Source of the DNA: Cyanidioschyzon merolae | Lineage: Eukaryota | Strand: one strand, 5' to 3' | NCBI GenBank assembly: GCA_000091205.1 | Contig: AP006500.2 | DNA: 64,000 nt | Part shown: one piece after another, positions 1 through 64,000 of the stretch | Layout: each line of letters starts with the position of its first letter | Numbering within the stretch: the first letter of the stretch is position 1 | Translations under genes and position numbers: made by a program | Notes under the pieces: generated by a model | Told to the model about the DNA's origin: nothing | What the model saw: only the letters and a program-made list of their open reading frames with translations | The model's database searches: none

Positions 1-2210
1 CGACGCAGCGATGTGAGGTAACTTGCCAAACACGGTGGTCTTTGGAAAGGAGTGAACGCGAACAGCGCCTGGTATTTGTCCCCCTGATCCACCTGCACAG
101 CTTCACCTGTAACGCTCTGTTCATTCACGAACGGAAGCAGAAACATATCAAAGCAGGCAAGGTCCTCCTCGACGAGTAGCCCTTTCGTCGGTGAGGAGGC
201 CTCAGTTGTCGAAGCGCCGCTACCAAAGAGCCGCTCTGCGAGCTCCACTGCGCCCATGTCGGTTGCGGATAGACCACTCTGAACGAGCGACATCGCATCC
301 AGGGGATCTGGTGTGCCTCCGTCATGACACCGCAGCCGCTGGACGTAGACACGAGCGCGCCCGCGTTGGCGTCCCGGATCAATGGTCAGTTTCAGGGAGT
401 CGTGATCACGCTGTAGAGCATCGTGCCAGTGGGCAGCTGTGTGCGCCAAAATCTGCTGAAAGAGCCCCATGACAGCGCTGAATGCTTCTCGTGCCCAGTG
501 CGTGTTCCCAAACACATACTGTTCCATTTCGGAAAGCGGTACGAACTCAAACCCGAAACATTCCCGCGTGTTGTGGTAGGTCACAAACGCACCAACCATG
601 CGGCCTACGCGAAGCTGGAAACAGTACTTGATGAATACCGAGCGAATCATATCGTAAAATTCTCGCTCATAAGAGTACATCGGTCCACGCAAGTGCGTGA
701 TACGGTACTCCAAGTAGTCCCGGTAGTTGTCGAGATCCCAGCGAATCGGTGCAGCGGCTCGCGTTTTCAAGTCAAACGGCTCATCGGTGCGCGGGTGTCG
801 GCAATCAATCTGCGCTCGCAGGACAAAGTCCCCGCAGCGGCTGTAGTTGAAAGCCTGGTCCGGCATCGGCGAGATCGCTTCGTCCGTCAAAAGCTGGGCC
901 TGGGGACGCAGAAACTTGCGACAGAATGCACCGGGTTCCATGGTCAGCATGCGCTCCATCGAATGTCCCAGATCCATGAGGATGCTTTCGCGGTTCACGA
1001 TGCCTTTGCATGCGTCAATCGCGATCATACCGTCGAGCGGTTGGAGAAGAACGCTCACCGGTTTGTGGGCATGCCTGGTAAAATGTCGAGGCTGCCGCTG
1101 GAAGAATTCGCTGAGACCCTCTAAAGTGGTCCCCCGAAAGCTGCTCACCAAGTGATAGAGCGCCGTCAGCACGCCCGTGATCGAGGACGTTGAGGCGAGG
1201 TACGAGGCACCTTCGAGGCGCGCCACCTCGCGAAGTGCATCATCACGCGAAGCAGGTACATAGGGTGGGATGTTCTCCCAGGCGATTTCCGCCGGCTGTC
1301 GAATAAGTCGCAGGTAGGGATCAAAGTTGTAGCGCTGGGTCTCTGGGCACAGCAGCGGATGAACGCCCCCGTCTTCGACCACTCGGGAGAGGTCGTGCGC
1401 GAGGGTCGGCACACTCACATTCGGCAAACGTGCATTCGACGCTGGCGTGAGGGCAAAGCTGTTGTGCGGAGGCAGTAGCAGCTTCCACTGCCTGTCGGAG
1501 GCGATCAGCTCGGGGGGAGCGTTGCGCCACAACCGTTCCAACTCCCGCGCCGCCTGTCGCTCTGCCGCCTCGAGCGTTGTCGGCAAACGAGCCAGCGTCT
1601 CCGAGCGCCTTCGCTCTGAAAACGGAACCGGTACTGGACGCGTGCGATAGACGTAGCCTTTCGGGGGTCCCGGTGTCAGGGCACTCGACAGTAACGCTGT
1701 CGCCGGGTCGTTTCGCGTGCCTGTTGCCACGGGTGTCGGCTTGCGCTGCGCGGCCGGTACCTCCACGGCGACTTGTGGTGTCGACTGGGCCGCTACCGCC
1801 ACTTGCGTTGCAGCAACAGCGGTAGGCACTTCCGACAGCACGCGCTCTAAAAGCTTTTCAGCAGCGGAACCTACTTCTGCCGCAGGTAGCAAGTCGAGCG
1901 CTGCCGCAGCGCGATCGAAACGGTTCGAGACGGATCGTCGCACGGGATTTCTTGGCCAGCGCTTGCTATGTATCAGTCGCCTGTGATCATTAGCCCAACG
2001 AACACAAGTTGCCGTCGTCATCGCCACAGCTCCTGGAAAGCAGGCGGTGTAGAGCCCGCGCGATGGAGCACAGGATGCCGAGGTCCGTTCTTCGAGCGCC
2101 GAGGCGCCTCCTGTGTGCCGAGCTCCCGCGTTTCCCAGTGTGTCGAGGCGAAGTACTCGCCCTGAACGTGTAGCATGCTTGCTCGCGAAGCCTCGCAAAC
2201 AACCTAGCAT
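1..2210 (-). CDS. Conserved hypothetical protein, 3'-truncated by the window edge (at least 736 aa). N-terminal ~200 aa are low-complexity; the conserved core has no confidently recognisable family.
   Basis: Hand translation of the minus strand gives one uninterrupted reading frame from an ATG at 2208-2210 down to position 1. An in-frame stop lies upstream at 2373-2375. It is absent from the ORF track because it runs off the edge. The core is protein-like, e.g. ...LQPLDGMIAIDACKGIVNRESILMDLGHSMERMLTMEP...RWDLDNYRDYLEYRITHLRGPMYSYEREFYDMIRSVF.... The plus-strand track ORF 423..1124 is its antisense shadow. Confidence 0.5.
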   Translation of the reverse strand, partial: MLGCLRGFASKHATRSGRVLRLDTLGNAGARHTGGASALEERTSASCAPSRGLYTACFPGAVAMTTATCVRWANDHRRLIHSKRWPRNPVRRSVSNRFDRAAAALDLLPAAEVGSAAEKLLERVLSEVPTAVAATQVAVAAQSTPQVAVEVPAAQRKPTPVATGTRNDPATALLSSALTPGPPKGYVYRTRPVPVPFSERRRSETLARLPTTLEAAERQAARELERLWRNAPPELIASDRQWKLLLPPHNSFALTPASNARLPNVSVPTLAHDLSRVVEDGGVHPLLCPETQRYNFDPYLRLIRQPAEIAWENIPPYVPASRDDALREVARLEGASYLASTSSITGVLTALYHLVSSFRGTTLEGLSEFFQRQPRHFTRHAHKPVSVLLQPLDGMIAIDACKGIVNRESILMDLGHSMERMLTMEPGAFCRKFLRPQAQLLTDEAISPMPDQAFNYSRCGDFVLRAQIDCRHPRTDEPFDLKTRAAAPIRWDLDNYRDYLEYRITHLRGPMYSYEREFYDMIRSVFIKYCFQLRVGRMVGAFVTYHNTRECFGFEFVPLSEMEQYVFGNTHWAREAFSAVMGLFQQILAHTAAHWHDALQRDHDSLKLTIDPGRQRGRARVYVQRLRCHDGGTPDPLDAMSLVQSGLSATDMGAVELAERLFGSGASTTEASSPTKGLLVEEDLACFDMFLLPFVNEQSVTGEAVQVDQGDKYQALFAFTPFQRPPCLASYLTSLR

Positions 2211-4855
2211 GACTGGAGCGCTCCCCCCGTCTCTACACGATGAGCCGCCACCAGCTGCCCAGCAGCGCTGGAAAAGCCCACGGGCGCACGTTGCGTTCCA
2301 GCGACGGCAGGCGGCTGCGGCGCGCCCGAGGCCAACCTGACAGGCGTCCAGTTCGCTGGTATCCAAAACTTGCTATCGAGAGGGTCTTCGTGTGCTCTGT
2401 GGCTTCGCTGTCCACAAATAAGAAGAGTCAGGGGCGTGGGACAAAAGGTTTCAGGGGTTGTTTGGAAAATTAGGGGCCTCACTGCAGATGCGCTGCTTGC
2501 ACGGTGCGCTGAGCGCTGCGGGCGAGCGCCCAACACTACTGCACTCGTTACGCAACCGAGACGCCGTTACTCGGTGAAACCGAGAACAAGTTCACTCGTT
2601 TGATTGTCCGTAGTGTTGGCGAGTTGTGACGCATCAGGTAGCTGTGTTCTTGTGGGGTTAGCAAAGGGCGAGTGGCTGCTTTTCTGGGACGAATGGGCAG
2701 ACCGGTGGTGTCTGTTTCCGGAGCGATGCTCGCTCTGTGACAGTGCGCGCTACTCACAGCGCGACGCTGACTGGCAGAACGTGCAGCAGCTGGGATACCT
2801 GTATACTATGGATTACAGTGTGTAGTTGGATAGGGCTTCCCGCCTTGATCCGCGCTGCTTTCTGACTAATGTCGGCGGCGTGCGCTGGAGCACGCTCTAC
2901 CGAATACAGATCAGACAGCAGCGAAGCTTCTCAATGCGTAGAGGCGCCTGTAACTTGAAGCGCGTTACATTCTCGAGCGCGGAGTAGGAACGGCGGTGTT
3001 GTCAGGTTTGAAGGAAAGCAAACTTTCGTTTTTCGTTTTTGGTGCTTGTGGCTGCTGTTGGAACAGAAAATGGAATGATCGTCGAGGACGATTTAACTCG
3101 GATGACGACTCCAAGCTTCATCCTTGCGTGCGACGCTCGGCCGCATACGAACCAAGGTGAGCGCGCAGTACCGGCCCGTGCTGAATCGCGTAGCCACGGT
3201 TGCAGCGCTTGATACGCTGACATTCGTCCAGCGACTTCAGAGGCATCACGGATGAAGCGCAGGCACCTGTTGACGGCTCTGCATGCGAGGCGATGGTCTC
3301 GGGACAAGGGCGGCTTTCTGGAGAATCTCGCAAGAGACATGATTCAAGCAGCAATGAGGAACCTCTGAGAAAGGCGTCCAGCGCCACGAACGTTGTTACT
3401 GATGAATCTGGGAGTTTGCGCACGGCTCGATACTCGTTGGCGGCCCTCTTTCTGTGGAACGTATAGAGGGCCGCTTCCAAAGCGTTCATTCGAAGCCAAG
3501 AACAAGTACGTGCAGGTTTCGCTACCGCCCGGAGCATATCGCTCACGATTTACGAGGAACGCGGTCGATAGATCACTGCATACAACGCGAGAGCATTCAA
3601 TACGAAAGGGCTGCTCCATTCAAATCCCCAAAGAGAACCAGGTAAACAAGCACTGTGCAGTTGCAGATCGGTTATTGACGCCTAGTGCAGGAATCGAACC
3701 AGGTCTGGGCAGGATGCTCTTGCGCAGCACATGAGCCGCTACACAATGCTCCCTGCGAAGCAACCGACTCTACCTCTTCGATATAGACGACGCGCAGTAG
3801 CAGGCATTATCTATGCATGGAGTCAGAATGCTCCTGATGGTCGGATACTGGGCATTCGAAGGCGCCAACCTGCGTCTATGTGGTGGCAGGCTGCTGACTT
3901 AGCCGCTACGCCTATCGTCGACCAGGATGCCGCCATGACGCTGTGTGGAAACGCATTTGCGCATGTAAACAAGTCAAGGCCACAGCGTTGTACAGGGCTA
4001 TGGTTCCCGAACCTGGTTCCAGCGAGTGCCAGAGCCAGAGCGTCCGGTAGCTTAGTATGCAGTGAGGAGGTTCTCGGGCGTTACGGTTATGGTCGCCACG
4101 AGGCCTCTGTGGTGTTTGCAGCGAGAGTCTGGGTATCGTGGACGACCACGTGCGCCCTGGCCGCTCATTATCCACTGATGGATAGCATACGGTGCCGACT
4201 TGGGAATGAATTGGTACCGGTCCAAGTACCGAACATTCGCGTGCAACCTAAAATTTGCGTCCCGTTCCCCTGCCTCCAGAAACCACCGACTGCTTACGAT
4301 GGAGTTGGACAGACATGAGAGACCGGCGTTTGCAAAGCTAGATATAGCTGGGAGGACAATAAACCAGTCGCAGAATAAGCTCGCAAACGCCGGCGTTGAT
4401 CGCAACCGGAACAGACGCAAAGTTTTGCGTGTACCCCCCGAGTAAACGAAGTGTTCCTGTTCCAACACACTCCTGCTGAAACGGGTTATAGGCCGTAGCC
4501 GACCTAGGATCGAACGCTGCGATCCCGTGCGCTCCAGGTCAAACGTAATACCCTCGCACGCGTACACAAGTTTGCGCTATGGCCTCGTAGTGTTTCGCTT
4601 CGTCTGCCTGCCTTCTTACTTGCTCGGGGGGTCTCGATGCTTGCCTAGCGGAAACCGTAGTCCTGCGGCAACGTTCGCCACTGACTGCATTCTTGTTGTT
4701 CCGTCTCTGGGCGCAGTTGTCTCTACGCCCCGGCGGTGACGCGCAAGCCTGGGCTCACCAGCACCGCTGGGCACTGTCCCTGCAACACGGGACAGCAAAC
4801 ACAGCACCAGAGGACGTGTGTGCCTGGCCGGCTCGCTGGATTCGCTCCGAACTCG

Positions 4856-6343
4856 ATGCAGCTACCCGAGACGCCGATGTGGCAGCAGGTGCTGCAGCGC
4901 GTCCTCACGGAGCTAGAAACCCTTCGAATCGTGCACACCTGCCGCTCTGCGAGCCTGTACGAAGACGATCGGATATGGACGCTGATTCCAGCCCACTTTC
5001 GTGAGCAGATCTCGGACAGTACCAGCGCTGTGTTGCAGCAAGAGGGCGCTGCGCTGGCGGACGCACTGCTAGTACCTTTCGTCCACACGCCCGAGTCTAC
5101 GACGTTTTTAGAACAGAAGGACGATCTCAAAACAACGCTGGAACTTGCTTACCAGCGCCTACCTCGAAGAAAAGCGCTACAAGTTCGGAAACTCGCGCCC
5201 CGCATGGGACAGCTTCTGGACCAGCTGGTATGTTTCGCGGATCACAACGAGGAGCATCTGCAGCTCGTGGAGGTAGGTTGCGGACGTGGTCTTGTTTCCC
5301 AGACCCTGAGCGTTGCACTTGGGGCGCAGCGAGGACGCCACTGCCTCGACATCCTCGGCATCGAACAGGATCCGCGTTTGTGCGCGCTGTTCCGCCGCCG
5401 TTGGGCGCGTGCGCCTCAGCAGGTCGAGGCAGCGCGCTGCGCCGTTCGACACGCACGTATCGAGTGTGCGGCGGATATTGCGCGGCATGCGTGTCTTGCA
5501 CGCGAACTTTGTGACAATGTCACGCATCGCAGCGTGATCCTGGCGCTGCACGGATGCGGTGCGTTATCTGCGTATGCGTTGCGCACGCTTGACTCGGAGC
5601 GGTGCACACTCCAGCCTGAAGCAGTGATCTGTATTGGTTGCTGTTATCATAAGCTCCGGTGTCGGGATGCAGTCGCGGAGTTGGTGCCGGATGAAGCAGC
5701 TTGTGTGGAGTTTCCGCTCTCTCGTTGGCTTTCGCAGCTGGAGGGGTTTACGTTCAGCGCGCTGGCCTATGGTGGCGATGCGCTGATGAATCGGAGTTCT
5801 TTGTATCTGGCTAGCACGGATGCAACGGCACTGCGCAATCCGAATGCGATGCATGCGCAGAAAATCCTTCGGCAGCATCACTATCGAGCGATGCTACAAG
5901 TGGTGCTGAGCAGCCTGGCTACCGCGGGGGATGCGGAGCTCAGGCGGCGCGCGCAGATGCTCCTCGAAGCCGAGCGGGACCCGCGCTGGGCGCTTCTACG
6001 TCGAATGGGTAAGCGTATTGACCAGTTCAACGATTTCGCGGCCTATGCGAGAGACGGCCTAGAGTGCCTGCAACTGCCTTTTGATCCAGAATTGGTGCAG
6101 GAGATTGCGGCGAAATACGATACGCCGCTGCATCGACATCGATGTTTCGTGTTTTGGACCTTGTGTGGCAGGTTGGCGCCCCTGCTCGAAGCACTTGTCC
6201 TACTAGATCGCGTTGTTTACGCCCAAGAGTGCGGGTATCATGCGTGGATTGAGGCGGCGTTTCCAGCAGAGGCGTCGCCCCGTAACAGGGCCATTATTGC
6301 GGTTCGTAGACAAGTCGCAGATCGATGTGCTCGCGCCGCATGA
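4856..6343 (+). CDS. Putative SAM-dependent methyltransferase (Methyltransf_32/METTL25-like).
   Basis: Track ORF 4736..6343 starts at GTG; the first in-frame ATG is at 4856 (MQLPETPMWQQ...). It has a glycine-rich methyltransferase motif I (LVEVGCGRGLVSQ) in a ~500-aa protein. The family assignment rests on that motif only. Confidence 0.45.
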   Translation: MQLPETPMWQQVLQRVLTELETLRIVHTCRSASLYEDDRIWTLIPAHFREQISDSTSAVLQQEGAALADALLVPFVHTPESTTFLEQKDDLKTTLELAYQRLPRRKALQVRKLAPRMGQLLDQLVCFADHNEEHLQLVEVGCGRGLVSQTLSVALGAQRGRHCLDILGIEQDPRLCALFRRRWARAPQQVEAARCAVRHARIECAADIARHACLARELCDNVTHRSVILALHGCGALSAYALRTLDSERCTLQPEAVICIGCCYHKLRCRDAVAELVPDEAACVEFPLSRWLSQLEGFTFSALAYGGDALMNRSSLYLASTDATALRNPNAMHAQKILRQHHYRAMLQVVLSSLATAGDAELRRRAQMLLEAERDPRWALLRRMGKRIDQFNDFAAYARDGLECLQLPFDPELVQEIAAKYDTPLHRHRCFVFWTLCGRLAPLLEALVLLDRVVYAQECGYHAWIEAAFPAEASPRNRAIIAVRRQVADRCARAA

Positions 6344-6692
6344 TGCGCTGCAAAGGCGCGATCATGCAAAAGCGATCAACGCAAACGGCTTGTTCGCCGC
6401 TTTATACAGGGCATGCGTCACCGGGGCTAGGTTGTCGGCAACGTGGACGAACGCTTCGCAATGCAAACGCGGAAACGAACGCGATTGCAGCACGAGCGCT
6501 GGTGCATGTACAGCAATGTTACGTGTACTCGATGACGCACGGGTTTCGTCTCTTCTGGGTTCGCGGGGCCCAGGAGTTGCGCTCGGATTCTCCTGCAAGC
6601 ATCATATATCCGTTTCTAGTCACGTGCATCGTGCCGCATCATCCGTTCGGAGCTCAGAAAAGCAACCTGTGTCGAAGTATTGCCTCAAGCTT

Positions 6693-6725
<33 letters not shown>
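6693..6725. repeat. (AGC)n trinucleotide microsatellite, about 11 copies, intergenic.
   Basis: Direct read: agcagcagcagcagcagcagcagcagcagcagc. Confidence 0.8.
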
Positions 6726-6727
<2 letters not shown>

Positions 6728-7130
6728 TGGCGTTGATAGCTGCAACCGCAACATGCGACGTACTCTGCGCGTTGCGGTTTCGCTGCAACTCTCCATGACC
6801 AAGATGACGCCAATGACGATACCGAACGAGGCGTCTTCGGTAACTTGAAAACCTAGGCATGGACCGAGTGGTGCAACTGCTTCCAGCCCATTCGCCTCTG
6901 CGGAGCGTATTCATGTCCTAAGCGCTTCACCACGAAAAAATGGATTCGCTGCGTGCAAACTTTCGTCTCGACCTTGAGCGGTTTCGCTGCGGCCGCTCGC
7001 GGAAGAATCGGTGCCTCTGGGGCAGCGCTTTGCGATTTGCGGCGCATTCCATTCGCTGCAGCTGGCATCTCGGAACGTGCAAGCAAGCCTAGGAATCGTA
7101 TCCTGTCCATCCGTCGCGCATGTCATCCGC

Positions 7131-8483
7131 TCAATTTCCAGGAAACAGCAAGGACCCGATAAGGCATGCTGAAAGCGGTACCGTTATATTATCATCACCA
7201 GGCGCGACAAGTTCCACCACAGCACAGCACACAGTAAGCATTGCAATGCGCGCTGCCGCAGCAGCGATCCCGATGTCGACGTATCCCCACGCGTGGAAAA
7301 TCGCGATGTACAGACACGATACTAGAAACGCGCTGACAATGAACACCGTGGTGCCGCCGATGGTTTTCTGCGAGCCACCACCCCGTGGTAGTGGCCATTT
7401 CGGTGTTCGCCATCGACGCCCAATGAGATCCGCCATCCCGTCCCCGACACACATTTGGATCAGGGCCAGGATCCCTACCGGTGACGGGCCGCGCCAGAAG
7501 AGAAACGTACATACCGTTGTCGCTAGGCAGTAGTAAAGCGGTCCTTTGAGCGCTTCACTTCGATCTCCTTGAACCACCATCGATGCATTTGCGGTCATGG
7601 ATTGCTCCGAGGCGCCGTCCTCATCGGCATGCTCTCGGATCCATTTCTGCATTGCTGCCTTCTGTCGCGCCAACGCATTCACCAGCGTGTCTTGACTTAG
7701 ACCCAGACCTGCCAACAGAAGCCTCACCGAGAGAATCGCAGGCACCATGGCTGCAATGCCCTGCGAGCTCCTCGCAGCCATGCTCAGAAACGTCGACCAC
7801 GACTGGAGGGAGACCCCCGCGGGAACCGCGCCAGCTGCGACGTGATTCTCGGCAAAGAGTGGCCACGACAGCATGAAGAGAGGCACACTGGTGATGTGAA
7901 CGATCTTACGAGAGAGTGTTGACTCAATGTATCCGTTTGTAGCGAGCCAGTCCCATATTTTCAGCCACGCGTACGAGCCGATCAGAGCGAATACGGCGGC
8001 TGCCAGGTCGCGTGTGACGAGCGCGTTGCCGTGCACAACTTGAAGACTCTCGCGCGCCACTGTGCTTCCTGAAGCGTAGCAAGGCGCAGATAACGTCCCG
8101 ACCAGTGCAGCGCCCAACGTTTCCAGGTACTGCCGCCAACGCGAAGCGTCCCTGCTGGCGAATACCCCCACAGACGGTAAACGACGCTGCCAGACGCTGC
8201 CTTTGACCTCGAGTTCGTGAGCGTGCCATCCAGTGAACCTAGAACGCGTTTCGTTATCCTGTCCGCCTCTGGTGCAGTGACGTTGTGCATTGCGCGGCAC
8301 TTGGCCTCGGTTATCGGGCTGAAAGCAGCACGAGCCCCAGCATCGTCTACGCCAGACTGCTATCGTTTGCGTTGCATTCGTCGGGTGCTGCGCAACATCC
8401 AGGTAGCGCCGAAGTGTACCAAGCGCCGGCCAAACGAAGCAGACACTGTCACCAGGACGTGCCCTACGGTGCACGAGCCGCAT
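7131..8483 (-). CDS. Polyprenol kinase family membrane protein (dolichol kinase / phytol kinase-like, CTP-dependent).
   Basis: Multi-pass hydrophobic protein. The C-terminal motif ...LIQMCVGDGMADLIGRRWRTPKWPLPRGGGSQKTIGGTTVFIVSAF... matches the GDGxAxxxGRRFG...K(S/T)xxGSxA signature of the SEC59/VTE5 family. The true ATG start is probably internal to the track ORF. Confidence 0.55.
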   Translation of the reverse strand: MRLVHRRARPGDSVCFVWPALGTLRRYLDVAQHPTNATQTIAVWRRRCWGSCCFQPDNRGQVPRNAQRHCTRGGQDNETRSRFTGWHAHELEVKGSVWQRRLPSVGVFASRDASRWRQYLETLGAALVGTLSAPCYASGSTVARESLQVVHGNALVTRDLAAAVFALIGSYAWLKIWDWLATNGYIESTLSRKIVHITSVPLFMLSWPLFAENHVAAGAVPAGVSLQSWSTFLSMAARSSQGIAAMVPAILSVRLLLAGLGLSQDTLVNALARQKAAMQKWIREHADEDGASEQSMTANASMVVQGDRSEALKGPLYYCLATTVCTFLFWRGPSPVGILALIQMCVGDGMADLIGRRWRTPKWPLPRGGGSQKTIGGTTVFIVSAFLVSCLYIAIFHAWGYVDIGIAAAAARIAMLTVCCAVVELVAPGDDNITVPLSACLIGSLLFPGN

Positions 8484-8610
8484 CCACTACAGCCTGCTCG
8501 GAAGCTCCCGGCTGGCTACCCGAGAATGGACGTCTCGAAAGAACGAACGTCGCCTTGGCCGCAGATCGGCGCGTCGTCGCCTGCCGAAGGCCGCAGCCGA
8601 ACGCCCTATA

Positions 8611-8690
8611 TTGGTAGTGGGTAGTATTGGTAGTACATAGGATTGGTAGTAGGATCGGTATCAGTAATGATGGTTTTCGTGGTTGTGATA
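8611..8690. repeat. Imperfect GTA/GGTAGTA-rich simple repeat.
   Basis: ggtagtgggtagtattggtagtacataggattggtagtaggatcggtatcagtaatgatgg. Confidence 0.5.
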
Positions 8691-8772
8691 ATGCCTCCTG
8701 TGGCGAAGCGAGCGCCAACAGTGGGCGCAGTGAACGGAGCGCACAGCATCGATCTAGATATCGCTTTTAAGG

Positions 8773-9210
8773 GAACGAAACCTACTCAAGCGTTATGATC
8801 CACAAACGTCTATCTGAACGAACGGAGATCCGTTTCGCTTTATCGGGTAGCAATGATTCATCCGGGATAGAGTCTGTTTGGGCTTGTCGAATGTACATCG
8901 TGAAAATTCGCTCTGCTGGAGTCTCTATTCTATAGAGAACGAAACCTACGCAAGCGTTATGATACACAAACGTCTATCTGAACGAACGGAGATCCGTTTC
9001 GCTTTATCTGGTAGCAATGATTCATCCGGGATAGAGTCTGTTTGGGCTTGTCGAATGTACATCGTGAAAATTCGCTCTGCTGGAATCTCTATTTTATAGA
9101 GAACGAAACCTACTGAAGCGTTATGATACACAAACGTCTATCTGAACGAATGGAGATCCGTTTCGCTTTATCGGGTAGCAATGATTCATCCAGGGTAGAG
9201 TCTGTTCATA
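8773..9210. repeat. Tandem repeat with a 164-bp unit, about 2.7 copies at more than 95% identity.
   Basis: The unit 'gaacgaaacctac...ctctatt(c/t)tatagagaac' restarts at 8773, 8937 and 9101, an exact 164-bp period; the third copy decays near 9210. Track ORFs 8782..8967(-) and 8946..9131(-) are near-identical translations of this repeat, not genes. Confidence 0.85.
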
Positions 9211-9429
9211 CGCATTCATCGTACATCCTGGGGAAATTCTAGCCAAGCAGCCAAAACGAAGTACGAGTAGCACCGCACTGCTGCTGGCAGACGCGGGAAA
9301 CATGCGCTGGGGGTACGTGGCGCGCACGCCTCGCGCTTCCATCCATAGCGCTTTCCAGGCGAAACAGTGACACCTGGAAAGAGGCGATTTCCCGGAAACC
9401 TCGTGATTCAGCCTGGAACGATTTCCGAT

Positions 9430-11442
9430 ATGGAAAACTTCAAAACTCAGCGTCTCGGGGGTCAGGGTTCGCAACAGACCTCGGGAGAAACTGGCACTGC
9501 GACTACTGGCAGAAGGCGCACGGTGCGTCGCAAACGGGGCACTAGCGGTGCCACAGTGCGTCGGCCGGTGCGAGCGAAAGGAGCGCACGACGTGCAACAC
9601 CCAGCCGCTGCGTCGAGCTCGGAGAGCACTGCTCACAGGGATTCTTGGCATGGTCCGGAAGATGAGCATCCAAAGGGAGTGCTGGGCGCGACGCAGTCGA
9701 CCAAAAAAACCGTCGTGACTTACGAAACCAAGTTGGCGGCAAGCTTCGAAGAGCACCAGTCCCCGGCGCGTGTGCCTGTCGGACCGGCACAAACGCCCAC
9801 GAACGAGGCGGGAAGCGCGAGCGGAACCATGCCATTGTCACCACAGCAAACTACGGTGACACTGGGCACACCCAAGGGAGATCCCATGGCTCGGGCGCTG
9901 GCGCGCTGCAAGTCACCGGAGCGTCGTGGCCCCAGAACACCGCGGACTATCGAGCCAGCTCTGTCTGGCGAGCGCATAGGCGAGAATGCCCGGGCGGAGC
10001 AGGTGCCCAAGGCTCCGCACCGCGACGCCTTTTACGAAAAGGGAGCTGCATCTGTTGCGCATGAGCATTCAGAGACATCCGTTCCGGCAGAGGCGCCGAG
10101 CACAACTGATCTAAGTACCCAATCCACTATCAGCGTCGTCTCTCAAGCGGAAGGACCCAAAAAGCGCGTCCGAAAAAAGCAGAGACATGGACAAGAGCCG
10201 AAGAATGGTAGGATGTCTGCGAGCCGCCAAAAGCATGCGCATGCCAGTACGGATGGTGGTGCGCCTGAAGCTGCCACAAGTTCGCTTCTGTCGCGAACAG
10301 CGCTTACGGTGAGTCCTTCCCGCGGGAAAACTGAGCATGCTGCAGAAAGCATCAAGAAAGAGACAGCAATTAGGGGTGCAACAGCGAGCAAGGTCCAGGA
10401 GGATAATCGGCGATCGGCCTTTGCGAGCAGCGACAAAGTGGGGCAAGAAGAAAAGGATTCAGCGGAAAGGCGTCCAACTCGCCTCGGGCACGTGTCGAAG
10501 AAGAGCGTAGCCACGGGCGCGAATGCGCCTATTGCAGACACCAAATCGGTATCGCCACCACTGCACCAACTGAGTGCTACAGACAAGGAGCGCTTCCATG
10601 CCCCGGAAACCGGGTTTGCGTCTACGACTAGCAGGCGCGAGTCGCAGACTGCATCAGAGTTGCAAAAGCACCAAATGTCTATGAAAGATGCGCATGCAAG
10701 CAGCGAGCGCAACGAACCGTCACGGAAGAAGCGGGCCGCTGCGCTGTTACAACCCGCTGCGCTCGAGACAGACGCGCAATCGGGTACAAAGCACAGTAGC
10801 CCCTATCGAACAGCGGCATCAGCGCCGACGATAGAAACTAGACAGAAAACGAAGCGCCCTGTAGACTCGAAACCAGCGCTGGAACCTGCAATGCCGCTGA
10901 AGAGACCAGCCTCTGAACCAGCTGGTGTCGACACGGACCCCAGACACCATCGCTCAGCAGAGGCGACTGTAGCGCAGCTGCCAGCCGAGCGTCGTGGTAC
11001 GAGGCGCGTCCCAGCGAAGCGAGATGCCACCACCGAAGCCCAGCCTGCACCCCCGTCTCTGGATCACGATGCAGCTGAGCGCCTTGGTGACATACGTTTC
11101 AACGATCAGTGGAATTTATTTTTCGATCATGACAAGGGGCGATTTTATCCGGTCCATTTCGCCATTCATCCGAACGCGGCTGACGCTGCAGCCATGCACG
11201 CTGAAATTGAAAACAACGCCACTTTACAGCAAGAGCTCCGTGAGCTCGTTTTCACTATCTGTCGCCTGCCGGTTTTGCCGCCACGATGTATTTTGACCCC
11301 CTCCATGCTTGTTGAAATTGTCTTGGAGGACAGAGCCGATCTGCGCGGCTTGCTTGCTGGCAAATATGCGCTCTGGCGCGGCGATGTACCCGTATTGCCG
11401 GACAAGTTCTGGTACACATTTCTTATTCAAAAACTGCTCTGA
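9430..11442 (+). CDS. Hypothetical protein, long Ser/Ala/Thr/Lys-rich disordered region with a conserved-looking ~120-aa C-terminal domain.
   Basis: 690-aa open frame (track 9367..11442 from GTG; first ATG at 9430). The C-terminus (DIRFNDQWNLFFDHDKGRFYPVHFAIHPNAADAAAMHAEI...LPDKFWYTFLIQKLL) is non-repetitive and globular-looking. No family recognised. Confidence 0.5.
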   Translation: MENFKTQRLGGQGSQQTSGETGTATTGRRRTVRRKRGTSGATVRRPVRAKGAHDVQHPAAASSSESTAHRDSWHGPEDEHPKGVLGATQSTKKTVVTYETKLAASFEEHQSPARVPVGPAQTPTNEAGSASGTMPLSPQQTTVTLGTPKGDPMARALARCKSPERRGPRTPRTIEPALSGERIGENARAEQVPKAPHRDAFYEKGAASVAHEHSETSVPAEAPSTTDLSTQSTISVVSQAEGPKKRVRKKQRHGQEPKNGRMSASRQKHAHASTDGGAPEAATSSLLSRTALTVSPSRGKTEHAAESIKKETAIRGATASKVQEDNRRSAFASSDKVGQEEKDSAERRPTRLGHVSKKSVATGANAPIADTKSVSPPLHQLSATDKERFHAPETGFASTTSRRESQTASELQKHQMSMKDAHASSERNEPSRKKRAAALLQPAALETDAQSGTKHSSPYRTAASAPTIETRQKTKRPVDSKPALEPAMPLKRPASEPAGVDTDPRHHRSAEATVAQLPAERRGTRRVPAKRDATTEAQPAPPSLDHDAAERLGDIRFNDQWNLFFDHDKGRFYPVHFAIHPNAADAAAMHAEIENNATLQQELRELVFTICRLPVLPPRCILTPSMLVEIVLEDRADLRGLLAGKYALWRGDVPVLPDKFWYTFLIQKLL

Positions 11443-11821
11443 GCTGACGTGCACGTTGATGTTGTCGTACTTGCACCGCCACTGCTGGTCTCTGGTGATG
11501 CATTCCGCATCGACTATACGTGAGGATACAGACGACGACGTGGACACGCATGGAGTGCATTTTTCTCCCGTCAGCGCCTCCCAGAGGCAAGACTGTTCCG
11601 AACTCGCCGTCGTTGCCTGCGCTTGGAGTGCAGCGAGCTCCAGCCGCTGCGTGCTCAGGCTCTGAGACGTTCCGCACTGTGAATCGATTGCATACGGTAC
11701 GCAGACCGACCACTGCAGCTGAGTACGGACGCGATGTTCGGGAACGCGGAAGCATTCGCAGCGATCCCCACGATGCTAGAGCGACCGGTTGCGTCCGTGC
11801 TCGGGATGTTGTCGTCTCGGC

Positions 11822-12412
11822 TCATGTATTGTCGGGCGCAGGTGGTACCGACTTGGAGTCCCCGATGGGTAACTGCTCCTTTCGGAAGCTGCACGGCAGG
11901 AGCGCCTCTAGCGACGACACGAGGTATCGACACCGCTGGGCACCGCTCGCTGAGGCGTCAGCAACGTCTTCCCAGGTATTCGTGTGCAAGCTAACGAGAA
12001 CAAGTTCAGCTTCGGGAGCTGCATGCTCAGCGAGCACCTGTCGACACGCTCCGCACGGATAACAGACCCCGACGCTGTCTCCCTGAACGCCACGAACCCT
12101 GGGCGCACACACCGCAACACAAACAATACGAACTTGGTCTGTTCGCCCTCGCGCTGTCCAGCTGGACGTGCAGCTCGCATAGAGGTTGCCAACTGCAACC
12201 CTCTCCGCACACATACTTAAACCATAGGATGCGTTTTCGACGTTGCAACCGCTGGCGACGACACCGTCGCTTGTAGCAACGGCAGCACCCACGGGAAACT
12301 TGCTGTAAGGAGCATACGCTCGAGAAGCAGCCTCCAACGCAGTTTGCACGGTTACCTGCTGCAGCTCCGTGAGCTGATCGAAGCGGAGCAGTCCAGAACC
12401 CATCGCATGCAA
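11822..12412 (-). CDS. CDA: Cytidine deaminase.
   Basis: Zinc-binding CDA signature: ...YAPYSKFPVGAAVATSDGVVASGCNVENASYGLSMCAERVAVGNL... (H/C-A-E motif) and ...CYPCGACRQVLAEH (PCxxC motif). The ~190-aa size fits. Confidence 0.8.
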   Translation of the reverse strand: MHAMGSGLLRFDQLTELQQVTVQTALEAASRAYAPYSKFPVGAAVATSDGVVASGCNVENASYGLSMCAERVAVGNLYASCTSSWTARGRTDQVRIVCVAVCAPRVRGVQGDSVGVCYPCGACRQVLAEHAAPEAELVLVSLHTNTWEDVADASASGAQRCRYLVSSLEALLPCSFRKEQLPIGDSKSVPPAPDNT

Positions 12413-12654
12413 AAGCGCTCTCTTCTGAATCTGTTTGCTCCGTGAAACGAACCCACTTCCTCCAGGAGCGCGAGTGCAGCCCGTTTTACCGGACGCCGAG
12501 GTACGTGGTCCTCCACCGATACGTAGGTGTTCCGCCAGCCCTTGGTCTGTGGTGCCGACACCGCCCTATCGGCCCACGGAGAACAGGTGCTTCATGTATT
12601 CACTGGAACATGTTCGAGTTCCACGTCGCAGTCGTCGCGTGCACGGCCTCGGCA

Positions 12655-12672
12655 GTGCTGCTGCTGCTGCTG
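12655..12672. repeat. (CTG)n microsatellite, 5-6 copies.
   Basis: gctgctgctgctgctg. Confidence 0.6.
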
Positions 12673-13039
12673 ACGACATGTAGCGATGATGTTTCTATCA
12701 CCAGAACGTTTTGACGGATTCCGAATTGCCAAGGACACGACGGATATCGGCGACCGGGAACGCGTTAACCAGTTCGTAGGATACTTTTCGGTCCCGCGTG
12801 CAGCAGTCGTAGAAGGTAAGCGTGGAGCCCTGAGTTGCTTGCTCTGTTCCTGTCTTTCGATTCTTTCCGAATTTGGTTTAGAGATACGGGTTCGATAGTC
12901 ACAGCGCAGCAATTAGGGCTTACGGATTCATCTAGACTCTGCGGATTCTCTGTCGGGTTTCCAGAGGGGCTTTTCCGACGCTTTGCCACTGGCGTTCTTG
13001 ACTTTACTAGAGTCGAGATGATTCGTGGCAATTGCGAAC

Positions 13040-13790
13040 ACGGGTTCGTATCGTAAAAGGTACCAATGTCCGATGCATGCGTACAAGCCTGGACTCTTCG
13101 CAGTACCGTACGTGTCGCGTGTTCAAAGCATGCATTCGTCGAGTATTCGATGTTTGCGTTGCAAGGGAACTCGTGGGTACTGCAACACGCGCCCCCAGAT
13201 GTCCAACGTAAAGACTCGACATCGTCCATTGACGAATTGATCACAAGCTCGTTCCAGAAACTGCAAGAACTTGTCAAATGAACGATTTCACTCGAAAGAA
13301 AAAATTTTCTTCTCTTTAATGTCATCAATGATGCGGCATTTTTTGCTGCAATTGGGTAATTTGTACGGGATGAGTCGCTGGATTTTCCCGTCTCTTCTGT
13401 TTGCATGGAAAATTGTCAAGAATTTGGAATTCATCCACCACAACAAGCGCATCTTGGAGAGCGTGCGTCAGCGCTTCGCACGAAAGGAGCGTGGAAACAT
13501 CGATATTTCTCGATTCGATCCCCAGCCTGGATCTCGTTTCCGATACTCGTTTCATCACGTACAACACCGCGCTCTGGGAATCCTTGATCACGTGAAACAA
13601 CCTGCGCTCGCAAGTGATGCGGACAGCCTACCCGCCCTGGAGATCGCCTCTCACAAGGCCGTGATCCTTCGGTACGGCACCGCGCACAGCAACGGAAGAG
13701 TGCGTCGAAGAGCACCCTCTGTAGCTGTCAAACACCTGCGCAACGCGATGAGGCGAACCTTCACGTACCACCGGGCGGTGCTCTGACGAA
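13040..13790 (+). repeat. Dispersed repeat family, copy A (about 0.75 kb; related copies at ~26620-27330(+) and ~48800-49520(-)).
   Basis: Shared sequence blocks with the other two copies, e.g. 'caagggaactcgtgggta' (18/18 identical to copy C), 'ttgatcacaagctcgt' (shared with copy B) and 'atgcgtacaagc'. Colinear similarity of translated ORFs: A 13271..13786(+), B 26888..27208(+) and C 48808..49098(-) share R(H/Q)RFxRxERxxI(E/D)IxR...RF.Y.FHH.QH...IL. Boundaries are approximate. Confidence 0.6.
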
Positions 13791-14127
13791 GAGGTATCCT
13801 AGCCATATGGGAACACCTGACCACTGTCAAGTGTCATCGATGCGAACATATACTGAGGCTGCATACAAACGAGATGAACTTAGAAGGCGACGTGTACATG
13901 ACGACTTTCATCCGTTCATCAGGTGCGTCATTAATAGCCAGCAGCGGCGTCATCGGGACTCGAATGCTGTCATCAACACGTTTCGACTTCGGACAGCAGC
14001 GCTGAACGGAAAGGAGTCAACTGCGAATATATATCGCTGAGGATAAGAGCAAGCAAATTTAAGCAGTCACAGAAAAAGCCTACAAAAACTTGTACATATG
14101 GCAGTAAGAAGAGACCCAAACGTTTGA

Positions 14128-15366
14128 GTGTACACCAGAGTTAGGAATCTCCTTCCGTTGTACGCGGAGCAGGGGATCTGTGCCCGCTTCGTGCAGCCGG
14201 CGATCCGACGACGCCCGTGGAGCGCCCCGCCGTCGCGCCCGCGCGTCGATCGCACGCGACAAGGCGCTGCGCTGGGGCGGCACCTGCGCTCAGCGACACC
14301 CGAATTCCAAGACTCGGAAATACTTCTGCTACTGCAACTGTTACTGCATCAGCGAGGTGCTATGGGAGCTATGGAACGCACGCCGGGTGCATTCATCACA
14401 ACTTGGAGCAGCCGATTGAACGTCTCGGTTAGGAGCTTCCGAGGCGCACCAGCGGCGAATACACTCGATGTTCGCCGCGGCAACAGCGAGCGAGAGCGCT
14501 TCATTCTTGCGCAGCCGCCACTACGTCCAGCAAGACGTGTGCAACCTATCCGGGACTGGCGTGACCAACGCCCAGCAACCGTTAAAGAACAGCGCTCGCG
14601 GGCGCTCAGCACTGTCGCATCGCTTAGCGTCGGAGACGTCACACTTGAACACGTTGGCGCTGAAGGCACGACTTCCTATCGCGTTTATCTGCGAGTGGCA
14701 CGCGGCGACCGTCTTGAGCGCATCTCGCCGTGGCATGACCTGCCGCTATTCCCACGTGGCAACGCAGAAACGCTTCTTTTCGTAAATGAAATTCCGAAAG
14801 GCACCCGTGCTAAGATGGAAATCGCAAAAGATGAACCACAGAACCCAATTAAACAGGACACGAAAAAAGGCGCTCTGCGTTTCTACGAATACGGACCTTC
14901 GCTGATCAACTACGGTGCGCTACCGCAAACCTGGGAGGATCCTGCTGTCGTGCACACCGAGAGCGGATGCAGTGGCGACAATGACCCGCTGGATGTTATC
15001 GAGATTGGATCACAGGCCATGCCGACTGGGGCGGTGTACGAAGTGAAGCCTTTAGGGATGCTCGGCTTGATCGATAGCGGCGAATTAGACTGGAAGTTGA
15101 TCGCTATCCGTACGGAAGATCCGAAAGCCGCTCTCATTCAAGGTCTCTCCGATATGGAAGAGCACTTTCCTAACCTTCTTCACCAAGTTCGTGAGTGGTT
15201 CCGCCTCTACAAAACCGCAGAGGGTAAGGGCGAGAATACCTACGCGTACAATGGGAAGGCCCTAGACGTGTCGTTTGCGCTGCAGATCGTACGCGAGGCC
15301 CACGAGAACTGGCGCAAGCTGAAGAGTGGTGAACGCGCAAATACTGAGCAGCTCGCCCTGTCATAA
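14128..15366 (+). CDS. Soluble inorganic pyrophosphatase (family I); likely true start at the ATG at 14362.
   Basis: ...SVGDVTLEHVGAEGTTSYRVYL...ISPWHDLPLF...DNDPLDVIEIGS... (canonical D-x-D-P-x-D active-site block) ...KLIAIRTEDP.... The first 78 codons of the track ORF are unrelated, low-complexity and probably not translated, or form a targeting extension. Confidence 0.85.
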   Translation: MYTRVRNLLPLYAEQGICARFVQPAIRRRPWSAPPSRPRVDRTRQGAALGRHLRSATPEFQDSEILLLLQLLLHQRGAMGAMERTPGAFITTWSSRLNVSVRSFRGAPAANTLDVRRGNSERERFILAQPPLRPARRVQPIRDWRDQRPATVKEQRSRALSTVASLSVGDVTLEHVGAEGTTSYRVYLRVARGDRLERISPWHDLPLFPRGNAETLLFVNEIPKGTRAKMEIAKDEPQNPIKQDTKKGALRFYEYGPSLINYGALPQTWEDPAVVHTESGCSGDNDPLDVIEIGSQAMPTGAVYEVKPLGMLGLIDSGELDWKLIAIRTEDPKAALIQGLSDMEEHFPNLLHQVREWFRLYKTAEGKGENTYAYNGKALDVSFALQIVREAHENWRKLKSGERANTEQLALS

Positions 15367-15589
15367 ACGCAGAAATCGAGGCGGATGCGAGCAGGGCATG
15401 CAATGCTTTTCTTGGTTGACGGGGTTCTGAGTGGGTTTCCTCCGATCACTGGCGTTCGCGCACCTATGCCGCACAAAAGCAAGCATCTTTTCGCCAACGA
15501 TGCCACGGTGCATCCGGTGCTGTTACAGAACCCGGGTGCCGGTAGACACTGTAGCTGCCTTCTGTGGCAACCCCTGATTCACAAAATCG

Positions 15590-16678
15590 TCAACGGTTCA
15601 GTGAGACGCTGCTGTCGACGGCTTTGTTGCGATCATTACCATCATCATTACCGTCGTCGTCGTCGTCGTTGGCTCGTGCACCGGGCAGCGTGTCGGGTGC
15701 AAAGCCACCTTGCTTGAGACTATATACAATTTTCTCCCGCTTGATCTGCTCCCGCACATCCTTTGGCAAACAGAAAAGCCCCGTAAACGATATGCCATCC
15801 AAAGTGCGCAGCGCTGCCTCCCCGAGACGTTCCGTAATCAGCCGCTCCACTGCCTCGACAGCAGCATCTCCGTGTACAACCAGCGGTTTATCGCTGGCGA
15901 CTGCAAAACCCTGCGGACTCCCGTAGGAAGGAATGAACGCCTGGAACGGATACACCGAAGCGAAGACGGCTTGCAACGTCTTCACGATGCGCGGATGCAT
16001 TGGTGACTCGTTGAGGCTTGTCGGACCCGCCTGGGTGACGAAAACGCCATCATGGTGCAGTCGGCCTTTCACCGCTAGGAAAAATTCTCGTGTAAACAGC
16101 GCCAGACTAGGACCGTGCTCCAGTGGATCCGTCAGATCGCTCAAAATCACGTCGTACTGGTCAGTGCTTTTCTGCACAAATGCCCAGGCGTCGGTTGCGT
16201 GCACCTTCACCCGCGGGTCATGAAGCGAGCCGTGATGAATCACGCTCAAGTGCTTCTTACATGCCTGGATGACCTGATCATCAATATCGACGATATCGAT
16301 TCGTTGAATCGTATCCCATTTGAGTAGCTCACGCGCTGCACCGCCATCGCCGCCTCCGAGAATGAGTACGTTTTTCGGGGAACCGTGCAGTAGACACGGC
16401 ACGTGACACAGCGGCTCATGGTAGAGCGCCTCGTCACCCGATGTACACTGCAGTTTACCGTCGAGAAAAAGAGCTTTCCCGTAGGTACCAATATCCGCTA
16501 TGACGAGGTCCTGGTAAGCGGTGGACTCGACGACGTCTACGCGGCGCACGCCGTGCTGGTACACGTCAAACGGCGTGATATACTCGGAGAACCACAGGTC
16601 CGCCTTGACTTGTGCACCTGGCATTTTCCGGTGGCAAATGCGCTGCGCACCTGTAGGCTCCGCTCCAGAGCGTTGCAC
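15590..16678 (-). CDS. Spermidine synthase (aminopropyltransferase) with an acidic poly-Asp C-terminal tail.
   Basis: ...YHEPLCHVPCLLHGSPKNVLILGGGDGGAARELLKWDTIQRIDIVDIDDQVIQACKKHL...DPRVKVHATDAWAFV...YDVILSDLTDP... (GGGDGG plus the spermidine synthase tetramer/active-site blocks). The C-terminus ...ANDDDDDGNDDGNDRN is encoded by a (CGT)n tract at 15651-15669. Confidence 0.9.
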   Translation of the reverse strand: MQRSGAEPTGAQRICHRKMPGAQVKADLWFSEYITPFDVYQHGVRRVDVVESTAYQDLVIADIGTYGKALFLDGKLQCTSGDEALYHEPLCHVPCLLHGSPKNVLILGGGDGGAARELLKWDTIQRIDIVDIDDQVIQACKKHLSVIHHGSLHDPRVKVHATDAWAFVQKSTDQYDVILSDLTDPLEHGPSLALFTREFFLAVKGRLHHDGVFVTQAGPTSLNESPMHPRIVKTLQAVFASVYPFQAFIPSYGSPQGFAVASDKPLVVHGDAAVEAVERLITERLGEAALRTLDGISFTGLFCLPKDVREQIKREKIVYSLKQGGFAPDTLPGARANDDDDDGNDDGNDRNKAVDSSVSLNR

Positions 16679-17009
16679 CTTCGAACGAATGCCGTTGCGA
16701 GCTCGCGCACTGCAGCAGGAACTGGGCCCACAGGTCGCAGATGCCGTTTCAGTCCCGCTCGCGTCAGAGTGTCAAGCCTAAATTTATCTTGATGCTCTCT
16801 ATGAAAAGCCAGATCTATACAGATAAGGCGTACCTGTGCCCTATCCTGGCGTACTACCCCCGTGTTGAACGCAGCAGAGGCGTGCACTCGTGTCGATGCC
16901 CGCGAGTGCCAGCGGCGGGCGCCGGCGTCGTCGACCCGCTCTCGCAGATCGTTTCGCTGCACTGCGGTGTGGCGACACAGCGTGCAACACACCATGAGAA
17001 CATCATTAT

Positions 17010-17635
17010 GAACACGAACTTGAACAACACTTGTCACGAATTGGTGTGTGTATGTGTTCAGGATGCCAAAGCATCGATCGCACTGATGTATGAACACGAA
17101 CTTGAACATCACTTGTTACGAATTGGTGTGTGTGTGTGTTCAGGATGCCAAAGCATCGGTATGAACACGAACTTGAACAACACTTGTTACGAATTGGTGT
17201 GTGTGTGTGTTCAGGATGCCAAAGCATCGATCGCACTGATGTATGAACACGAACTTGAACATCACTTGTTACGAATTGGTGTGTGTGTGTGTTCAGGATG
17301 CCAAAGCATCGATCGCACTGATGTATGAACACGAACTTGAACATCACTTGTCACGAATTGGTGTGTGTGTGTGTTCAGGATGCCAAAGCATCGATCGCAC
17401 TGATGTATGAACACGAACTTGAACATCACTTGTCACGAATTGGTGTGTGTGTGTGTTCAAGATGCCAAAGCATCGGTATGAACACGAACTTGAACAACAC
17501 TTGTTACGAATTGGTGCGTGTGTGTGTTCAGGATGCCAAAGCATCGGTATGAACACGAACTTGAACAACACTTGTTACGAATTGGTGTGTGTGTGTATGT
17601 GTTCAGGATGCCAAAGCATCGATCGCACCGATTAC
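17010..17635. repeat. Minisatellite with 8 tandem copies of a 71-bp / 82-bp unit, each containing an internal (GT)5-8 run.
   Basis: Unit 'tgaacacgaacttgaaca(a/t)cacttgt(c/t)acgaattggtgtgtgtgtgtgttcaggatgccaaagcatcg' with or without the 11-13-bp extension 'atcgcactgatgta'. Copy starts at 17010, 17091, 17162, 17244, 17326, 17408, 17479 and 17550. It lies in the divergent spacer upstream of the spermidine synthase start (16678). Track ORFs in 16741..17748 are repeat translations, not genes. Confidence 0.85.
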
Positions 17636-18662
17636 GAGGCGAAAATGATTTCAGGGCAAAGTCGCATCTTTTCGAGGTAACCCCGTATGCTGGATGCCCC
17701 ATTGTGCGACTGCACCTGTTCACAGCTCTATCGATCGTTCTCGTCTAGGCCTGTGCTGCTCCCGGCAGAGCAGCTGCTTCGCATGCCGCCATTTCGGGAC
17801 CTACAGCATACACCCAGCGAGCGATGGCTCTTCTGGGTGCAACACCTCCGAACGACGCTTGTAACGTTGGGATCGTGTATGCGCAGAATGCATCCCAGAT
17901 GCATAGATCGTGTTCGCCTTGTGTGGACCATTCGTCAAGCGCAGCGTCGTGTAGCCACACCACACCCCGATCAGGCGAGTGCGCATACCACCAAACCTCC
18001 GCAGCGCAACGCTGTGCGCACCAGAGACGTACACCGGGGAGACGAACGCGCGCCCTGCACTGTTGCAGCGACCCTAGTGCGCGGATATGGGGCTTTGCTC
18101 GGGCTCGCGCATCGACCGGAGCGCCCCGATGTGTCTGGATCATGCCCTTGACCAGGCACTAGACTGGGTCCTAGAGCAGGTACGCATTCTTTGTTTACAG
18201 GGGCCGACTCAAGTTACCCGCGGATGCGCGTGTCCAGACTGCAGCTGGCACTCTGAGGCTGCCCCAGTTCCACGGCAGACGTATCAAGTCCCAATGACAT
18301 GAGAGAAAAACGGGCGCACGCAGTGAACACCACCGAGATCGGTATCGCGGATATCCGATCGCCAGGCCAACAGCGGCTCTCTCTCGCTCTAAAGCGGCGA
18401 CAGAACGGCCTTGGGATGCCTTCACGGACGTCGACGTCAGGAGAGACGCTCCGTTTCAGCGTCCACAGCGGAGCGCGGCTGCGAGGCGGTATGGCTTGCG
18501 CGCGCCGTCGCCGCAAGGACGTTACGAATTTGATTTCCCCTTGAACTTGTAGTTCACGAGTAAGCACGGTATTCTCAGTGTTACTCGAACTGCTCTTGAG
18601 CGTGTAGTTGACTAGGAGGGCGTGAACCCTGACACTCATATTATTTCCATTTCAACGTTTAC

Positions 18663-20407
18663 TTGATTCGAACGACGGCATCCATATCGTCCAAAAAATG
18701 GCCTATGCTTCCACGGTGGCTAAAGAGGCTGCAAATCAAATGGAGGAACAAAGTCGCAGGTCGACCAACATCAAAACTTGGAGCGACAGCCGGCTCCAAA
18801 TGTCAGGTACAGCAACCCATGGCGCCTGCCGGCTGCTGTGTGGCAGTTCCGAGCACACCACGGTCGACGACGACGCGTCTTTCCACTGACGACTACTCTG
18901 TTTCCGAAGCGTCCAGCCAGTTTAAACCTCAGCTCCTGGAAGACTGGGTCATAGACTTGAGTGCTGAGCCTTTGCGTCTTTCGGGAGCAGCCGAGCATCC
19001 CTGCGGTGGCCTGTTCGAGAAGGGCCTCCATCGGTCGCTCGCTGTGGACGCGCTCTGGCAGCAAGCTGTCGAGTCTGACCGAACGCCAGCCCGAACATGC
19101 GCCCAGTACGATGCAGTGCGTTACCTGCCGGTAGATGGCACCACAGACGTGTTGCTTCCGCAGACACATGCACGGGACTGGGCATACGCCCCGCCCGCCG
19201 ACGCCAAGCAGCCTCGGTCGGCGTTACTGGCTCGGCGTCGATGGACAGAGGGTAACCTCATTGTCGGCAGGAGGCTGCAGCCCCTGGTTGGTGTCCAGGG
19301 TTCTGGTTCCGACGGGCGCTATGTGTTTCTGGCACCCGCCGTGTCCACAGAAATGCAGCAGCAGCAGCAGCAGCAGCAGCGTCCGTCACCTGCTGATGGC
19401 AATGCCGCTGCTCATCACTTGGTCGGCTCAGAGCGGATCCCGACCGAGATCCTGTCCGAGGACCCATTAGATCTGGTAGAGATGCTGGCGCTCGCGCTAG
19501 ACCGGCAACAAGTGGAAGCGAACTGTGGCCAGCAAGCTGAGCGAAGCGTACATGAAACCGGATACGAGACGTCGGACACCAGGCATCAGCACAGGCAGGC
19601 ATCGCTCCACGCGAGCGAAGCATCGCCGCATTCTTCGGATGGTACGCTGCACGATGCTGAGGCTGGTGCCGCTGCTTGTGCCCCAGTCGGCGATGCTTTC
19701 CGCATGGATAACATATCTACAGCGTTTGTCGCTGATAACGAGCAGGAGCTGCCCGTTGAATCCAGCGAACTCACACGTGCACCGCTATCACGCCGAGCGC
19801 TTGTTCGCACCGTCCGAAGCGTTGCCGAGTATATCCACGCCGTGCTGCTCCGTTGGACTAGCGATGATCACGCAGACGGTGGCGGTGGTCTCAGCGCTGC
19901 ACCCCGCGAGCTCGATGAACTCACCACGGCAGGTATCGTGGAACTGCTCGAGATCCTGCTCTGGAACGAGGGCGTCATCATCCTGAACGATACAGACGGT
20001 CTCACTGCAGCGGTTTACGGAGCCTCCGCGTTGGCAGACTTGGCACTCTGTGCACCGTACGAAACGCTCGTAGGAAGCGCCTCCGTCCTCGAATGCCTCC
20101 GCCAGACGATTGCCGCTCAGGAACGGTACCGCTTTGGTCGGCCGCCTTCGCCATTATCGCAGCTGCTGCTACGTGAAGCTTGGCGATGCCTTCGAAATAT
20201 CACTGGAAATACACGAGTCGCTAATCGACTTGTCTTTTTAGCGCAAGATGCAGAAAGAAACAAGGAACCGTCGCTCATCGAACTCGCGCTGCTCCTGAGT
20301 GACAATGCGGCGATACCGGCTGCGATCGCCGTCGAGGCCTGGGCCTGTATACGCAACTGGTGCGCTGCTGCCGTGGAGCCCGTGGATCCCTCTCAACCGA
20401 GCAGTTC

Positions 20408-20442
<35 letters not shown>

Positions 20443-21656
20443 ATGTCCCTCGTCGCCAGCCGATGACATCGAACCCGTGGGCCTGTTTCATGCTCTTGGA
20501 GAAAAGCGAACACGGTGCGACCTTGTGGCGTCTGGCCACCCGACACGCTGCCCTTCTCGAGACAAGTACCAGCGACGATGCATGCTTCCAGCATCGTCAA
20601 GCACTGGAGCAGCTCTGGGCACTGATTTCGGTGATGCTCACCACGCTCAATGAGCATCAATGGAAATATCTCGACGGCATCGGACTCCTCGAGGCCGTGG
20701 AGCATGTCCTGCAAATGCCTTGGCAGTTTGAGCGGGATCCGTTCTCCATCGAAAGCGCTGTACCAGCAGACTCGCTCCTCGATACCAACGCACGGACGGT
20801 ACCGTTACTCGTACGCCAGTACGCGCTTCGTTGCGTGCGGCTCCTAACTGAGCGCGAAACAGGGCTCCGCACCTGGTTGCAGTACACGCGCAAGTGGAGC
20901 ATCATCAGGCCCAGTGAGAGCGTCCCGCTTTTGGCAATAATCGTCAAGCACTTGACTTGCACGCAGATGAGTGAGCGTCCCGCCTATTATGCGCTTGCGA
21001 TCCAAGCGGGAGAGGTGCTCACGACCCTGTGCCGCTACGGCTCCGTTCGTGGCGACCTCCTCCAGACGCCAGGCCTAGTACACGGGCTCGTGGGTCAGTT
21101 AGCAGCCCAGTCACTGGACCTGCTGGCGCAAAATCCTCAACAGGCAGCCGCTGTACCAGCCGTCGGTGCTGAGCGCACCCCAGCCGCAACGCACGCGCTT
21201 CCCAGGAACCAAAGCTGGGTCCAGGATAGAGTGTACCAACCCGAAGCCTTCCAACAGCAGTTGATGCTGGTCTGCCTCCAGGCCCTTACGGACCTCGCAG
21301 CACTGCCGCAGGCGTCACCAGCGATTCTCAGTGCGTTGGAACACTACGGTGGCCTTCGGTTCCTGCTCGACTCGTGTCAAGTGCTGGGGTTGCACCCAGC
21401 GATTCGTTCCAGCGTCCGAAACCTGTTGCTTGCGCTGCGATCCCTGCTCACGGAAAGCAACACGACACGAAGCCCTGACGTCTTTGATATAGAGAGCGTT
21501 ATCCAGGACATTTCTCGAACGGCGACTTTCTTGTGCGGTTTCAGTAGTCGTACGCGTCTCGCGCTGGAGCTCTTCGCCGTCCAACAGCGACTCAGCAAGG
21601 CGAGTCTAAGCCGCTCTGTATCCAGCAGTGCCTTGTTGCTGCAGCGACGCACTTGA
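18663..21656 (+). CDS. Large hypothetical protein (about 997 aa), possibly alpha-solenoid (ARM/HEAT-like); contains polyQ and poly-Thr tracts.
   Basis: Single uninterrupted 3-kb ORF with eukaryotic codon bias. Helical, Leu/Ala-rich segments (...LVELLEILLWNEGVIILND...) are separated by low-complexity linkers: QQQQQQQQ from (CAG)8 at about 19356-19380, TTTTTTTTTT from (GAC)10 at about 20411-20442. No enzymatic motif recognised. The true start is probably internal. Confidence 0.5.
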
Positions 21657-22806
21657 GTGTGTGCTGCGACCGAGGACCCGCGGAAGCGTCGTGCTCCAGG
21701 GTGCCGCATCCTGTGAGGTCTCTCCGACTGCAGCTTCAGCGCGGGAGAGTACATGCGTTGCGTATCGTGCGACTCGGGGGGCAGCGCTGGAGTGCGGACA
21801 GCACGCTCCTCAAAATCAGCAGCAGCAGCAGCAGCAGCAGAAACGCTGGTGCCTGCTAGTTCAGCCTAGAGCTGCTGCTTGGAACGAGTCACTGGGCACC
21901 AAGGTGGCACTTGACGAGGGGGGCGGGTCTTCTGTGGCGACGTCTCGCCCGTTCCTGTCGACGTACTTGGAGCCTGTCTCCAGCGCGACTGGTATATCGG
22001 TAAGCCCAGGGTTTCCCGAGTCACCGACGGTGTACTCAGAGACGCACGCTGGTTTCAGTCGCTTGCGGAAATGAGGCCAAAGCGCACGCTAGTGATGCCT
22101 CCCCGTTATCGAGCATGGCGGGCCTTGTCACTCAAACGCCTCATAAGCAGCGGTTTCCGTGTTCATCCGGGGCGCAACTAGCTCTCTTGCAGCTGCTTTT
22201 GAGCGAAATCTGTATACTTTAAAGTGAATGCCGTTCTTGTGGACGCCTTGGATGAGCCATGCTGTCAGGAGCGGGCATTCGTCTACCCCAAGGTCTAGTG
22301 CATCTCTGGTCGACAGCGAAACGCTGAGCGGAAATCGTTTCCGATGGCGCTCGGCTCATGACAAAAGCTACTCAGTATGAAAGGTCGGTGCAGTCGGTCT
22401 GCGATCAAATGGCTATGGGCAGGGAACCGAGCCTACGCACGGAAAGTATGCGTTGTGCGGTATCGACAGAGAGGCGCAACGGTTCGCGAATACACTTTTC
22501 AGGCGCCGCAATGAGAGACGTACCACTCAATGGGGCTTCGCATCGAGCTGTATTTCCGGGCAAGCGTTCCTGTTCTGCTGCAGCGTTGCCTGATGGGCTG
22601 GTCTTCCATAAATCCCGGGCCTTGAACAGGTCCCTGGATCCACGGCAGCAGCAGGGGAACAAGATAGCGTCTGAACGCTGAAACAACCAGCGAATGGCGC
22701 TCCCAGGCGCATCCTGTGCGGATGCATCGACTCGACATTGTAGAGACGCGTCAGAAATTCCATATCATGATGCATCTGTACGGCCACTACCAGAAAACTG
22801 CATCGT

Positions 22807-25800
22807 TCATAGCCGCTTCGAGCGAGATCCCGTGGCACCGCCAGCGTCCAAGGAAAACAGTAAGAGCAGGTCCGCCAGTCGACTCGATTGATTCTCTGTA
22901 CCAGAACTGCCGAGTGCATCCTCTACCATGCTCCGTTTCTTGTCCTGAAGCAAGAGCATACGCTCCTCGACAGAGTCTCGAACGATGTAACGCCGAATCT
23001 GTACAGTACGAGTCTGTCCCATTCGATGAACCCGATCCATGGCCTGCTCTTCTACATAAGGATTCCACCAGGGATCCACCAAAAAGACGGAGGAGGCGGC
23101 GGTGAGGTTCAAACCAACGCCTCCCGCACGAAGCGAAGCTAAGAGCACGTTCATCCGTCCAGTGGCGGTTGCGGCCGAGGTAGACGGATTCATCGTGGCA
23201 AACGCCTCGAGTACCGCTGTTCGTCGGCTCTGGGAGAGCGTGCCATCAAGACGCCCCACTTGAAACAGCGTTCGAGCGTGCTCGTGATTCCATGCTTGCA
23301 GCGCTCGTTCAATCAGGTCCAGCATACCGGTCCACTGGGAGAACACCACACATTTGCCGTGCCGAACAGGATCGCGCTCGAACGCCTGCACTGCTTCGAC
23401 GAGATCATTGACGAGTCTCGCGAGCTTGGTGCTGAGGAAGAAACCCCTCTCCAGGTCGACGCGAAAGCGAGACCGACGCGGCGTACTCATCACATCGGCA
23501 AAAGAGCAGCCTTTCCGACACACGGGACATTGGGCGTTCCCGTGTCGATTGCTCAGCAGCAACGTCAAGATGCAGTCTCGACAGAAGACATGCGCGCAGT
23601 TCCGTAAAGCCACTGCGTCATCGATGCTCTCCAAACAGATCGGACACAAGGGTTTGGTGTTCGTACTGGACTCGATGGAGCGCTCATCGTGCAGACTCTG
23701 CTGCAACTGGCCCGCCAACGTTTCCAGGTACGTGGTCGCCTGGTCTGATCCTCGGCCTTCCGTCAAGCGTTGCATAAACTTCTGCACATCCTGGAGAATA
23801 TGCAGGTCGCGTGCCGGGCAGGACATGATCAGGAGCGGATGATCGCAGAGCTGTCGAATGCGCATCAACATTTCAAATACCGTCGTCAAGTAAAAGGTGA
23901 TCTGATTGTCTGCCAAAAACGTGGAAAAGCGCGCTCGACTTGCCTTGTAAACGGCATCATAGAGCTGTCGTTCGGCAGCAGATAGGTCTACGTATACGAC
24001 CTCCGTCTGCTTGGCGGGTAGCTCCAGAATCGGTGCACCAGTGTGCTCGTCCAGTGTGCGCTTCGTTCGACGTAGCATCAGCGGTTGAAGAATCGATGAC
24101 AAAAGCGAGAGCGCTGCCTGCATCTTTGCCGCTTGACCTGACTCGAAGGGACGCGCTATGTACCGTTTCCAAAGCGAGGCATCTGACCAGGGTTCCACCG
24201 CCAGAAACCGCAACAGCGGATAGATGTCTTCGAGATTGTTCTGCAACGGGGTTCCCGTCAGAGCCCAGCGGTAACGGCTTCTCAGGTCGAGCACGGCACG
24301 AGAGCAGCCACTGCTGGGATTCTTGATGACATGCGCCTCGTCCAGGATCAGTCGATGCCAGCGAAGTGCGTACAAACCGCGCGCCTCCGCGGATTCAGTT
24401 TGTTGGGTGCTTTTCCAGGTCGAATACAGGGTACCGTAGGTGGTAATCACCACCTGAAAACGCGCCAAGACCAAGGGATCCGTCTCGCGATCATTCGCGT
24501 AGTAGATATGGACAATGAAATCGGCATCATCGGCGACATGAGTGTTGAGTTCAGCGCACCACTGACTGAGAATCGACATGGGGCAGACAATCAGCGTACC
24601 GCCACAGCAGCTGTCGACGAGCGACCGTCTGGTTTGAGCTGCGGCTGCGGCATTGGCAGCTCGACGTCCACCAGCCTTCGTATCGGACTCGTTTTCGCGG
24701 TGCGACTCGGTGGTGACGCGCTCGGGATGCTTCGTGAACAGCGCTGCCTGTCGGTCGAGTCGTGTCTGCTCCTGGGGAGGTCGTGGGTTTGCCAACATTA
24801 ACGAAATCGCTTCGACGGTTTTCCCGAGTCCCATTTCGTCCGCTAGGATGCCTCCGGCTACCGCCGGCGACGTCATCGGCGGCTGCAGCGATACCCGGCC
24901 CGATACTCGATGCTGGAAGTAGCGCGTTCCATCGGGGAGACGCTGCTCCCGCCAGGTTTGTTGGGTATCGTCGCTACTTGGAGTATGACTTGGAGCTCGT
25001 TCGCGAGCAACCATCCAGTTCAGGGCACTCTGTTGGTACGGACGCAGCGTCGACGCCAACAGTGGCGGCACCGGCACCGGTGGTGCATCAACATGGACGT
25101 TTTCGGCAGCGGCTAGGATCCACTGGACGGCGTCCTCGGGGCGGAAGGCCTCAGTGCGTAGGCACTTGGTTACCGAAGCGGAGCCCCGCTCTCCGGGTGC
25201 TTCGATTCGCGCCTTGGTATGGGTAATGGTATCCGAACTCAGAGCCGTTGTTTCGTTGGTGTCCGTCCCTGAACCGGTTAGGGAGTGGAAGAGCTGTGCA
25301 ATCCAGTGCGTGAGTGCATCCTCCTGGTCCGCGTCGAAGCCTGCAGGTCGCCGACCGCTACGCTCCCCGGGTGCAGCGAAGGAAAACATAGACTTGGCAG
25401 CAAATATGGCAACCTCGGCAATAAACACACAGGCGAATCGAATGTGCAGCGGGCAGTCCACCGCTCGAGCTCGCGCTATAATCAGATTGGCGCTCTGCAA
25501 AGCACCGAGGCAAGTTGGTAGATCGAGCGCTTCCAGCGGCTCAAGACGCCCAAACTCGCGGCCGTGCTCAGCGGTGCACACCCGCACTGCGAAGCGCAGT
25601 CGCTGACGCTGCCGGTTGCGGTTGTGACGACCCAGACTTCCCGTTCCGTTGGACATAATTGGGCTCACCTTGAGCACCAGCTCCGCGCCACTCGTCACCG
25701 CCATGGGCTCAAGCGTGGCAGTGGCGCGAACCGGGACTAGAATACTGCCGAGGTACTTGGGCCAGCGCGTCGTGCCTCCTCCGTGCTCTGCTCGCAGCGC

Positions 25801-26187
25801 CACCAGTTGTTTCTGGATCCAGGGTTCCAACGAGTCCATATCCTCCACCGGGTCTTGAGGCGACGCACACGAGGATGCTGGTTCGCTTTCTGGCGTCGGC
25901 GAGTCAAACACTTCACGGCCAACTGCAGGTGTCCGTCTGCTGGAGCCCACGCCGTCGGAGAGGCGTCCGGTTTTCGCTTCCCATGACGTTGCTGACGGCG
26001 AGTAGGCACGCTCTGCAGCGTGCTGCTGCCTGCTCTTGGCCCCCGTCTCGTGAGATGCCTGGGAGTTGGGGCGACGCTGCGCTTCGCCGCCTCTGTACCG
26101 TTTCCTGGCACTGCTCGCTGCACCTACTTGGCTCTGAAACGGAGTGGAAGCATGCCTGTTCCCTATTTGTGTTTGCATGCGGTCCAT
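22807..26187 (-). CDS. SNF2-family DNA helicase/translocase with an embedded C3HC4 RING finger (Rad5/Rad16/HLTF-like); probable N-terminal HIRAN-like region.
   Basis: Helicase motifs: GGILADEMGLGKT (I), RWHRLILDEAHVIKN (II, DEAH) and LTGTPLQNNLEDIYPLLRFL (III). RING: CPICLESIDDAVALRNCAHVFCRDCI...CPVCR. Helicase-C: ...VLLASLRAGGVGLNLTAASSVFLVDPWWNPYVEEQAMDRVHRMGQTRTV.... The RING sits between the helicase lobes, as in Rad5/HLTF. Confidence 0.9.
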   Translation of the reverse strand: MDRMQTQIGNRHASTPFQSQVGAASSARKRYRGGEAQRRPNSQASHETGAKSRQQHAAERAYSPSATSWEAKTGRLSDGVGSSRRTPAVGREVFDSPTPESEPASSCASPQDPVEDMDSLEPWIQKQLVALRAEHGGGTTRWPKYLGSILVPVRATATLEPMAVTSGAELVLKVSPIMSNGTGSLGRHNRNRQRQRLRFAVRVCTAEHGREFGRLEPLEALDLPTCLGALQSANLIIARARAVDCPLHIRFACVFIAEVAIFAAKSMFSFAAPGERSGRRPAGFDADQEDALTHWIAQLFHSLTGSGTDTNETTALSSDTITHTKARIEAPGERGSASVTKCLRTEAFRPEDAVQWILAAAENVHVDAPPVPVPPLLASTLRPYQQSALNWMVARERAPSHTPSSDDTQQTWREQRLPDGTRYFQHRVSGRVSLQPPMTSPAVAGGILADEMGLGKTVEAISLMLANPRPPQEQTRLDRQAALFTKHPERVTTESHRENESDTKAGGRRAANAAAAAQTRRSLVDSCCGGTLIVCPMSILSQWCAELNTHVADDADFIVHIYYANDRETDPLVLARFQVVITTYGTLYSTWKSTQQTESAEARGLYALRWHRLILDEAHVIKNPSSGCSRAVLDLRSRYRWALTGTPLQNNLEDIYPLLRFLAVEPWSDASLWKRYIARPFESGQAAKMQAALSLLSSILQPLMLRRTKRTLDEHTGAPILELPAKQTEVVYVDLSAAERQLYDAVYKASRARFSTFLADNQITFYLTTVFEMLMRIRQLCDHPLLIMSCPARDLHILQDVQKFMQRLTEGRGSDQATTYLETLAGQLQQSLHDERSIESSTNTKPLCPICLESIDDAVALRNCAHVFCRDCILTLLLSNRHGNAQCPVCRKGCSFADVMSTPRRSRFRVDLERGFFLSTKLARLVNDLVEAVQAFERDPVRHGKCVVFSQWTGMLDLIERALQAWNHEHARTLFQVGRLDGTLSQSRRTAVLEAFATMNPSTSAATATGRMNVLLASLRAGGVGLNLTAASSVFLVDPWWNPYVEEQAMDRVHRMGQTRTVQIRRYIVRDSVEERMLLLQDKKRSMVEDALGSSGTENQSSRLADLLLLFSLDAGGATGSRSKRL

Positions 26188-26278
26188 GCACCGCGTCTAC
26201 AACAGATCCAATACCGCGTCCTCCTTATACAGACGACCTGAACAGCGTCGTATGCCCGGAAAGGCTTCAGTTTCGGGT

Positions 26279-26304
26279 TCGGCTCGGCTCGGCTCGGCTC
26301 GGGC
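26279..26304. repeat. (GGCTC)4-5 pentanucleotide repeat.
   Basis: ggttcggctcggctcggctcggctcggg, just upstream of the helicase gene start. Confidence 0.6.
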
Positions 26305-26619
26305 CAGTCCTGAAGGCAACGCGTTGTCAAAGCGGAGCGGGAACACGCGCGCTACCTGCACGACGCCCGAGTTCGATGAAAATGGAAGCGTGAATAATAT
26401 GTTCTGCTTCTTGCTTTCGAACTGTTTTCAGATCTGATTTTCGGATCCAAAAAGTTCTAGACGCGAATTTTAGCAATACGGATTCACGGATTCATGCGTC
26501 GGTTTCGGATGCTTTGCTGAGTTTGCAGTCTGGCTTGCTTGAGGCTTTGCCGCCGATACTCATGATGTCATGGGTATCGAAATGAATCGCGGCTCGCTCG
26601 AGCGAGGGATCTTAACATA

Positions 26620-27330
26620 CACGATATCCTTATCCAATGGATGTGTACAAGCATCCGCAACGCTCCTTTCCTTAGGTGTAGCATTGCTCAAATAACGAAT
26701 TCTTTCGAGGTTTCGATCTTACTGCTTCAAGGCATCTCGTGGGCCCCGTGTGTCGCGCCCCTTGATAGACGTTGAAGTTTTTACAACTTGGGCCTGAACG
26801 ACTTGATCACAAGCTCGTACAGAACGCTCACTGAACAGGTACGGTCAGGGAATCGATTCCGATCGAAAGATAAATCGTTTTCTCTTTGTGGCTGCCGAAG
26901 AACAGCGCACTCGACAGCAGCTCGATACCTCGGACGGGATATGCTGCCAGATGCCTCCATCTCTATTGCTTGCATGGGAAAGCGTCTTGGACATGGACGT
27001 CAGTCATTGCAGCGATCGTTTCCCGTCGGATATACGTCACCGCTTCCAAGCAAGAAAGCGTAGACGGATCGAAATACGTCGATCTGTTCTCCAGCTTCGA
27101 TTTTCGTTCCGGCACTTGTTCCATCATAGACAGGATCCAGTTCCACAGATCCTCTGTCTCATGGAAGAGCGTGCACTGCCATGTACAGAGGAGGAATTAC
27201 TCGCCTGAACCATCGCCCAGAGCAAGCGAGAGATCCCAGGAGATGTTACCGGGTGCGGCTGCCGAGGCAAGGAGCGAGTGGAGCCTTCTGTTCCAGTCAA
27301 GGGCGTGCACCGAGCGCTGACGCAAACGTT
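26620..27330 (+). repeat. Dispersed repeat family, copy B.
   Basis: Blocks shared with copy A: 'atgtgtacaagc', 'caagg..tctcgtggg' and 'cgacttgatcacaagctcgt'. With copy C: 'gggaatcgattccgatcgaa'. Translated similarity of 26888..27208(+) (...PSLLLAWESV...RHRFQARKRRRIEIRR...FHHRQDPVPQIL) to A and C. It lies in the 1.9-kb divergent spacer between the helicase and ERH genes. Confidence 0.55.
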
Positions 27331-28115
27331 CATGCTCCCTGTGGCGATACTCGACGGGCAAGGAAGAAGTGTACAAGACGTATGAGGACACCTCACCACC
27401 GCCAATGGCACCGCTGCAAAGAGCGCAGCGATGTTGTCTACGTAAGTGATGGAAATGGCAAGCGAAGCGGCGTTCGCAACGACCGCTTTTGCTTGAAGTG
27501 CATCGACAGCAGCCGGAAGCAACGAATTCGGTGCTTGCAAACTGCCATCAACATGCTGCGTCTGCTCAAAAAGATGCTGGCGGACAGGAGAGACCGGCCT
27601 GTTCAAAGCCGGAGATAAGAAAAGGGCAAAAAGGTCGCAGAACAAGCACTCCCTGGCTGGTGGTGAACTCAGACCCAAACTTTAGAGTGTAACTTCCCAC
27701 ACGGTCCCGTTCTTTCGCCTGCTGACACAGTTGTAACACGCACGCATCCAGGCATCGTTTCAACTACCGATGAGTACGGCGATGACGACAAGAGCAGTTG
27801 TTCGGGTACCTGATTCGCTTCCTTGCAGAATCCACGTTTCTAACCAGACGATTCCAGACCCCAGGTCACTCTACAGAGCCAGAGTACCAACGTAATTGTT
27901 TCCTCGGCTCTCGTGAACGTATCCTCATATTGCCGAGACGTCCATCTCGTCGGGGTACGAGCTCCCAGCACCTGTGTTTCTCTTGTTTCGCTGGTACGGC
28001 GGCGTCGGCAGCCACGGCGTTTCGCTTCGCGCACACGTGGCCTCTTCCTGCGTTTGGCAACGAACGAAGAGGGCAACGATTGCCTTCTAGTTTCGCATTG
28101 TTTCTTGGTGCCTTG

Positions 28116-28433
28116 ATGACGCACACAGTGCTCCTGTTACAACCTGCAGCAGCGAAGACGACACGAACATACTACGACTATGAGTCGATCGCGGAGCTGG
28201 TGGACGGCCTTTGTCATTTGTACGAGCAGCGGGTACGAGCGCAGAACCCCGGTATGCAGCAAGTGGAGTACGGACTTGGTGACTTGAATCGTTTCATTGA
28301 TGAACTATTCGATTGTGGAGTTTTGACCTATGACGAAGCGACACGTTCTTACAAACCGCACAATAAAGCTTGGTTAAAGGAGCAGTGCTATCGGCTCTTG
28401 AAAGCACGGGCAAAGCCGGCGAACGCTGCCTGA
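28116..28433 (+). CDS. ERH: Enhancer of rudimentary homolog (ERH), 105 aa.
   Basis: MTHTVLLLQPAAAKTTRTYYDYESIAELVDGLCHLYEQRVRAQNPGMQQVEYGLGDLNRFIDELFDCGVLTYDEATRSYKPHNKAWLKEQCYRLLKAR closely follows the ERH consensus (MSHTILLVQP..RTYADYESV...YQPYNKDWIKEKIY.LL). The track ORF 27798..28433 adds 106 unrelated upstream codons; the ATG at 28116 is the likely start. Confidence 0.85.
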   Translation: MTHTVLLLQPAAAKTTRTYYDYESIAELVDGLCHLYEQRVRAQNPGMQQVEYGLGDLNRFIDELFDCGVLTYDEATRSYKPHNKAWLKEQCYRLLKARAKPANAA

Positions 28434-29885
28434 AAGGGGGCAGTGAACGCTGCCCAGTGTCATGTGATCCGCAGGTGTGTAGGTTCTGGGTCTGGGTTAG
28501 GTTTGGAGCGCTGCTAGCACTGTAGAATGTCCAATGATCGGCAAGTGTGAACGTTGGGGCTCTGGCTTGGCGCCCTGCGAGCAGTGTCGGGGAGTGGTCG
28601 TATTCAAGCCAAGCGAGCACGATTTCTAGCTATAATTGAGAGAAGCGAGACGCTCGAGCGCCAAGTTAGGGATCAAGCATTCGTTCGATGCTCTTGCAAC
28701 CGTATCATCTCGTCGTGCTTGAACGGCGCTCTCAGGTCGATACCGGCGAGCAACGCGCTAGCACTTGTACGCGAACAGGAGCAGCAGTGGCGGCATCTGG
28801 GCTTAGAGAACTAGTCCAGGCTCCACGCAAACGAGATGCGTGATCCATTCGAATACCATCGAGACGAATTCCGTACTGATAAGCTCCACAGGAGCGGTCG
28901 TTTCGATGACAGAACGAGTCGCATGATGCGTGGTCGTTCTGTTCGCGAAAAGTATGCCCTCCTCTGGATTCTCGCGTGGGCAGGAGCTTGGCGTCGAGTT
29001 GCCGAGACGGCACAGACTTTCCCAATCGGCTTGCAAAAGACGAGCGCTTTGCTCACAGAGGAGCAGCATATTCAAACGCTTCTCCACCTCAAGTCACACC
29101 GGCTGGTGACGTTACAACCTGGCGGAGCGCCGTCGCCTAAGTGGCGTCGCTACGAAACCTCTTTTCTTCTAAAGGCTCTGTCGTTCCAGTTGCGACTCCA
29201 CGTTGTACAGACACTCACCCCATCGACTCAACCTGGATATGCTGAGGCGCGGAGCTCTAGCGTCGCATATCCTGAAGACGAAGGTCTAGGGCAGCGTCCC
29301 GGTAAGCGAGCGCCATTGCAGGCTTGGCACTCGTCGACTTTTCTTGATCGGGCAAGCCTCTATTCGCGACGAGATGGCTTGTGTGCAGTTTGAGGAATCT
29401 AGAAGTCGCCGCACGGAAACGATGTTCACTTTCCATGTTGCCTTCTGGATGCAAGTATTTGGAAACTTGTGTATAGATCCATTGATCCGAGACGGTAAAA
29501 AGCTGGAGTAGTATCGCTGTTTTTCAAAGTACGATCGATCTGTCCAACCGGGTACATGCCCAAAAGTCTGAAAATGATCAGCATCTGGGAATGGGACTTT
29601 TCGCTTTTTTTTACCAAGAAGGTTCGATTTCGCTAACCGACTATGTCCCGAATCTCTGATATGGATCGACATTTATCGATACGACCATTCGATGAGGCGC
29701 TGGACACCACAGAATGCGAGAAACGGCGCCTGTCGCTGCGCGCTCAGGAGGATTGTTTCTGTTTTTGGGCGCCTGTCAGCGATCCATGCGGAAACCTTGA
29801 ACATCTACGCTTACGCGAGAGACCATTTTCCCACTGTACGAAGCCTGAGACGGTTTCAAGAGTTTTCATTTGGCTTTAAGCGAAT

Positions 29886-32624
29886 GTGATGCGCGCCAGC
29901 TCCGACAAACGCAGCGTGGCGGTTATCGAGGCGCTGCGTCACTGGGGCATCCCGCTGAACCCGCGTACAGGCACCTACACACCCGAGCTGGCGGACGCAG
30001 ATGCCCGCTCTGGTGCTTTCGTCTCCGACTCAAGTACGCAAGCACGAGTGGACGCTGACCAGGGAAACGATAACACGGAAAGCGCCGTCGACAATAGACG
30101 CATCCGCGAGGCGAGCGACTGGCTGCAGCAGCTGCGACCGGCTGTGCCGCTGCGACTTGTTCACCAGAACCTTCAGAGTGTTGCGGAAGAGATACGTGCT
30201 AAGCTGACAGCCTGGATAGAACAGGATCTGGGGCGCCGAAGCTCGTTCCAGGCAGAATACAACGGCGATGACGCACTTGCACTAGAAACACCACAAACTG
30301 CACCGGCTCGTGCAGGTTGCGCTCAGCCGGACGCGTCTGCATCTGGTGAACTGGGCACTTTGCTGGAGATCATTCAGCATTGCCGCCAAAAGACCCGTTT
30401 CGCGTGGGAAACCCTCCAAGGTGTTTATCAGGAGCAGTGCAGCAGGCGTGATCAAGTCTGCACACGAATACAACAAGCATATTGGGCGACTCGGCGACGC
30501 TGGCATGCGGAACGCCTTGAGCGCATCACGGAGCTCGCGTGCCAAGTAGAAGAAGCGCTTGCTTCGGTTGACCCATACCCACCGGTATCAGCCGCAGAGG
30601 AGAAATCCCCAGACAAGGCGACTGGCATTCGGGACGATACCGCACGCACACCGACCGACGAGTCTGCAGATGCACAGACTGAGGCATGGCATCGACTCTA
30701 TATTGCTGCCAAGCAACTGGGTGAATGTTTCCAGCTACAAGAGATGTTGCGGGAGGATGTATCCACGGCTGATACGCAGCCGATGCCGCACGAGCCCGAC
30801 ACATCGCCGCTTTCATGTGAGATGCTGGCGGGATTGATCCACACCCAACTGGAGCAGCTTCAAAAACGCCTGGCTACCACGCTCCGCAGCAAACTCGTGG
30901 CAACCTTGACAAGTACGTCCGCTGGCGGTGTACCAGAGGCCGTCCACTGGGAACGCTTTCGCGAACTCGCCCAGGCCTATCAAGATGCGCGCCTCGCGCT
31001 AGCCTTTGAAAGCGACTTTCGGGAAGCGGTTGTACGGCCTCTGGTGCAACGCCTCATGAAAGAGGCGAACGTGAATACGAGTACCGCTCCCGAAACAATG
31101 GATACAGGCGAGTCTGCATTGATCCGCTGCTGGCAATCCGTTATCGCACAGCTGGAGCAGGTTGTTGCTGTGTTTATAACCCCGGCAGCACGCATTGCCA
31201 TGCAGGTCACTGGGGTACCTCCAGCCACAAAGAGGCGACCAAGTGCAATCCTCTATCTAGATCTCCTCGGTAGAGGCTTCTGGCCGGTAATCGCTGATGA
31301 AATACGGGAAGCGTTCGTGACCAAGTTATCACCAGCAGATGCGGAACTTTTCCATCGGGCCTATTGTCTCATGCAACGCTTTGCAGCGCATGTTCGGAGA
31401 GCGAGAGCCGCTGTCGTGCCGGAGGCGGCGGATCTAGTCATCCGCCATGAGGCTACGACTGCATTCTGGCGGTGCTGGAACCTTGCTGCATATTTCCAAG
31501 TACGCTCGACGGGCCTCATCGAACGTCTCGAACACGTCCTGCAGCTGTCGCCGGAACCCGTAACCACGCTGGATGCCAGGTCAGCGCTCTGTGAACTGTG
31601 GCATGCAGATCCAGTTGCATGGGCTTGTTTTCAGCGCTGGCATGCCCAGGGAGTGCGGTGTTGGCAGACCCTCTATACCGTTGCTGCGATACAAGTCTTG
31701 TGGTCTGGATCGGTGTTCGTATCGGCGCTGGTGAGCGAGTCGTTGCGGCTGACGCTGCGTCTGATAGCGCGTCTTGTGGTCTGGCTGGAACAAGGCTCGG
31801 CAGCGGGTGGTCCATTCACCGCCGCTGAGTGCGCGTGGATGATGGACGATCTCCACATTCTCCAGCGCCAGCTACCTGCCGCATTCGAGACGCTTTGGCG
31901 AGATCGAGTCTCTGAGCTAGATGAGGTATTCGCGTCGCCGCATGACGCAGGTGCAGCGCGCGCGCTACCTGTCGCTGAGACATTCACGCAAGCGCTCGAA
32001 TGGCTCGTCAACCGAACCGTGCCAGGTCTGGAACAACGAGTGACTGCCCTAATTCTCGAGCAATGCACCGAGAAAATGCAACCATTGCGTGGCCTGCTTG
32101 CAGCGTATCGAATGATGTCGAACAAGCCCATGCCCAGCAGAGCGACTCCGTTCATTCACGCTGTTCTTCTGCCCTTGGATTCGTTTTTGAAGGAGCTCAC
32201 GAATCCGTGGCAACAACAACAACAACAACAACGGAACGAGGTAATGCCCTTCACGGCAGCGGCGCTGCAACAGTGGCGCCGGCGCTGGGCCACGCACATT
32301 GCGGTGGCGGTCATCCATCGCTACCTGGATACAGGCTTCGAGGTCGTTCGAAGCATCGAACAAGCTGAAGCCGCGCTGCGTCGCTTGCATCTGCACGATG
32401 TGGAGCGTGCTGCTGATCCCGACGCAGACCGTACGGAAACGGAACGCACCAAAATCCTCCAGCAGATGCGTCTGGACGTACGCTGGCTCATGGACCAGCT
32501 CAAGGACCAGCAGCGCTACGGTGGCGTGGATATCTTACTGGAACCTGCGACGCCAGCTCCGGAGACGCCGCCAGAGCTTGTGCGCTGCCAGTGCCGAATT
32601 CAGGAGCTTCTTGGTACAAAGTGA
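29886..32624 (+). CDS. Large hypothetical protein (about 912 aa), helical, with a QQQQQQQ tract; family not recognised.
   Basis: Uninterrupted 2.7-kb ORF with protein-like composition; (CAA)7 at about 32211-32232 encodes polyQ. No catalytic motifs identified. Confidence 0.5.
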   Translation: MMRASSDKRSVAVIEALRHWGIPLNPRTGTYTPELADADARSGAFVSDSSTQARVDADQGNDNTESAVDNRRIREASDWLQQLRPAVPLRLVHQNLQSVAEEIRAKLTAWIEQDLGRRSSFQAEYNGDDALALETPQTAPARAGCAQPDASASGELGTLLEIIQHCRQKTRFAWETLQGVYQEQCSRRDQVCTRIQQAYWATRRRWHAERLERITELACQVEEALASVDPYPPVSAAEEKSPDKATGIRDDTARTPTDESADAQTEAWHRLYIAAKQLGECFQLQEMLREDVSTADTQPMPHEPDTSPLSCEMLAGLIHTQLEQLQKRLATTLRSKLVATLTSTSAGGVPEAVHWERFRELAQAYQDARLALAFESDFREAVVRPLVQRLMKEANVNTSTAPETMDTGESALIRCWQSVIAQLEQVVAVFITPAARIAMQVTGVPPATKRRPSAILYLDLLGRGFWPVIADEIREAFVTKLSPADAELFHRAYCLMQRFAAHVRRARAAVVPEAADLVIRHEATTAFWRCWNLAAYFQVRSTGLIERLEHVLQLSPEPVTTLDARSALCELWHADPVAWACFQRWHAQGVRCWQTLYTVAAIQVLWSGSVFVSALVSESLRLTLRLIARLVVWLEQGSAAGGPFTAAECAWMMDDLHILQRQLPAAFETLWRDRVSELDEVFASPHDAGAARALPVAETFTQALEWLVNRTVPGLEQRVTALILEQCTEKMQPLRGLLAAYRMMSNKPMPSRATPFIHAVLLPLDSFLKELTNPWQQQQQQQRNEVMPFTAAALQQWRRRWATHIAVAVIHRYLDTGFEVVRSIEQAEAALRRLHLHDVERAADPDADRTETERTKILQQMRLDVRWLMDQLKDQQRYGGVDILLEPATPAPETPPELVRCQCRIQELLGTK

Positions 32625-32930
32625 AGCCGCGCTGCGCAACGCAACCCAAGAGCCGGTGTGTCTGCGGACCCCACGCAGTGTACGCGTGTTTGCCTCTGGA
32701 AACTCGGTTTCGTTTCCCGTGCATATGCACACTGATGCACAGATGCATAGGTGTGAGCACGGGCGTATGCACCGATGCTCTCATCGATGCATGGGCATGG
32801 AGGCTGGCGACTACCTCCCTGCCCGACACGCTTCCAGGTAAACCGTTCGCGGACACAGACAAACACACATACACACACAAGCACGCACGAGCATATGCGC
32901 TGGTGCGCTTCGTGCGGCCGTAGCATCGCC

Positions 32931-35900
32931 CTAGTGCAGACGAGCCAAATCATCCACGAGGAGTTTGATATGCTCGATGGATGCACCGACCTGGGCGGCC
33001 ACGAATTCCATTTCAGTGGGTTCAAGTTCCCGAAACCGCTCCACCAGATCTCCGTCCACGAATCCTCGTCGCGGTAAGTCGAAACAGGTCATGCTATGCA
33101 AGCTATTGAGGGCGCGCTCAGAAAGCGGTGTGCGCCAGTCGGCGTGCGCAAAACCCTCGACACCAAGCCGGATACTGGTGAGCGGTGAACGACGCACCCG
33201 CTCGTGGCCGTTGTCCGCAGCACCCGCTTCAGCAGGATGATCCGTCAGCGAGCGCAACGCTTTCTCCACCCGCGACAGCATACGATGTTGTGCTGGGTCC
33301 AGCGGCACGATGATGCCGATCGCTCCAGCGGTCGTTGCGAACAGCAGCGTCTGACGGCTGACGTTGTCGGCAGTCGTGGTGCCTGTCGATGCTCGCGCGA
33401 CATCCCTGGTGCTCTCGGTATCGATGGTGCTGTGACCGTTTCCAGTGCCGGCCTCTTCATTTCCAGAGGCCTCTGTGACCAGTTTTCCCCGCCGAAAGAC
33501 GTTCACCAGATCACCGAGATGGAAAGCACCCGCACGATTGAGTGCGTGGCGGAATTCCGATCGCGTTTCGTGCGGATTCCGCTGCAACGACAGCAAATTG
33601 TACGAGTTATCGGCCGCAAGGTACGTGTCCTCGTTCAGGAACGCACAAGCCGTTATCCACGCGGTCTCGTAGTCCCATGCCACCGCTTTGAGACACGGCG
33701 AGGCGCCATCGGAAGTTTCGCCTTCGGGCAGCACCAGCTGTAGCACACAGAGCGATTTCATGAGGTCTCCAACGAGAAGCTGGTCGCCGCGTGCTTCGAG
33801 GCGCAGCACGAGTACGTGCCCCAGATGGCGAGCAACTTCACGCAGTTCGTAGTCGTCGCCGTGACCCGACTGACCCCAATCGTAGAGGATCACGACGTTG
33901 TTCACGCCGGCGGCAAGGAACCGGGCAGCACTCGCCGGAAACCGACACGTGCGATCACTGGGATCCGCCAGGGCGCTCATGGTGTAGACGGCACCTGGCG
34001 TGTACAGCTCGTTCAGTAAGAGCAATTCCTCTCGACTGAATACGAGTATTCTTCCGCGGGATGGTTCCATTTCTGAAGGCAGCACATACGCAGTACCGAC
34101 GACAAAGACATCGCGTTCGGGAATCGCCACCAGACTCAGGCCGTGCTCGTTCATCGCCAAATCGTGACTGGTGATCGTCTCGAGCGTTTCGTCGTTCAGC
34201 AGACGTACATGGTGTCGTTCCTCCCCGAAAACTATCGACACGGTTAGCAGGCAGATATAGCCACGAAGGTGGGCAATGCGACGCGGTTGCTCGCGAAGAT
34301 CGTGGCGACGAATGTGCAGCTGTTGGATGTGCTCAATCCCGCCGAGTGCAAGGCCCTGCTCCGTCGCCACAGCGATCGAGTCCGGAAAACCCTTCGTGTG
34401 AAAGCGAACCGCCCGGGTGACGTCACGAAGGTTCACATTCCCACAGAATAGGGTACCGTGGTGCGCGTGGATCACAGATGCGCGTCCACATGCGGCAAAA
34501 ACGTAGCGCATTCCGTGAAGCTGCAGATTATTCAGTGCTGCAGGACGCGAACCGAGCCGTAGTTGCCGCGGATGTTGGAGTTGCAGTTCGCACTTGCTGA
34601 GATCTTCTGGCTCGGGCCCACTGCGTTTCGCATCTGGCTGTGAAACGTTAAACGCGAAGAGCCGACCATCGCCGACGGCGACGAGCAGGCACAAATGGGC
34701 TCTGCCGCCGTGGTCGGCCATCAGGCCGCCATGATCATCCAAGTAAGTCAGAAGCACCGACCTGGGGACCGACGTTGACGGCAACGCACTTTCTCGTATG
34801 CATTCCAGTTCCCAGCGATTCCCCGTGTCCTCATGGAGCCGGAACAGCCGTATTCGAGACTCTGCCCAGGTACCGAGCGCAACGATTCCGTAAGCGGCGT
34901 GTATGCAAGCGACCTCAGCCGGAAGCGTCTGGCTGCCGACTGGCACAAGGGATGTCTTCCGCTGCTGGAGAACATAGAGCTGCGCATTACTAGTTGACAC
35001 GAGAACAAGCTTATGCAACTCATCAAAAACTGCATTGGTAATTTGCTCTGATGAGGGAGGGGTCCACGCCACGGCAGGTCGCTCCAGGAGCGTCAAATCA
35101 ACGAGCCCGACATACGATGCGGTCACCCAGAGTGCAAGCTGTTCAGCTGGCAAGCGCATCGCTAGGATTGTAGCCTCATCCACAGCCAGCGATTCCACTT
35201 CAACGAGCTCATCGTGTGCTGCGAGACGAAGGACTCGTGTTTCTGCTGTGAAGGACACAACCAGAAATTCATCCCACTCGGGTGAGGTTAGTGAAGGCAG
35301 CGTGAACAGCGCCTTGATGCCATCGAGCTCCACGGCGGCATGCTCAACAAAGCCGATCCCATTTCGGATGATTCGCAATGAGCCCATTCGAGAAACTCCC
35401 GAGCATGTGATGATGTGCCCGTCGCTAAAGGAATCATCACCGGTGACGAGTAGATCTTGGATAGGACCGATGTTTGTGTAGCACTGCACCACTTGTCCGA
35501 ACCAGAGCTGACACTCGGCTCTCTCGGCTCGGGATTCCCTGCGCTCATGGCTTGATGCCGATGCAGTGGCGAATAGCGTCGTTTGCACGAGCTCAGGTGA
35601 CTCAGTCTGCGACGGCAGCAGTCGAACAAGTTGGGAGTCACCTAATGCCGAGCCGACGAAGACCAAATCACTCCCCAGGTAAGCAATCGCGCTTGCCACG
35701 CTGCTCTCGCAAACACACTCGAGGCGCATGCCCACTTCAGCACCAACTGAGAGAACATACAGAAATCCATCCCGATCGCCCAGCAAGTAGTGGGCGTGGT
35801 AGCCGGCAGCCGCAAGCATCTCAAGCCCTGTTTCGAAGTGGTCTTGTCTGTTTGCCTCTACCGATGCAGACTTGCTGCTGCCGCCAATGCCGCTTATAGG

Positions 35901-37049
35901 ACAAAAACAACGCATCGGTGCGAACTGACCGCCGTGGAAATGGATTACTTGCTTTGCGACGCCGCTGCGGCCGGGGTGGAGTGCCAGGGACGTGTCACAG
36001 GCAACCACGAATCCCCCGCAGGCGCCGTCGTTTGCTGAATCGTTCGGTGCTGGCGGCACTGGAATAATCAGCTCGGCCGAGGCATCCAAATATTGCTGTG
36101 CAATGGGTCCCTCTCTGACATCCTGCCGACCAAGAAGAATTTCATATGAGACCAGATGGCGATTATGAAGATAATCCGTGTGGATTATGGCGAGCGTTGG
36201 ATGCTCCGTCCCGATAAGGAACTCCATGCTCTGGACCTGCACAACGTCGAGCCGAACCTCAAAGGCCTCACCCATGAGGCTGCCCGGTACTACTTTCAAA
36301 AGGCCGTCATAGGCATAGACGGCTAGGCATCGCGCGCTGGGATCAAGCGCCACAAACTCACCAAGCGGGCATCGCCGGCCGAGTTTAGACGCGAGCGACC
36401 CCGCAACGAGTGTCGCCACTCCCTGCAATCTCGTGTCATACTTGATCACGGCAAAGTCCAAACGTTCCGTCAATATGAAGACAGCGTCCGTGCTCTGGTC
36501 TCCAGCATCGGACGGTAGCACCTGTACAGTGCGTGCTGTTTCCGGTACGGGTTTTAAGGGTGCTTCCACTTTGTGCCGTGAGCTTGTTCGAGCACGCTTC
36601 GAACCACTTCGCGGGGTACCCCCGTGCAGATTCAAACTGCTGAGACGCTCGGAGGGTTGCAACGCACCCACCGGGCTCGCGACCCTTGTTCCCCGAGCAG
36701 TCGCACGCTCGCACAGTCCGACACCGGGCAGTACCTCGAGTGCCGCTATTCTGCCAAAGACCGGTAAGTTCGCGTACGCGACTAACGCGCTCTCATGCGA
36801 CTTTGTGCTATCGGTAGAGACTTCATACACTTCGATTCTGTTTAAACGCACCAGAAGCACACTGGGCTGGTCGGGGGAGATGAAGCGCGCAACGCGCGCG
36901 TGCGTCACGATCGACGGTTGCGCAGCAGTAACCACGTAGAGTCCACATCCAATCGACTCTTCAAGCGGGAGTTGAGCGCTTTCCTCGATTGCTGGAGCAC
37001 CTGCTACGGACTCGCTCACACTAACAGGCTCCAGGCTGTCCGTGGACAT
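32931..37049 (-). CDS. DDB1: DNA damage-binding protein 1 (DDB1; CPSF-A/SF3b3 triple beta-propeller family).
   Basis: 1372-aa ORF. The N-terminus ...LYVVTAAQPSIVTHARVARFISPDQPSVLLVRLNRIEVYEV resembles the DDB1 start (YVVTAQKPT...LEIYVV). The C-terminus ...FVDGDLVERFRELEPTEMEFVAAQ...IKLLVDDLARLH matches the DDB1 tail ([22 protein letters not shown]...EELTRIH). Confidence 0.85.
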   Translation of the reverse strand: MSTDSLEPVSVSESVAGAPAIEESAQLPLEESIGCGLYVVTAAQPSIVTHARVARFISPDQPSVLLVRLNRIEVYEVSTDSTKSHESALVAYANLPVFGRIAALEVLPGVGLCERATARGTRVASPVGALQPSERLSSLNLHGGTPRSGSKRARTSSRHKVEAPLKPVPETARTVQVLPSDAGDQSTDAVFILTERLDFAVIKYDTRLQGVATLVAGSLASKLGRRCPLGEFVALDPSARCLAVYAYDGLLKVVPGSLMGEAFEVRLDVVQVQSMEFLIGTEHPTLAIIHTDYLHNRHLVSYEILLGRQDVREGPIAQQYLDASAELIIPVPPAPNDSANDGACGGFVVACDTSLALHPGRSGVAKQVIHFHGGQFAPMRCFCPISGIGGSSKSASVEANRQDHFETGLEMLAAAGYHAHYLLGDRDGFLYVLSVGAEVGMRLECVCESSVASAIAYLGSDLVFVGSALGDSQLVRLLPSQTESPELVQTTLFATASASSHERRESRAERAECQLWFGQVVQCYTNIGPIQDLLVTGDDSFSDGHIITCSGVSRMGSLRIIRNGIGFVEHAAVELDGIKALFTLPSLTSPEWDEFLVVSFTAETRVLRLAAHDELVEVESLAVDEATILAMRLPAEQLALWVTASYVGLVDLTLLERPAVAWTPPSSEQITNAVFDELHKLVLVSTSNAQLYVLQQRKTSLVPVGSQTLPAEVACIHAAYGIVALGTWAESRIRLFRLHEDTGNRWELECIRESALPSTSVPRSVLLTYLDDHGGLMADHGGRAHLCLLVAVGDGRLFAFNVSQPDAKRSGPEPEDLSKCELQLQHPRQLRLGSRPAALNNLQLHGMRYVFAACGRASVIHAHHGTLFCGNVNLRDVTRAVRFHTKGFPDSIAVATEQGLALGGIEHIQQLHIRRHDLREQPRRIAHLRGYICLLTVSIVFGEERHHVRLLNDETLETITSHDLAMNEHGLSLVAIPERDVFVVGTAYVLPSEMEPSRGRILVFSREELLLLNELYTPGAVYTMSALADPSDRTCRFPASAARFLAAGVNNVVILYDWGQSGHGDDYELREVARHLGHVLVLRLEARGDQLLVGDLMKSLCVLQLVLPEGETSDGASPCLKAVAWDYETAWITACAFLNEDTYLAADNSYNLLSLQRNPHETRSEFRHALNRAGAFHLGDLVNVFRRGKLVTEASGNEEAGTGNGHSTIDTESTRDVARASTGTTTADNVSRQTLLFATTAGAIGIIVPLDPAQHRMLSRVEKALRSLTDHPAEAGAADNGHERVRRSPLTSIRLGVEGFAHADWRTPLSERALNSLHSMTCFDLPRRGFVDGDLVERFRELEPTEMEFVAAQVGASIEHIKLLVDDLARLH

Positions 37050-37099
37050 GCTTCAGCTACGCTTTTTCAGCAGCGCCTAGGCACGGGTAGCGTACAACG

Positions 37100-39000
37100 T
37101 GGCGCCAACGACGTTGATGCGTGCGTGTTTTGCGCGCACGCACGCATCCGGCGGTGCGTGCGCGCGGCAATTCTGTATAAGGATGCGCTGAGGACGGAGC
37201 GTGCCTCATTGAATGAGGCCTGGACGGACCACTGGACAGAGCTGCATGAAAACGTAACTGGGCACTGCCAAGACCGAATCTATTGGCAACAGTATGCTGC
37301 AGAACTACCGCGCCTCGAACCGGTACCGGAATGGAACGACCCAATCTTCTGGCCTGAATCTGTTCGGACCCTGCTATGCGCAAGCAACCGCAAAACACCT
37401 GGCATCGGCGGTATCCCTGCGGAGAGGATGAAACTGGCGACCCCAAAAGACGGGACAACAGGGACACCATCGATACCAGATGAACCTGACACAACGTTAG
37501 GTAAACGCCTTGTGGAGCTCATCCAACGCATGTTCGAAGAGGCGTACATCCCGGATGTATGGAGGACTGTCGAGGTCGTACCGATCCTCAAAAAGGACTC
37601 TGACATACACACACACACAGACATGAACAGACATGAATATCTACCGGACTATGCGCCTCATCCCGTAAATCATGAAGCTACTTTGCGCCATTCCCAAGAA
37701 ACGGACTCAGATAGGCCTCGTGGAACGCAAGTTCTTCGCCCCAGAACAGGCTGGATTCCGGAGCCACGAGGAGTGCATGAGCCATGCCCTGACCCTAGCT
37801 GAAGTGGTGCAACGTCGCTCCATTAGCGGCCAACAACCAATTTACGTATGCTTCATCGATTTCCAAAAGGTTTTTGACACGGCCCCGCATGAGGCTCTCT
37901 TTTTGAATATGGAACGAGCCGGAGTCTCCGGAAAGTGCCTAGCGTTCTTCCGTGCGCTCTATGTAGACTCATGGATGCACATCCGACTGGGCGACGGCTC
38001 AAGAATCCTTTCGATAAGGATCTGCCATGGACTGCGACAGAGCGACCCCACATCCCCGCTCCTTTTCAATATCTTCATCAACGATCTGCTGAACAACTGC
38101 AGGCAATACGGGCTTGAGGTGCCGTGGATAGACTGTGGAGAGCCCGGTGAAGAGCGCCCACATGGGAACCGCCTCGCAGGCCGTCTATTTGCGGACGATG
38201 TCGTGCTGTTGGCACCCGCCCCGGAAACGCTTGCTGCTAGCATGCAACAAGTCAGCGCCTGGGCCGATCGCTGGGAGATGAGCATAGGAGCATCGAAGTG
38301 CGGCGTCATGGTCATCCATGGAGACTCGCAGCGCATTCGCAGTCGCTCGTGGCGGTTGCAGAATCAGGAAATTCCGATCGTGGAAAAATATCGCTACCTG
38401 GGGGTCTGTCTCACGCCGACGCTCGACGAAAAGGCACACGTTGACGAGATGATCGCCAAGATGCATAGAGGTACAGCGATCGCACGCCCATTCCCATCCG
38501 ACCCCTCTATCTGCATAGCAATCCGTACGAGGGCACTAAGGATGTGTATCATCCAGCCTGCGACCTGGGGTACTGAATGGTGCGGCATGAAGCACCCAAA
38601 TGTCTCGCGTCTGCAGACAGCCGCCAACAGGGCAATGCGACTCGTTGGTGTTGGATGCTCAATGTAGAGCAGAGCAACCACCGCGCTGGCACTCGGACTT
38701 GAACTCCAAATACCCTCGACAGAAGCGATAGCAGCAGGCTGCCGGGCATGTATACGGGCCAAAGGGCCCACCATGTACACCTGGTTCAGTCGGAGTTTCA
38801 TGAAGACCCCAACCCACCGCAAGAACACTTGGATGAAATCGACGCAGATTTGGGTGAAGCGCCTCTTGGGCGAAAACACGCTCCCCAATCGTTCCCCAGA
38901 AATATAGAAGGCTCCCGCCGCCTCAAACGCACGGTTCATGAAACAGTATGGTAACGCTGAAGTCGAAATATTCGCATCGGAGACGTTGATCGGACGTAGC
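37100..39000 (+). mobile_element. 5'-truncated, degenerate non-LTR retrotransposon (LINE) fragment with a reverse-transcriptase domain only; no endonuclease or ORF1.
   Basis: The pre-RT region (...VPILKKDSD...) lies in track ORF 36900..37802. RT domains continue in a different frame in 37672..38667: ...NYRP-like KLLCAI..., QPIYVCFIDFQKVFDTAPHEAL, SPLLFNIFINDL and FADDVVLLA (the F/YADD box at about 38188-38199), then ...KYRYLGV.... The frame break lies near an (AC)n/'acagacatgaacagacatgaat' low-complexity patch at about 37605-37650. Boundaries are approximate. Confidence 0.65.
37672..38667 (+). pseudogene. Reverse transcriptase ORF remnant of the LINE fragment, out of frame with the upstream RT segment.
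   Basis: Contains RT motifs 3-7 including FADD, but is separated by a frameshift from the N-terminal RT motifs encoded in frame 36900..37802. It lacks endonuclease and C-terminal domains. Confidence 0.6.
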
Positions 39001-39835
39001 ATACGCATTAGAATCTAGAGTATACATACATGTACTGGTGGGCGGCACTGGAATCCCCGGAGCTTGCTCGACGAGCTCATAGGATCGCAACAATGCGCGT
39101 TGGTGTACTCTGACTGACCTCGGCTCTATGCTGCATCGGAACACGGGACGCATCCTGGGAATCACACTTTCACTCTTTTGGGATTGTGAATCATGAAACT
39201 CTGACACACTTGTTCATAAGATGTGCGCGTTGACAACAGGAATGCAGATACCTTTTTTAAAGACAGCGGCTTCTCTGTATTTCTATGGAGGAAGACCAGA
39301 GGTGGCTCGCAATTGCTGTAGCCCTCGCGATGAATTGGCCTCTAATCGAGCCACGGCGCTCACTGGCGGGTACCAAATGTACATGCCACCCTCTAAGCGG
39401 AAGGTCCTGCGAACGGGACCACAGCTCGGGTCCAGCGCTTGTGCAACTCCCCAGAGCAAGTTGCGGATCAAAGGCTTGCGTCGCGAAACGGCAACGCATT
39501 CTAGACACGAATACGAAGCGGAGACTCGGCCGCCAACATTCATCTCCACTGTCAACTTTCTCCGACGCGTTGTGCCGCGAAGACAGTCCTGTGTCAGCAG
39601 CCAGTTCCAGCACACATCCATGACGACACCCGACCCCGTACCAGGTGAACGATACCTCCAGCGTACATCCGCCACGGGATAGCAAAACAGTACAGTCTCC
39701 GAGCTGCACCCGCATCCACGCTACGAGCGCTATTGCGTACGCTGAACGGAGCCTCGACGCCGGGTGAAACGTTCAAAAACGCCCATCATCTCCGCTGCCA
39801 GGCATGCGACATGGAATTCGAAGACTGGTTAAACG

Positions 39836-41872
39836 ATGGACGATTTCCAAATCCCTGATATCCAATGCACCTTTCGGTTTCATGGGTCCGTATGCATACA
39901 CACGCAAACAGAGCCTGAGGGATTGGGGGCAATCGTCGGGATTCGGCCGCCTCGCACCGGTCGGGTGTGCTGCGCAGCGGCGGCGACGCCACCCGGGGGA
40001 TACCTGCCACACTGGACACAGCACCAGACGAGTGTGCGGCGTTTCAGAGAGCCCGTGTTGCTGCTCATGAGACACCGCCGACGAAAGTTGCCGGGTAGCG
40101 GACACCAAGCTGAACGCCGTGCACCTGGTCGGCTGCCGCGCTTCGTTGTCGACGCGGTAGCTGATGACGAGTCCATCGCATCATCTGAAGCAGAAGACGA
40201 AAACGCGGTGCTCGGGGAATCGGTTGCTCTCGACGGCCTAGAGAGCAAGAAGCTGCGCAGTTTAAGTGGTTTACGTGGAAGCTCTACAGCAGATCTCGAT
40301 CCGAGTCTCGAACAGGCAGCCGATGCCGAAAGCGCTTCCAGTTCTGAAGCGGAGGTAAGCGAGCAATCAAGACGTCTACACCTTGCAAAGGCGTACCTGG
40401 AGCGCATCGGAGCAGCAAGGTTTACTGAAGACGATCTGCACCAGAGAGCAGACGAAGACAGCCTCGAGGCACGAGATGCAACCGCTCTTGGTGACGCAAG
40501 CGACGATGACACTGACAGTGCGAGCGACGCGTGGAACGAGGTTCTCTATAGAGAGGCGCAGCAACTTCGCGGACAGTACTATGCTTCTGAAATGGCCTTC
40601 GATGATGTGGAATCCATGCTTCCTGCTGAACCTACGCTCACGGCTTTCGGTCACAAAAGGCCCCCGACCTGTATCACCTTTTTGCCCGACGGTGAGGTGC
40701 TCGGGCCTCCCCGATACGCCATCACTGGTGGAAAGGATGGAGCACTGCTTCTATGGGATATCGAGCGTGGTGCCAAAAGCATTGTCTCCGCAAGTGCGAC
40801 CTCTTCCGCCGGGTCCGCCGCAAAGCCCGAGATTCTCTGCGTCGCAGCGTCGCGTGACGGGCGGTTGGTCGCTTCCGGCAGCCGCGATGCATCCATTCGT
40901 ATCTATGATTTGCGACAGCGGAACATATCTGATGACTCTCCCTCGATACCTATCCTTTCGCTTGTACATGTCGCGCGGGGTCATCGGGGTGCCGTCAGCG
41001 GACTGGCCTTCTTTCGGGACGTTTTCCGGAAACATGCCGGACCGGGTGTTTCAATCGGCGTCGATCGCAACTCCACAGAAGAGAGTCTCTTCAGCGCCTC
41101 CTTCGATCGAACGCTTCGTTTCTGGAGCATAGAGCGTTCCAAAGCTGCACCGCAATCCATTCTGGATTCAGGCCCAGATGCCGAGGCCGGTCTGTACGAC
41201 GGCCGCAACATGTCCCCGTGGAGCGTGCACTACGTCGACAGCTACTACGGCCACGAAGAAGAGGCGACGAGTCTCTGCTGTGCGGCGTGGGGCAGGCTAT
41301 TATCTGGCGGCCGAGATCGCACCGTGCGTTCTTGGAAAGTCTACGATGATACCCAGCTTGTGTACAGAGCACCTCGAACTGCTGGTGCACAGATCGGTAC
41401 CAGCATAGACTGTGTTGCGTGGGTGAGCCCGACCACCTTCGTATCGGGTGCTGATGATGGATCGCTTTCACTCTGGTCTACAGCGAAGAAGAAACCGGTC
41501 CATAAGATTCTTGACGCCCATAAGAATCCCGTATGCCCGTGGATATGTTCGGTGGTGAGCCCTGAGGCCGCCAATCTGGTTTGCAGCGGCTCTGCGGACG
41601 GTTGCGTACGCCTCTGGCGTGTTCGTATGCAAGCATCTGTGAAAGCCAGCGCCAAGAGCGCGAAACGGCACGGGTCCTTACCAGAATCCCTTGAGGCGCT
41701 TGGGACGTTGCCATTCGCCGCCAGCGGGTTCTGTAATGGCATTGATTGTGTTCTTCAGAAGCGTACTCTTTACATTACAGCGGCTGTGGGTCAGGAACAT
41801 CGATTCGGTAAGTGGTACGTCGACCGAAGCCTTCGGAATGGACTCGCGTTCTGGCGGATACCGCTCGCATGA
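39836..41872 (+). CDS. RRP9: U3 snoRNP WD40-repeat protein Rrp9/U3-55K-like.
   Basis: Basic/acidic N-terminal region including ...SRRLHLAKAYLERIG..., matching the U3-55K block (EKKLRLAKLYLEQL). It is followed by multiple WD40 repeats (SGSRDASIRIYDL, SASFDRTLRFWSI, SGGRDRTVRSWKV, SGADDGSLSLWS, SGSADGCVRLWRV). The true start may be an internal ATG, e.g. at 40067. Confidence 0.65.
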   Translation: MDDFQIPDIQCTFRFHGSVCIHTQTEPEGLGAIVGIRPPRTGRVCCAAAATPPGGYLPHWTQHQTSVRRFREPVLLLMRHRRRKLPGSGHQAERRAPGRLPRFVVDAVADDESIASSEAEDENAVLGESVALDGLESKKLRSLSGLRGSSTADLDPSLEQAADAESASSSEAEVSEQSRRLHLAKAYLERIGAARFTEDDLHQRADEDSLEARDATALGDASDDDTDSASDAWNEVLYREAQQLRGQYYASEMAFDDVESMLPAEPTLTAFGHKRPPTCITFLPDGEVLGPPRYAITGGKDGALLLWDIERGAKSIVSASATSSAGSAAKPEILCVAASRDGRLVASGSRDASIRIYDLRQRNISDDSPSIPILSLVHVARGHRGAVSGLAFFRDVFRKHAGPGVSIGVDRNSTEESLFSASFDRTLRFWSIERSKAAPQSILDSGPDAEAGLYDGRNMSPWSVHYVDSYYGHEEEATSLCCAAWGRLLSGGRDRTVRSWKVYDDTQLVYRAPRTAGAQIGTSIDCVAWVSPTTFVSGADDGSLSLWSTAKKKPVHKILDAHKNPVCPWICSVVSPEAANLVCSGSADGCVRLWRVRMQASVKASAKSAKRHGSLPESLEALGTLPFAASGFCNGIDCVLQKRTLYITAAVGQEHRFGKWYVDRSLRNGLAFWRIPLA

Positions 41873-42800
41873 AAGGCCCCTAAGCTAGCCCATCGCACCG
41901 ATAAGCGTCTTTTTTTAAGAATCTCACTTCACGCACAACGGACTCGGGATATGCTCTGTGGCGATACGCTGCACCGCGCAGAGCTTAGTACGCCCACTTC
42001 AGCGATCCGGATAGGGGCTCAGGATTATTTGTTCCAGTGTTTTCTCACTCGTGAATGGAGAGAACGAAAGCCATCTGACATCAAGATTTCCAGTGATATT
42101 CGAACCTGCGGCAAGAGTCCCGCACGTGGCGATGTCCAGGGCACCTGCCCGGCACTGACTTCGCAGTGCAACTCGTGGAAATCGTCTTCGCCACCATAGA
42201 CGCTGTATATGCCCTCCTACGCTTCAGTGGCATTTTCATTCAAGTTCTGAAACGCATACGCCGCGCAACAAAAGCGGAACTGGCGACCGCACACCCGACT
42301 TGAGATTGCAACCGATGATCCGCACACTGTCTGCTTGCTTTTGTGGAGCGCTCGCTATTTTCCTCCAGAAGCACAGCAGGGGCATCAAAACTGAACCACA
42401 GAGATCGTGCAGCTTGCCATAGCGTTGATACACGCTGGCTCCATCACAGAGCGACGGCATGCACCTATGCAGTAAAAACCTTTAAACAAGCGAATGCCAT
42501 GGAATGCACCAACATAGGTGCTGAGCGACTCTGAGCGAGCCCGCGTCACGAGCCTCCCGGCTCGAAGCCTCTGCATCTGCACAATGTTCAAGCACACACG
42601 GACGCATGCGGAAGGTTTGCGTCATCGATTCGCTGGATACCGAGCCCGCGACCCACGCGAGCCGGTGCGCAACGCGGGGACGCGTCAGCGGGACCCCGAG
42701 CTCCCGTCGTAGACCTGAACCCGTAGGTTATACGATATTGCACTATTATAGATGAAAGGGACTGAAAGCTGCTCGAATCTGCACTGCACCATCAGCGTCC

Positions 42801-43928
42801 ATGAGCCATTCTCTCGAACGTTATCCGAAGCAAACTGCACGGTTCATGTTTCTTTCGGCGGTGAACTGTCAGCGTTTAGAGAAAACAGCGAATGATTACC
42901 TGGGTAGCTCGCGAACACTGCATCGTCGCGCCGTTGACAGGCGAGCGGGAGCGAACGCTCCCACTAGGTGGCACACATGTCCGCACCGCTTTCACCTTGC
43001 TGCGGTGACAGAGCGGAGACGGGCGCGCCATCTGAATGAGGCCATTGCCGGGGACGAGCTGGTAACGTGTTTGAGTAAAGACCGGAACGTCGTTGTCAAA
43101 GCTATTCGAGCTTCCGGACTTGTGCGTACGGCGTCCGAACTGCATGAAGCGACGCCGGTCGCTGCTGCCGCTCTAGGGCGTTCCTTGCTCGCTGCGCTCT
43201 TGCTCGCGAGCGGCAAGAAGGATCTTGAAACTGTTCAGATGGAGTTCCGCGGAGACGGTCCTCTTCGGGCTGTTGTTGCCATAGCCGATGGAAGAGGTCA
43301 CGTCCGCGGTTACGTCGGAGACCCCCAGGTTCAGCTGCCCCCGACTGCTGCTGGGAAGCTCGATGTGGGCAGAGCGGTCGGCCGAGGCTTTCTCGCAGTT
43401 GTTCGTAACCACTCGACCTGGTCGGAACCGTACCGAGGTATAACCGAAATTCAAACTGGTGAAATAGGAGACGACGTGTTGCACTATCTGGTGCGTTCAG
43501 AGCAGATTCCATCCGCGCTGGCGCTCGGTGTATTCGTACAAGGAGGACACGTGCAGGCAGCTGGCGGGTACCTGGTACAGTTGCTACCAGAGAGCACACC
43601 AGAAACGCTTGATCGAGTCGAAGAAAACGTCCTTCAACTGAACAAGCGTGGCACCCCGACACAGTTGATCCGCGACGGCATGGATGCCGTGGACATCGTA
43701 CAACAGCTGATGGTGGACATCGACGAGACGTCGTTGCGTCGCGTCCAACCGCAGTACAGTTGTAGCTGTGACGCCAGCCGAGTCCGCCGGATGGTTGCCT
43801 TGTTACCGCGTGACGAGATAGAGTCGATTTTGCGTGAACAGAACCGGCTAGAGGCGAAGTGCGAATTTTGTGGATCATACTATGAGTTGAGCTCCGACGA
43901 AACGCGAGCGCTGCTGCGTGACGCGTGA
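42801..43928 (+). CDS. Hsp33 family redox-regulated chaperone (HslO-like) with an N-terminal extension of about 90 aa.
   Basis: Hsp33 N-domain ...VRTASELHEATPVAAAALGRSLLAALLLASGKK...VQMEFRGDGPLRAVVAIADGRGHVRGYVGDP.... C-terminal zinc centre CSCDASRVRRM...(x)...CEFCGSYYEL (CxC...CxxC). Eukaryotic Hsp33 proteins are typically organelle-targeted, which fits the extension. Confidence 0.85.
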   Translation: MSHSLERYPKQTARFMFLSAVNCQRLEKTANDYLGSSRTLHRRAVDRRAGANAPTRWHTCPHRFHLAAVTERRRARHLNEAIAGDELVTCLSKDRNVVVKAIRASGLVRTASELHEATPVAAAALGRSLLAALLLASGKKDLETVQMEFRGDGPLRAVVAIADGRGHVRGYVGDPQVQLPPTAAGKLDVGRAVGRGFLAVVRNHSTWSEPYRGITEIQTGEIGDDVLHYLVRSEQIPSALALGVFVQGGHVQAAGGYLVQLLPESTPETLDRVEENVLQLNKRGTPTQLIRDGMDAVDIVQQLMVDIDETSLRRVQPQYSCSCDASRVRRMVALLPRDEIESILREQNRLEAKCEFCGSYYELSSDETRALLRDA

Positions 43929-45329
43929 TGCGCGGTATCCCGACAAGCAGTCACCGGCGCCTTTGACGTAAATTTGTCAATATCATCGACGATGCATCAT
44001 CTGGTAGACACGAGAAAAATGGACAAGGCCATGAAACGCATAGAGCTTGATCTGATTTAGGCGGTATTTGGGGGCAACTCGAAGGCCTTGTCTGCTGGAG
44101 TACGAGTATGCGGGTTGCGAAGTACGCGTGTTCAGCATGCGGGATTAGGTGGATCTGTCAGCTCCGCGCTGCGATGGAACGCCAGAACTTGTTGTATTGT
44201 TTATGCCGCCGAACGACAAAGACCGTTTTTTATTTCCTGTCGTTCCGAGATTCCAATGGATTGCAGGGTTCCGGAAACCTCGAAACCGCGCGATATAGCT
44301 TCTTTGGGCTGCTTTCATGAGGAAACACGAATGCGTAGAGGGCTCGAACGATCCCGCCAAGCAGACATCAAAGCAGACTGGCAGACTAGCTAGCTGCCAG
44401 AAACTTGCACACAAACCAAGCGCAGAGCCTCTTTGTACGTACAATTCGCGGACGTTTCGCTGGGCGAGAACCTCTCGCCGAGCACGAGTATTTCACAGGC
44501 GACACAGCATCTGTCACGTAGGCGACTCGAACGACGCTGAAAAAGCGATCTTCCAGATCATTTCTACTGGTCTAGTCCGTACGAATGTCGACTTGGTTAC
44601 TATCAGAGGTTATCTCACAATCCGCCAGGTCGAAGCATACACAAATGCGGGATGCTTCGAGCCTGCGGAAAAGCTTCTCTGGAGGGTGCCTCGCGAGTGC
44701 GCGCGCGCATTCCCCTGAACAAAAGCAAATCGAACTAGGAAACACACAGGCCTAGAGTCTGCGTTGACGAGGCACCGTATTCACGATGAGCTTGTTTCTT
44801 GGCTGTTATCAGCATACGTATGAGGAATAGACAACGAGAGCGCAACGCAGGTGGTGCGATCGACCTTAGGGAATGACATACGACTGCAGATTCACTGCTA
44901 GAGTTGCTCAGTGTCGCCTCTCTGTCGGGTTTCACAAAAAACATATCTTGTAAGGGCTGTATATCGACGGGAATCAGACTCCGAGCACAAGAACGATTTA
45001 GGATGGGCTTACTCGCGATACAGACTCCAGAGGCAAATACGCAACCAGCTGTTCGGCTTTCCTGTAGCCAGATGACCCAAAAATCATGGTTTATCCGCTT
45101 TTCCGTGCAGCTCAATTGAGAGCCCAAGTTTGCGACCCGTACTCGCCTTCTGGGTCTTCGCTAGACCTCAGCCGGCGATGCCGAGCCTGGGCGAAACAGA
45201 ATCGTTCTCTCCCGAGGCACGACGCTAAGCATCTTGAACCTGTTCGTGACTCAAAACATCCGCCTCGACTTGCTTCCGAGCGAGATTCCGTTGCCGGCTA
45301 ACTTGCAACGCGACCAGCATACCATGCGG

Positions 45330-46457
45330 TCATTCGACGGAAATCTGCTTTTGCCTTTGTTCCAGTTGCTGCAGCTGCTCTGCGAGACCGATTCCAGCGC
45401 CTGCTTGGTCTCGTACCCGCAAAATACCGAGCTCCGTCACGATACCTCCGGTGATCAACTCGGGTGGTGTGATATCGAACGCTGGATTGTATACTGGGGT
45501 ATCGACCGGTGCGAGCCACTGGTCGCTGGATTTTCCGGACGGATTCAGCACCTCGGTGGCACTGCGCTCTTCGATGATCATTGCCGCACCCGTCGGCGTC
45601 TTCAGGTCGATTGTACTGCATGGTGCACACACGTAAAAGGGAATGCCATAATGCTGGGCAGCGATGGCGATCATCAGGGTGCCTATTTTGTTTGCGACAG
45701 CACCGTCGGCGGCAATGCGGTCGGCGCCCACAGTCACAAACTGGATGCGGCCCTGGGCCATCAAGAAAGGCGCAGCCGCGTCCACGGAGAGCTCATAGGG
45801 GATGCCCCATTGGCGAAGCTCCCAGCAGGTCAGCCGTGCACCCTGAAGACGAGGCCTAGTCTCATTGACGTGCACGTGTACCTTCCCGTGAAGCGCAGCG
45901 AGTTTTCGAATGACACCAAGCGCGGTACCACCGCCGGCCGTTGCTAAGCTGCCGGTATTGCAGTGGTGCAACACTCGAAGCGTCTCGTCTTTGCATCCTT
46001 CGTGATGCCTTTGCTTCCAGCGCTTTAAAATTTCCTCCGCACCATATGCTGCGATCTTGTTATTCATTAGACGCTCGGAGGCTACTAGTTCGTTGGCTTT
46101 CCACAGCAGTCGTCGCCAGTTCGTCGTCTGTAGCTGTCGCAAGGCGTCGAGCGACCACTGCAGGTTCACCGCCGTGGGTCGGCTAGCGTAGAGCGTGTGG
46201 TAAACCTGGTCTTCCGGTTCGCCGCTTTTAATGCCAAGAACATACCCGTACGCAGCAACAGCACCGATGGCGGGTGCACCCCTCACCACCATATCCCGAA
46301 TGGCTTCTGCAACTTCACGGTAGTCGACCAGACGCACGTATGATACCTGGTGAGGGATTTCGCGTTGATCCAGTACCAGGAGGTAACCGTCCTCATCCTG
46401 TCCGTGTTCATGGACTGGAACCCAGCGAAACGTGTCGTAAGGTTCCGTGTTTGCCAT
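45330..46457 (-). CDS. mtnA: Methylthioribose-1-phosphate isomerase (methionine salvage; eIF2B-alpha/beta/delta-related fold).
   Basis: ...LLVLDQREIPHQVSYVRLVDYREVAEAIRDMVVRGAPAIGAVAAYGYVLG...NLQWSLDALRQ...VHVHVNETRPRLQGARLTCWELRQWGIPYELSVDAAAP...QFVTVGADRIAADGAVANKIGTLMIAIAAQHYGIPFYVCAP.... Full-length MtnA signature (375 aa). The plus-strand track ORF 45234..45947 is its antisense shadow. Confidence 0.9.
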   Translation of the reverse strand: MANTEPYDTFRWVPVHEHGQDEDGYLLVLDQREIPHQVSYVRLVDYREVAEAIRDMVVRGAPAIGAVAAYGYVLGIKSGEPEDQVYHTLYASRPTAVNLQWSLDALRQLQTTNWRRLLWKANELVASERLMNNKIAAYGAEEILKRWKQRHHEGCKDETLRVLHHCNTGSLATAGGGTALGVIRKLAALHGKVHVHVNETRPRLQGARLTCWELRQWGIPYELSVDAAAPFLMAQGRIQFVTVGADRIAADGAVANKIGTLMIAIAAQHYGIPFYVCAPCSTIDLKTPTGAAMIIEERSATEVLNPSGKSSDQWLAPVDTPVYNPAFDITPPELITGGIVTELGILRVRDQAGAGIGLAEQLQQLEQRQKQISVE

Positions 46458-46699
46458 TCGGGCTTGGAGAACGGCTCACGCTGCTCCAAAGACGTGAAGC
46501 AACGAGCCGCAGCGGCAGTCGCAAGTCGCTGGGGGTATGGGCGCCCCGCTGCCGCCGTTGCCGCAACCCGTGCCAGACGACGCAGACTGCAGGCGGTATC
46601 AGAAGCGTTATCATTTATCAGTCTACACCAGAAGCACTTGAAGAGGATTCTTGGACGACAGAGGCTGCAGTCTAGACGCTCCGCGCTACGTTTGGACTC

Positions 46700-48256
46700 A
46701 TGTTTGCGTCTCCGCAAACAGTCCCAGCGATCGTACTTGACGTGGGAAGCCGCACGACCAAGGCGGGGTTTGCCGGAGCGGACCTGCCGCAGAGCCTGTT
46801 TCCGTCCATCGTGGGGTCCTACATCAGTGAAGGGGGGTCACTGGAGGGCACACCCGCAAAACCGCTAGCCAATACGGTCTTTGCTGGCTACGAGAACCTG
46901 CTGGGAACTGCAGAGCGTGTTAGGTTCCTGGAACTGCGCACTGCGTTCGACGACGACGGTATCATTCAAGACTGGGCAGCTTATGAGGGACTCTTGGACT
47001 ATACTTTTCACCAGTTAAGAGCTTCACCAGAGGAATACGCCCTTCTTCTTGTTGAAGCATCCCATAACCCGAAACGCCCGCGAGAAGAACTCTGTCAAGT
47101 ACTGTTTGAAAAGTACGGTGTACCTGCCGTGTACTTTGGGCGAAGTGCCGCCCTCGCCTGTGTCGCTGCTGGACGACACACCGGCGTTGTTCTCGACTGT
47201 GGTGCGAGTGGTGTAACCGCAACGCCAGTTGTTGAGGGAAATGTCATGAAACAGGCTATCTTGCGGAGCCGAGTCGCGGGTGGCAATGCCCTCACGCGGG
47301 CTGCTGCTGAGCTTCTCGGCGGTTTCGATGCAGTTCGGCCTGCGTACGCTTTCCGCCGGCGGGCTCTCGGCCGTGGCACCAACAAACGTGACGCAGCTGA
47401 TCCAGAGGCAGCCACCGAGGAACTTGCGGCTGCAGCGAGCACTGACGGGAGCAGCAGCTCCGAAGAAGCCGACGATCGCGTTGACTTGATCGGTGGAAGG
47501 ACCCCGGATACGGAAAGCGCTGCGTCTGTTGCCGAGGGACGCATGGAATTCCGAATAGAGCCGCTTGACGTGCATGGCGTTACTCGTAGCTACGATGAAT
47601 ATGCCCGCATCGAAGTTGTCGAAGACTTTAAGCACCACGTATGCTGTGTGAATCGTGAGCCGAGTTCAGTCGAAGACGTTGCCGAGGACGGTACCGCTTC
47701 GAATGCCGTTTCTTGGGAAACGAGGAAAGCAGACGACGAGGGTTTGGCGGGCCAGCCTGCCGATCCTGACATACCGCCCATCAGGTATGAACTTCCCGAC
47801 GGAACGTTGGTATCCATTGGAGCTGAGCGTTACCGCCCTGCCGAGATACTTTTCAAAACGCTGCCCCATGCGCGAACCATCAAAGAGGATCGTCCATTCC
47901 TTGCCTACATCCGCGAGCGGGAGCGGGGACCTTCCTCCAGCAAAGGGCTCGCTGGGATGGTCGCGGACACCATTCAGCGGTGTGAGGGCGCCCAGCACCG
48001 CGAAATGTATGCTGGGGTTATTTTGACCGGGGGATCCTCGGTGTTACCCGGCCTCTCGGATAGGTTACAGACGGAACTCTACTTTTATCATAGTCGATCC
48101 AAGATGCACGCAGCCGCGAACCCCATGGAACGCAAGTATATGGCGTGGACCGGTGGATCGATTCTTGCGACGTTTATGGATTTCCAACAGAATTGGTTTT
48201 CCCGTGCGGAATACCTCGAGAGCGGCGTCTCGCTCGTGCAGAAGCGATGTCCCTGA
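46700..48256 (+). CDS. Actin-related protein (Arp; Arp4/Arp6-like, nuclear type), with insertions.
   Basis: Actin-fold signatures: IVLDVGSRTTKAGFAGADLPQSLFPSIVG (phosphate-1), ...LLVEASHNPKRPREELCQVLFEKYGVPAVYFGRSAALACVAAGRHTGVVLDCGASGVT... and ...VILTGGSSVLPGLSDRLQTEL (phosphate-2/adenosine). Acidic insertions are typical of nuclear Arps. The exact Arp class is uncertain. Confidence 0.8.
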   Translation: MFASPQTVPAIVLDVGSRTTKAGFAGADLPQSLFPSIVGSYISEGGSLEGTPAKPLANTVFAGYENLLGTAERVRFLELRTAFDDDGIIQDWAAYEGLLDYTFHQLRASPEEYALLLVEASHNPKRPREELCQVLFEKYGVPAVYFGRSAALACVAAGRHTGVVLDCGASGVTATPVVEGNVMKQAILRSRVAGGNALTRAAAELLGGFDAVRPAYAFRRRALGRGTNKRDAADPEAATEELAAAASTDGSSSSEEADDRVDLIGGRTPDTESAASVAEGRMEFRIEPLDVHGVTRSYDEYARIEVVEDFKHHVCCVNREPSSVEDVAEDGTASNAVSWETRKADDEGLAGQPADPDIPPIRYELPDGTLVSIGAERYRPAEILFKTLPHARTIKEDRPFLAYIRERERGPSSSKGLAGMVADTIQRCEGAQHREMYAGVILTGGSSVLPGLSDRLQTELYFYHSRSKMHAAANPMERKYMAWTGGSILATFMDFQQNWFSRAEYLESGVSLVQKRCP

Positions 48257-48799
48257 GCGCAGATGCTATCAGCGTGTGACGCTCTGCACAGGATGGCAAT
48301 GCACCGGCAACCAACTAGCTCGATGTCGATCGAAACCCATACTAGGATGAAGTGGAGCAGGCCCTGGAACATGGGCGCATATACTACAGTTTGGTGCTTT
48401 TTTCCATGGTATTCACCACCAGCCTTTGTGGAATGCAGCTGCGACTGCTCCCTGTTCCTCTATCTGTCCTCTAGCTTGCCATGCGTCGATCTCTTCCTCC
48501 CCTTCAGCTCTGCATTCAGCAGACAAAGTATGTTGATGGCAGTGTTCACGTCTTGATCACGCCGCTTGCGGTTGTTGTTGACGCATTCCACGTGGAGGAG
48601 GAAGCTGCGATCTGCGCTTCGCTGACCTTTCTCGCCTTCGTTGTATGGAGCCTCGGTGCGCTTTCTGCAGCAGTGGCACTGGACTGTGGTCGGATGTTTC
48701 CGTATGTCGACGAGACCTCCTCTCCCGCAGGTCGCTCGGTGGCGCGTGAGCGCTTGGATCAACACTCGCTGCATGCCCTTGACAAGTACAGACGGCTTT

Positions 48800-49520
48800 T
48801 GTTGGTGTCAACCTCCGATTCCGCCCTTACTGCTGTATCGTATGATCAGGGGCTTGTTGTGCCGTACCCCAGTACCGATTGCTCTGTCCGCTGCATACGC
48901 AAACGCACGTTGTTCCATTCGATAGATGATTTCTGGAACACGATGTTGTCCATGATGAAAAAAGTACACGAAGCGAAACCCAGGCTGAAGAAAAAGTCGA
49001 GAAATTTCGATCCATCTACGCTCTCTTCTTGAAAAGCGATGTCGCACTGCCCACTGCAAGCGATCCCCGTGATGACAAAAGTCCAACACGGGGACCATTT
49101 TCCGTGCGACCAGAACAGATGAGATGCTCTATAAGCGTATCCTGTGAAGGCTAACATGCTTCAGCCGCGTCCTGTCTTGTCGATGGCTACAAATAGCGTA
49201 GGGTTTGTCGTTCGAGTGGAATCGATTGCTTGTCGTCATAGGTTCAGGGAACGAGCGACATGAGCCTGTCTCGATGTCGTCGAGTGCCAAGTCGCGTGCT
49301 AATCTTCGTATAATCCGGCGGTGCGAGTTGCGCTACCCACGAGTTCCCTTGAAAGAGAAGCATCGGAACCTTGAAGAATGTGTGATTCGAGCATCGACAC
49401 ATAAAGAAATGAGACGAACCGTGATTTCGACGTCTGAATTCGATCATGATATTGTTTATTCTACGAATCCTTATTCTAGGGCGTTTCCAATCATCTTGAT
49501 TCCAATGAAGTAACGAATTC
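48800..49520 (-). repeat. Dispersed repeat family, copy C (reverse orientation).
   Basis: The reverse complement carries 'caagggaactcgtgggta' (identical to copy A) and 'gcaatcgattccactcgaacg' (similar to copy B). Track ORFs 48808..49098(-) (...RHRFSRRERRWIEISRLFLQPGFRFVYFFHHGQHRVPEII...RYSSKGG) and 49244..49687(-) (...FQGNSWVAQLAPPD...) parallel the A and B ORFs. Confidence 0.55.
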
Positions 49521-50443
49521 CAGCGGCACCGCGTCGGAAGCGCCACCCGGAGCAGAAATGCAAGAATCCTGAATCTACGTATGAATTCTGAGAAACTTCT
49601 TGGCGCAAGTTTCATCTCGAAGATGTACATGCGAAACAATCTTCGGGAGAGAATCGACAGGAAAGAATAGAGCTTGCACTTCATCATTCTATTTCACGCT
49701 GACATCCATCCACTCAGTAAGATAATCGGGCTGTTCATCAGCATGATTTTGATTCAAGTGCACATGTTGTTGACGTTGTTCGTGATCGCGATACGTTCAT
49801 TTGAAGCGCATCGTGTGCTCGTTCAGATAGGGACACACTCATGGGGCTAGAAGCGCGAACGTAGCGAGTAATTCGGAATCACATGACGTCGTAGGAGTAG
49901 GAGGCAAACGCTGCCTGCAGGTCGATATGGCGTAGGAAAAAGTCGTCTGCGGAGCATCTTTATTTGGCTGTGCAAGGGACGCGTGCCTATTGGCCACACG
50001 TTCGATTCGTCCTCTAGGCAGTTCAAGGCGCCGTTATCGAGAGCGCAAGACAGCGTTCACGGACGCTTGTGCAGCAGTGGATACCGCGTCGTCTCTGGGC
50101 GACGAACGCACCAGACGAATATCTCGATACTACTATTATCCCTGTTACTGTTAAAGTTGTGGTCACTCTCCATTCAAAATCATTGCAATATCTGCAGCGC
50201 ATGGAGTGTCCGACGGTACCCATGCAAGGAAAGCGTCACTTGGGGCGATCGACTGACGATTCAGGGCTGTGGGATGAAATGAGATGCTCGCGGTATCTTG
50301 GGGTCGCTTGGAGGCGCTCAATGCTCGCCCATGTGCAAGATAAAGCACGTACGTGACACCGCCTTGCTTTGAGCGCAGGGGGCTGCCCCCGCTAGCGGCC
50401 CAAGAGCAGCACTGCTTGAAGTAATCAACCATGAGGATGAGCG

Positions 50444-51970
50444 TCACGCTCGCTCGTCCTCCTCCTCCTCCTCCTCCATATGCCGCTTGAGCCGTTCCAG
50501 CGATCGAGCAGCGTTCACGACCTGTCGTAAATCCCGTTGGATCTCAGCACCATCGAGAGCAACTCGGATCCGCGGTTGCTCATCTGCTGTGGAATCTGGT
50601 ACCTCTGGTAACAGCGCGCTGCCCGCAACAAGCTTCAGCAGTGAGCTCTTTCGCAGCCATCCAGCCGGTGTACGGACAGGAGGCATGGCCAAAGCGCGTA
50701 CGCTCTCTGACAGCATCATTCCTGGTGTTGTAATGGGCACCCATATGTCCGCATCAGCAGCGGAGATGATGGCGGGCGCTTCCGCTGGCGCAGCGCCTTG
50801 GCCGTTCCCTGCTGCTGCTGCTGCTGCAGTTGCTGTGTTGGTCTTGGTGCTCGCGGCGGGAGCGCTGGGGTCACCATGTACGCTTTCAAGGTCGCTCGTG
50901 CCGAGGTAGCCGATGTTAGGGCCACTATTTCGGCCACGTCTCGTTCGCATGGCTGGTCCTTGTCCTCCACGAAGCAATCGTGACAGTTGCAACGAGGGCA
51001 CCTGGAATTTCGTTTCGTTCCCTGCCTGACCTTCAGCGTTCCCGGAAATAGCGGTGGTGGTGGTGATCGTCGTAGCGTCGGCTGCGGCGGCTGCTGAACC
51101 GTTGTTCAGGATGCGGGCGTCGGTGAGGCCACTTTTGGACGCGGCGGCTCGGTTCGAGCTCGCCAGCGCCACAAGTCGAGACTCAATCTCTGCTTGCTTT
51201 GCTGCATTCATTGTCAGAGCGATTCTTACCAGATGCTGGCGGGCGGCTGCATAGTCTTGCTCAAGAAGCGTCATCTCGTGATCGAGGGCAACGCGCAGTT
51301 GCTGATATCTTAAATTGACCTCGCGACGAGCGTCTGATAGTTGCATCAGCTTACGCCAAGCCAGGAGACGCGTGAAAAACTCGTAGTCTTCCGTGTTTTC
51401 CGGAGCCCGCAAATGCAGGGACATGCCCGCCATACCACTGCTACCCATATCATCCGCTGCATTTTCAGCCACTATACAACAGCGCTTGGAATTCATCGAG
51501 GCAGGTCGAGCTCGCAAAGCCCGCGCCCAACGTCGGCGCTCTGCCTGGGCCGCTGCCGGAGCGACACGGCGGTCAATCAGGGCAATGAGCGCGTCCTCTT
51601 GCAGTTTCCGATACTCGCAAAACTCCAGCGTGCCAAACGGTGGCGTCTGGTTTATCAATCGGTGCTGGAGCTCGCGTAGTCGTTTCTTATCTAGCAGGCC
51701 ATGGGCGTCCTGGCCCCAGAAACCCTCGCGATCACGACGCTGCATGAGACGCGAGTGCTTCTGGAGCGACAGCGCTTGACGCTGAGCGCCAGTGCGACGC
51801 CGCCGTTCTCGTTCCTTCTCGAGTTCCGCTTCCCGAAGTTGCCGAGCTCGCTCCTCTCGCTGTTGTTTGACTCTTACAGCATGACGACGCTGACGGACTG
51901 CCTGCGCTAGTCCCGTTTCCCCCGCAGCAACGCTTGAGCCGTTAGCATCGCTGGAAACTGCCGAAGCCAT
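50444..51970 (-). CDS. Hypothetical coiled-coil protein (about 508 aa from the first ATG); Arg/Glu/Gln-rich heptad-like segments with an Ala/Thr-rich low-complexity linker.
   Basis: Track ORF 50444..52036 begins at TTG; the first ATG (MASAVSSDANG...) is at 51970 by my count. Long charged heptad-like stretches (REAELEKERERRRR..., QQLRVALDHEMTLLEQDYAAARQHLVRIAL...). No family recognised. Confidence 0.45.
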   Translation of the reverse strand: MASAVSSDANGSSVAAGETGLAQAVRQRRHAVRVKQQREERARQLREAELEKERERRRRTGAQRQALSLQKHSRLMQRRDREGFWGQDAHGLLDKKRLRELQHRLINQTPPFGTLEFCEYRKLQEDALIALIDRRVAPAAAQAERRRWARALRARPASMNSKRCCIVAENAADDMGSSGMAGMSLHLRAPENTEDYEFFTRLLAWRKLMQLSDARREVNLRYQQLRVALDHEMTLLEQDYAAARQHLVRIALTMNAAKQAEIESRLVALASSNRAAASKSGLTDARILNNGSAAAAADATTITTTTAISGNAEGQAGNETKFQVPSLQLSRLLRGGQGPAMRTRRGRNSGPNIGYLGTSDLESVHGDPSAPAASTKTNTATAAAAAAGNGQGAAPAEAPAIISAADADIWVPITTPGMMLSESVRALAMPPVRTPAGWLRKSSLLKLVAGSALLPEVPDSTADEQPRIRVALDGAEIQRDLRQVVNAARSLERLKRHMEEEEEEDERA

Positions 51971-53137
51971 GCGTGTGTCTGGGAGAGCGTTTACAGTGCT
52001 TTGGCGACTTGTTTGTTGAACACGCACCACCACCAAACGCCAGATTGGTCTCCAATCTACTCGTAATGAAGCTTTTAGGCGTCAAAAGTTGCGCACCTGG
52101 CAGGAAGCAGTTTCGAGAACAGCCTATAGGCGCTCATCTGCAACAGCATAGGTTGCAGCACCGGCGGGATGCCCATCGCCATCGCCATCGCGGTACCGAT
52201 CTCCTAAAATTGCTGTCGATGTCTACGACGCTGTCGATTCCGCCATGGACGTCGATCGACTGCGTTGCCCGAATCCGTGCATTTTCGAGTGTCTCTACAT
52301 TATCTATCAGTGTATAGGATGGGTTTCCGCTGCTCGTCGGGACGCACGCTCCTGAAACCAGGTTTCACAGAACGCTGAAAAAAAAGCGAACAACCAGGGA
52401 TCCCTGATCGATATAAAAGTTCGATCAACGATAAAAACCTGCAGCCAGACCTCCAGAATACGTATGTGCAAGCACTTGAATTACCCGTTTTCCATTTGCG
52501 TATGCACAGATCCCGTGCGGATGCTCAAGCCATCAAATCTGTGCACAAGTGCCTGCGCCCTTCCGTGAAACCGGCAGTGACCCTGACCTCTTCCCCAACT
52601 GAACCGGTCCATGCATTCCTGCGCGCTCCAAACAGACGCCGATGCGTGTGGTGACCCCTGATCGGACGACTCGTACACGCACGCCGTCCTGATGCATCAT
52701 TACAGGGGCATAGGGACTGAGGCCGTTTCCGCTGGGAGGCGTGCAAATGCGCCACGCTATATGAATTAACGGCGTCCGCGCTATCCCCTTCTGCAGCATA
52801 CCGCAGGCAGTACTACGATGACTCCGTGCCAAACAGTAGGGAGCGGGTCACGAACAGTGCCGTGTGGCCTTTGCGAGTTCTGGCGTCCGGGGGCCACGGT
52901 CCCTGCCGAGCGCGCTCGTAACGATCCCCTTCTCAAGCGGTTGCGAGCTCGAAATCGCTTGCCTGGACGCTGCATGAAGTTTCCGCTTCGTTCCAGTGGA
53001 CTCGCACCAACAGTTTACTGTGTCCGCATAGCAGTACAGAAATAAGTTCAGCGATCGATGCACACTGGTGGTATCTGGTAGAAAATGCTTGCCACTAGGC
53101 GCATAACCCGTGCCATCCAGCGCTCGACTGCGATGGG

Positions 53138-54019
53138 ATGATACGGGCGAGGCGCCGCCGCGCATCCAGCGCACCGGAGCGTCACAGCGACGCCGCTGCA
53201 GCGCTCCTAGCTGAGCATCTATCTACTGAAGCAGTACATATATTCATAAATCGACTTGAAAACATGCGTGGTCTAAGTGGATTCGTGGGTTCTTTTCAAG
53301 GGGTGAGGGCTTCTAACCAGCAACAGCGCTGCCTTAAGTTCGAGTGGTCCTCGAACAGGTCTGTACTTGGTTTTTCGCAGCGTGGTATAGCACGGCGCGT
53401 CGCTGATGCTGGTCTCGGACGCCGACAGCAGCAACAGCAGCAACAGCAGCAGCAGCAGCAGCAGAGGCAGCCTCAGCGCCTGCTTAGACTATTCAGTGCT
53501 GCCGCTCCTGCGGATACAAGCATTACGCATAGGGTCTTTTTTGACTTCTCCATTGGCGGTGAGCCTGCTGGACGCGTCGTATTTGGACTGTACGGAAAAC
53601 AGGTGCCCAAAACTGTCGAGAACTTCCGCGCGCTTGCAACTGGCGAAAAGGGTTTTGGATACCAGGGAAGCCTTGCGCACCGAGTCATCCCTGGCTTTGT
53701 GATCCAGTTCGGCGACTTTACCCGAGGAGATGGAACCGGCGGTAAGAGCATCTACGGCGAACGTTTCGAAGACGAGAACTTTGCAATCCCCCACGAGACC
53801 GGAGCACTCTCCATGGCAAACGCTGGCCCAAATACGAATGGCTCACAGGTTTTCATTGTACTCGACGGACGAACAACGCAGCATCTAAACGGCCGGCACG
53901 TTGTGTTTGGCAAAGTTGTCGAGGGCATGGACGTGGTGCGCAAGATCGAGGAAAACCCTACCGGCAGGGGTGATCGTCCTCAACGCGCTGTCAAGATCGA
54001 GGCCTGCGGGACGCTGTAG
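53138..54019 (+). CDS. Cyclophilin-type peptidyl-prolyl cis-trans isomerase with an N-terminal extension of about 125 aa containing a polyQ tract.
   Basis: Full cyclophilin core: [112 protein letters not shown].... The N-extension ...[20 protein letters not shown]... is encoded by (CAG)n at about 53425-53463. Confidence 0.9.
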
Positions 54020-54274
54020 ACTGGTAAGCAACTCCATCACAACCAAATGATCGTCCAGTGCTTGGGAAGCGGCGCCCGAATCCGGCGCTCAGGAACGGCG
54101 TACTAACTCGAGTCTAGTGAACGGAACGAAGCTGGATAGAGCCTAGCGGGTCTCGCTTTTCCACGCACCAGCTGGACCAATGCGTTTGCTGAGGCCTGGA
54201 AATCAGAAGCATAGGCGGGGTCTAGGGAATGTAAGCGTTGCGCGCTTCGTGAAGGTGTTCGGCCTGGCATGTGA

Positions 54275-54299
54275 TTATCATCATCATCATCATCATCAT
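54275..54299. repeat. (ATC)n microsatellite, about 8 copies, intergenic.
   Basis: atcatcatcatcatcatcatcatc. A (CTG)7 run also lies nearby at about 54941-54965. Confidence 0.7.
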
Positions 54300-55195
54300 C
54301 GGCAGCGAGTCGATGTCGTTTCCAACGTGCATCGAACGGCATGCAATACCGGATGAATGCGGGATGGAGATTGGACCTGCGTTCTGAACTAGAGTCATCG
54401 AAGCCAACAAATTCGCGCAATTATCCTAAACGTGTGCAGGCCTCGTGAGCGAGCGTGCAAGCGAAAGCAACCATCCCAGTCGGGGCAAGCGCCACAGCCT
54501 CTGTTCCGAGTCTGGATCCCGTGTTCCCGGGGATGCGCGACCCATCATGCCAGTCATGTCCAGGATTTCTGTATCGGAGCCAAGTGCCTCTCTAATCTGA
54601 TCAAATGTATACAATATAATAGAGGAGCGTATCCGTGCAGCGCGTCGATGCGTGCGCCGCCGCCCAGCCGCCGCGATCAACACGCATGCACGTCACAGGG
54701 GCGACGCTGCCCAAATGGTCGTTTTTTCGTCGATCATCGATGCATCCGCTGAGCCTTGCGCTAGATGCGCCACTGCCACCGGTAAGCGGGACAGAGGCTT
54801 CAGTTCTTCAGCAGATGCAGCAGTTTTCCATCTGATGCAGTTTTTGCGGTGTTAGCCCCAGTGCCGTGCCGTGCCGTGTGCGGTAAGCGTCCGGTGAACA
54901 CAGGCGCTTCTGGTGTCCTCTGATTGCTCCTGTCGTTGTCGCTGCTGCTCCTGCTGCTGCTGCTGCTGGTGCACGTGAATTCGTGTTTTTCTCTTGTCAT
55001 CGTTGGAATTTTCGGAGGCGATACATACACGGAGCTCGCGTAGAGTGCGTCGCACTGATCAGTGTCTATGTCGAGGAGAGCGGCAGGCCGCGTTCACGCC
55101 ACACATCGTGGCAAGTGCGCTACGAGGTGCATCACCAGAGCGCGCCACCAGAAATGCACCAGCTCTTTTTCCAACAGGTTTCCAGTCTGCCGCTC

Positions 55196-57484
55196 CTAGG
55201 GCGCATGACTTCCAGATACGTTCGTGGCTGCTGCAGCGGCAGCGGTCAGGTCGTCGAGAAACGCCTCGGGCGAGAGCATCTCGGTTGTTCCGTAGATAAT
55301 CTGGCGATCGTCGTGGATGCGAGTGGTGAGATTCTCCCACTCAATAAAATTGCCACCTCCGACCATAAAAACGATCGCTTCGGTAAACGATCCACGCGGC
55401 AGGGATGAGGCTTTGTTTGTGCAGTGCCCGTCTCGAGCAGCAAGTGGATCCAGCAGTAATGAGGCTGCACGTTCTGCAGCTGCACCTGGGTGCTCGTGTT
55501 CCGCGCCCCGCGAGGCCGAATCCAAGTCATCGTCGGGCGAGGCGTTCCGCATCCACGAGTCGACAATACTGGCAACGATTCCGCTCCGCGTCGTGGGAAT
55601 CAGGCCCTTCACGGTGCTCGCCAGCTGCGTCAGGCCTTTGTGGCCGTGCTCATAGATTCGAGTGACCAGCGACTCGAAGATTTCCCTGCCTCCACCTGTC
55701 GCTGTCGTGAGGCGATCGATCATGCGGCTGCTGCTTTTGCGTGCCGGCGACGGACTGTTGCCGTCCCTGTGCGTTGCAGCGGGGTCGAGCTGGCGCGGTG
55801 TCGCTGCGCGCTGGCGCATCACGTAGCTAAGAGCGCTCGTCTGACAGCCACAGATATCGAGTACATGACAGTATTCTGCGAGCTTGGTCTGCGGAATACC
55901 TGACGGCGAGAGGATCTGGTACATAAGCAGCAGCCGCAGGCAGTCGCGGGCTCGCTGACTCAACGACGAGGCGTCCGCGGAGGCCGTACTGGAAGGCGGT
56001 TTCGCTAGAAGATCGGCTTCCCCAATGATTCGGTCTAGCGAGTTCGATTGCACACTCGAAGGCCTTTCCAGCAGTGAATCCTCGAGCTGAAACAACAGGT
56101 CCAACTTCCGTGCCTTGATCTGCTCCAACAGTGCGGATGCGATGTTCGTATGCATATCGAGCTGCCGCTTCCATCGAGTTAGTCGCGGAAGCTCGGCGAC
56201 GGCGTCAGCAATCTCCCGAGTGCTTGTGCCGGTTGCCTGCATATAGGCCTCGAGCTGCGTCTCGTCTGCCGTCTCCGCGAGCAGCTTCTGGACATTGCTG
56301 CCTCCGCCAGACCGTGCATTGATCTCCTGAACCTGCGCACGGTACGCTGTCAACGCTGTTTCGATATGCTCCGCCACTTGCGGGAACGGCAACGAAGCAT
56401 TTTCGGCCCAGAACGGATCGGCCTCGTCATCGAGGTCGTACTGCGTCCGCTCTGTGCCGGGCTTGGTTGCCGGCATGCTGACTCGGCTGAGCTCGAATGG
56501 CAAGAGCTCGTGGATTAGCGCCTCATAGGTCCATCCGTGGTGCAGCATGATGGCCAGGTCGACGTCACGGTCGAGCAGCGCCAGCAGCGGCCTTCGCAGT
56601 GGCGGCAGGCCGGCTTCACTGTGTTCGCGGAACAACGCCGCCCCGCCTGGCGTATGCATATACTCCCAGATTTTGGCGCACAGTTGCAGTGCGACTCGCT
56701 CCGATGCGCCGCGTCGCAGGCAACGTATATACGGCACACATCTTAGGGTCACGCAAACAGCAAATAAACTATCCACAATAGTCGCGATCGTTTCCTGAAT
56801 CGCCTGCTCATCGGCCTGTGCACTGAACAGACGCCGGAAAGAGCGCCGCGCTATGCTTGGCGGCATGCTGAAGAGGTTGCGCTTCAGACAAACAAAGCCG
56901 CAGTACAGGTCCACGACGCGAGTAACGGACTCGATGCGCCGAGCTCGAGCCAGGGCCTCGGCCAGACGCTCAAGCTCGTCGCGGCTGATAGCCGAAAGAA
57001 AATATATACTGCAGTGTGCGTATCGATCCGCAGCACAGTCTCGGACAATCGTCTGAATATTCTCGTGATTCGGCTGGATCAGGTAGACAGCTGGGACCTC
57101 GGGTATGACTTGGCGCGAGCTCTCTAAGTTCAGGTGTAACGTAACGCCGCACGTTCGTAGTGTTGGCACCTTCAGCACAGGAGCAAGCACCTCGCGCGCC
57201 GTTTGGTCGATGACGAGCACCTTCCAAAAGTCTCTGTACACGTCTTCCGCGTCCAAGTCGTCCACGGTCGCCGCGGCAGCATCGTAACCGGGGTTCAGTT
57301 GTCCATGCAGTGCACCGTTGGCAGCGCTGTGTCCGGTAGCGGCCTCAGCGCCGCGGAGCGGGTTACCGAGCGCCTCGCACAGAACAGCTTTCTGCCGATC
57401 CCGCAGCGAGAACCACGTTTTCGCCAATGATTTGAGCTGCGTGGCGAGGTCCGAGTGACGACTCGGCTCTGCTCGCGTTAGCAT
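55196..57484 (-). CDS. SLY1: Sec1/Munc18 (SM) family protein, Sly1/SCFD1-like (ER-Golgi SNARE regulator).
   Basis: N-terminal block ...FWKVLVIDQTAREVLAPVLKVPTLRTCGVTLHLNLESSRQVIPEVPAVYLIQPNHENIQTIVRDCAADRYAHCSIYFLSAIS... matches the SM/Sly1 domain-1 pattern (WKVLIxD..., PDVPAIYFVxPTxENIxxI). Track ORF 55196..57808 begins upstream; the likely ATG (MLTRAEPSR..., resembling the Sly1 N-peptide) is at 57484 by my count. Confidence 0.7.
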   Translation of the reverse strand: MLTRAEPSRHSDLATQLKSLAKTWFSLRDRQKAVLCEALGNPLRGAEAATGHSAANGALHGQLNPGYDAAAATVDDLDAEDVYRDFWKVLVIDQTAREVLAPVLKVPTLRTCGVTLHLNLESSRQVIPEVPAVYLIQPNHENIQTIVRDCAADRYAHCSIYFLSAISRDELERLAEALARARRIESVTRVVDLYCGFVCLKRNLFSMPPSIARRSFRRLFSAQADEQAIQETIATIVDSLFAVCVTLRCVPYIRCLRRGASERVALQLCAKIWEYMHTPGGAALFREHSEAGLPPLRRPLLALLDRDVDLAIMLHHGWTYEALIHELLPFELSRVSMPATKPGTERTQYDLDDEADPFWAENASLPFPQVAEHIETALTAYRAQVQEINARSGGGSNVQKLLAETADETQLEAYMQATGTSTREIADAVAELPRLTRWKRQLDMHTNIASALLEQIKARKLDLLFQLEDSLLERPSSVQSNSLDRIIGEADLLAKPPSSTASADASSLSQRARDCLRLLLMYQILSPSGIPQTKLAEYCHVLDICGCQTSALSYVMRQRAATPRQLDPAATHRDGNSPSPARKSSSRMIDRLTTATGGGREIFESLVTRIYEHGHKGLTQLASTVKGLIPTTRSGIVASIVDSWMRNASPDDDLDSASRGAEHEHPGAAAERAASLLLDPLAARDGHCTNKASSLPRGSFTEAIVFMVGGGNFIEWENLTTRIHDDRQIIYGTTEMLSPEAFLDDLTAAAAAATNVSGSHAP

Positions 57485-58071
57485 CGTGGCCTCTTGAGGT
57501 TGACTACCAGCAGGTAGCAGGCAAGGAGGCAGCCGCCTGCCGTCAACGCCTCCATGAGTCTGTGCGTACGCTGGGATTGCTGCGGCGGCGATCCCGCCAC
57601 AGTCGAGAGCACCTGCTGCTCTCGGGAGCGACTCGACGTTCACGAGCAACAGGAAAGAAGCAGTCATCAGCGATATGATATATAGGACCTTGACAGCAGA
57701 GGAGCAATAAATATGAGCAGGCTTCTCGGTCTGTCTGGTCCCTGTCATCCATATATGGTGCTCCCGTAATGAATGAAGAGCGAGCAATCTGAACAGACTT
57801 TTCAGCATGTTCAGTCTCTTTCAATCATATAATGTGCTCCTATGGCGGATAGAGACCGTCCAATCTCATTAAACTTCTTTCGACGATCCGCTCCTGTCTG
57901 CAATGCAACGTGCTTGCCAAGGATCCGTTCTCGGGTGGTGCTTGTCGATCATTTGCACCGTATGGCGTACGAGACTCCATGCATCGAGGCCTGGACTTGC
58001 AGCACAGCTACATGAGCACATAGATACACGTCCATTGTGGAGGCGCAACTGCGGTTCGGTTCCGTCTCTGA

Positions 58072-59580
58072 GTGCGAAGTGCGTCGCCCGCACCGCAGCA
58101 TCCGCCATGCTGCATCCATGACACGCATGTGCGCTCGGATGCGTGCTGCACGGGACACGTGTCGCTCTTGACACACGTCTCTGGGATTCAGCACGGCAAA
58201 TATACTCTTCTGGGCTGGAATACGCTCAAGTCGAGGTATATGCGAACTGGACCGCAGATTAGCGCGGCAGCAGTCACGAAGTGGACCTGCTGGCAACGCC
58301 AGCGCCAGCTGGAGCGCATGGCGGTGTGGATTGTAGCGAGTCTTGCCGCACCTGGAGCGAAACAGGTACGTGAGGCTCGGTATGAGCACCGGCCGCGCTT
58401 CTCGACCGAAGCGGTGCCGCTTTGGAAACTCACCATGTTGTTGGTGCGCCTTTATCACAGCAGCTGGCACGCGGGATCGCGTGAAAGCACTTACTTGCGA
58501 GAGCTCTTCTATCGGCTCGTTCCTGTTTTCGATAGCCAGCAGGAATTGACGCAATACCTGGATCGTTTACTTGCCGCTGCACGAATCTCTCGTTTCTCAT
58601 TGGGTATCATTGCCGAGTCACGCGGATGGGTGTTTTTCGGTAGCGGGATCCAGCTGCAAAAACGGTCTATCGAAAACGAGCGACCTCGATATGTTCAATC
58701 AGAAGCCGCCAATGCAAGGCTGTGCACGCCCCATCGCGGTCTCATGCCGATTCCAGATGACATCGTGCTGGACCCTGGGGCGTATCAGCTGGTAGTGGAG
58801 CCCCGCCAAGATCTAGTTGTCGTCATCCTCATCGTGGAAAAGTTCGGCGTATTCCGCTGTCTCGTGGATGAAGGATTTGCCTCGATCCTGCCGGTACTCA
58901 CAATCCTTGTCACTGGCGGGGGCCAGCCGTCGCTGGCAACGCGTGCACTGGTGGCCCAGATAGCGCGATGCTTGGAAGCGCACCATGCTGCTTTTAGGAG
59001 CACGAACGCCCCGCATACGTATCCCCGGTTCGACATCTACGTCATCACAGACTACGATCCATACGGCCTCTGCATTGCTCGCCAGTATCGCCGATCTCTG
59101 GCTGCAGCGCTGCCGCAGTTCACTGCTGATTCGAAGTTCACCCGTCTGCCACGCTGGATAGGCCCACGCGCCTGCCACCTATTCCGAGCCCGATCAAGTC
59201 GTGCGAACTGCGAGTTACTCCGCGCCAAGTCCGAGGCAGACCAATCTCCACTCATGCGCGGTCCGATGCCATCCCAGCGGGCACTGGTACTCGCACGAAA
59301 CATCTTTGCCGAGGCAGTCCTTCAGGGCGATTCGCTCGTTGCCGAGGAGCTGCACCACATGATTGGCTCGCAGCTGTATACCGATCCATCGATGCTGAAA
59401 CTGGCCAGGAACCTGCCCTGGATTGACGGTTGCCCCGGTGCCGCTGGGGATGGTATCGGTACCCATGACTTGCATACCCTGGTGCTGCTCCTGGGACCAG
59501 GGGGTTTCGCGCGTGATTTTTTGCCGCGCTTGATCCTGGAAACGAGGCAGGAAGAGCTTAGAAAATCACTTGGGCTATGA
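58072..59580 (+). CDS. SPO11: SPO11 / topoisomerase VI subunit A family (meiotic DSB-forming transesterase).
   Basis: 5Y-CAP catalytic region ...LVRLYHSSWHAGSRESTYLRELFYRLVPVFDSQQELTQYLDRLLAAARISRFSLGIIAESRG parallels human SPO11 (VYHLL...KRDIYYTDSQLFGNQTVVDNIINDISCMLKVSRRSLHILSTSKG), with the catalytic Tyr in RELFY. TOPRIM: ...DLVVVILIVEKFGVFRCLVDEGFASILPVLTILVTGGGQPSLATRALV...FDIYVITDYDPYGLCIARQY (E...DxD metal site). The track start is GTG; candidate ATGs are at 58240 and 58318. Confidence 0.8.
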   Translation: MRSASPAPQHPPCCIHDTHVRSDACCTGHVSLLTHVSGIQHGKYTLLGWNTLKSRYMRTGPQISAAAVTKWTCWQRQRQLERMAVWIVASLAAPGAKQVREARYEHRPRFSTEAVPLWKLTMLLVRLYHSSWHAGSRESTYLRELFYRLVPVFDSQQELTQYLDRLLAAARISRFSLGIIAESRGWVFFGSGIQLQKRSIENERPRYVQSEAANARLCTPHRGLMPIPDDIVLDPGAYQLVVEPRQDLVVVILIVEKFGVFRCLVDEGFASILPVLTILVTGGGQPSLATRALVAQIARCLEAHHAAFRSTNAPHTYPRFDIYVITDYDPYGLCIARQYRRSLAAALPQFTADSKFTRLPRWIGPRACHLFRARSSRANCELLRAKSEADQSPLMRGPMPSQRALVLARNIFAEAVLQGDSLVAEELHHMIGSQLYTDPSMLKLARNLPWIDGCPGAAGDGIGTHDLHTLVLLLGPGGFARDFLPRLILETRQEELRKSLGL

Positions 59581-59630
59581 TGTGTGCGCTGCGCGTACCG
59601 CTGCGACTACTCCTTTCAGTACGAGCGCCT

Positions 59631-59945
59631 CTATTTCGAAGCCAAGAGGTCCGAGGCTTCCGCTGGTGTCCTCGTTTCCAGTTGTAGTGCGTGCACCGAT
59701 TCAGCAAGCTCCTGTTCCAAAATCTGGTAGACACGTCGGTGACGCTCGCGCAGAGAGAGGCCCACAAACTGTGCGGAAACAATAGCAACGCGAAAGTGCG
59801 TCTCCCCGTGCGCCGGCTTGCTGGCGTGGCCCTCGTGCAGGTCCGACTCGTCGACCACCCGAAGTACCTGGGGCTGCAGGGCGCTCCGCAGCTTCGATTC
59901 AATTCGTTCACGAACAGGTGCCAGTGTTCGCATGGCGGCCCGCAT
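59631..59945 (-). CDS. BolA-family protein (104 aa).
   Basis: ...VVDESDLHEGHASKPAHGETHFRVAIVSAQFVGLSLRERHRRVYQILEQELAESVHALQLETRTPAE matches the BolA consensus (HFxVxIVSxxFxGxSxLxRHRxVxxxLxxELxxxIHALxxxTxTP). Confidence 0.85.
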   Translation of the reverse strand: MRAAMRTLAPVRERIESKLRSALQPQVLRVVDESDLHEGHASKPAHGETHFRVAIVSAQFVGLSLRERHRRVYQILEQELAESVHALQLETRTPAEASDLLASK

Positions 59946-60721
59946 TCGCTAACGCTGTGCGTCTCGAAGGGTGAGTGCTCTGCTTACGCACCCACCTGCC
60001 CAGTTGGACGCTGCCGCACCGGTTTTTTTTGCATTCCCCAGGCGCCTACAAGAACGTGCCCGACGGGACCCAGCAATGCGTCAGGTACGATCACAATCGG
60101 ATAGCGTCAGGACTAGCCGAGGCCGTCAATACATGATCAACGCGAACACTGAGCGCTAGGCGCTGCCCTGCCGAGCCTTCGGTCGGGTTGTGCAGAGACT
60201 GACCGGATTTCTACAGATATCAGCGGCTCTTGATCATTGCATGTCGATGGACATTGCAGGGCGCGACGTCGACAAGACGCCTACGGCAAGACCTTTCAGG
60301 TTCAGGTACGCACGATGCAGCGGCATACGAGCACATATGAAGAGCTGTTGAACTGGATTCGCCGCTATTAGTACGGAAGTCTGCGCACTTACGAGTAGTC
60401 ATGCACATGCATCAGCTTAGAATGCACAGACAAGCGACGTGCGGAACGAGACGCGCATGCGTTCCTGGGAACCTATCCCTTGACACTCGTACGCCATACG
60501 AACATCCAAGCGTATTCACTACATTGCATACGTACAGCCACATGCATAGATATCTATATATGCAAGATTACACACAGACTTATATCCAGAAAGATGAATG
60601 CCTCGATAGCTCCACATACGGAAGCAACGCTTTGCTCGATCCTAATCTAAAATTCGAGTGCAATCAGAAAAACTCAGGAGCTTTTCGTGCGGTCAAGGAA
60701 CCAGTGGCGCTGCGGTATTTC

Positions 60722-61039
60722 ATGGACACGAAAGCGCAGCAACTCGATTCGGATCAGGAACCTGAACTCACAAAGCTTGCTGAACTTCAAGTACACGAGC
60801 AAGTCCGAAAGGCAGCGTTTGCCAAGTGTGACGATCAAGTCCGGGCATACGTTGCCTGCAGCCGTGAACGCACGGTTTCCGTTGTTTGGGCGTGCCGAAC
60901 ACTGCTGAAGTCGTTGAACGAGTGCGTCCAACAATACACGGGTGCAGAACAATATCGATTGCAAAGAATCGAGTACGCCAAAGCACACCCGAACGCGGTC
61001 AAATCGTGGAATCGTTCGAGTAAAGTCGAGACACCCTAG
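60722..61039 (+). CDS. CMC1: COX assembly mitochondrial protein CMC1-like (twin Cx9C).
   Basis: Two Cx9C motifs with exact spacing: CDDQVRAYVAC and CRTLLKSLNEC. The ~105-aa size and context ...AAFAKCDDQVRAYVACSRERTVSVVWACRTLLKSLNECVQQY follow the CMC1 pattern (C..E...F..C......R.IS.VWKCR.....M..CL). The track ORF 60401..61039 adds 107 unrelated upstream codons. Confidence 0.75.
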   Translation: MDTKAQQLDSDQEPELTKLAELQVHEQVRKAAFAKCDDQVRAYVACSRERTVSVVWACRTLLKSLNECVQQYTGAEQYRLQRIEYAKAHPNAVKSWNRSSKVETP

Positions 61040-61292
61040 ACAAGCACGCGGATACTGGGCACAACGAGTAGGACGCTGTGACATGACGGGCCTAGAAGAC
61101 GTTCGCGTAGCGACCGGAGCGTCGCTTCGGTAGCGTTCACTGGTGACGTGGTCGTTTTATGCGTCTCTATCGTCTGGTGGCGGGGGAGGTCTGCGCTGCT
61201 CCGCATGAGCAGCACGGAGCGCATGGTATCAGTCCAGGCAAGTGCCGCTCAGGAGCCGCTTACACACGTTTGGAGGCATTCGTGGGCGATGT

Positions 61293-62552
61293 TCAGTAGA
61301 CAATGAGCCAGCGACCGTGGTAGCGACGACGCCTACCGAAACGTCGCCTCCAACGAAGGCGCCACGGAGCATACGCGCTAGCACGGAACTGGTGGTGTAG
61401 CACCAACGTGATCGAAGTTCCAGGAGACTTGCCACATGCGAAAGCGCTCTCTTGGCGGAGGCCGTTCATTTTCGGCACACGCTTCGATCGAGAACGCTGT
61501 GTACTGTCCGCGATGCCGGACTTGAGTGGCGATACAGACGGCGGGCAGACACGCGTAAACTCGCTAACGTTTGGAGAATTACAGGCACCACCGTTAACGG
61601 AAATCCGCCCCGCGCTTATTTTGGTCTTATTCTGTTGTGGTGATCCCTGGCGCTGGTGGCGAGCATCGGGCTCTCTTGCCTCAGATCTTGAGGGTTCGTT
61701 TTCCTGAGCAGGCCTCGCAAGAGCCGCATCATCTTCGAAGGCGTCGTGCGAAGATACGCTGCGAGCCGGCTGCACTGAATGCGTCTCCTCGGTCGCCTCG
61801 CGACTTTCTTGCGCATTCATCGCAACTACCACGCTCGATGCACCGATTCGAGGCTTTTCCAGCTTCTCGATATCGTCATATGGGCACCCTGCATACCGAG
61901 TACACAGCGGAGAGCGTTGTTCGTCGTTCCGTTTCGCTGCTTGCCAAAGTGTCCTTTCCAGTTCCGTGATTCTCTCTGATGCAGCCCCAGTACACGCTGC
62001 ACTTGTACCTGCGTTCTCCGAACTTCGCTCTGCGCAAAGCGAGCGAGCGCTGTCAGGTGTGTCCAAGGTAACAGCCGGCATCGCGGTGGCTATCGGCTTC
62101 TGGAGTGAAGCCGGTGTCAGCTCCGAGTCCATGTGGCACGCCTTCGTTGCACGAACATGTGGCGTGCCTTTTGATGTTCGAGACGGAAGCGGGCTCGGCA
62201 CATCAAATCCTAGTCGACGGAGCTCGCGTGCCGCCCGCGCCGTCAAGGGCACCGACTCAACGCCGCCGGCACAGGTCGGACCCGAATGAACACCCAGTCC
62301 GAACTCTGCAGACGGGAGTCCAGGCGATTCTAGCCCAAGAACTTTTATTGTTTGCTGCGGAGTGACACAAGCGGACGACGTTCCTGTAGGGTCGCCCCGG
62401 CTGTGTGCTCCACGCCGTTCGCGCTGGCCTCTCCCGGGTGTTTGTATTTCCACGGTTAGTCTGTCAGCTGACCCCAACTCCAGGGTATCCTGGCTCGATA
62501 CTGGACACCCGTCCTCGCTCTGGTATCTTTTGCTCCTGGAGCGTGTGATCAT
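61293..62552 (-). CDS. Hypothetical low-complexity (Ser/Ala/Arg-rich) protein; coding status uncertain.
   Basis: 419-aa ORF with no recognisable domain and an odd basic tail (...RWRRRFGRRRRYHGRWLIVY). It could be a genuine disordered protein or a chance ORF in GC-rich DNA. Confidence 0.3.
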   Translation of the reverse strand: MITRSRSKRYQSEDGCPVSSQDTLELGSADRLTVEIQTPGRGQRERRGAHSRGDPTGTSSACVTPQQTIKVLGLESPGLPSAEFGLGVHSGPTCAGGVESVPLTARAARELRRLGFDVPSPLPSRTSKGTPHVRATKACHMDSELTPASLQKPIATAMPAVTLDTPDSARSLCAERSSENAGTSAACTGAASERITELERTLWQAAKRNDEQRSPLCTRYAGCPYDDIEKLEKPRIGASSVVVAMNAQESREATEETHSVQPARSVSSHDAFEDDAALARPAQENEPSRSEAREPDARHQRQGSPQQNKTKISAGRISVNGGACNSPNVSEFTRVCPPSVSPLKSGIADSTQRSRSKRVPKMNGLRQESAFACGKSPGTSITLVLHHQFRASAYAPWRLRWRRRFGRRRRYHGRWLIVY

Positions 62553-63748
62553 CTTCTACACTGAAGGGAAACGAAGCACTGCTGGCCCCTGCTACACTCG
62601 CGAGGCACCCAAGGCATCCCGGTTCTGCAGGTAGCCGGCGGCTCGGATGCCTCTGTTGGCCGCGCTGGATCGCTAACCGCCAGAGCGGAAATGTAACGGC
62701 GCGAGGTTCGATTTGTCTCTGGGCGCTTTGAAAGCGCCTTTCGCACAGCGGTGCTCCCTCCGCAGGTCACAACACGCCAGACCTAAGCGGTGACTTAGTC
62801 TATGGAACATTGTGCGATTTGGCCTGCAGGTATGCTTCCGACTGAAGACTCGGAGGAAGCGAAGTGTACAGATCCGTCAGCGGAGGAATAAGGTATTTCA
62901 AGGTGCAGCTTCGAAGCATCTGGAATGCCGTGCTCGTATCTATGGGCATTGGGAGGCACGTGGCGGATAGATTTTGTACCGGCAGATGGCAGCAAGGCCA
63001 CATATTTTTATACGGGGACAAGATATTCCGGGATCGGCACGAACATGCTCATGTATTAGCGCTGGCGCATGCTTTGCACCAATGGAAAGTCCAAGGATAG
63101 TGCTTTCGCCTTGATCCGCTCTTCCGATATTCGAGGCCCTGATACGGGTACCACAGAGCGAGAATCCCTACCCGTAGAAAATTATGTTTCCAATGCTGTG
63201 AAGATAAACTATTGAAAGGAGAACCTTGCCGCGCCGACGGTTACCAGAAGTTCCTCTGGTCTGGCGCACTTGGCGTCGAGATTGGATTCTCTCTATCGTC
63301 GGTTGTCGCAAGCGCACAGTCGGGATACTTTCATGAGATTCACCGCTCGTACACCATGAGAAAATGCAACCTGAACAGTTAGTATGCACGCCGGGATCTC
63401 CCACTATACTCGACTGATGCGTGCAACGCTTGCTCTTCGTTGGTCTAGGGCGTGCACGCTGCGCACTAGCATACGAACCGCTACAATTTCCGATTCAGGA
63501 CTTGTCTCTTGATACGAGCCTTCGGCTATGCCATACCGAACTTAGCAGCCTCGCGTAAGCTTTCCACAAAACCGTCCTTGTCTTATTCCTGAGTAAATTT
63601 CGTTACATTGACACAGCGGAAACGTGGCGCACCTACCCAAACCTCGCCTGCATATCTGCGAAAACGCCTCGTAGCCGTTCGTGCGCCATTGTCCTCGAAC
63701 TTATTCGCCAACCTGGTACTTGCCGGCTTGCGATGCCGTTTGCGTGTT

Positions 63749-64000
63749 ATGCGCACCAAATGCATCCTACGAACACTACAGGCGGCGACAGTGCAGGCAG
63801 TACCAAAGTATGAGCCGCGGGAGTGCTGGTTCTATGACTTTGGCGATCGACTCCTTCCGTACGAGCCGGTGCACCGGTGGCAACAGCAGCTGCGTGCGAT
63901 CCGACTGGGGCGGAGCGGCGAAGCACCGGCAACGACGTTGCGATTTCCGGACGCTTTCATGTTGCTCACGCACACGCCAGTGTACACGCTAGGGACGGCT
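63749..64000 (+). CDS. 5' portion of a protein-coding gene running off the right edge (at least 84 aa); product unknown.
   Basis: In-frame stop at about 63590-63592. ATG at 63749: MRTKCILRTLQAATVQAVPKYEPRECWFYDFGDRLLPYEPVHRWQQQLRAIRLGRSGEAPATTLRFPDAFMLLTHTPVYTLGTA..., still open at 64000. It is absent from the ORF track because it has no stop in the window. The composition is protein-like. Confidence 0.35.
   Translation, partial: MRTKCILRTLQAATVQAVPKYEPRECWFYDFGDRLLPYEPVHRWQQQLRAIRLGRSGEAPATTLRFPDAFMLLTHTPVYTLGTA

Follow-up and report, generated by a model that had tools for sequence, protein, structure and literature searches.

Fanzor1 genes are known to occur inside Mariner/Tc1 transposons, an association that is established (PMC3627910; PMC10530073). 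One example, PUl-1, belongs with related elements to the Mariner-type Fanzor1 transposons of Pythium and Phytophthora (Bao & Jurka 2013; PMC3627910). PUl-1 is 3.6 kb long, its two ORFs are intact and its TA duplication is clear, and the terminal inverted repeats (TIRs) of PUl-1 and its relatives measure 24-33 bp (PMC3627910). The genome of the red alga Cyanidioschyzon merolae has been described as containing almost no transposons (PMC1955436) and reported to be devoid of MITEs (PMC3964958). A Fanzor1 element, CMe-1A, has been published from this genome (~150 copies, 3169 bp, no TIRs; PMC3627910); the '253-copy interspersed element' that PMC1955436 describes as similar to WSV486 is probably identical with it. 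Nozaki et al. (2007; PMC1955436) also reported 'eight class II elements' of C. merolae weakly related to bacterial transposases, with E-values from 0.071 to 6e-7.

Extent and copy number of the repeat family

The sequence analyzed here is a 64-kb stretch of C. merolae 10D chromosome 18 (hereafter, the window), assigned to that chromosome by exact protein look-ups. A preliminary description had outlined three colinear intergenic copies (A, B and C) of a dispersed repeat of about 0.75 kb, with 60-70% overall identity and perfectly conserved blocks shared by pairs of copies. Self-BLASTN of the window recovered all three copies, aligning positions 12973-13868 (A) with 49539-48641 (C) at ~66% identity, and 26663-27569 (B) with 49413-48515 (C) at ~65% identity. 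The conserved blocks were likewise corroborated: the 18-nt CAAGGGAACTCGTGGGTA is present in the window only at 13162-13179 (+) and 49334-49351 (-), in copies A and C, and the 16-nt TTGATCACAAGCTCGT only at 13237-13252 and 26803-26818, in copies A and B, with 0 chance matches expected for either. The size of the unit had been underestimated. The boundaries set by a nine-copy alignment define a full-length repeat of ~1.37 kb, extending ~230 nt further in the 5' direction and ~390 nt further in the 3' direction, and pairwise identity across this whole unit is a uniform 54-62%, with the 60-70% range reached solely in the best blocks. Scoring with an nhmmer family profile delineated the three full copies and a fourth, truncated fragment (copy D) absent from the earlier list (Table 1). 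Copies A-D together account for ~4.3 kb of the window previously regarded as "unannotated intergenic" sequence.

Table 1. Coordinates of the repeat copies and of their component parts in the window.
Feature	Position	Strand	Basis or remark
Copy A, full-length, decayed	12807-14174	+	nhmmer profile positions 2-1419, score 1194
Copy A, 5' TIR remnant, heavily decayed	12807-12828	+	mapped from consensus CCGTGTCAGATTAAAATGGAAC
Copy A, transposase remnant (N-terminal ~235-260 aa, IS630/Tc1-mariner)	12882-13585	+	consensus-frame domain matches
Copy A, putative transposase HTH region	~13104-13249	+	
Copy A, transposase DDE_3	13318-13613	+	
Copy A, first Asp codon position	13324-13326	+	
Copy A, second Asp codon position	13560-13562	+	
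Copy A, 'FHH.QH' site	13550-13567	+	transposase motif F(I)MDN(I)AFH in a frame shifted by one base
Copy A, Fanzor1/TnpB remnant (C-terminal ~180 aa)	13586-14126	+	PF07282 and BLASTP via consensus
Copy A, RuvC-II-equivalent VILRYG	13661-13684	+	
Copy A, zinc-ribbon CxxC pair 1	13832-13843	+	
Copy A, zinc-ribbon CxxC pair 2	13915-13926	+	
Copy A, RuvC-III RDSNAVIN	13951-13983	+	
Copy A, 3' TIR remnant	14152-14174	+	mapped from consensus GTTCCATTTTATTCTGATATGGG
Copy B, full-length, decayed	26367-27731	+	nhmmer profile positions 2-1409, score 1169
Copy B, 5' TIR	26367-26388	+	
Copy B, transposase remnant	26445-27154	+	
Copy B, Fanzor remnant	27155-27685	+	
Copy B, 3' TIR	27709-27731	+	
Copy C, full-length, decayed	48336-49707	-	nhmmer profile positions 4-1418, score 1227
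Copy C, 5' TIR	49707-49686	-	
Copy C, transposase remnant	49630-48925	-	
Copy C, Fanzor remnant	48924-48384	-	
Copy C, 3' TIR	48358-48336	-	
Copy D, 5'-truncated, Fanzor RuvC-III region to 3' TIR	4270-4487	+	nhmmer profile positions 1167-1374, E 1.7e-24

Analysis of hot-spring metagenomes revealed 27 loci falling into nine paralogous groups, whose members are 98-99.9% identical, against ~58% between groups, as well as two further paralogs beyond these groups; fragment D is additional. At least eight paralogous loci besides the window copies were present in these metagenomes, for a total of at least 11 full-length loci dispersed over different long contigs. Each copy is ~72-76% identical to the consensus. 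The presence of four copies inside 64 kb could be read as the outcome of ancient segmental duplications of a single spacer, without transposition, a scenario that the preliminary description had reserved for a family of just three copies with no conserved termini. Such an origin is scarcely credible for at least 11 dispersed full-length loci with sharp common boundaries, outside which inter-copy similarity in the nine-copy alignment falls to ~35% between unrelated flanks. It is further contradicted by a star-like identity matrix, in which the four window copies are no closer mutually than to other copies, and by the TIRs and transposase homology of the consensus.

Terminal inverted repeats and target site

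The unit is bounded in the consensus by TIRs of ~22 bp. The consensus 5' end pairs with the 3' end at 17 of 19 core positions, or at 20 of 24 with one gap. This pairing sits exactly where inter-copy similarity stops, and the next best pairing inside the element reaches 11/19. Its significance holds in the consensus only, and in the window a TIR can still be detected in copy C only, with arms at 48339-48354 and 49677-49692 that are 81% complementary. TA follows the 3' end in three of nine copies (T in ~7/9), and in three the 5' end comes directly after TA or CA. A TA target-site duplication can thus be seen in a minority of these heavily decayed copies only, and TA is the putative target. The ~50 nt from the stop codon to the end of the 3' TIR are common to the copies. 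In another organism, the related Fanzor locus L032 terminates in GTTCCATTTTTTCCTAA directly past its Fanzor ORF. This terminus is the family 3' terminus that pairs with the 5' TIR, indicating that the TIR belongs to the Fanzor-bearing element. A search for TIRs in the surroundings of the intact L032 Fanzor returned none that were convincing.

A truncated IS630/Tc1-mariner transposase in the 5' half

The 5' 0.7 kb of the consensus code for ~260 residues from the N-terminus of an IS630/Tc1-mariner transposase. Domain classification in both halves of the unit is based on this consensus, built from only 9-12 copies. The consensus frame matched the Pfam DDE_3 domain (PF13358) at 38.3 and 36.3 bits, above the curated cut-off of 28.6, and the NCBIfam IS630 transposase model (NF033545) with an E-value of 1.8e-14 over profile positions 23-260 of 299, at a score (53.9) far under that model's equivalog cut-off of 100. 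Weak helix-turn-helix matches lie upstream of DDE_3, in the position expected (HTH_Tnp_Tc3_2, E 5.8e-4 and 20.5 bits, below the cut-off of 31.5; HTH_33 and HTH_32 were weaker). BLASTP against the PUl-1 mariner transposase yielded an E-value of 1e-5, with both Asp motifs aligned. Among the individual copies, the copy B ORF at 26886..27320 produced a weak, sub-threshold DDE_3 match (E 0.17), and the copy C ORF at 48846..49157 (-) still reads FFIMDNIVFQ.

The consensus thus shares with the IS630/Tc1-mariner elements a DDE_3 core with the first and second Asp motifs (IDET and MDN) and TIRs, together with a candidate N-terminal HTH ahead of this core and a putative TA target, but differs from their transposases in representing ~260 of ~300-340 residues and in missing the third catalytic residue, with Fanzor homology beginning ~10-30 codons past the second Asp. 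The absence of this residue defines the family as a non-autonomous derivative, rather than a functional member, of IS630/Tc1-mariner.

A Fanzor1 fragment in the 3' half

The 3' 0.55 kb of the consensus code for ~180 residues from the C-terminus of a Fanzor1/TnpB nuclease. The refined consensus matched PF07282 (Cas12f1-like_TNB) at 31.9 bits (cut-off 26.3; E 1.5e-7), compared with 25 bits for the first, unrefined consensus, and the NCBIfam guided_TnpB model at its C-terminus (E 1.2e-3). The consensus contains two CxxC pairs (CHRC...CMKC) and a RuvC-III motif of the (N)RDxNAAxNI type, reading RNRDLNAAINIL, which is retained as RDSNAVINT in copy A and QDVNTAINIL in copy C, and is degraded (CLQTAINML) in copy B. 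BLASTP against the PUl-1 Fanzor returned an E-value of 2e-7, and comparison with the published Fanzor1 CMe-1 protein one of 1e-4. The consensus also matched an intact 551-aa relative, P0085, with E-values of 6.8e-42 (HMMER) and 1e-34 (BLASTP). P0085 in turn matches CMe-1 over 430 aa (1e-13), in an alignment that takes in the IETDGV, GxDPG, YGxGR and NRDFNAAINI motifs.

Homology to P0085 becomes significant from its residue ~316 of 551, and nucleotide homology from profile position 785. The RuvC-I motif of P0085 (GxDPG, residue ~211) has no counterpart in the consensus, which also lacks the N-terminal WED/REC half, and the 3' half represents a piece of a Fanzor gene and not a whole one. The alignment with P0085 ahead of 'RMEQRALA' (frame 2, query residues 40-159) was discarded as a spurious extension, given its low identity and abundance of gaps. 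A complete TnpB-sized pseudogene (~400 aa) over the whole unit, suggested by motif spacing and unit length, was also rejected, since the 5' half encodes a DDE transposase in another frame. The identification of IS630/Tc1-mariner (DDE_3) and Fanzor1/TnpB remnants between TIRs supersedes the earlier impression that the repeat resembled no known transposable element superfamily.

Single decayed copies were less informative. The copy C fragment at 48463-48807 (-) matched PF07282 below threshold (E 0.0042), an NCBIfam search with copy C alone yielded no match, and neither did a word-indexed protein search with a single decayed copy. Copy C, a three-copy profile, the consensus and P0085 were also compared with PDB sequences, with no meaningful match to solved structures. 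The metagenome contig encoding P0085, the closest intact Fanzor, contains neighboring genes for an RNA ligase, a 2H-phosphoesterase-like protein and a Peptidase_S74 tail-fibre-type protein, and no eukaryotic markers; a scan of viral contigs with P0085 detected no relatives.

Pseudogene state and the FHH.QH reading frame

All nine aligned copies are disrupted, with 2-8 frameshifts and 3-12 stops each. Relative to the consensus frames, copy A presents six frameshifting indels and seven in-frame stops, copy B eight and ten, and copy C two and five, and the longest ORF at any locus is ~180-184 aa. The consensus reopens two frames, one of 261 aa for the transposase and one of 336 aa, the last ~180 aa of which correspond to Fanzor. 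Because two frames are open in the consensus, ORF restoration alone was not taken as proof of coding, and the two frames were told apart by homology.

A conserved, possibly captured, basic ORF with an FHH.QH motif had been a central element of the preliminary description. The ORFs in question (13271..13786, 26888..27208 and 48808..49098 (-)) do exist. In the consensus, TTTCATCATGGACAACATC encodes FHHGQH in frame 2 and FIMDNIAFH in frame 3, and FHHGQH is an out-of-frame reading of F(I)MDN(I)AFH, the motif of the second catalytic Asp in the DDE transposase, which is encoded in the +1 frame. From 13391 to ~13585 in copy A, the shared frame is the wrong frame of the transposase remnant, and not a conserved protein.

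It is therefore very improbable that the copies constitute a small multi-copy gene family expressing a basic FHH.QH protein from each locus, as had also been contemplated. ORFs of 96-171 aa are present in that frame in all three copies, and the A-C comparison scores best in it (131 bits, versus 92 and 75), but the B-C and A-B comparisons score higher in other frames or on the opposite strand. Moreover, the homologous frame at the motif is the +1 DDE transposase frame, which exceeds the Pfam cut-off, and frameshifts and stops interrupt all nine copies, with no ORF longer than ~184 aa. Substitutions show no codon periodicity, with mismatch frequencies by codon position of 0.257/0.255/0.238 (p 0.40) and 0.285/0.245/0.273 (p 0.07). 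Finally, no protein in NCBI or UniRef matches either half, indicating that no annotated 10D protein corresponds to them.

Neutral decay after a probable single amplification

Sites variable between strains are more frequent in the elements than in their flanks (1.02% vs 0.75%; odds ratio 1.36, p 0.007). Together with the uniform identities and the lack of codon periodicity, this indicates that the family amplified once and then decayed neutrally.

Several observations could be invoked in favor of selection on a structured ncRNA or cis-regulatory module in gene-flanking spacers, possibly an exapted transposon. These include the exact 16- and 18-nt blocks between copy pairs, the variance in 20-nt window conservation, which exceeds that of every column permutation, and the location of the window copies at 80-250 nt from neighboring genes (including RAD5, Arp4 and a pyrophosphatase) in a very compact genome, copy B being 180 nt upstream of RAD5 and copy C 80 nt downstream of Arp4. 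In active Fanzor elements, furthermore, the guide RNA overlaps the 3' end and TIR (PMC10530073). Against this, the heterogeneity in conservation is mild and tentatively attributed to alignment quality and rate variation, the most conserved 20-nt window does not stand out (P 0.056), and the conserved blocks fall within the ancestral coding sequence, in the HTH region of the transposase. Conservation along the unit is lowest at the termini and in the 3' UTR (identity 0.48-0.54), the 222-nt 3' region of the consensus folds no better than shuffles (z 0.27), and an Rfam search of the whole window returned no family match. With the elements also varying between strains more than their flanks, the RNA or regulatory option put forward in the preliminary description is quite improbable, and the copies presumably have no present function.

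Origin of the family

The internal junction between the transposase and Fanzor remnants is common to all aligned full-length copies that span it, and these are colinear through it; L010 is the sole copy with an extra internal deletion (~200 nt, 5' of the junction). The DDE_3 alignment reaches the 'AYSPRGSP' stretch and both frames are partly similar at consensus positions ~785-850, so that the junction can be placed only within ~60 nt. The shared junction argues that the family is a deletion derivative of a mariner+Fanzor1 element. The copies are thus very likely to be relics of a non-autonomous class II transposon of IS630/Tc1-mariner type, and among the options contemplated in the preliminary description an old non-autonomous transposable element was the right one.

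The ancestor would have been a composite element of the oomycete type represented by PUl-1, with a mariner-like DDE transposase gene followed by a same-strand Fanzor1 gene within ~22-bp TIRs. An internal deletion would have cut the transposase gene short at its 3' side, with loss of the third catalytic residue, and would also have taken out the spacer and approximately the first 315 Fanzor codons, including RuvC-I. The leftover 1.37-kb unit would have encoded no functional product but, having retained both ends, could have been mobilized in trans by a full-length relative. One burst would then have generated at least 11 loci, with four in the window, followed by independent neutral decay of each copy to ~72-76% consensus identity.

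A full-length parent, with transposase and complete Fanzor between the same TIRs, was not found in the window or among the metagenome loci, and the contigs of the closest intact Fanzor relatives contain no adjacent transposase. Both observations would also fit a nested or chimeric accident, in which a fragment of a Fanzor element was inserted into, or recombined with, an unrelated mariner. This is an improbable origin, because the 3' terminus of L032 matches the family end that pairs with the 5' TIR, and because PUl-1 has counterparts of both modules, ordered and oriented alike. Whether it arose by such an accident or from a single parent, what amplified was one and the same dead non-autonomous element.

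Comparison with described elements

As a deletion derivative of a mariner+Fanzor1 element, the family resembles PUl-1 in presenting a mariner-like DDE transposase first and Fanzor1 second, on one strand and between short TIRs (~22 bp here). Both modules are homologous to those of PUl-1 by BLASTP (1e-5 and 2e-7), at an identity of only 22-27%. Unlike PUl-1, it is a 1.37-kb internal-deletion family that lacks the transposase C-terminus and the N-terminal two-thirds of Fanzor, consists entirely of pseudogenes, and resides in a red alga instead of an oomycete.

With CMe-1A the family shares the host genome and the Fanzor1-type YG(A/T)GR and NRD(F/L)NAAINI motifs. The possibility that copies A-C are CMe-1A was discarded, as neither BLASTN (word size 7) nor TBLASTN searches of the window with CMe-1A or its protein matched them. 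The sole match of these searches in the window was an unrelated TE-N2_CMe-like piece at 39388-39718. The CMe-1A protein is ~24% identical to the family consensus. CMe-1A carries neither a transposase nor TIRs, its copies being ~80% identical to their consensus and some of them still intact, whereas the family described here is older (~72-76%), TIR-bounded and wholly dead.

The eight class II elements of Nozaki et al. are probably the same loci; the text of that paper provides neither a family description nor coordinates, termini or Fanzor content. They resemble the present family in a copy number of similar order, in being related to transposases, and in having bacterial transposons as best matches, as would be expected of an IS630-like remnant.

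Implications

The value of these results is mainly one of annotation, as they explain spacer sequence in the window and trace a tempting conserved ORF to a wrong reading frame. With this family the C. merolae genome gains a TIR-bounded class II element, and the known workings of Fanzor and mariner elements stay unchanged. A broader reading, speculative and rather unlikely, is that the relics are all that remains of a second Fanzor1 lineage, borne by mariner/IS630, from an old invasion of the Cyanidiales separate from that of CMe-1A and perhaps delivered by a large DNA virus, with some copies maybe co-opted as promoters or UTRs in view of their proximity (80-250 nt) to the genes for RAD5, Arp4 and pyrophosphatase. 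As relics of a deletion derivative, the copies point to a full-length parent in the past of this lineage, and C. merolae would once have hosted a second, mariner-type Fanzor1 transposon beside CMe-1A. The mariner-Fanzor association (PMC3627910; PMC10530073) would thereby be extended to red algae, and the reconstructed consensus offers a means of masking these loci and of seeking a living parent in other Cyanidiales.

Copies of the repeat and extent of the family

The C. merolae genome is compact, nearly devoid of introns and reported to hold very few transposons (PMC1955436); annotated genes in the window include RAD5 (BAM82481), DDB1 (BAM82484), an Arp4-like protein (BAM82490) and CMR276C. 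Of seven long window ORFs compared by exact sequence, five equal annotated strain 10D proteins and a sixth belongs to a protein cluster with a 10D member, which places the window on chromosome 18. The three colinear repeat copies (A, B and C) of the preliminary description were recovered by self-BLASTN, which paired A 12973-13868 with C 49539-48641 and B 26663-27569 with C 49413-48515, both at 65-66% identity. The two exact blocks quoted in that description occur only in the copies named, and its three ORFs are present as listed. The unit proves larger than the ~0.75 kb proposed, since TBLASTX and multiple alignment define a repeated unit of ~1.37 kb, and the estimated identity of ~60-70% holds for the BLASTN segments but not for the full unit, in which pairwise identity is 54-62%.

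Copies of the family in the window
Feature	Position	Strand	Evidence
Copy A	12808-14221	+	family profile
Copy B	26368-27784	+	family profile
Copy C	49704-48285	-	family profile
Copy D, 5'-truncated fourth copy	4270-4487	+	family profile, E 1.7e-24

Scanning JGI metagenome contigs with the protein alignment of the three copies yielded 27 loci. These form nine paralogous groups, namely A, B, C and another six; identity is 98-99.9% within groups, and divergence between groups resembles that among A, B and C. Members of one group are strain variants of Cyanidioschyzon. Two more full-length paralogs were recovered besides these groups. The scan was keyed on two peptide patterns and is incomplete; the copy number, counted from the window and metagenome contigs, is at least 11 full loci plus one fragment, a lower bound for the 10D genome. 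The 16.5-Mb genome is said to contain just eight class II elements, and four family copies lie inside ~45 kb of it (window 4270-49707); either the family is far bigger than has been reported, or this part of chromosome 18 has a local excess of copies. Identity among the window copies does not exceed their identity to copies elsewhere, and recent local hopping is thus not supported.

Self-comparison of the window also revealed two tandem-repeat arrays, at 17001-17632 (offsets of ~82 nt, 87-93% identity) and at 8765-9206 (offsets of ~164 and 327 nt, 94-96% identity), the latter overlapping ORFs 9121..9792(-) and 9367..11442(+). Low-complexity runs of 24-40 nt cross-match at 6683-6727, 19351-19394, 21808-21840, 50809-50840, 53426-53484 and 54940-54972, several of them within or beside long ORFs.

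Two ancestral reading frames

The longest ORF across the element at any locus spans ~184 aa, and database searches with single decayed copies found no relatives. Two long open frames were present in a 1425-nt majority consensus of nine representatives, and both were confirmed by a refined consensus of eleven full copies and the fragment (consensus depth of 9-12 copies). Frame 3, covering 261 aa of the 5' half, includes FVAIDETAL, RTGYAPRGSR and CFIMDNIAFHKSS. It matches Pfam DDE_3 (38.3 and 36.3 bits; cut-off 28.6), with weak Tc3-type HTH matches directly upstream, and the NCBIfam IS630-family transposase (E 1.8e-14, profile positions 23-260 of 299).

Frame 2, of ~180 aa in the 3' part, contains in order RMEQRALACAAD, KPVIIGYGTGRGNGGGHRGEPSVPVKGMH, WEHLTTVKCHRCEG and FRLCMKCVNNSRKRRNRDLNAAINIL, and matches PF07282 (Cas12f1-like TNB) with 31.9 bits (cut-off 26.3) and, at its C-terminus, NCBIfam guided_TnpB (E 1.2e-3). 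All copies encode, 3' of the ORF initially described, a C..C-(15-20)-C..C-(6-8)-RD.N.A.NI pattern that recalls the TnpB/Fanzor/Cas12f zinc ribbon and RuvC-III motif. The E-value against PF07282 improved from 0.02 (copy C alone) to 2.2e-5 (9-copy consensus) and 1.5e-7 (12-sequence consensus), and this climb with consensus depth is the pattern expected of genuine decayed homologs. Intact-looking relatives of frame 2 were found among 5.8 billion proteins, the best being the 551-aa P0085 (HMMER E 6.8e-42; BLASTP 1e-34). P0085 in turn matches CMe-1, the protein of the published C. merolae Fanzor1 element CMe-1A, at 1e-13 over 430 residues, across IETDGV, GxDPG (RuvC-I), YGxGR and NRDFNAAINI; compared directly, the consensus and CMe-1 match at 1e-4.

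P0085, the closest intact Fanzor1 relative, is encoded at 5569-7224 of a 7.8-kb metagenome contig (JGI 3300035702, Ga0399894_004485), next to an RNA ligase gene, a 2H-SAK gene, a Peptidase_S74 (tail-fibre chaperone type) gene and small ORFs. No eukaryotic marker genes were detected on this contig, which looks virus-like, and no P0085 relatives were found in the IMG/VR scan.

These frames account for the conserved basic ORF with an FHH.QH motif proposed in the preliminary description. In frame 2 the conserved nucleotides TTTCATCATGGACAACATC translate to FHHGQH, and in frame 3 to FIMDNIAFH, the DDE second-Asp motif that copy C retains as FFIMDNIVFQ; FHHGQH is this same motif in another frame. 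The frame proposed is hence not that of the transposase at the motif, but from ~13586 on in copy A it is the ancestral Fanzor frame. The pattern end '...I(I/L)RY' looked protein-like because it equals the Fanzor1 'V(I/V)xYG' strand, which from this point lies in its true frame. In TBLASTX the proposed frame is not top-scoring for the B-C and A-B pairs, because the ancestral frame of the motif region is transposase frame 3.

Junction and termini of the unit

Homology to intact Fanzors starts at P0085 residue ~316 (profile position ~785), at the protein and nucleotide level alike, only 10-30 codons past the transposase's second catalytic Asp. The unit hence has neither the third catalytic residue of that enzyme nor any of the N-terminal WED/REC/RuvC-I part of Fanzor. 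The breakpoint is fixed only to ~60 nt, because the DDE_3 alignment can be extended over an 'AYSPRGSP' stretch. All aligned full-length copies spanning the junction are colinear across it, with one metagenome locus (L010) presenting an additional internal deletion of ~200 nt 5' of the junction. A junction common to the full-length copies indicates that the amplified unit was a single internal-deletion derivative. No autonomous parent was found. The family can be described as a red-algal deletion derivative of the mariner/IS630-Fanzor1 kind, dead and non-autonomous.

Similarity among paralogs begins and ends sharply, with ~35% identity beyond the termini. The consensus termini carry terminal inverted repeats (TIRs; 5' CCGTGTCAGATTAAAATGGAAC, 3' GTTCCATTTTATTCTGATATGGG), with a 19-nt core of which 17/19 positions match exactly at the opposite end (next best anywhere in the element, 11/19). 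Within the window, the TIR is still visible only in copy C. TA directly follows the element in 3/9 copies, making a target-site duplication a candidate only.

A related Fanzor1 gene from another organism, with a frameshift after ~250 residues, was observed on a eukaryotic metagenome contig (L032/L033, 8001-9330; JGI 3300031217; ENA ERZ27316288) with neighbours including Skp1 and Peptidase_M16. Right after its Fanzor ORF, L032 ends with GTTCCATTTTTTCCTAA, a sequence similar to the C. merolae family's 3' TIR, which links the TIR to the Fanzor-bearing element; neither a transposase nor a 5' TIR was detected adjoining this gene.

Decay of the copies

Every copy departs from the consensus frames by 2-8 frameshifting indels and by 3-12 in-frame stops. 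Mismatch rates differ little among codon positions in both the transposase (0.257/0.255/0.238; p 0.40) and the Fanzor part (0.285/0.245/0.273; p 0.07), and pairwise identities form a star-like matrix (0.54-0.62). Strain comparison shows variation at 1.02% of sites in the elements versus 0.75% in their flanks, which are mostly genic (odds ratio 1.36, p 0.007). No Rfam family matched anywhere in the window, and the 3' region, the expected site of a Fanzor guide RNA, folded no better than shuffles. Taken together, these observations point to a single amplification burst, which would have been followed by independent neutral decay of each copy, and the sequences give no sign of coding or RNA function at present.

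The unit is conserved somewhat unevenly along its length. Paralog identity reaches 0.60-0.62 over the transposase HTH-DDE segment (consensus ~300-800; about 13100-13600 in copy A), which contains the exact 16- and 18-nt blocks initially described, versus 0.50-0.58 elsewhere. In none of 2000 column permutations did the variance of 20-nt windows reach the observed value, and the best such window is no outlier. We tentatively attribute this unevenness to alignment quality and rate variation.

Comparison with known elements

C. merolae hosts one known Fanzor1 family, CMe-1A (PMC3627910). Copies A-C showed no BLASTN or TBLASTN match to its 3169-bp consensus, taken from the supplement of that paper, and hence are not CMe-1A, which lacks TIRs, whereas the family here is TIR-bounded. 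Two pieces of the window at 39388-39718 (-), directly upstream of ORF 39836..41872, match the 5' part of the CMe-1A consensus (nt 194-282, 73%; nt 502-533, 84%). This part corresponds to a separate repeat, TE-N2_CMe, and by its similarity the stretch is probably a TE-N2_CMe or CMe-1A 5' fragment.

Mariner/Tc1 transposons carrying Fanzor1 genes are well documented (PMC3627910; PMC10530073). The two modules of one of them, PUl-1 from Pythium (PMC3627910), match both consensus modules in the same order and orientation (transposase 1e-5, Fanzor C-terminus 2e-7). The C. merolae genome paper lists 'eight class II elements' whose relationship to bacterial transposases is weak (PMC1955436). In the literature searched, the TIR-less CMe-1A was the only Fanzor1 element of C. 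merolae. IS630 being the bacterial branch of Tc1-mariner, the eight class II elements are probably copies of the mariner/IS630-Fanzor1 family.

Follow-up and report, generated by a model that had tools for sequence, protein, structure and literature searches.

A 5'-truncated, decayed LINE copy in the divergent spacer between DDB1 and RRP9 of Cyanidioschyzon merolae

Retroelements of Cyanidioschyzon merolae and their relatives

The genome paper of Cyanidioschyzon merolae reported 26 class I elements, which are related to reverse transcriptases (RT) and most similar to non-LTR retrotransposons (PMC1955436). C. merolae is a model organism, and since its genome is unusually poor in transposable elements (TEs; 0.7%, 26 retroelements), every one of its retroelements has been catalogued. 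The element described here, which lies between DDB1 and RRP9 on chromosome 18 of strain 10D, is already known: it is annotated as 'retroelement' (BAM82485.1) and its family was described in PMC1955436. From its annotation we presume that it was counted among the 26 class I elements of Nozaki et al. 2007. A 2022 preprint, based on a re-annotation with EDTA, reported only class II TEs in C. merolae. This conflicts with the RT family seen here and in Nozaki et al. 2007, and we suppose that the reason is that EDTA is not aimed at LINEs.

Two C. merolae proteins annotated as 'retroelement, alive' (P0002 and P0003, on the 839,707-bp and 852,849-bp chromosomes) belong to the same family, with 82-84% amino acid identity to our copy over the common region, and their RT motifs and (AC)n tract are alike. 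In contrast to them, the copy at the DDB1-RRP9 locus is truncated at consensus position ~1483, carries a 10-bp duplication as well as TAA and TAG stops, and is heavily diverged in its 3' third. On the other hand, P0002 and P0003 stop just before the FADD motif (…WIDCGDAR*), whereas our copy is in frame there. A frameshift before FADD is common to the copies annotated as 'alive'.

Outside Cyanidioschyzon, the nearest named relatives are RT-domain proteins of Galdieria yellowstonensis (P0009, P0010 and others; 39-43% amino acid identity), whose C-terminal zinc-knuckle region (CPCC…ET…H) is the same, although they come from a different genus and family. The copy also resembles the 5'-truncated, dead-on-arrival L1 copies of mammals, in which the 3' part is likewise kept, the 5' part is missing, the junction is sharp and the decay is neutral, and L1 ORF2p has detectable homology to this RT. 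Unlike L1, however, the copy has no recognisable poly(A) or target-site duplication, and its family has a single ORF and no APE domain.

We derived a family consensus of 4252 bp from 60 related metagenome loci. The full-length copies measure ~4250 bp, have both ends in common and have no LTRs; the family has a 5' leader of ~530 bp, which is absent from our copy, and its consensus ends at the 3' side with …GTAATGAAAAA(A)n. The sequence-only reading had proposed an RT remnant on the + strand between the two genes, and an RT profile bears this out, as the ORF at 37672-38667 matches Pfam RVT_1 with E=7e-20. Among the PDB sequences this RT matches only R2 proteins (2e-12) and L1 ORF2p (3e-6), and the translation contains LINE-type RT motifs, namely domains 0-1 (PGIGGIP, VVPILKK), NYR and FADD. 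Internal 5' starts are found in the copy at 37168-39794 and in others (e.g. L027 and L025), as opposed to the full-length members, and no long direct repeats were found around our copy. The element is thus a remnant of a non-LTR (LINE-type) retrotransposon, and its family is the sole retrotransposon family known in C. merolae. The leads on its clade conflict, because the PDB E-values favour R2 over L1 whereas distant relatives carry the APE domains PF03372 and PF14529; no clade assignment specific to the LINEs of Cyanidioschyzon was found in the literature.

There is no evidence of an ORF1 beside the single ORF of the family, which has a C-terminal CCHC zinc knuckle, CPCCG(D/N)ETPETLT(H/Y)LGLQC. 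An encoded endonuclease was not recognised: the N-terminal protein P0016 had no match to Exo_endo_phos at E<=1, P0011 had no Pfam domain past the zinc knuckle, and tblastn with the APE domain of the relative P0036 had no match in 65 loci, the homology of P0036 to the family beginning only after this domain. These searches concern the family as a whole; the fragment at 37168-39794 lacks that region anyway. As the family consensus has no recognisable endonuclease, its integration mechanism may be non-canonical. Within the window, that is, the whole stretch of 64,000 nt analysed, blastn and tblastn found no second copy. Regarding the orientation of the copies, 19 element ends face the 5' end of a gene and 8 face a 3' end; a preference for the promoter side is only suggested by these counts, as the ORF calls were crude.

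Extent and lesions of the copy

The copy extends on the + strand from 37168 to 39794 and corresponds to consensus positions ~1483-4106 of 4252 (BLAST and local alignment). Its ends were defined against the related loci and the consensus built from them. The local alignment starts on consensus position 1469 or 1483 and ends at 4106, and because the copy starts at ~1483, 1.48 kb are missing at its 5' end. The 5' junction falls exactly between 37167 and 37168 and is sharp in the alignment with 14 copies; in BLAST against 58 family loci the matches likewise begin at 37168, their ends falling from 39633 to 39740. On the 3' side the copy is secure up to 39740 (BLAST), whereas 39741-39794 is weak (local alignment only), and the element probably ends somewhere from 39740 to ~39940. 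The extent of 37100-39000 given in the sequence-only reading has to be replaced by 37168 to at least 39740, weakly 39794. Beyond 39794 no score above shuffled controls was obtained for the tail of the consensus (its last ~146 bp), for a poly(A) or for a target-site duplication. One candidate duplication (37143-37167 and 39953-39980) was rejected, its score being reached in 18% of the shuffles.

The same reading had described a 5'-truncated, frameshifted LINE RT fragment, and this was correct, since the copy aligns only from ~1483 and has a frameshift and premature stops. The motifs that it quoted, QPIYVCFIDFQKVFDT, SPLLFNIFINDL and FADD at 38188-38199, are all there, and the RT is indeed split into two frames at the (AC)n patch, with mod 3 = 0 up to ~37625 and mod 3 = 1 from ~37627. 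The segment at 37168-37625 (+, start mod 3 = 0) encodes the pre-RT linker and RT domains 0-1 (…NRKTPGIGGIPAE…, …IPDVWRTVEVVPILKKDS), and in tblastn P0002 and P0016 align to 37170-37643 with 81-82% amino acid identity. The (AC)n tract and a 10-bp tandem duplication (ACAGACATGA x2.1, 37617-37637; tandem repeat finder) occupy 37600-37637 (+). When 30 copies were aligned over the segment 37560-37700 (109 to 141 nt), ours exceeded the shortest of the in-frame copies by 22 nt, which shifts the frame by +1. The orthologous contig L002 has the 10-bp duplication too, and a further 12 bp are found in strain 10D only. At 37666-37668 (+) an in-frame TAA takes the place of the TCA (Ser) of most copies, so that IPS-IMKLL becomes IP*IMKLL; this TAA is also present in L002 and in some paralogous copies.

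Downstream, the RT core ORF of 331 aa at 37672-38667 (+), annotated as 'retroelement', is an exact match to BAM82485.1 / XP_005538521.1 and is 84% identical to P0001. It carries RT motifs 3-7 in one frame, including FADD, and ends at a TAG (38665-38667) that is CAG in the family consensus. The frame changes near 38865-38898 through a second frameshift, and the CCHC knuckle at 39156-39227 is decayed, with WESHFHSFG…HETLTHLFIRC instead of the WESHCPCCG…PETLTYLGLQC of the family, three cysteines being replaced.

The annotation of this ORF as a protein, together with its FADD and motifs 3-7 kept in frame and the absence of the family's common frameshift before FADD, which many copies do have, could suggest a domesticated or still active reverse-transcriptase gene. 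However, RT domains 0-2 are put out of frame by the upstream frameshift and the TAA stop, and the ORF is cut at the premature TAG. In the L002 orthologue, moreover, a 1-bp insertion at 38142 splits it into pieces of 159 aa and 175 aa; as one environmental strain breaks the ORF again, it is not conserved. The substitutions between the 10D copy and L002 (3, 7 and 8 at codon positions 1, 2 and 3, respectively) show no third-position bias. An active or domesticated gene is therefore already effectively refuted, and we leave almost no probability to it.

Empty site, shared insertion and probable history of the copy

In Cyanidiococcus yangmingshanensis (L063, JANCYV010000014.1) DDB1 and RRP9 are also divergent, but they are 179 bp apart and there is no retroelement between them. 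The locus is otherwise syntenic, since gene order and orientation are common to both species over more than 20 kb (SNF2-RING, ER, COG2 and DDB1 on one side, RRP9, HSP33, IF-2B and actin on the other). Given that distance, the element split a compact gap shared by the two genes. Compared with the C. merolae flanks, the 179-bp spacer gave only a 17-nt GC-rich match, within the range of the shuffles. The same insertion is present at 98-99% identity in environmental strains (L001, L002, L045, L055, L062 and L064).

A non-functional LINE remnant in the DDB1-RRP9 spacer, with the following history, is in our opinion the best explanation and very probably the right one. The copy would have integrated in + orientation into a short divergent spacer, whose ancestral length may have been ~180-250 bp, and this would have happened in the Cyanidioschyzon lineage, later than its split from Cyanidiococcus. 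Truncation at the 5' end is usual for target-primed reverse transcription, and from this truncation and the family membership we infer that the copy integrated in this way. During the process 1.48 kb would have been lost, among them the 5' leader and the beginning of the ORF, and with these parts missing the copy would have been dead on arrival. Its decay would then have included the +1 frameshift by a 10-bp duplication in the slippery (AC)n tract, the nonsense codons at 37666 and 38665 followed by a frameshift near 38880, and the loss of the zinc-knuckle cysteines, of a recognisable tail and of the target-site duplication. The 5' part would most likely have been overwritten by gene conversion from other copies. 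At present the fragment probably does nothing for the cell, as its decay and the comparison of loci suggest; the promoters would have been pushed ~2.6 kb apart, each gene keeping its proximal native DNA (118 bp for DDB1, 127-326 bp for RRP9).

Regarding the overwriting of the 5' part, the copy is a mosaic. Identity profiles show an old, diverged 3' part at 38935-39794 (+), comprising the C-terminal domain, the 3' end of the ORF and the 3' UTR, with 60-75% nucleotide and 43% amino acid identity to the family, as against 90-97% and 87% in the part upstream. The alignment to the consensus is colinear across the boundary at ~38935, and P0011 aligns in tblastn to 38865-39452 with 43% identity (E=5e-35). 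In a patch at 38768-38900 (+), 16-18 of ~130 sites differ between 10D and four orthologous environmental contigs, and the two versions have their matches in different sets of paralogous copies. We read this patch as probable ectopic gene conversion between dispersed copies, a reading which depends in part on metagenome contigs that are possibly chimeric within repeats. Where the copy looks young, 10D differs from the orthologous contigs by 2.9%; the figure falls to 0.8% in the old part and to 0.2-0.5% for the flanking genes.

The contrast between the younger 5' 1.75 kb and the older 3' 0.85 kb is most likely due to ectopic conversion from other copies, which would have overwritten the 5' part. 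LINE lineages can swap terminal modules, and the boundary at ~38935 is sharp; the mosaic could therefore also represent an old subfamily with a different 3' module, without any gene conversion. We consider this unlikely, because a close 3' module was present in none of the 60 loci, the best match being 77% over 75 bp. The two versions of the patch with their different paralogue matches, and a 5' part that diverges 3-6 times faster than the unique flanks between orthologues, are both expected under ongoing conversion.

The neighbouring genes and their promoters

DDB1 (UV-damaged DNA binding protein), at 32931-37049 on the - strand, is an intronless gene of 1372 aa, its ORF being an exact match to BAM82484.1, with the RSE1/DDB1/CPSF1 propellers in Pfam and matches to DDB1 chains in PDB (E=3e-107). 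The start proposed at 37049 is confirmed by this match, by an in-frame stop two codons upstream and by the N-terminus of the Cyanidiococcus orthologue, which is of similar length. An ORF overlapping the first DDB1 codons does exist (36900-37802), as had been noticed, although it begins with GTG in the ORF list and not with TTG; upstream of 37168 it has no homology to the family and is thus open by chance.

The element had also been said to adjoin the ATG of DDB1. It is very near, but not immediately upstream, since 118 bp of native DNA without family homology (37050-37167) lie between the ATG and the 5' junction. This flank contains two overlapping and perfect 12-bp inverted repeats, GATGCGTGCGTG/CACGCACGCATC at 37116-37148 and GCGCGCACGCAC/GTGCGTGCGCGC at 37132-37165, in a dense palindromic GCGTGC cluster right next to the LINE junction. 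Motifs like ATGCGTGC are also found in the Cyanidiococcus spacer, a similarity without statistical significance. Across the window neither ATGCGTGC nor TGCGTGCG is enriched, the observed counts being reached in 28 and 15 of 100 shuffles respectively, and both are only locally clustered at 37116-37165. An Rfam scan of the whole 64,000 nt gave no match.

An element that starts just 118 bp from the ATG, and that replaced the DNA further upstream in the ancestral spacer, might supply or disturb the promoter or the 5' UTR of DDB1. We regard this as highly improbable. A single spacer of only 179 bp serves both genes in Cyanidiococcus, so 118 bp of native DNA are plausibly sufficient for DDB1, and the palindromic cluster is located in this native flank. 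Furthermore, it is the truncated end of the element, antisense and without the 5' leader of the family, that faces DDB1, and DDB1 is intact and nearly identical in all the strains that bear the insertion. A dead element so close to an essential gene had been considered notable; the closeness is real, but it loses weight because in this compact genome a distance of 60-500 bp to the nearest ORF (of at least 150 aa) is common among the other copies of the family.

On the other side, RRP9 (U3 snoRNP 55K, WD40 in Pfam) has its best PDB matches to U3 small nucleolar RNA-interacting protein 2 (E=1.6e-30), and Rrp9 chains match too. The start at 39836 given in the sequence-only reading is probably wrong, as three orthologues begin at M78 of that long ORF; translation probably starts at this codon (40067), and the gene would occupy 40067-41872 (+). 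In three environmental contigs (L045, L055 and L062) a 1-bp deletion at 39925 would break the ORF extension 39836-40066. This extension is probably non-coding and forms part of the RRP9-proximal flank (39795-40066), in which as much as ~146 bp of the element's tail may be present in unrecognisable form.

The fragment has the same orientation as RRP9, the palindromic cluster, possibly an upstream element shared by both genes, was left next to DDB1, and one of the ORFs of the fragment is listed as a gene in the genome annotation. All this would fit a role of the fragment in RRP9 expression, either by read-through from the old shared promoter, with a long RRP9 leader or the annotated 'retroelement' as its transcript, or through the decayed 3' end acting as the RRP9 promoter. 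Nevertheless, at least 272 bp of non-element DNA, or at least ~127 bp if there is a cryptic tail, precede 40067, and the old 3' part differs by 0.8% between strains as against 0.2-0.5% in the neighbouring CDS, which is consistent with neutrality, although the numbers are small. We therefore think that a role in RRP9 expression is very unlikely. In the papers and their supplements we found no H3K27me3, expression or TSS information specific to this locus.

A bolder proposal, which is clearly improbable, is that the insertion cut an ancestral bidirectional DDB1/RRP9 promoter of ~180 bp in two and that RRP9 would now depend on the LINE, with a leader of ~3 kb or initiation in the decayed 3' end. 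Related to it is the idea that this family without endonuclease would be kept homogeneous by gene conversion and would tend to insert, or to be retained, near the promoters of genes.

The locus itself is of little importance and our additions are descriptive: we give the boundaries of the element, list its lesions, place the insertion in time, propose a more probable start for RRP9, and note that the element landed in a very compact bidirectional spacer and did no visible harm. If RRP9 did depend on the fragment, a promoter would have been rewired by a single one of the 26 retroelements, in a genome that is among the poorest in TEs of all free-living eukaryotes. The lack of an endonuclease domain, the frameshift in the 'alive' copies and the signs of conversion concern the family rather than the DDB1-RRP9 locus, and these family traits could be of interest for the persistence of TEs in streamlined genomes.

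The element and its neighbouring genes

The element between DDB1 and RRP9 is an ordinary, already annotated dead LINE fragment, rightly spotted by the sequence-only reading. Its 331-aa RT ORF (37672-38667, + strand) is identical to BAM82485.1, labelled 'retroelement'; given this identity and a published account (PMC1955436), the element had been annotated before, and described at the level of its family. According to that account the C. merolae genome has only 26 class I elements, all of them closest to non-LTR retrotransposons and three with an intact RT ORF. An EDTA-based re-annotation (bioRxiv 10.1101/2022.10.24.513474) places every one of its 1755 C. merolae TEs in class II; this list misses the RT-bearing non-LTR family, which is plain here and in Nozaki 2007. 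The RT assignment was confirmed by Pfam (RVT_1, E=7e-20) and by PDB matches to the R2 and L1 ORF2p reverse transcriptases, and the translation contains the RT motifs that had been quoted (FADD at 38188-38199 among them) as well as the split of the RT across two frames.

DDB1, on the minus strand at 32931-37049, is a 1372-aa ORF whose product matches BAM82484.1 exactly (Cyanidioschyzon merolae 10D, 'UV-damaged DNA binding protein') and has a PDB match with E=3e-107. The start at 37049 is borne out by the N-terminus of the orthologue and by a stop codon in frame two codons ahead of it. Regarding RRP9, the top PDB matches of its product are U3 snoRNA-interacting protein 2 (E=1.6e-30), Rrp9 chains matching too, and the exact 678-aa product has no entry in the NCBI-derived protein collection. 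The start at 39836, which had been proposed for this gene, is probably wrong: three orthologues begin at M78 of the long ORF (window 40067), and in three environmental contigs (L045, L055 and L062) the extension would be frameshifted by the loss of 1 bp at 39925. The true start is most likely 40067, and the extension (39836-40066) is probably non-coding.

The span of the element, given before as 37100-39000, actually runs from 37168 to at least 39740. By BLAST, homology to the window starts at 37168 in every family copy, and the alignment of 14 copies gives a clean 5' junction at 37167|37168. The first homologous base corresponds to position ~1483 of the 4252-bp family consensus, therefore 1.48 kb are missing at the 5'-end. 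At the other end BLAST homology stops between 39633 and 39740, and local alignment reaches 39794 (consensus 4106/4252); the terminal ~146 bp of the consensus sequence, an A-rich tail and a target-site duplication were not detectable in this copy above shuffled controls. The element represents 85-94% of the DDB1-RRP9 spacer, a figure set by the choice of the RRP9 start.

The LINE family and the lesions of the window copy

A protein search for relatives found a family 80-87% identical in JGI metagenomes and in the C. merolae proteins labelled 'retroelement, alive', and more distant RT relatives in Galdieria (39-43% identity). The metagenome scan gave 60 family loci. Full-length copies are ~4250 bp long with ends in common (all-against-one BLAST), starting with CAAACTAGTCGCAAACTATTTA and ending in …GTAATGAAAAA(A)n, often with A-rich flanks. 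The consensus has one ORF, which begins ~530 bp in. An endonuclease domain was not detected in this Cyanidioschyzon family (loci L003-L062, e.g. L012 5061-9325; proteins P0015, P0016 and P0019). Where relatives have their APE domain, the family proteins show only the stub 'FASWNICG', after which come ~150 aa of low-complexity, K-rich sequence, and homology to the APE-bearing relative P0036 starts only past its APE domain. Many copies are dispersed despite the lack of a detectable endonuclease.

Many copies share a frameshift just upstream of FADD (…PWIDCGDAR*; consensus ~2440, window ~38125-38145). Two 'alive' proteins, P0002 and P0003, carry it, therefore this label may not mean a functional RT; the window copy and the related protein P0001 are in frame at this site.

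What breaks the RT frame of the window copy is a tandem duplication of 10 bp, ACAGACATGA, which a tandem repeat search placed at 37617-37637. It sits within an (AC)n tract, in a segment of 109-141 nt across copies; between 37560 and 37700 the window copy exceeds the shortest in-frame copies by 22 nt, which amounts to a +1 shift. In the orthologous environmental contig L002 the duplication is present too, likewise with a +1 shift, but the extra in-frame 12 bp of the window copy are absent. Among 30 family copies, this tract between RT domains 1 and 2 (window 37600-37640) is hypervariable in length, with recurrent frame shifts. Further lesions are a premature TAA at 37666-37668 (TCA in most copies), a premature TAG at 38665-38667 (CAG in the consensus), a frame change near 38865-38898 and a decayed CCHC knuckle at 39156-39227 with three cysteines gone. 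In L002 the RT ORF is cut in two by one extra base pair at 38142, and substitutions between the window and L002 have no third-position bias; therefore the annotated RT ORF is not under selection.

Promoter side of DDB1 and RRP9

It had been suggested that the fragment may supply or disturb the DDB1 promoter. Such a capture is unsupported: DDB1 keeps 118 bp of native sequence (the entire ancestral-type spacer measures 179 bp), and this flank includes two dense, overlapping, perfect 12-bp inverted repeats (37116-37165). The Cyanidiococcus spacer has ATGCGTGC motifs that loosely resemble them, although the likeness is not significant. Furthermore, DDB1 is faced by the truncated end of an antisense element without its own 5' leader, and for other copies of the family a distance of 60-500 bp to the nearest ORF (at least 150 aa) is common, so such closeness is normal in a gene-dense genome. 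The element lies upstream of RRP9 in sense orientation, and a role there found no support either.

The inverted repeats are built from GCGTGC/GCACGC and abut the LINE junction, and 4 of the window's 11 TGCGTGCG sites fall inside 45 bp of the cluster. The cluster is a candidate shared promoter element.

The nearest ORF (at least 150 aa) presents its 5'-end to the element ends 19 times and its 3'-end 8 times, a difference that is not significant and that comes from crude ORF calls with some loci duplicated across samples. Family copies may be inserted or retained on promoter sides.

Age of the insertion and its mosaic structure

In Cyanidiococcus yangmingshanensis (L063) DDB1 and RRP9 are adjacent and divergent, only 179 bp apart, and gene order is kept on both sides. 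The insertion therefore occurred in the Cyanidioschyzon lineage, and the site it hit was a very compact bidirectional spacer. The same junctions are present, at 98-99% identity, in environmental Cyanidioschyzon contigs, L001 and L002 covering the DDB1 side and L045, L055, L062 and L064 the RRP9 side; the contigs break within the repeat.

From 37200 to ~38900 the copy is 90-98% identical to the consensus, and near 38935 this value falls sharply to 50-75%; protein identity to the family is 87% before the boundary and 43% after it. The alignment is colinear through this boundary, which argues against two independent insertions. The window diverges from the orthologous contigs by ~2.9% in the part of the element that looks young, by 0.8% in the old one and by 0.2-0.5% across the flanking genes. 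Between 38768 and 38900 there are 16-18 differing sites against the four RRP9-side contigs, and the two versions each resemble different paralogues, which suggests either that dispersed LINE copies undergo ectopic gene conversion or that the repeat has produced chimeric assemblies. Alternative explanations of the mosaic age are an extinct subfamily having another 3' module and chimeric metagenome assembly. We infer instead that the insertion is old and that ectopic gene conversion has overwritten its 5' 1.75 kb and goes on patching this part.

Follow-up and report, generated by a model that had tools for sequence, protein, structure and literature searches.

CMR274C of Cyanidioschyzon merolae 10D is very probably an orthologue of SPO11-2, which together with SPO11-1 forms the meiotic part of the Spo11/TopoVI-A family, and the role inferred for CMR274C is the making of meiotic DNA breaks. 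It is an intron-less nuclear gene on chromosome 18 and was analysed here within a 64,000-nucleotide stretch of DNA (the window).

The CMR274C gene and its catalytic residues

The initial annotation had placed a SPO11/TopoVIA homologue at positions 58072-59580 of the window. This interval is indeed an uninterrupted open reading frame on the + strand, which comprises 502 codons and opens at a GTG. The earliest ATG in the frame lies at 58240, and translation from there gives a 446-residue product identical to BAM82494.1 / XP_005538530.1, which is encoded on a contig of 1,253,087 bp. In addition, the N-termini of the orthologues could be aligned only from about residue 14 of this product. Because the product from ATG 58240 matches the GenBank protein exactly, and in view of the orthologue N-termini, 58072-58239 is regarded as a non-coding in-frame extension. 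Thus the open reading frame stood as described, while its start had been set 168 nt too far upstream of the annotated coding sequence. The features of the gene are given below, with residues of the product counted from ATG 58240.

58240-59580, + strand: CMR274C coding sequence, SPO11-2 orthologue, 446 aa plus stop (exact protein match, ATG, Pfam, clade assignment)
58072-58239, + strand: in-frame 5' extension of 56 codons from the GTG, outside the annotated protein, within the intergenic stretch between the gene and its divergent neighbour SLY1
58474-58608, + strand: Pfam TP6A_N stretch (winged-helix / 5Y-CAP region), including RELFY; residues 135-179 of the open reading frame
58498-58512, + strand: RELFY motif with Arg87 (CGA, 58498-58500) and catalytic Tyr91 (TAT, 58510-58512), from alignments
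58822-59172, + strand: Pfam TOP6A-Spo11_Toprim stretch, profile positions 1-97 of 170 only
58837-58839, + strand: Toprim Glu200 (GAA) in the IVEK motif (58831-58842), from alignments
59050-59058, + strand: DxD with Asp271 (GAC), Tyr272 (TAC) and Asp273 (GAT, 59056-59058), from alignments; ITDYD motif at 59044-59058

Both Pfam domains of the family passed their gathering thresholds. PF21180 (TOP6A-Spo11_Toprim) reached 44.4 bits (threshold 24.1; E-value 2.4e-11), and PF04406 (TP6A_N) reached 26.7 bits (threshold 26.0; E-value 5e-06). The Toprim match covers just 97 of the 170 profile positions because the remainder is broken up by lineage-specific insertions. A profile built from CMR274C and its relatives retrieved Top6A of S. 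shibatae (8.3e-33), Top6A of M. jannaschii (5.6e-28) and yeast Spo11 (1.6e-25). With the single sequence, the best phmmer match among solved structures was yeast Spo11 (8urq, E 2.8e-06), in which RELFY pairs with RDIFY (the catalytic-tyrosine motif), IVEKFGVF with IVEKEAVF, and TDYDPYG with TDADPYG. As the domain thresholds were exceeded and the catalytic residues align with those of yeast Spo11 and archaeal Top6A, the identification of a Spo11/TopoVI-A homologue is confirmed, far beyond chance.

The initial annotation had further stated that the catalytic tyrosine and the acidic Toprim residues are intact, and had named their loss as the observation that would speak against a functional protein. 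No such loss was found by alignment. The conserved arginine four residues upstream of the catalytic tyrosine in the winged-helix (5Y-CAP) domain is also present, so that all five catalytic residues (R87, Y91, E200, D271 and D273) are kept in CMR274C. R87, Y91, E200 and D271 are invariant in the 50-sequence family alignment and in 60/60 sequences of the tree alignment described below.

The AlphaFold model, calculated with the 50-sequence alignment, gave a mean pLDDT of 81.9 and a pTM of 0.78 and was confident over the core. Low confidence was limited to the N-terminus, residues 42-46 and residues 149-164, the last of which fall within an insertion that is specific to cyanidiophytes and separates the two domains. 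A Foldseek search of the PDB at E<=1e-3 returned eight matches, exclusively chains of the yeast Spo11 core complex and of archaeal Top6A (entries 8urq, 8uru, 9o0g, 9o7o, 9o8p, 1d3y and 2zbk), each with a probability of 1.00. Global TM-scores of these matches were modest (0.28-0.39), as would be expected for two-domain proteins whose domain orientation differs.

Comparison with characterised members of the family showed both shared and divergent features. A. thaliana SPO11-2 (AT1G63990, Q9M4A1) and its algal and protist orthologues have the same winged-helix (WHD) plus Toprim architecture as CMR274C. The RELFY tyrosine context (QRELFYKL in AtSPO11-2) and the SRxSLGI(x)A(x)SRG motif that follows the WHD are common to the Arabidopsis and C. 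merolae proteins, although their identity is only 23%. Four insertions specific to cyanidiophytes set CMR274C apart from AtSPO11-2. The first (about 12-15 aa) separates WHD and Toprim, the second (about 17 aa) follows the GQPS helix, the third (about 16 aa) follows WIGPRA, and the fourth (about 28 aa) lies close to the C-terminus. The GQPS sequence itself stands where most relatives show G(Y/F)PD. Yeast Spo11 (8urq/8uru, core complex) was the best Foldseek match, and its catalytic Tyr, Glu and DxD positions align with those of CMR274C at an overall identity of about 20%. The archaeal Top6A proteins (2zbk, 1d3y, 2q2e, 9o0g) share the same fold and catalytic residues, with family-profile E-values from 8.3e-33 to 7.5e-17.

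Assignment among SPO11-1, SPO11-2 and Top6A

Eukaryotes have up to three Spo11 lineages, in which SPO11-1 and SPO11-2 are meiotic while SPO11-3/TOP6A is the A subunit of topoisomerase VI (PMC3791482, PMC9957857). The phylogenetic placement against SPO11-1, SPO11-2 and Top6A that the initial annotation had suggested was carried out with reference sequences of A. thaliana SPO11-1 and SPO11-2 taken from PMC9957857. Fragments of yeast Spo11 and of three archaeal Top6A proteins were obtained from PDB alignments. When At SPO11-1, At SPO11-2 and red-algal sequences served as queries in a word-indexed profile search, only eight proteins were retrieved, none of them named SPO11-3 or TOP6A. As no eukaryotic TOP6A was obtained from it, the archaeal fragments served as the outgroup.

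A HMMER scan of 1.84 billion representatives gave 189 matches at E<=1e-3. Only five reached E<=1e-10, which indicates that the CMR274C protein is very divergent. BLASTP of CMR274C alone was ambiguous, with 64.3 bits to yeast Spo11 and 60.8 bits to AtSPO11-2. The best species-named match outside the cyanidiophytes, a protein of Cyanophora paradoxa, scored 261 bits with AtSPO11-2 vs 160 bits with AtSPO11-1.

We then scored the proteins with clade HMMs made from confidently labelled sequences (24 SPO11-1-like and 26 SPO11-2-like, each plus the Arabidopsis member), from which red algae were left out. CMR274C scored 135.3 bits with the SPO11-2 model, 113.2 bits with the SPO11-1 model and 25.0 bits with the archaeal Top6A model. 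For the three other cyanidiophycean orthologues the SPO11-2 model was ahead by 42-47 bits. In contrast, yeast Spo11 showed the opposite preference, as expected, with 143.8 bits for the SPO11-1-type model vs 107.5 bits for the SPO11-2 model.

A neighbour-joining tree was calculated from 60 sequences and 330 columns; it is distance-based, its clade labels were assigned by BLAST to the two Arabidopsis references, and its sampling leaves aside eukaryotic TOP6A/SPO11-3 as well as CMQ111C and CME071C of C. merolae. The four cyanidiophycean sequences were monophyletic in 98% of bootstraps and lay inside the SPO11-2-like group. When a tolerant bipartition was scored, in which the cyanidiophycean clade joins at least 85% of the SPO11-2-like sequences to the exclusion of at least 85% of the SPO11-1-like and all archaeal ones, it was recovered in 98% of 150 replicates. 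The sister group of the cyanidiophycean clade was mostly SPO11-2-like in 95% of replicates. The exact bipartition 'cyanidiophytes + SPO11-2' had a bootstrap support of 2%, since P0110, a sequence labelled SPO11-1 by BLAST, nests within the SPO11-2 group. These results agree with Thangavel et al. 2023, who tabulated XP_005538530.1 as C. merolae SPO11-2 and KAF6000630.1 (P0002 in our alignment) as Cyanidiococcus SPO11-2 (PMC9957857 suppl.). Clade HMMs, neighbour-joining bootstraps and the published listing thus all put CMR274C in the meiotic SPO11-2 clade, which supports the meiotic one of the two options named in the initial annotation.

A contaminating gene, or one of archaeal or bacterial origin, was considered as well and rejected, since the products of the neighbouring genes match C. 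merolae proteins exactly and base composition stays uniform along the window (about 0.51-0.60 GC). Moreover, the nearest relatives are eukaryotic, and CMR274C separates from the archaeal sequences in the neighbour-joining tree. A grouping with bacterial or archaeal TopoVIA is therefore ruled out, and the gene is a eukaryotic one.

The initial annotation had also offered a TopoVI-type activity, provided that a B subunit exists elsewhere. In that case CMR274C would be the A subunit of a somatic, non-meiotic topoisomerase VI acting with TopoVI-B, like plant SPO11-3/TOP6A. A B subunit does exist: four TopoVI-A-like genes and the TopoVI-B gene CMT273C of C. merolae were tabulated in 2014 (Moriyama et al., PMC3914683), and the strong family-profile match to archaeal Top6A would fit such a role as well. 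However, the archaeal Top6A model falls far behind the SPO11-2 model for CMR274C (25 vs 135 bits). All 148 non-cyanidiophycean proteins within the best 150 of the 189 HMMER matches were closer to AtSPO11-1 or AtSPO11-2 than to archaeal Top6A, so that none of these best matches favoured Top6A, and the archaeal sequences stood on the other side of the split in the 98% of replicates with the SPO11-2-like grouping. Moreover, the obvious A subunit is CMQ111C, which carries the annotation DNA topoisomerase VI subunit A and, in the published orthogroup tables, belongs to an orthogroup with members in 4/4 cyanidiophycean genera. The TopoVI-type activity is better assigned to CMQ111C, and a somatic topoisomerase VI role of CMR274C appears extremely unlikely.

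Another non-meiotic function, in particular organellar DNA processing, was suggested by localisation predictors, two of three of which call CMR274C mitochondrial or plastid (Moriyama et al. 2014, PMC3914683). However, the predictors give similar results for CMQ111C, which is experimentally cytosolic, and for other nuclear proteins (PMC3914683). Furthermore, the orthologues differ in their N-termini, and a conserved presequence is not seen in their alignment. No member of the Spo11 family is known to have an organellar function. Such a role is thus very unlikely, and a meiotic SPO11-2 remains the preferred assignment.

The duplicated gene block and the metal site

CMR274C has a near-identical paralogue on chromosome 12, CML010C (BAM80651.1), located near the left end of that chromosome as judged from its gene number. 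The two products share 444/446 residues (99.6%); they differ by two substitutions, P52L and H373N, and all motifs are identical. Both open reading frames are intact. On its two sides CML010C has copies of SLY1 and BolA, the genes that border CMR274C:

55196-57808, - strand: SLY1 (Sec1 family), CMR273C, BAM82493.1; upstream divergent neighbour, in the duplicated block
59631-59945, - strand: BolA, CMR275C, BAM82495.1; downstream convergent neighbour, in the duplicated block

The 3' end of the BolA gene lies 50 nt from the SPO11-2 stop codon. According to gene identifiers in published orthogroup tables, from which the extent of the duplication was deduced, SLY1, SPO11-2, BolA and the following genes (CMR273C-278C) form a seven-gene block with a near-identical second copy, CML009C-015C. 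In the same tables, this block has two copies in Cyanidiococcus and one copy in Cyanidium.

The other genes of the window are tightly packed housekeeping genes, coding for a methyltransferase, a pyrophosphatase, spermidine synthase, a SNF2/RING helicase, COG2, a DDB1/CPSF1-type propeller protein, Hsp33, an eIF2B subunit, an actin-family protein and a cyclophilin. tRNA genes were not found in the 64-kb window.

Within species, paralogues are 96-99.6% identical (Cyanidioschyzon and Cyanidiococcus), whereas between species the SPO11-2 orthologues, CMR274C and that of Cyanidiococcus, share just 42% identity. This difference points to either concerted evolution or independent duplications. The metal site provides a related observation. 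In the tree alignment, the third position of the DxD motif is Asn in 26/27 SPO11-2-like sequences and Asp in 25/26 SPO11-1-like sequences, and it is Asp in archaeal Top6A as well. This D-x-N clade signature was derived here from 27 SPO11-2-like sequences and is not a formal definition. Since Asn prevails in the SPO11-2-like group, the intact DxD of CMR274C is atypical for SPO11-2. The other cyanidiophycean orthologues (3/3) read DYN where C. merolae reads DYD, and the simplest reading of the alignment would be a secondary N-to-D change in C. merolae inside the SPO11-2 clade. It is conceivable, though still rather doubtful, that the block duplication is ancestral and that its copies have been homogenised by long-running gene conversion, which would have spread the C. 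merolae DxN-to-DxD change to both copies. Alternatively, the same block may have been duplicated independently and recently in each lineage.

The presence of two copies also raises the question of whether CMR274C is a decaying or catalytically redundant, fast-evolving duplicate, dispensable for break formation because another paralogue cuts. The extreme divergence and the large insertions of the protein would agree with such a fate. The same is true of two entries in the published data: the orthogroup assigned by OrthoFinder shows no Galdieria member in the accessible part of the table, and the Cyanidium member of the orthogroup is absent from the Spo11 genes in the accessible part of Data Set S1 (PMC13353863). 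On the other hand, both reading frames are intact, the five catalytic residues are kept and the core of the structural model is predicted with confidence. Among four environmental variants of the coding sequence (about 99% identical), differences were seen at six synonymous codons and one non-synonymous codon. Orthologues are kept in Cyanidioschyzon, in Cyanidiococcus and in a third, more distant cyanidiophycean-type sequence. Redundancy is also hard to reconcile with Arabidopsis, where the tyrosines of both SPO11-1 and SPO11-2 are required (Hartung et al. 2007, in the form cited in PMC9957857). A decaying or redundant duplicate therefore seems unlikely. As both copies are intact, the variants are mostly synonymous and orthologues persist in related genera, CMR274C is, judging from the sequences, most likely functional.

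Predicted role and the sexual cycle of C. merolae

By analogy with yeast Spo11, Arabidopsis SPO11-1/SPO11-2 and archaeal Topo VI, CMR274C would be active during the prophase of meiosis in diploid, cell-walled cells. The protein would work as a dimer, possibly as a heterodimer with a SPO11-1-type paralogue as in Arabidopsis. Tyr91 of each subunit is expected to attack one DNA strand, with the help of Mg2+ that the partner subunit holds on its acidic Toprim residues E200, D271 and D273. The predicted outcome is a double-strand break with the protein covalently joined to the 5' ends, which would start homologous recombination.

In Arabidopsis, a SPO11-1/SPO11-2 heterodimer is believed to work together with MTOPVIB (PMC9957857). 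For C. merolae, CME071C is a further family member in published lists (PMC13353863, PMC3914683), and the listing by Thangavel et al. includes a C. merolae SPO11-1 (PMC9957857). Hence a heterodimer of SPO11-2 with an SPO11-1-type partner is plausible in C. merolae. CMR274C probably also needs a TopoVIB-like partner; none has been identified in red algae, and an MTOPVIB-like protein was not detected in any red alga surveyed in PMC9957857.

The initial annotation had valued the gene as evidence that bears directly on cryptic sex in little-studied protists. The host is in fact C. merolae 10D, a model red alga, and its Spo11 has a long record. The presence of Spo11 in Cyanidioschyzon was recorded in 2008 (PMC2488364), the TopoVI-A-like genes of C. 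merolae were tabulated in 2014, and the accession was listed as SPO11-2 in 2023. In 2026, Hirooka et al. (Plant Cell) described C. merolae 10D as a haploid clone that mates to give a cell-walled diploid (PMC13353863). Haploids arise from the diploids, and SNP patterns demonstrate genome-wide meiotic recombination (PMC13353863). CMR274C itself stands under Spo11 in the meiotic gene list of the same paper (Data Set S1, PMC13353863). With these listings and the demonstration of mating and recombination, the gene was already known, and the cryptic-sex motivation has been overtaken. We also considered the candidate mating-type region of C. merolae, which lies between CMK076C and CMK078C; those identifiers are foreign to the CMR274C locus.

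CMR274C is thus a real, already annotated and published SPO11-2, and an ordinary find. The lineage-specific insertions, the DxN-to-DxD difference from its closest orthologues and the duplicated gene block are minor additions to the existing annotation. As a discovery it matters little; its practical value is that of a target. C. merolae belongs to an early-branching archaeplastid lineage in which an MTOPVIB-like partner has not been found, and protocols for its transformation, mating and haploid induction exist, with which the function of SPO11-2 may be tested.

Toprim motif and start of the SPO11-2 gene

59050-59058, plus strand: Toprim DxD of C. merolae SPO11-2 (CMR274C)

Of 27 SPO11-2-like sequences, 26 have Asn as the last residue of the Toprim DxD, as do all three other cyanidiophycean SPO11-2 orthologues. 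In the SPO11-1-like and archaeal sequences this position is occupied by Asp, and the C. merolae SPO11-2 likewise carries Asp, encoded by the codon GAT. Judging from these comparisons, the Asp in the C. merolae protein is apparently a secondary reversion to the canonical metal ligand.

Four environmental contigs (L001-L004; JGI metagenomes 3300052694 and 3300054705, Logan SRR35626556 and SRR29605740) were 99.1-99.6% identical to the C. merolae SPO11-2 locus and shared its gene order. It should be pointed out that prokaryotic gene callers gave SPO11-2 in these contigs an upstream GTG start and a length of 473 aa. The GTG at position 58072, proposed as the start in the initial annotation, is an over-extension of the same kind.

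SPO11-1 and MTOPVIB in published surveys

According to Thangavel et al. 2023 (PMC9957857), the SPO11-1 of C. merolae is XP_005535585.1, and MTOPVIB is scored 'ND' for all red algae in their table. Moriyama 2014 (PMC3914683) and Hirooka 2026 (PMC13353863) give CME071C (BAM79299.1) as the extra Spo11 family member. Because both SPO11-2 copies show the same BAM-to-XP accession offset (BAM82494/XP_005538530, BAM80651/XP_005536687), XP_005535585.1 and CME071C would be different proteins if this offset holds.

Other features of the window

Unrelated to SPO11-2, a further DNA-metabolism gene at 22807-26187 (minus strand) encodes a protein of 1126 aa that combines SNF2, RING-finger and Helicase_C domains and is similar to the Rad5/Rad16-type DNA-repair helicases. 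An ORF at 37672-38667 (plus strand) matched the Pfam RVT_1 reverse transcriptase with an E value of 7e-20; it is preceded and overlapped by the ORF 36900-37802, which also overlaps the 5' end of a large minus-strand DDB1/CPSF1-type gene. The interval 36900-38667 looks like a retroelement remnant.

Duplicated SLY1–SPO11-2–BolA block

about 55196 to 64000: block of SLY1, SPO11-2, BolA and subsequent genes, CMR273C onward

Gene identifiers in published orthogroup tables place a second, near-identical copy of this block, CML009C-CML015C, on chromosome 12, at its left end. For the upstream neighbour CMR272C, the orthogroup table lists CMO300C as partner and no CML gene, a pairing which may mark the upstream limit of the duplication. 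These tables also record two copies of the SLY1–SPO11-2–BolA block in Cyanidiococcus yangmingshanensis and one in Cyanidium. The two C. merolae copies are identical at 444 of 446 protein residues for SPO11-2, 857 of 870 aligned residues for SLY1 and 102 of 104 protein residues for BolA. Since block paralogues within a species are 96-99.6% identical, whereas SPO11-2 orthologues between species share only 42%, the comparison suggests that gene conversion or else independent duplication has shaped the block.
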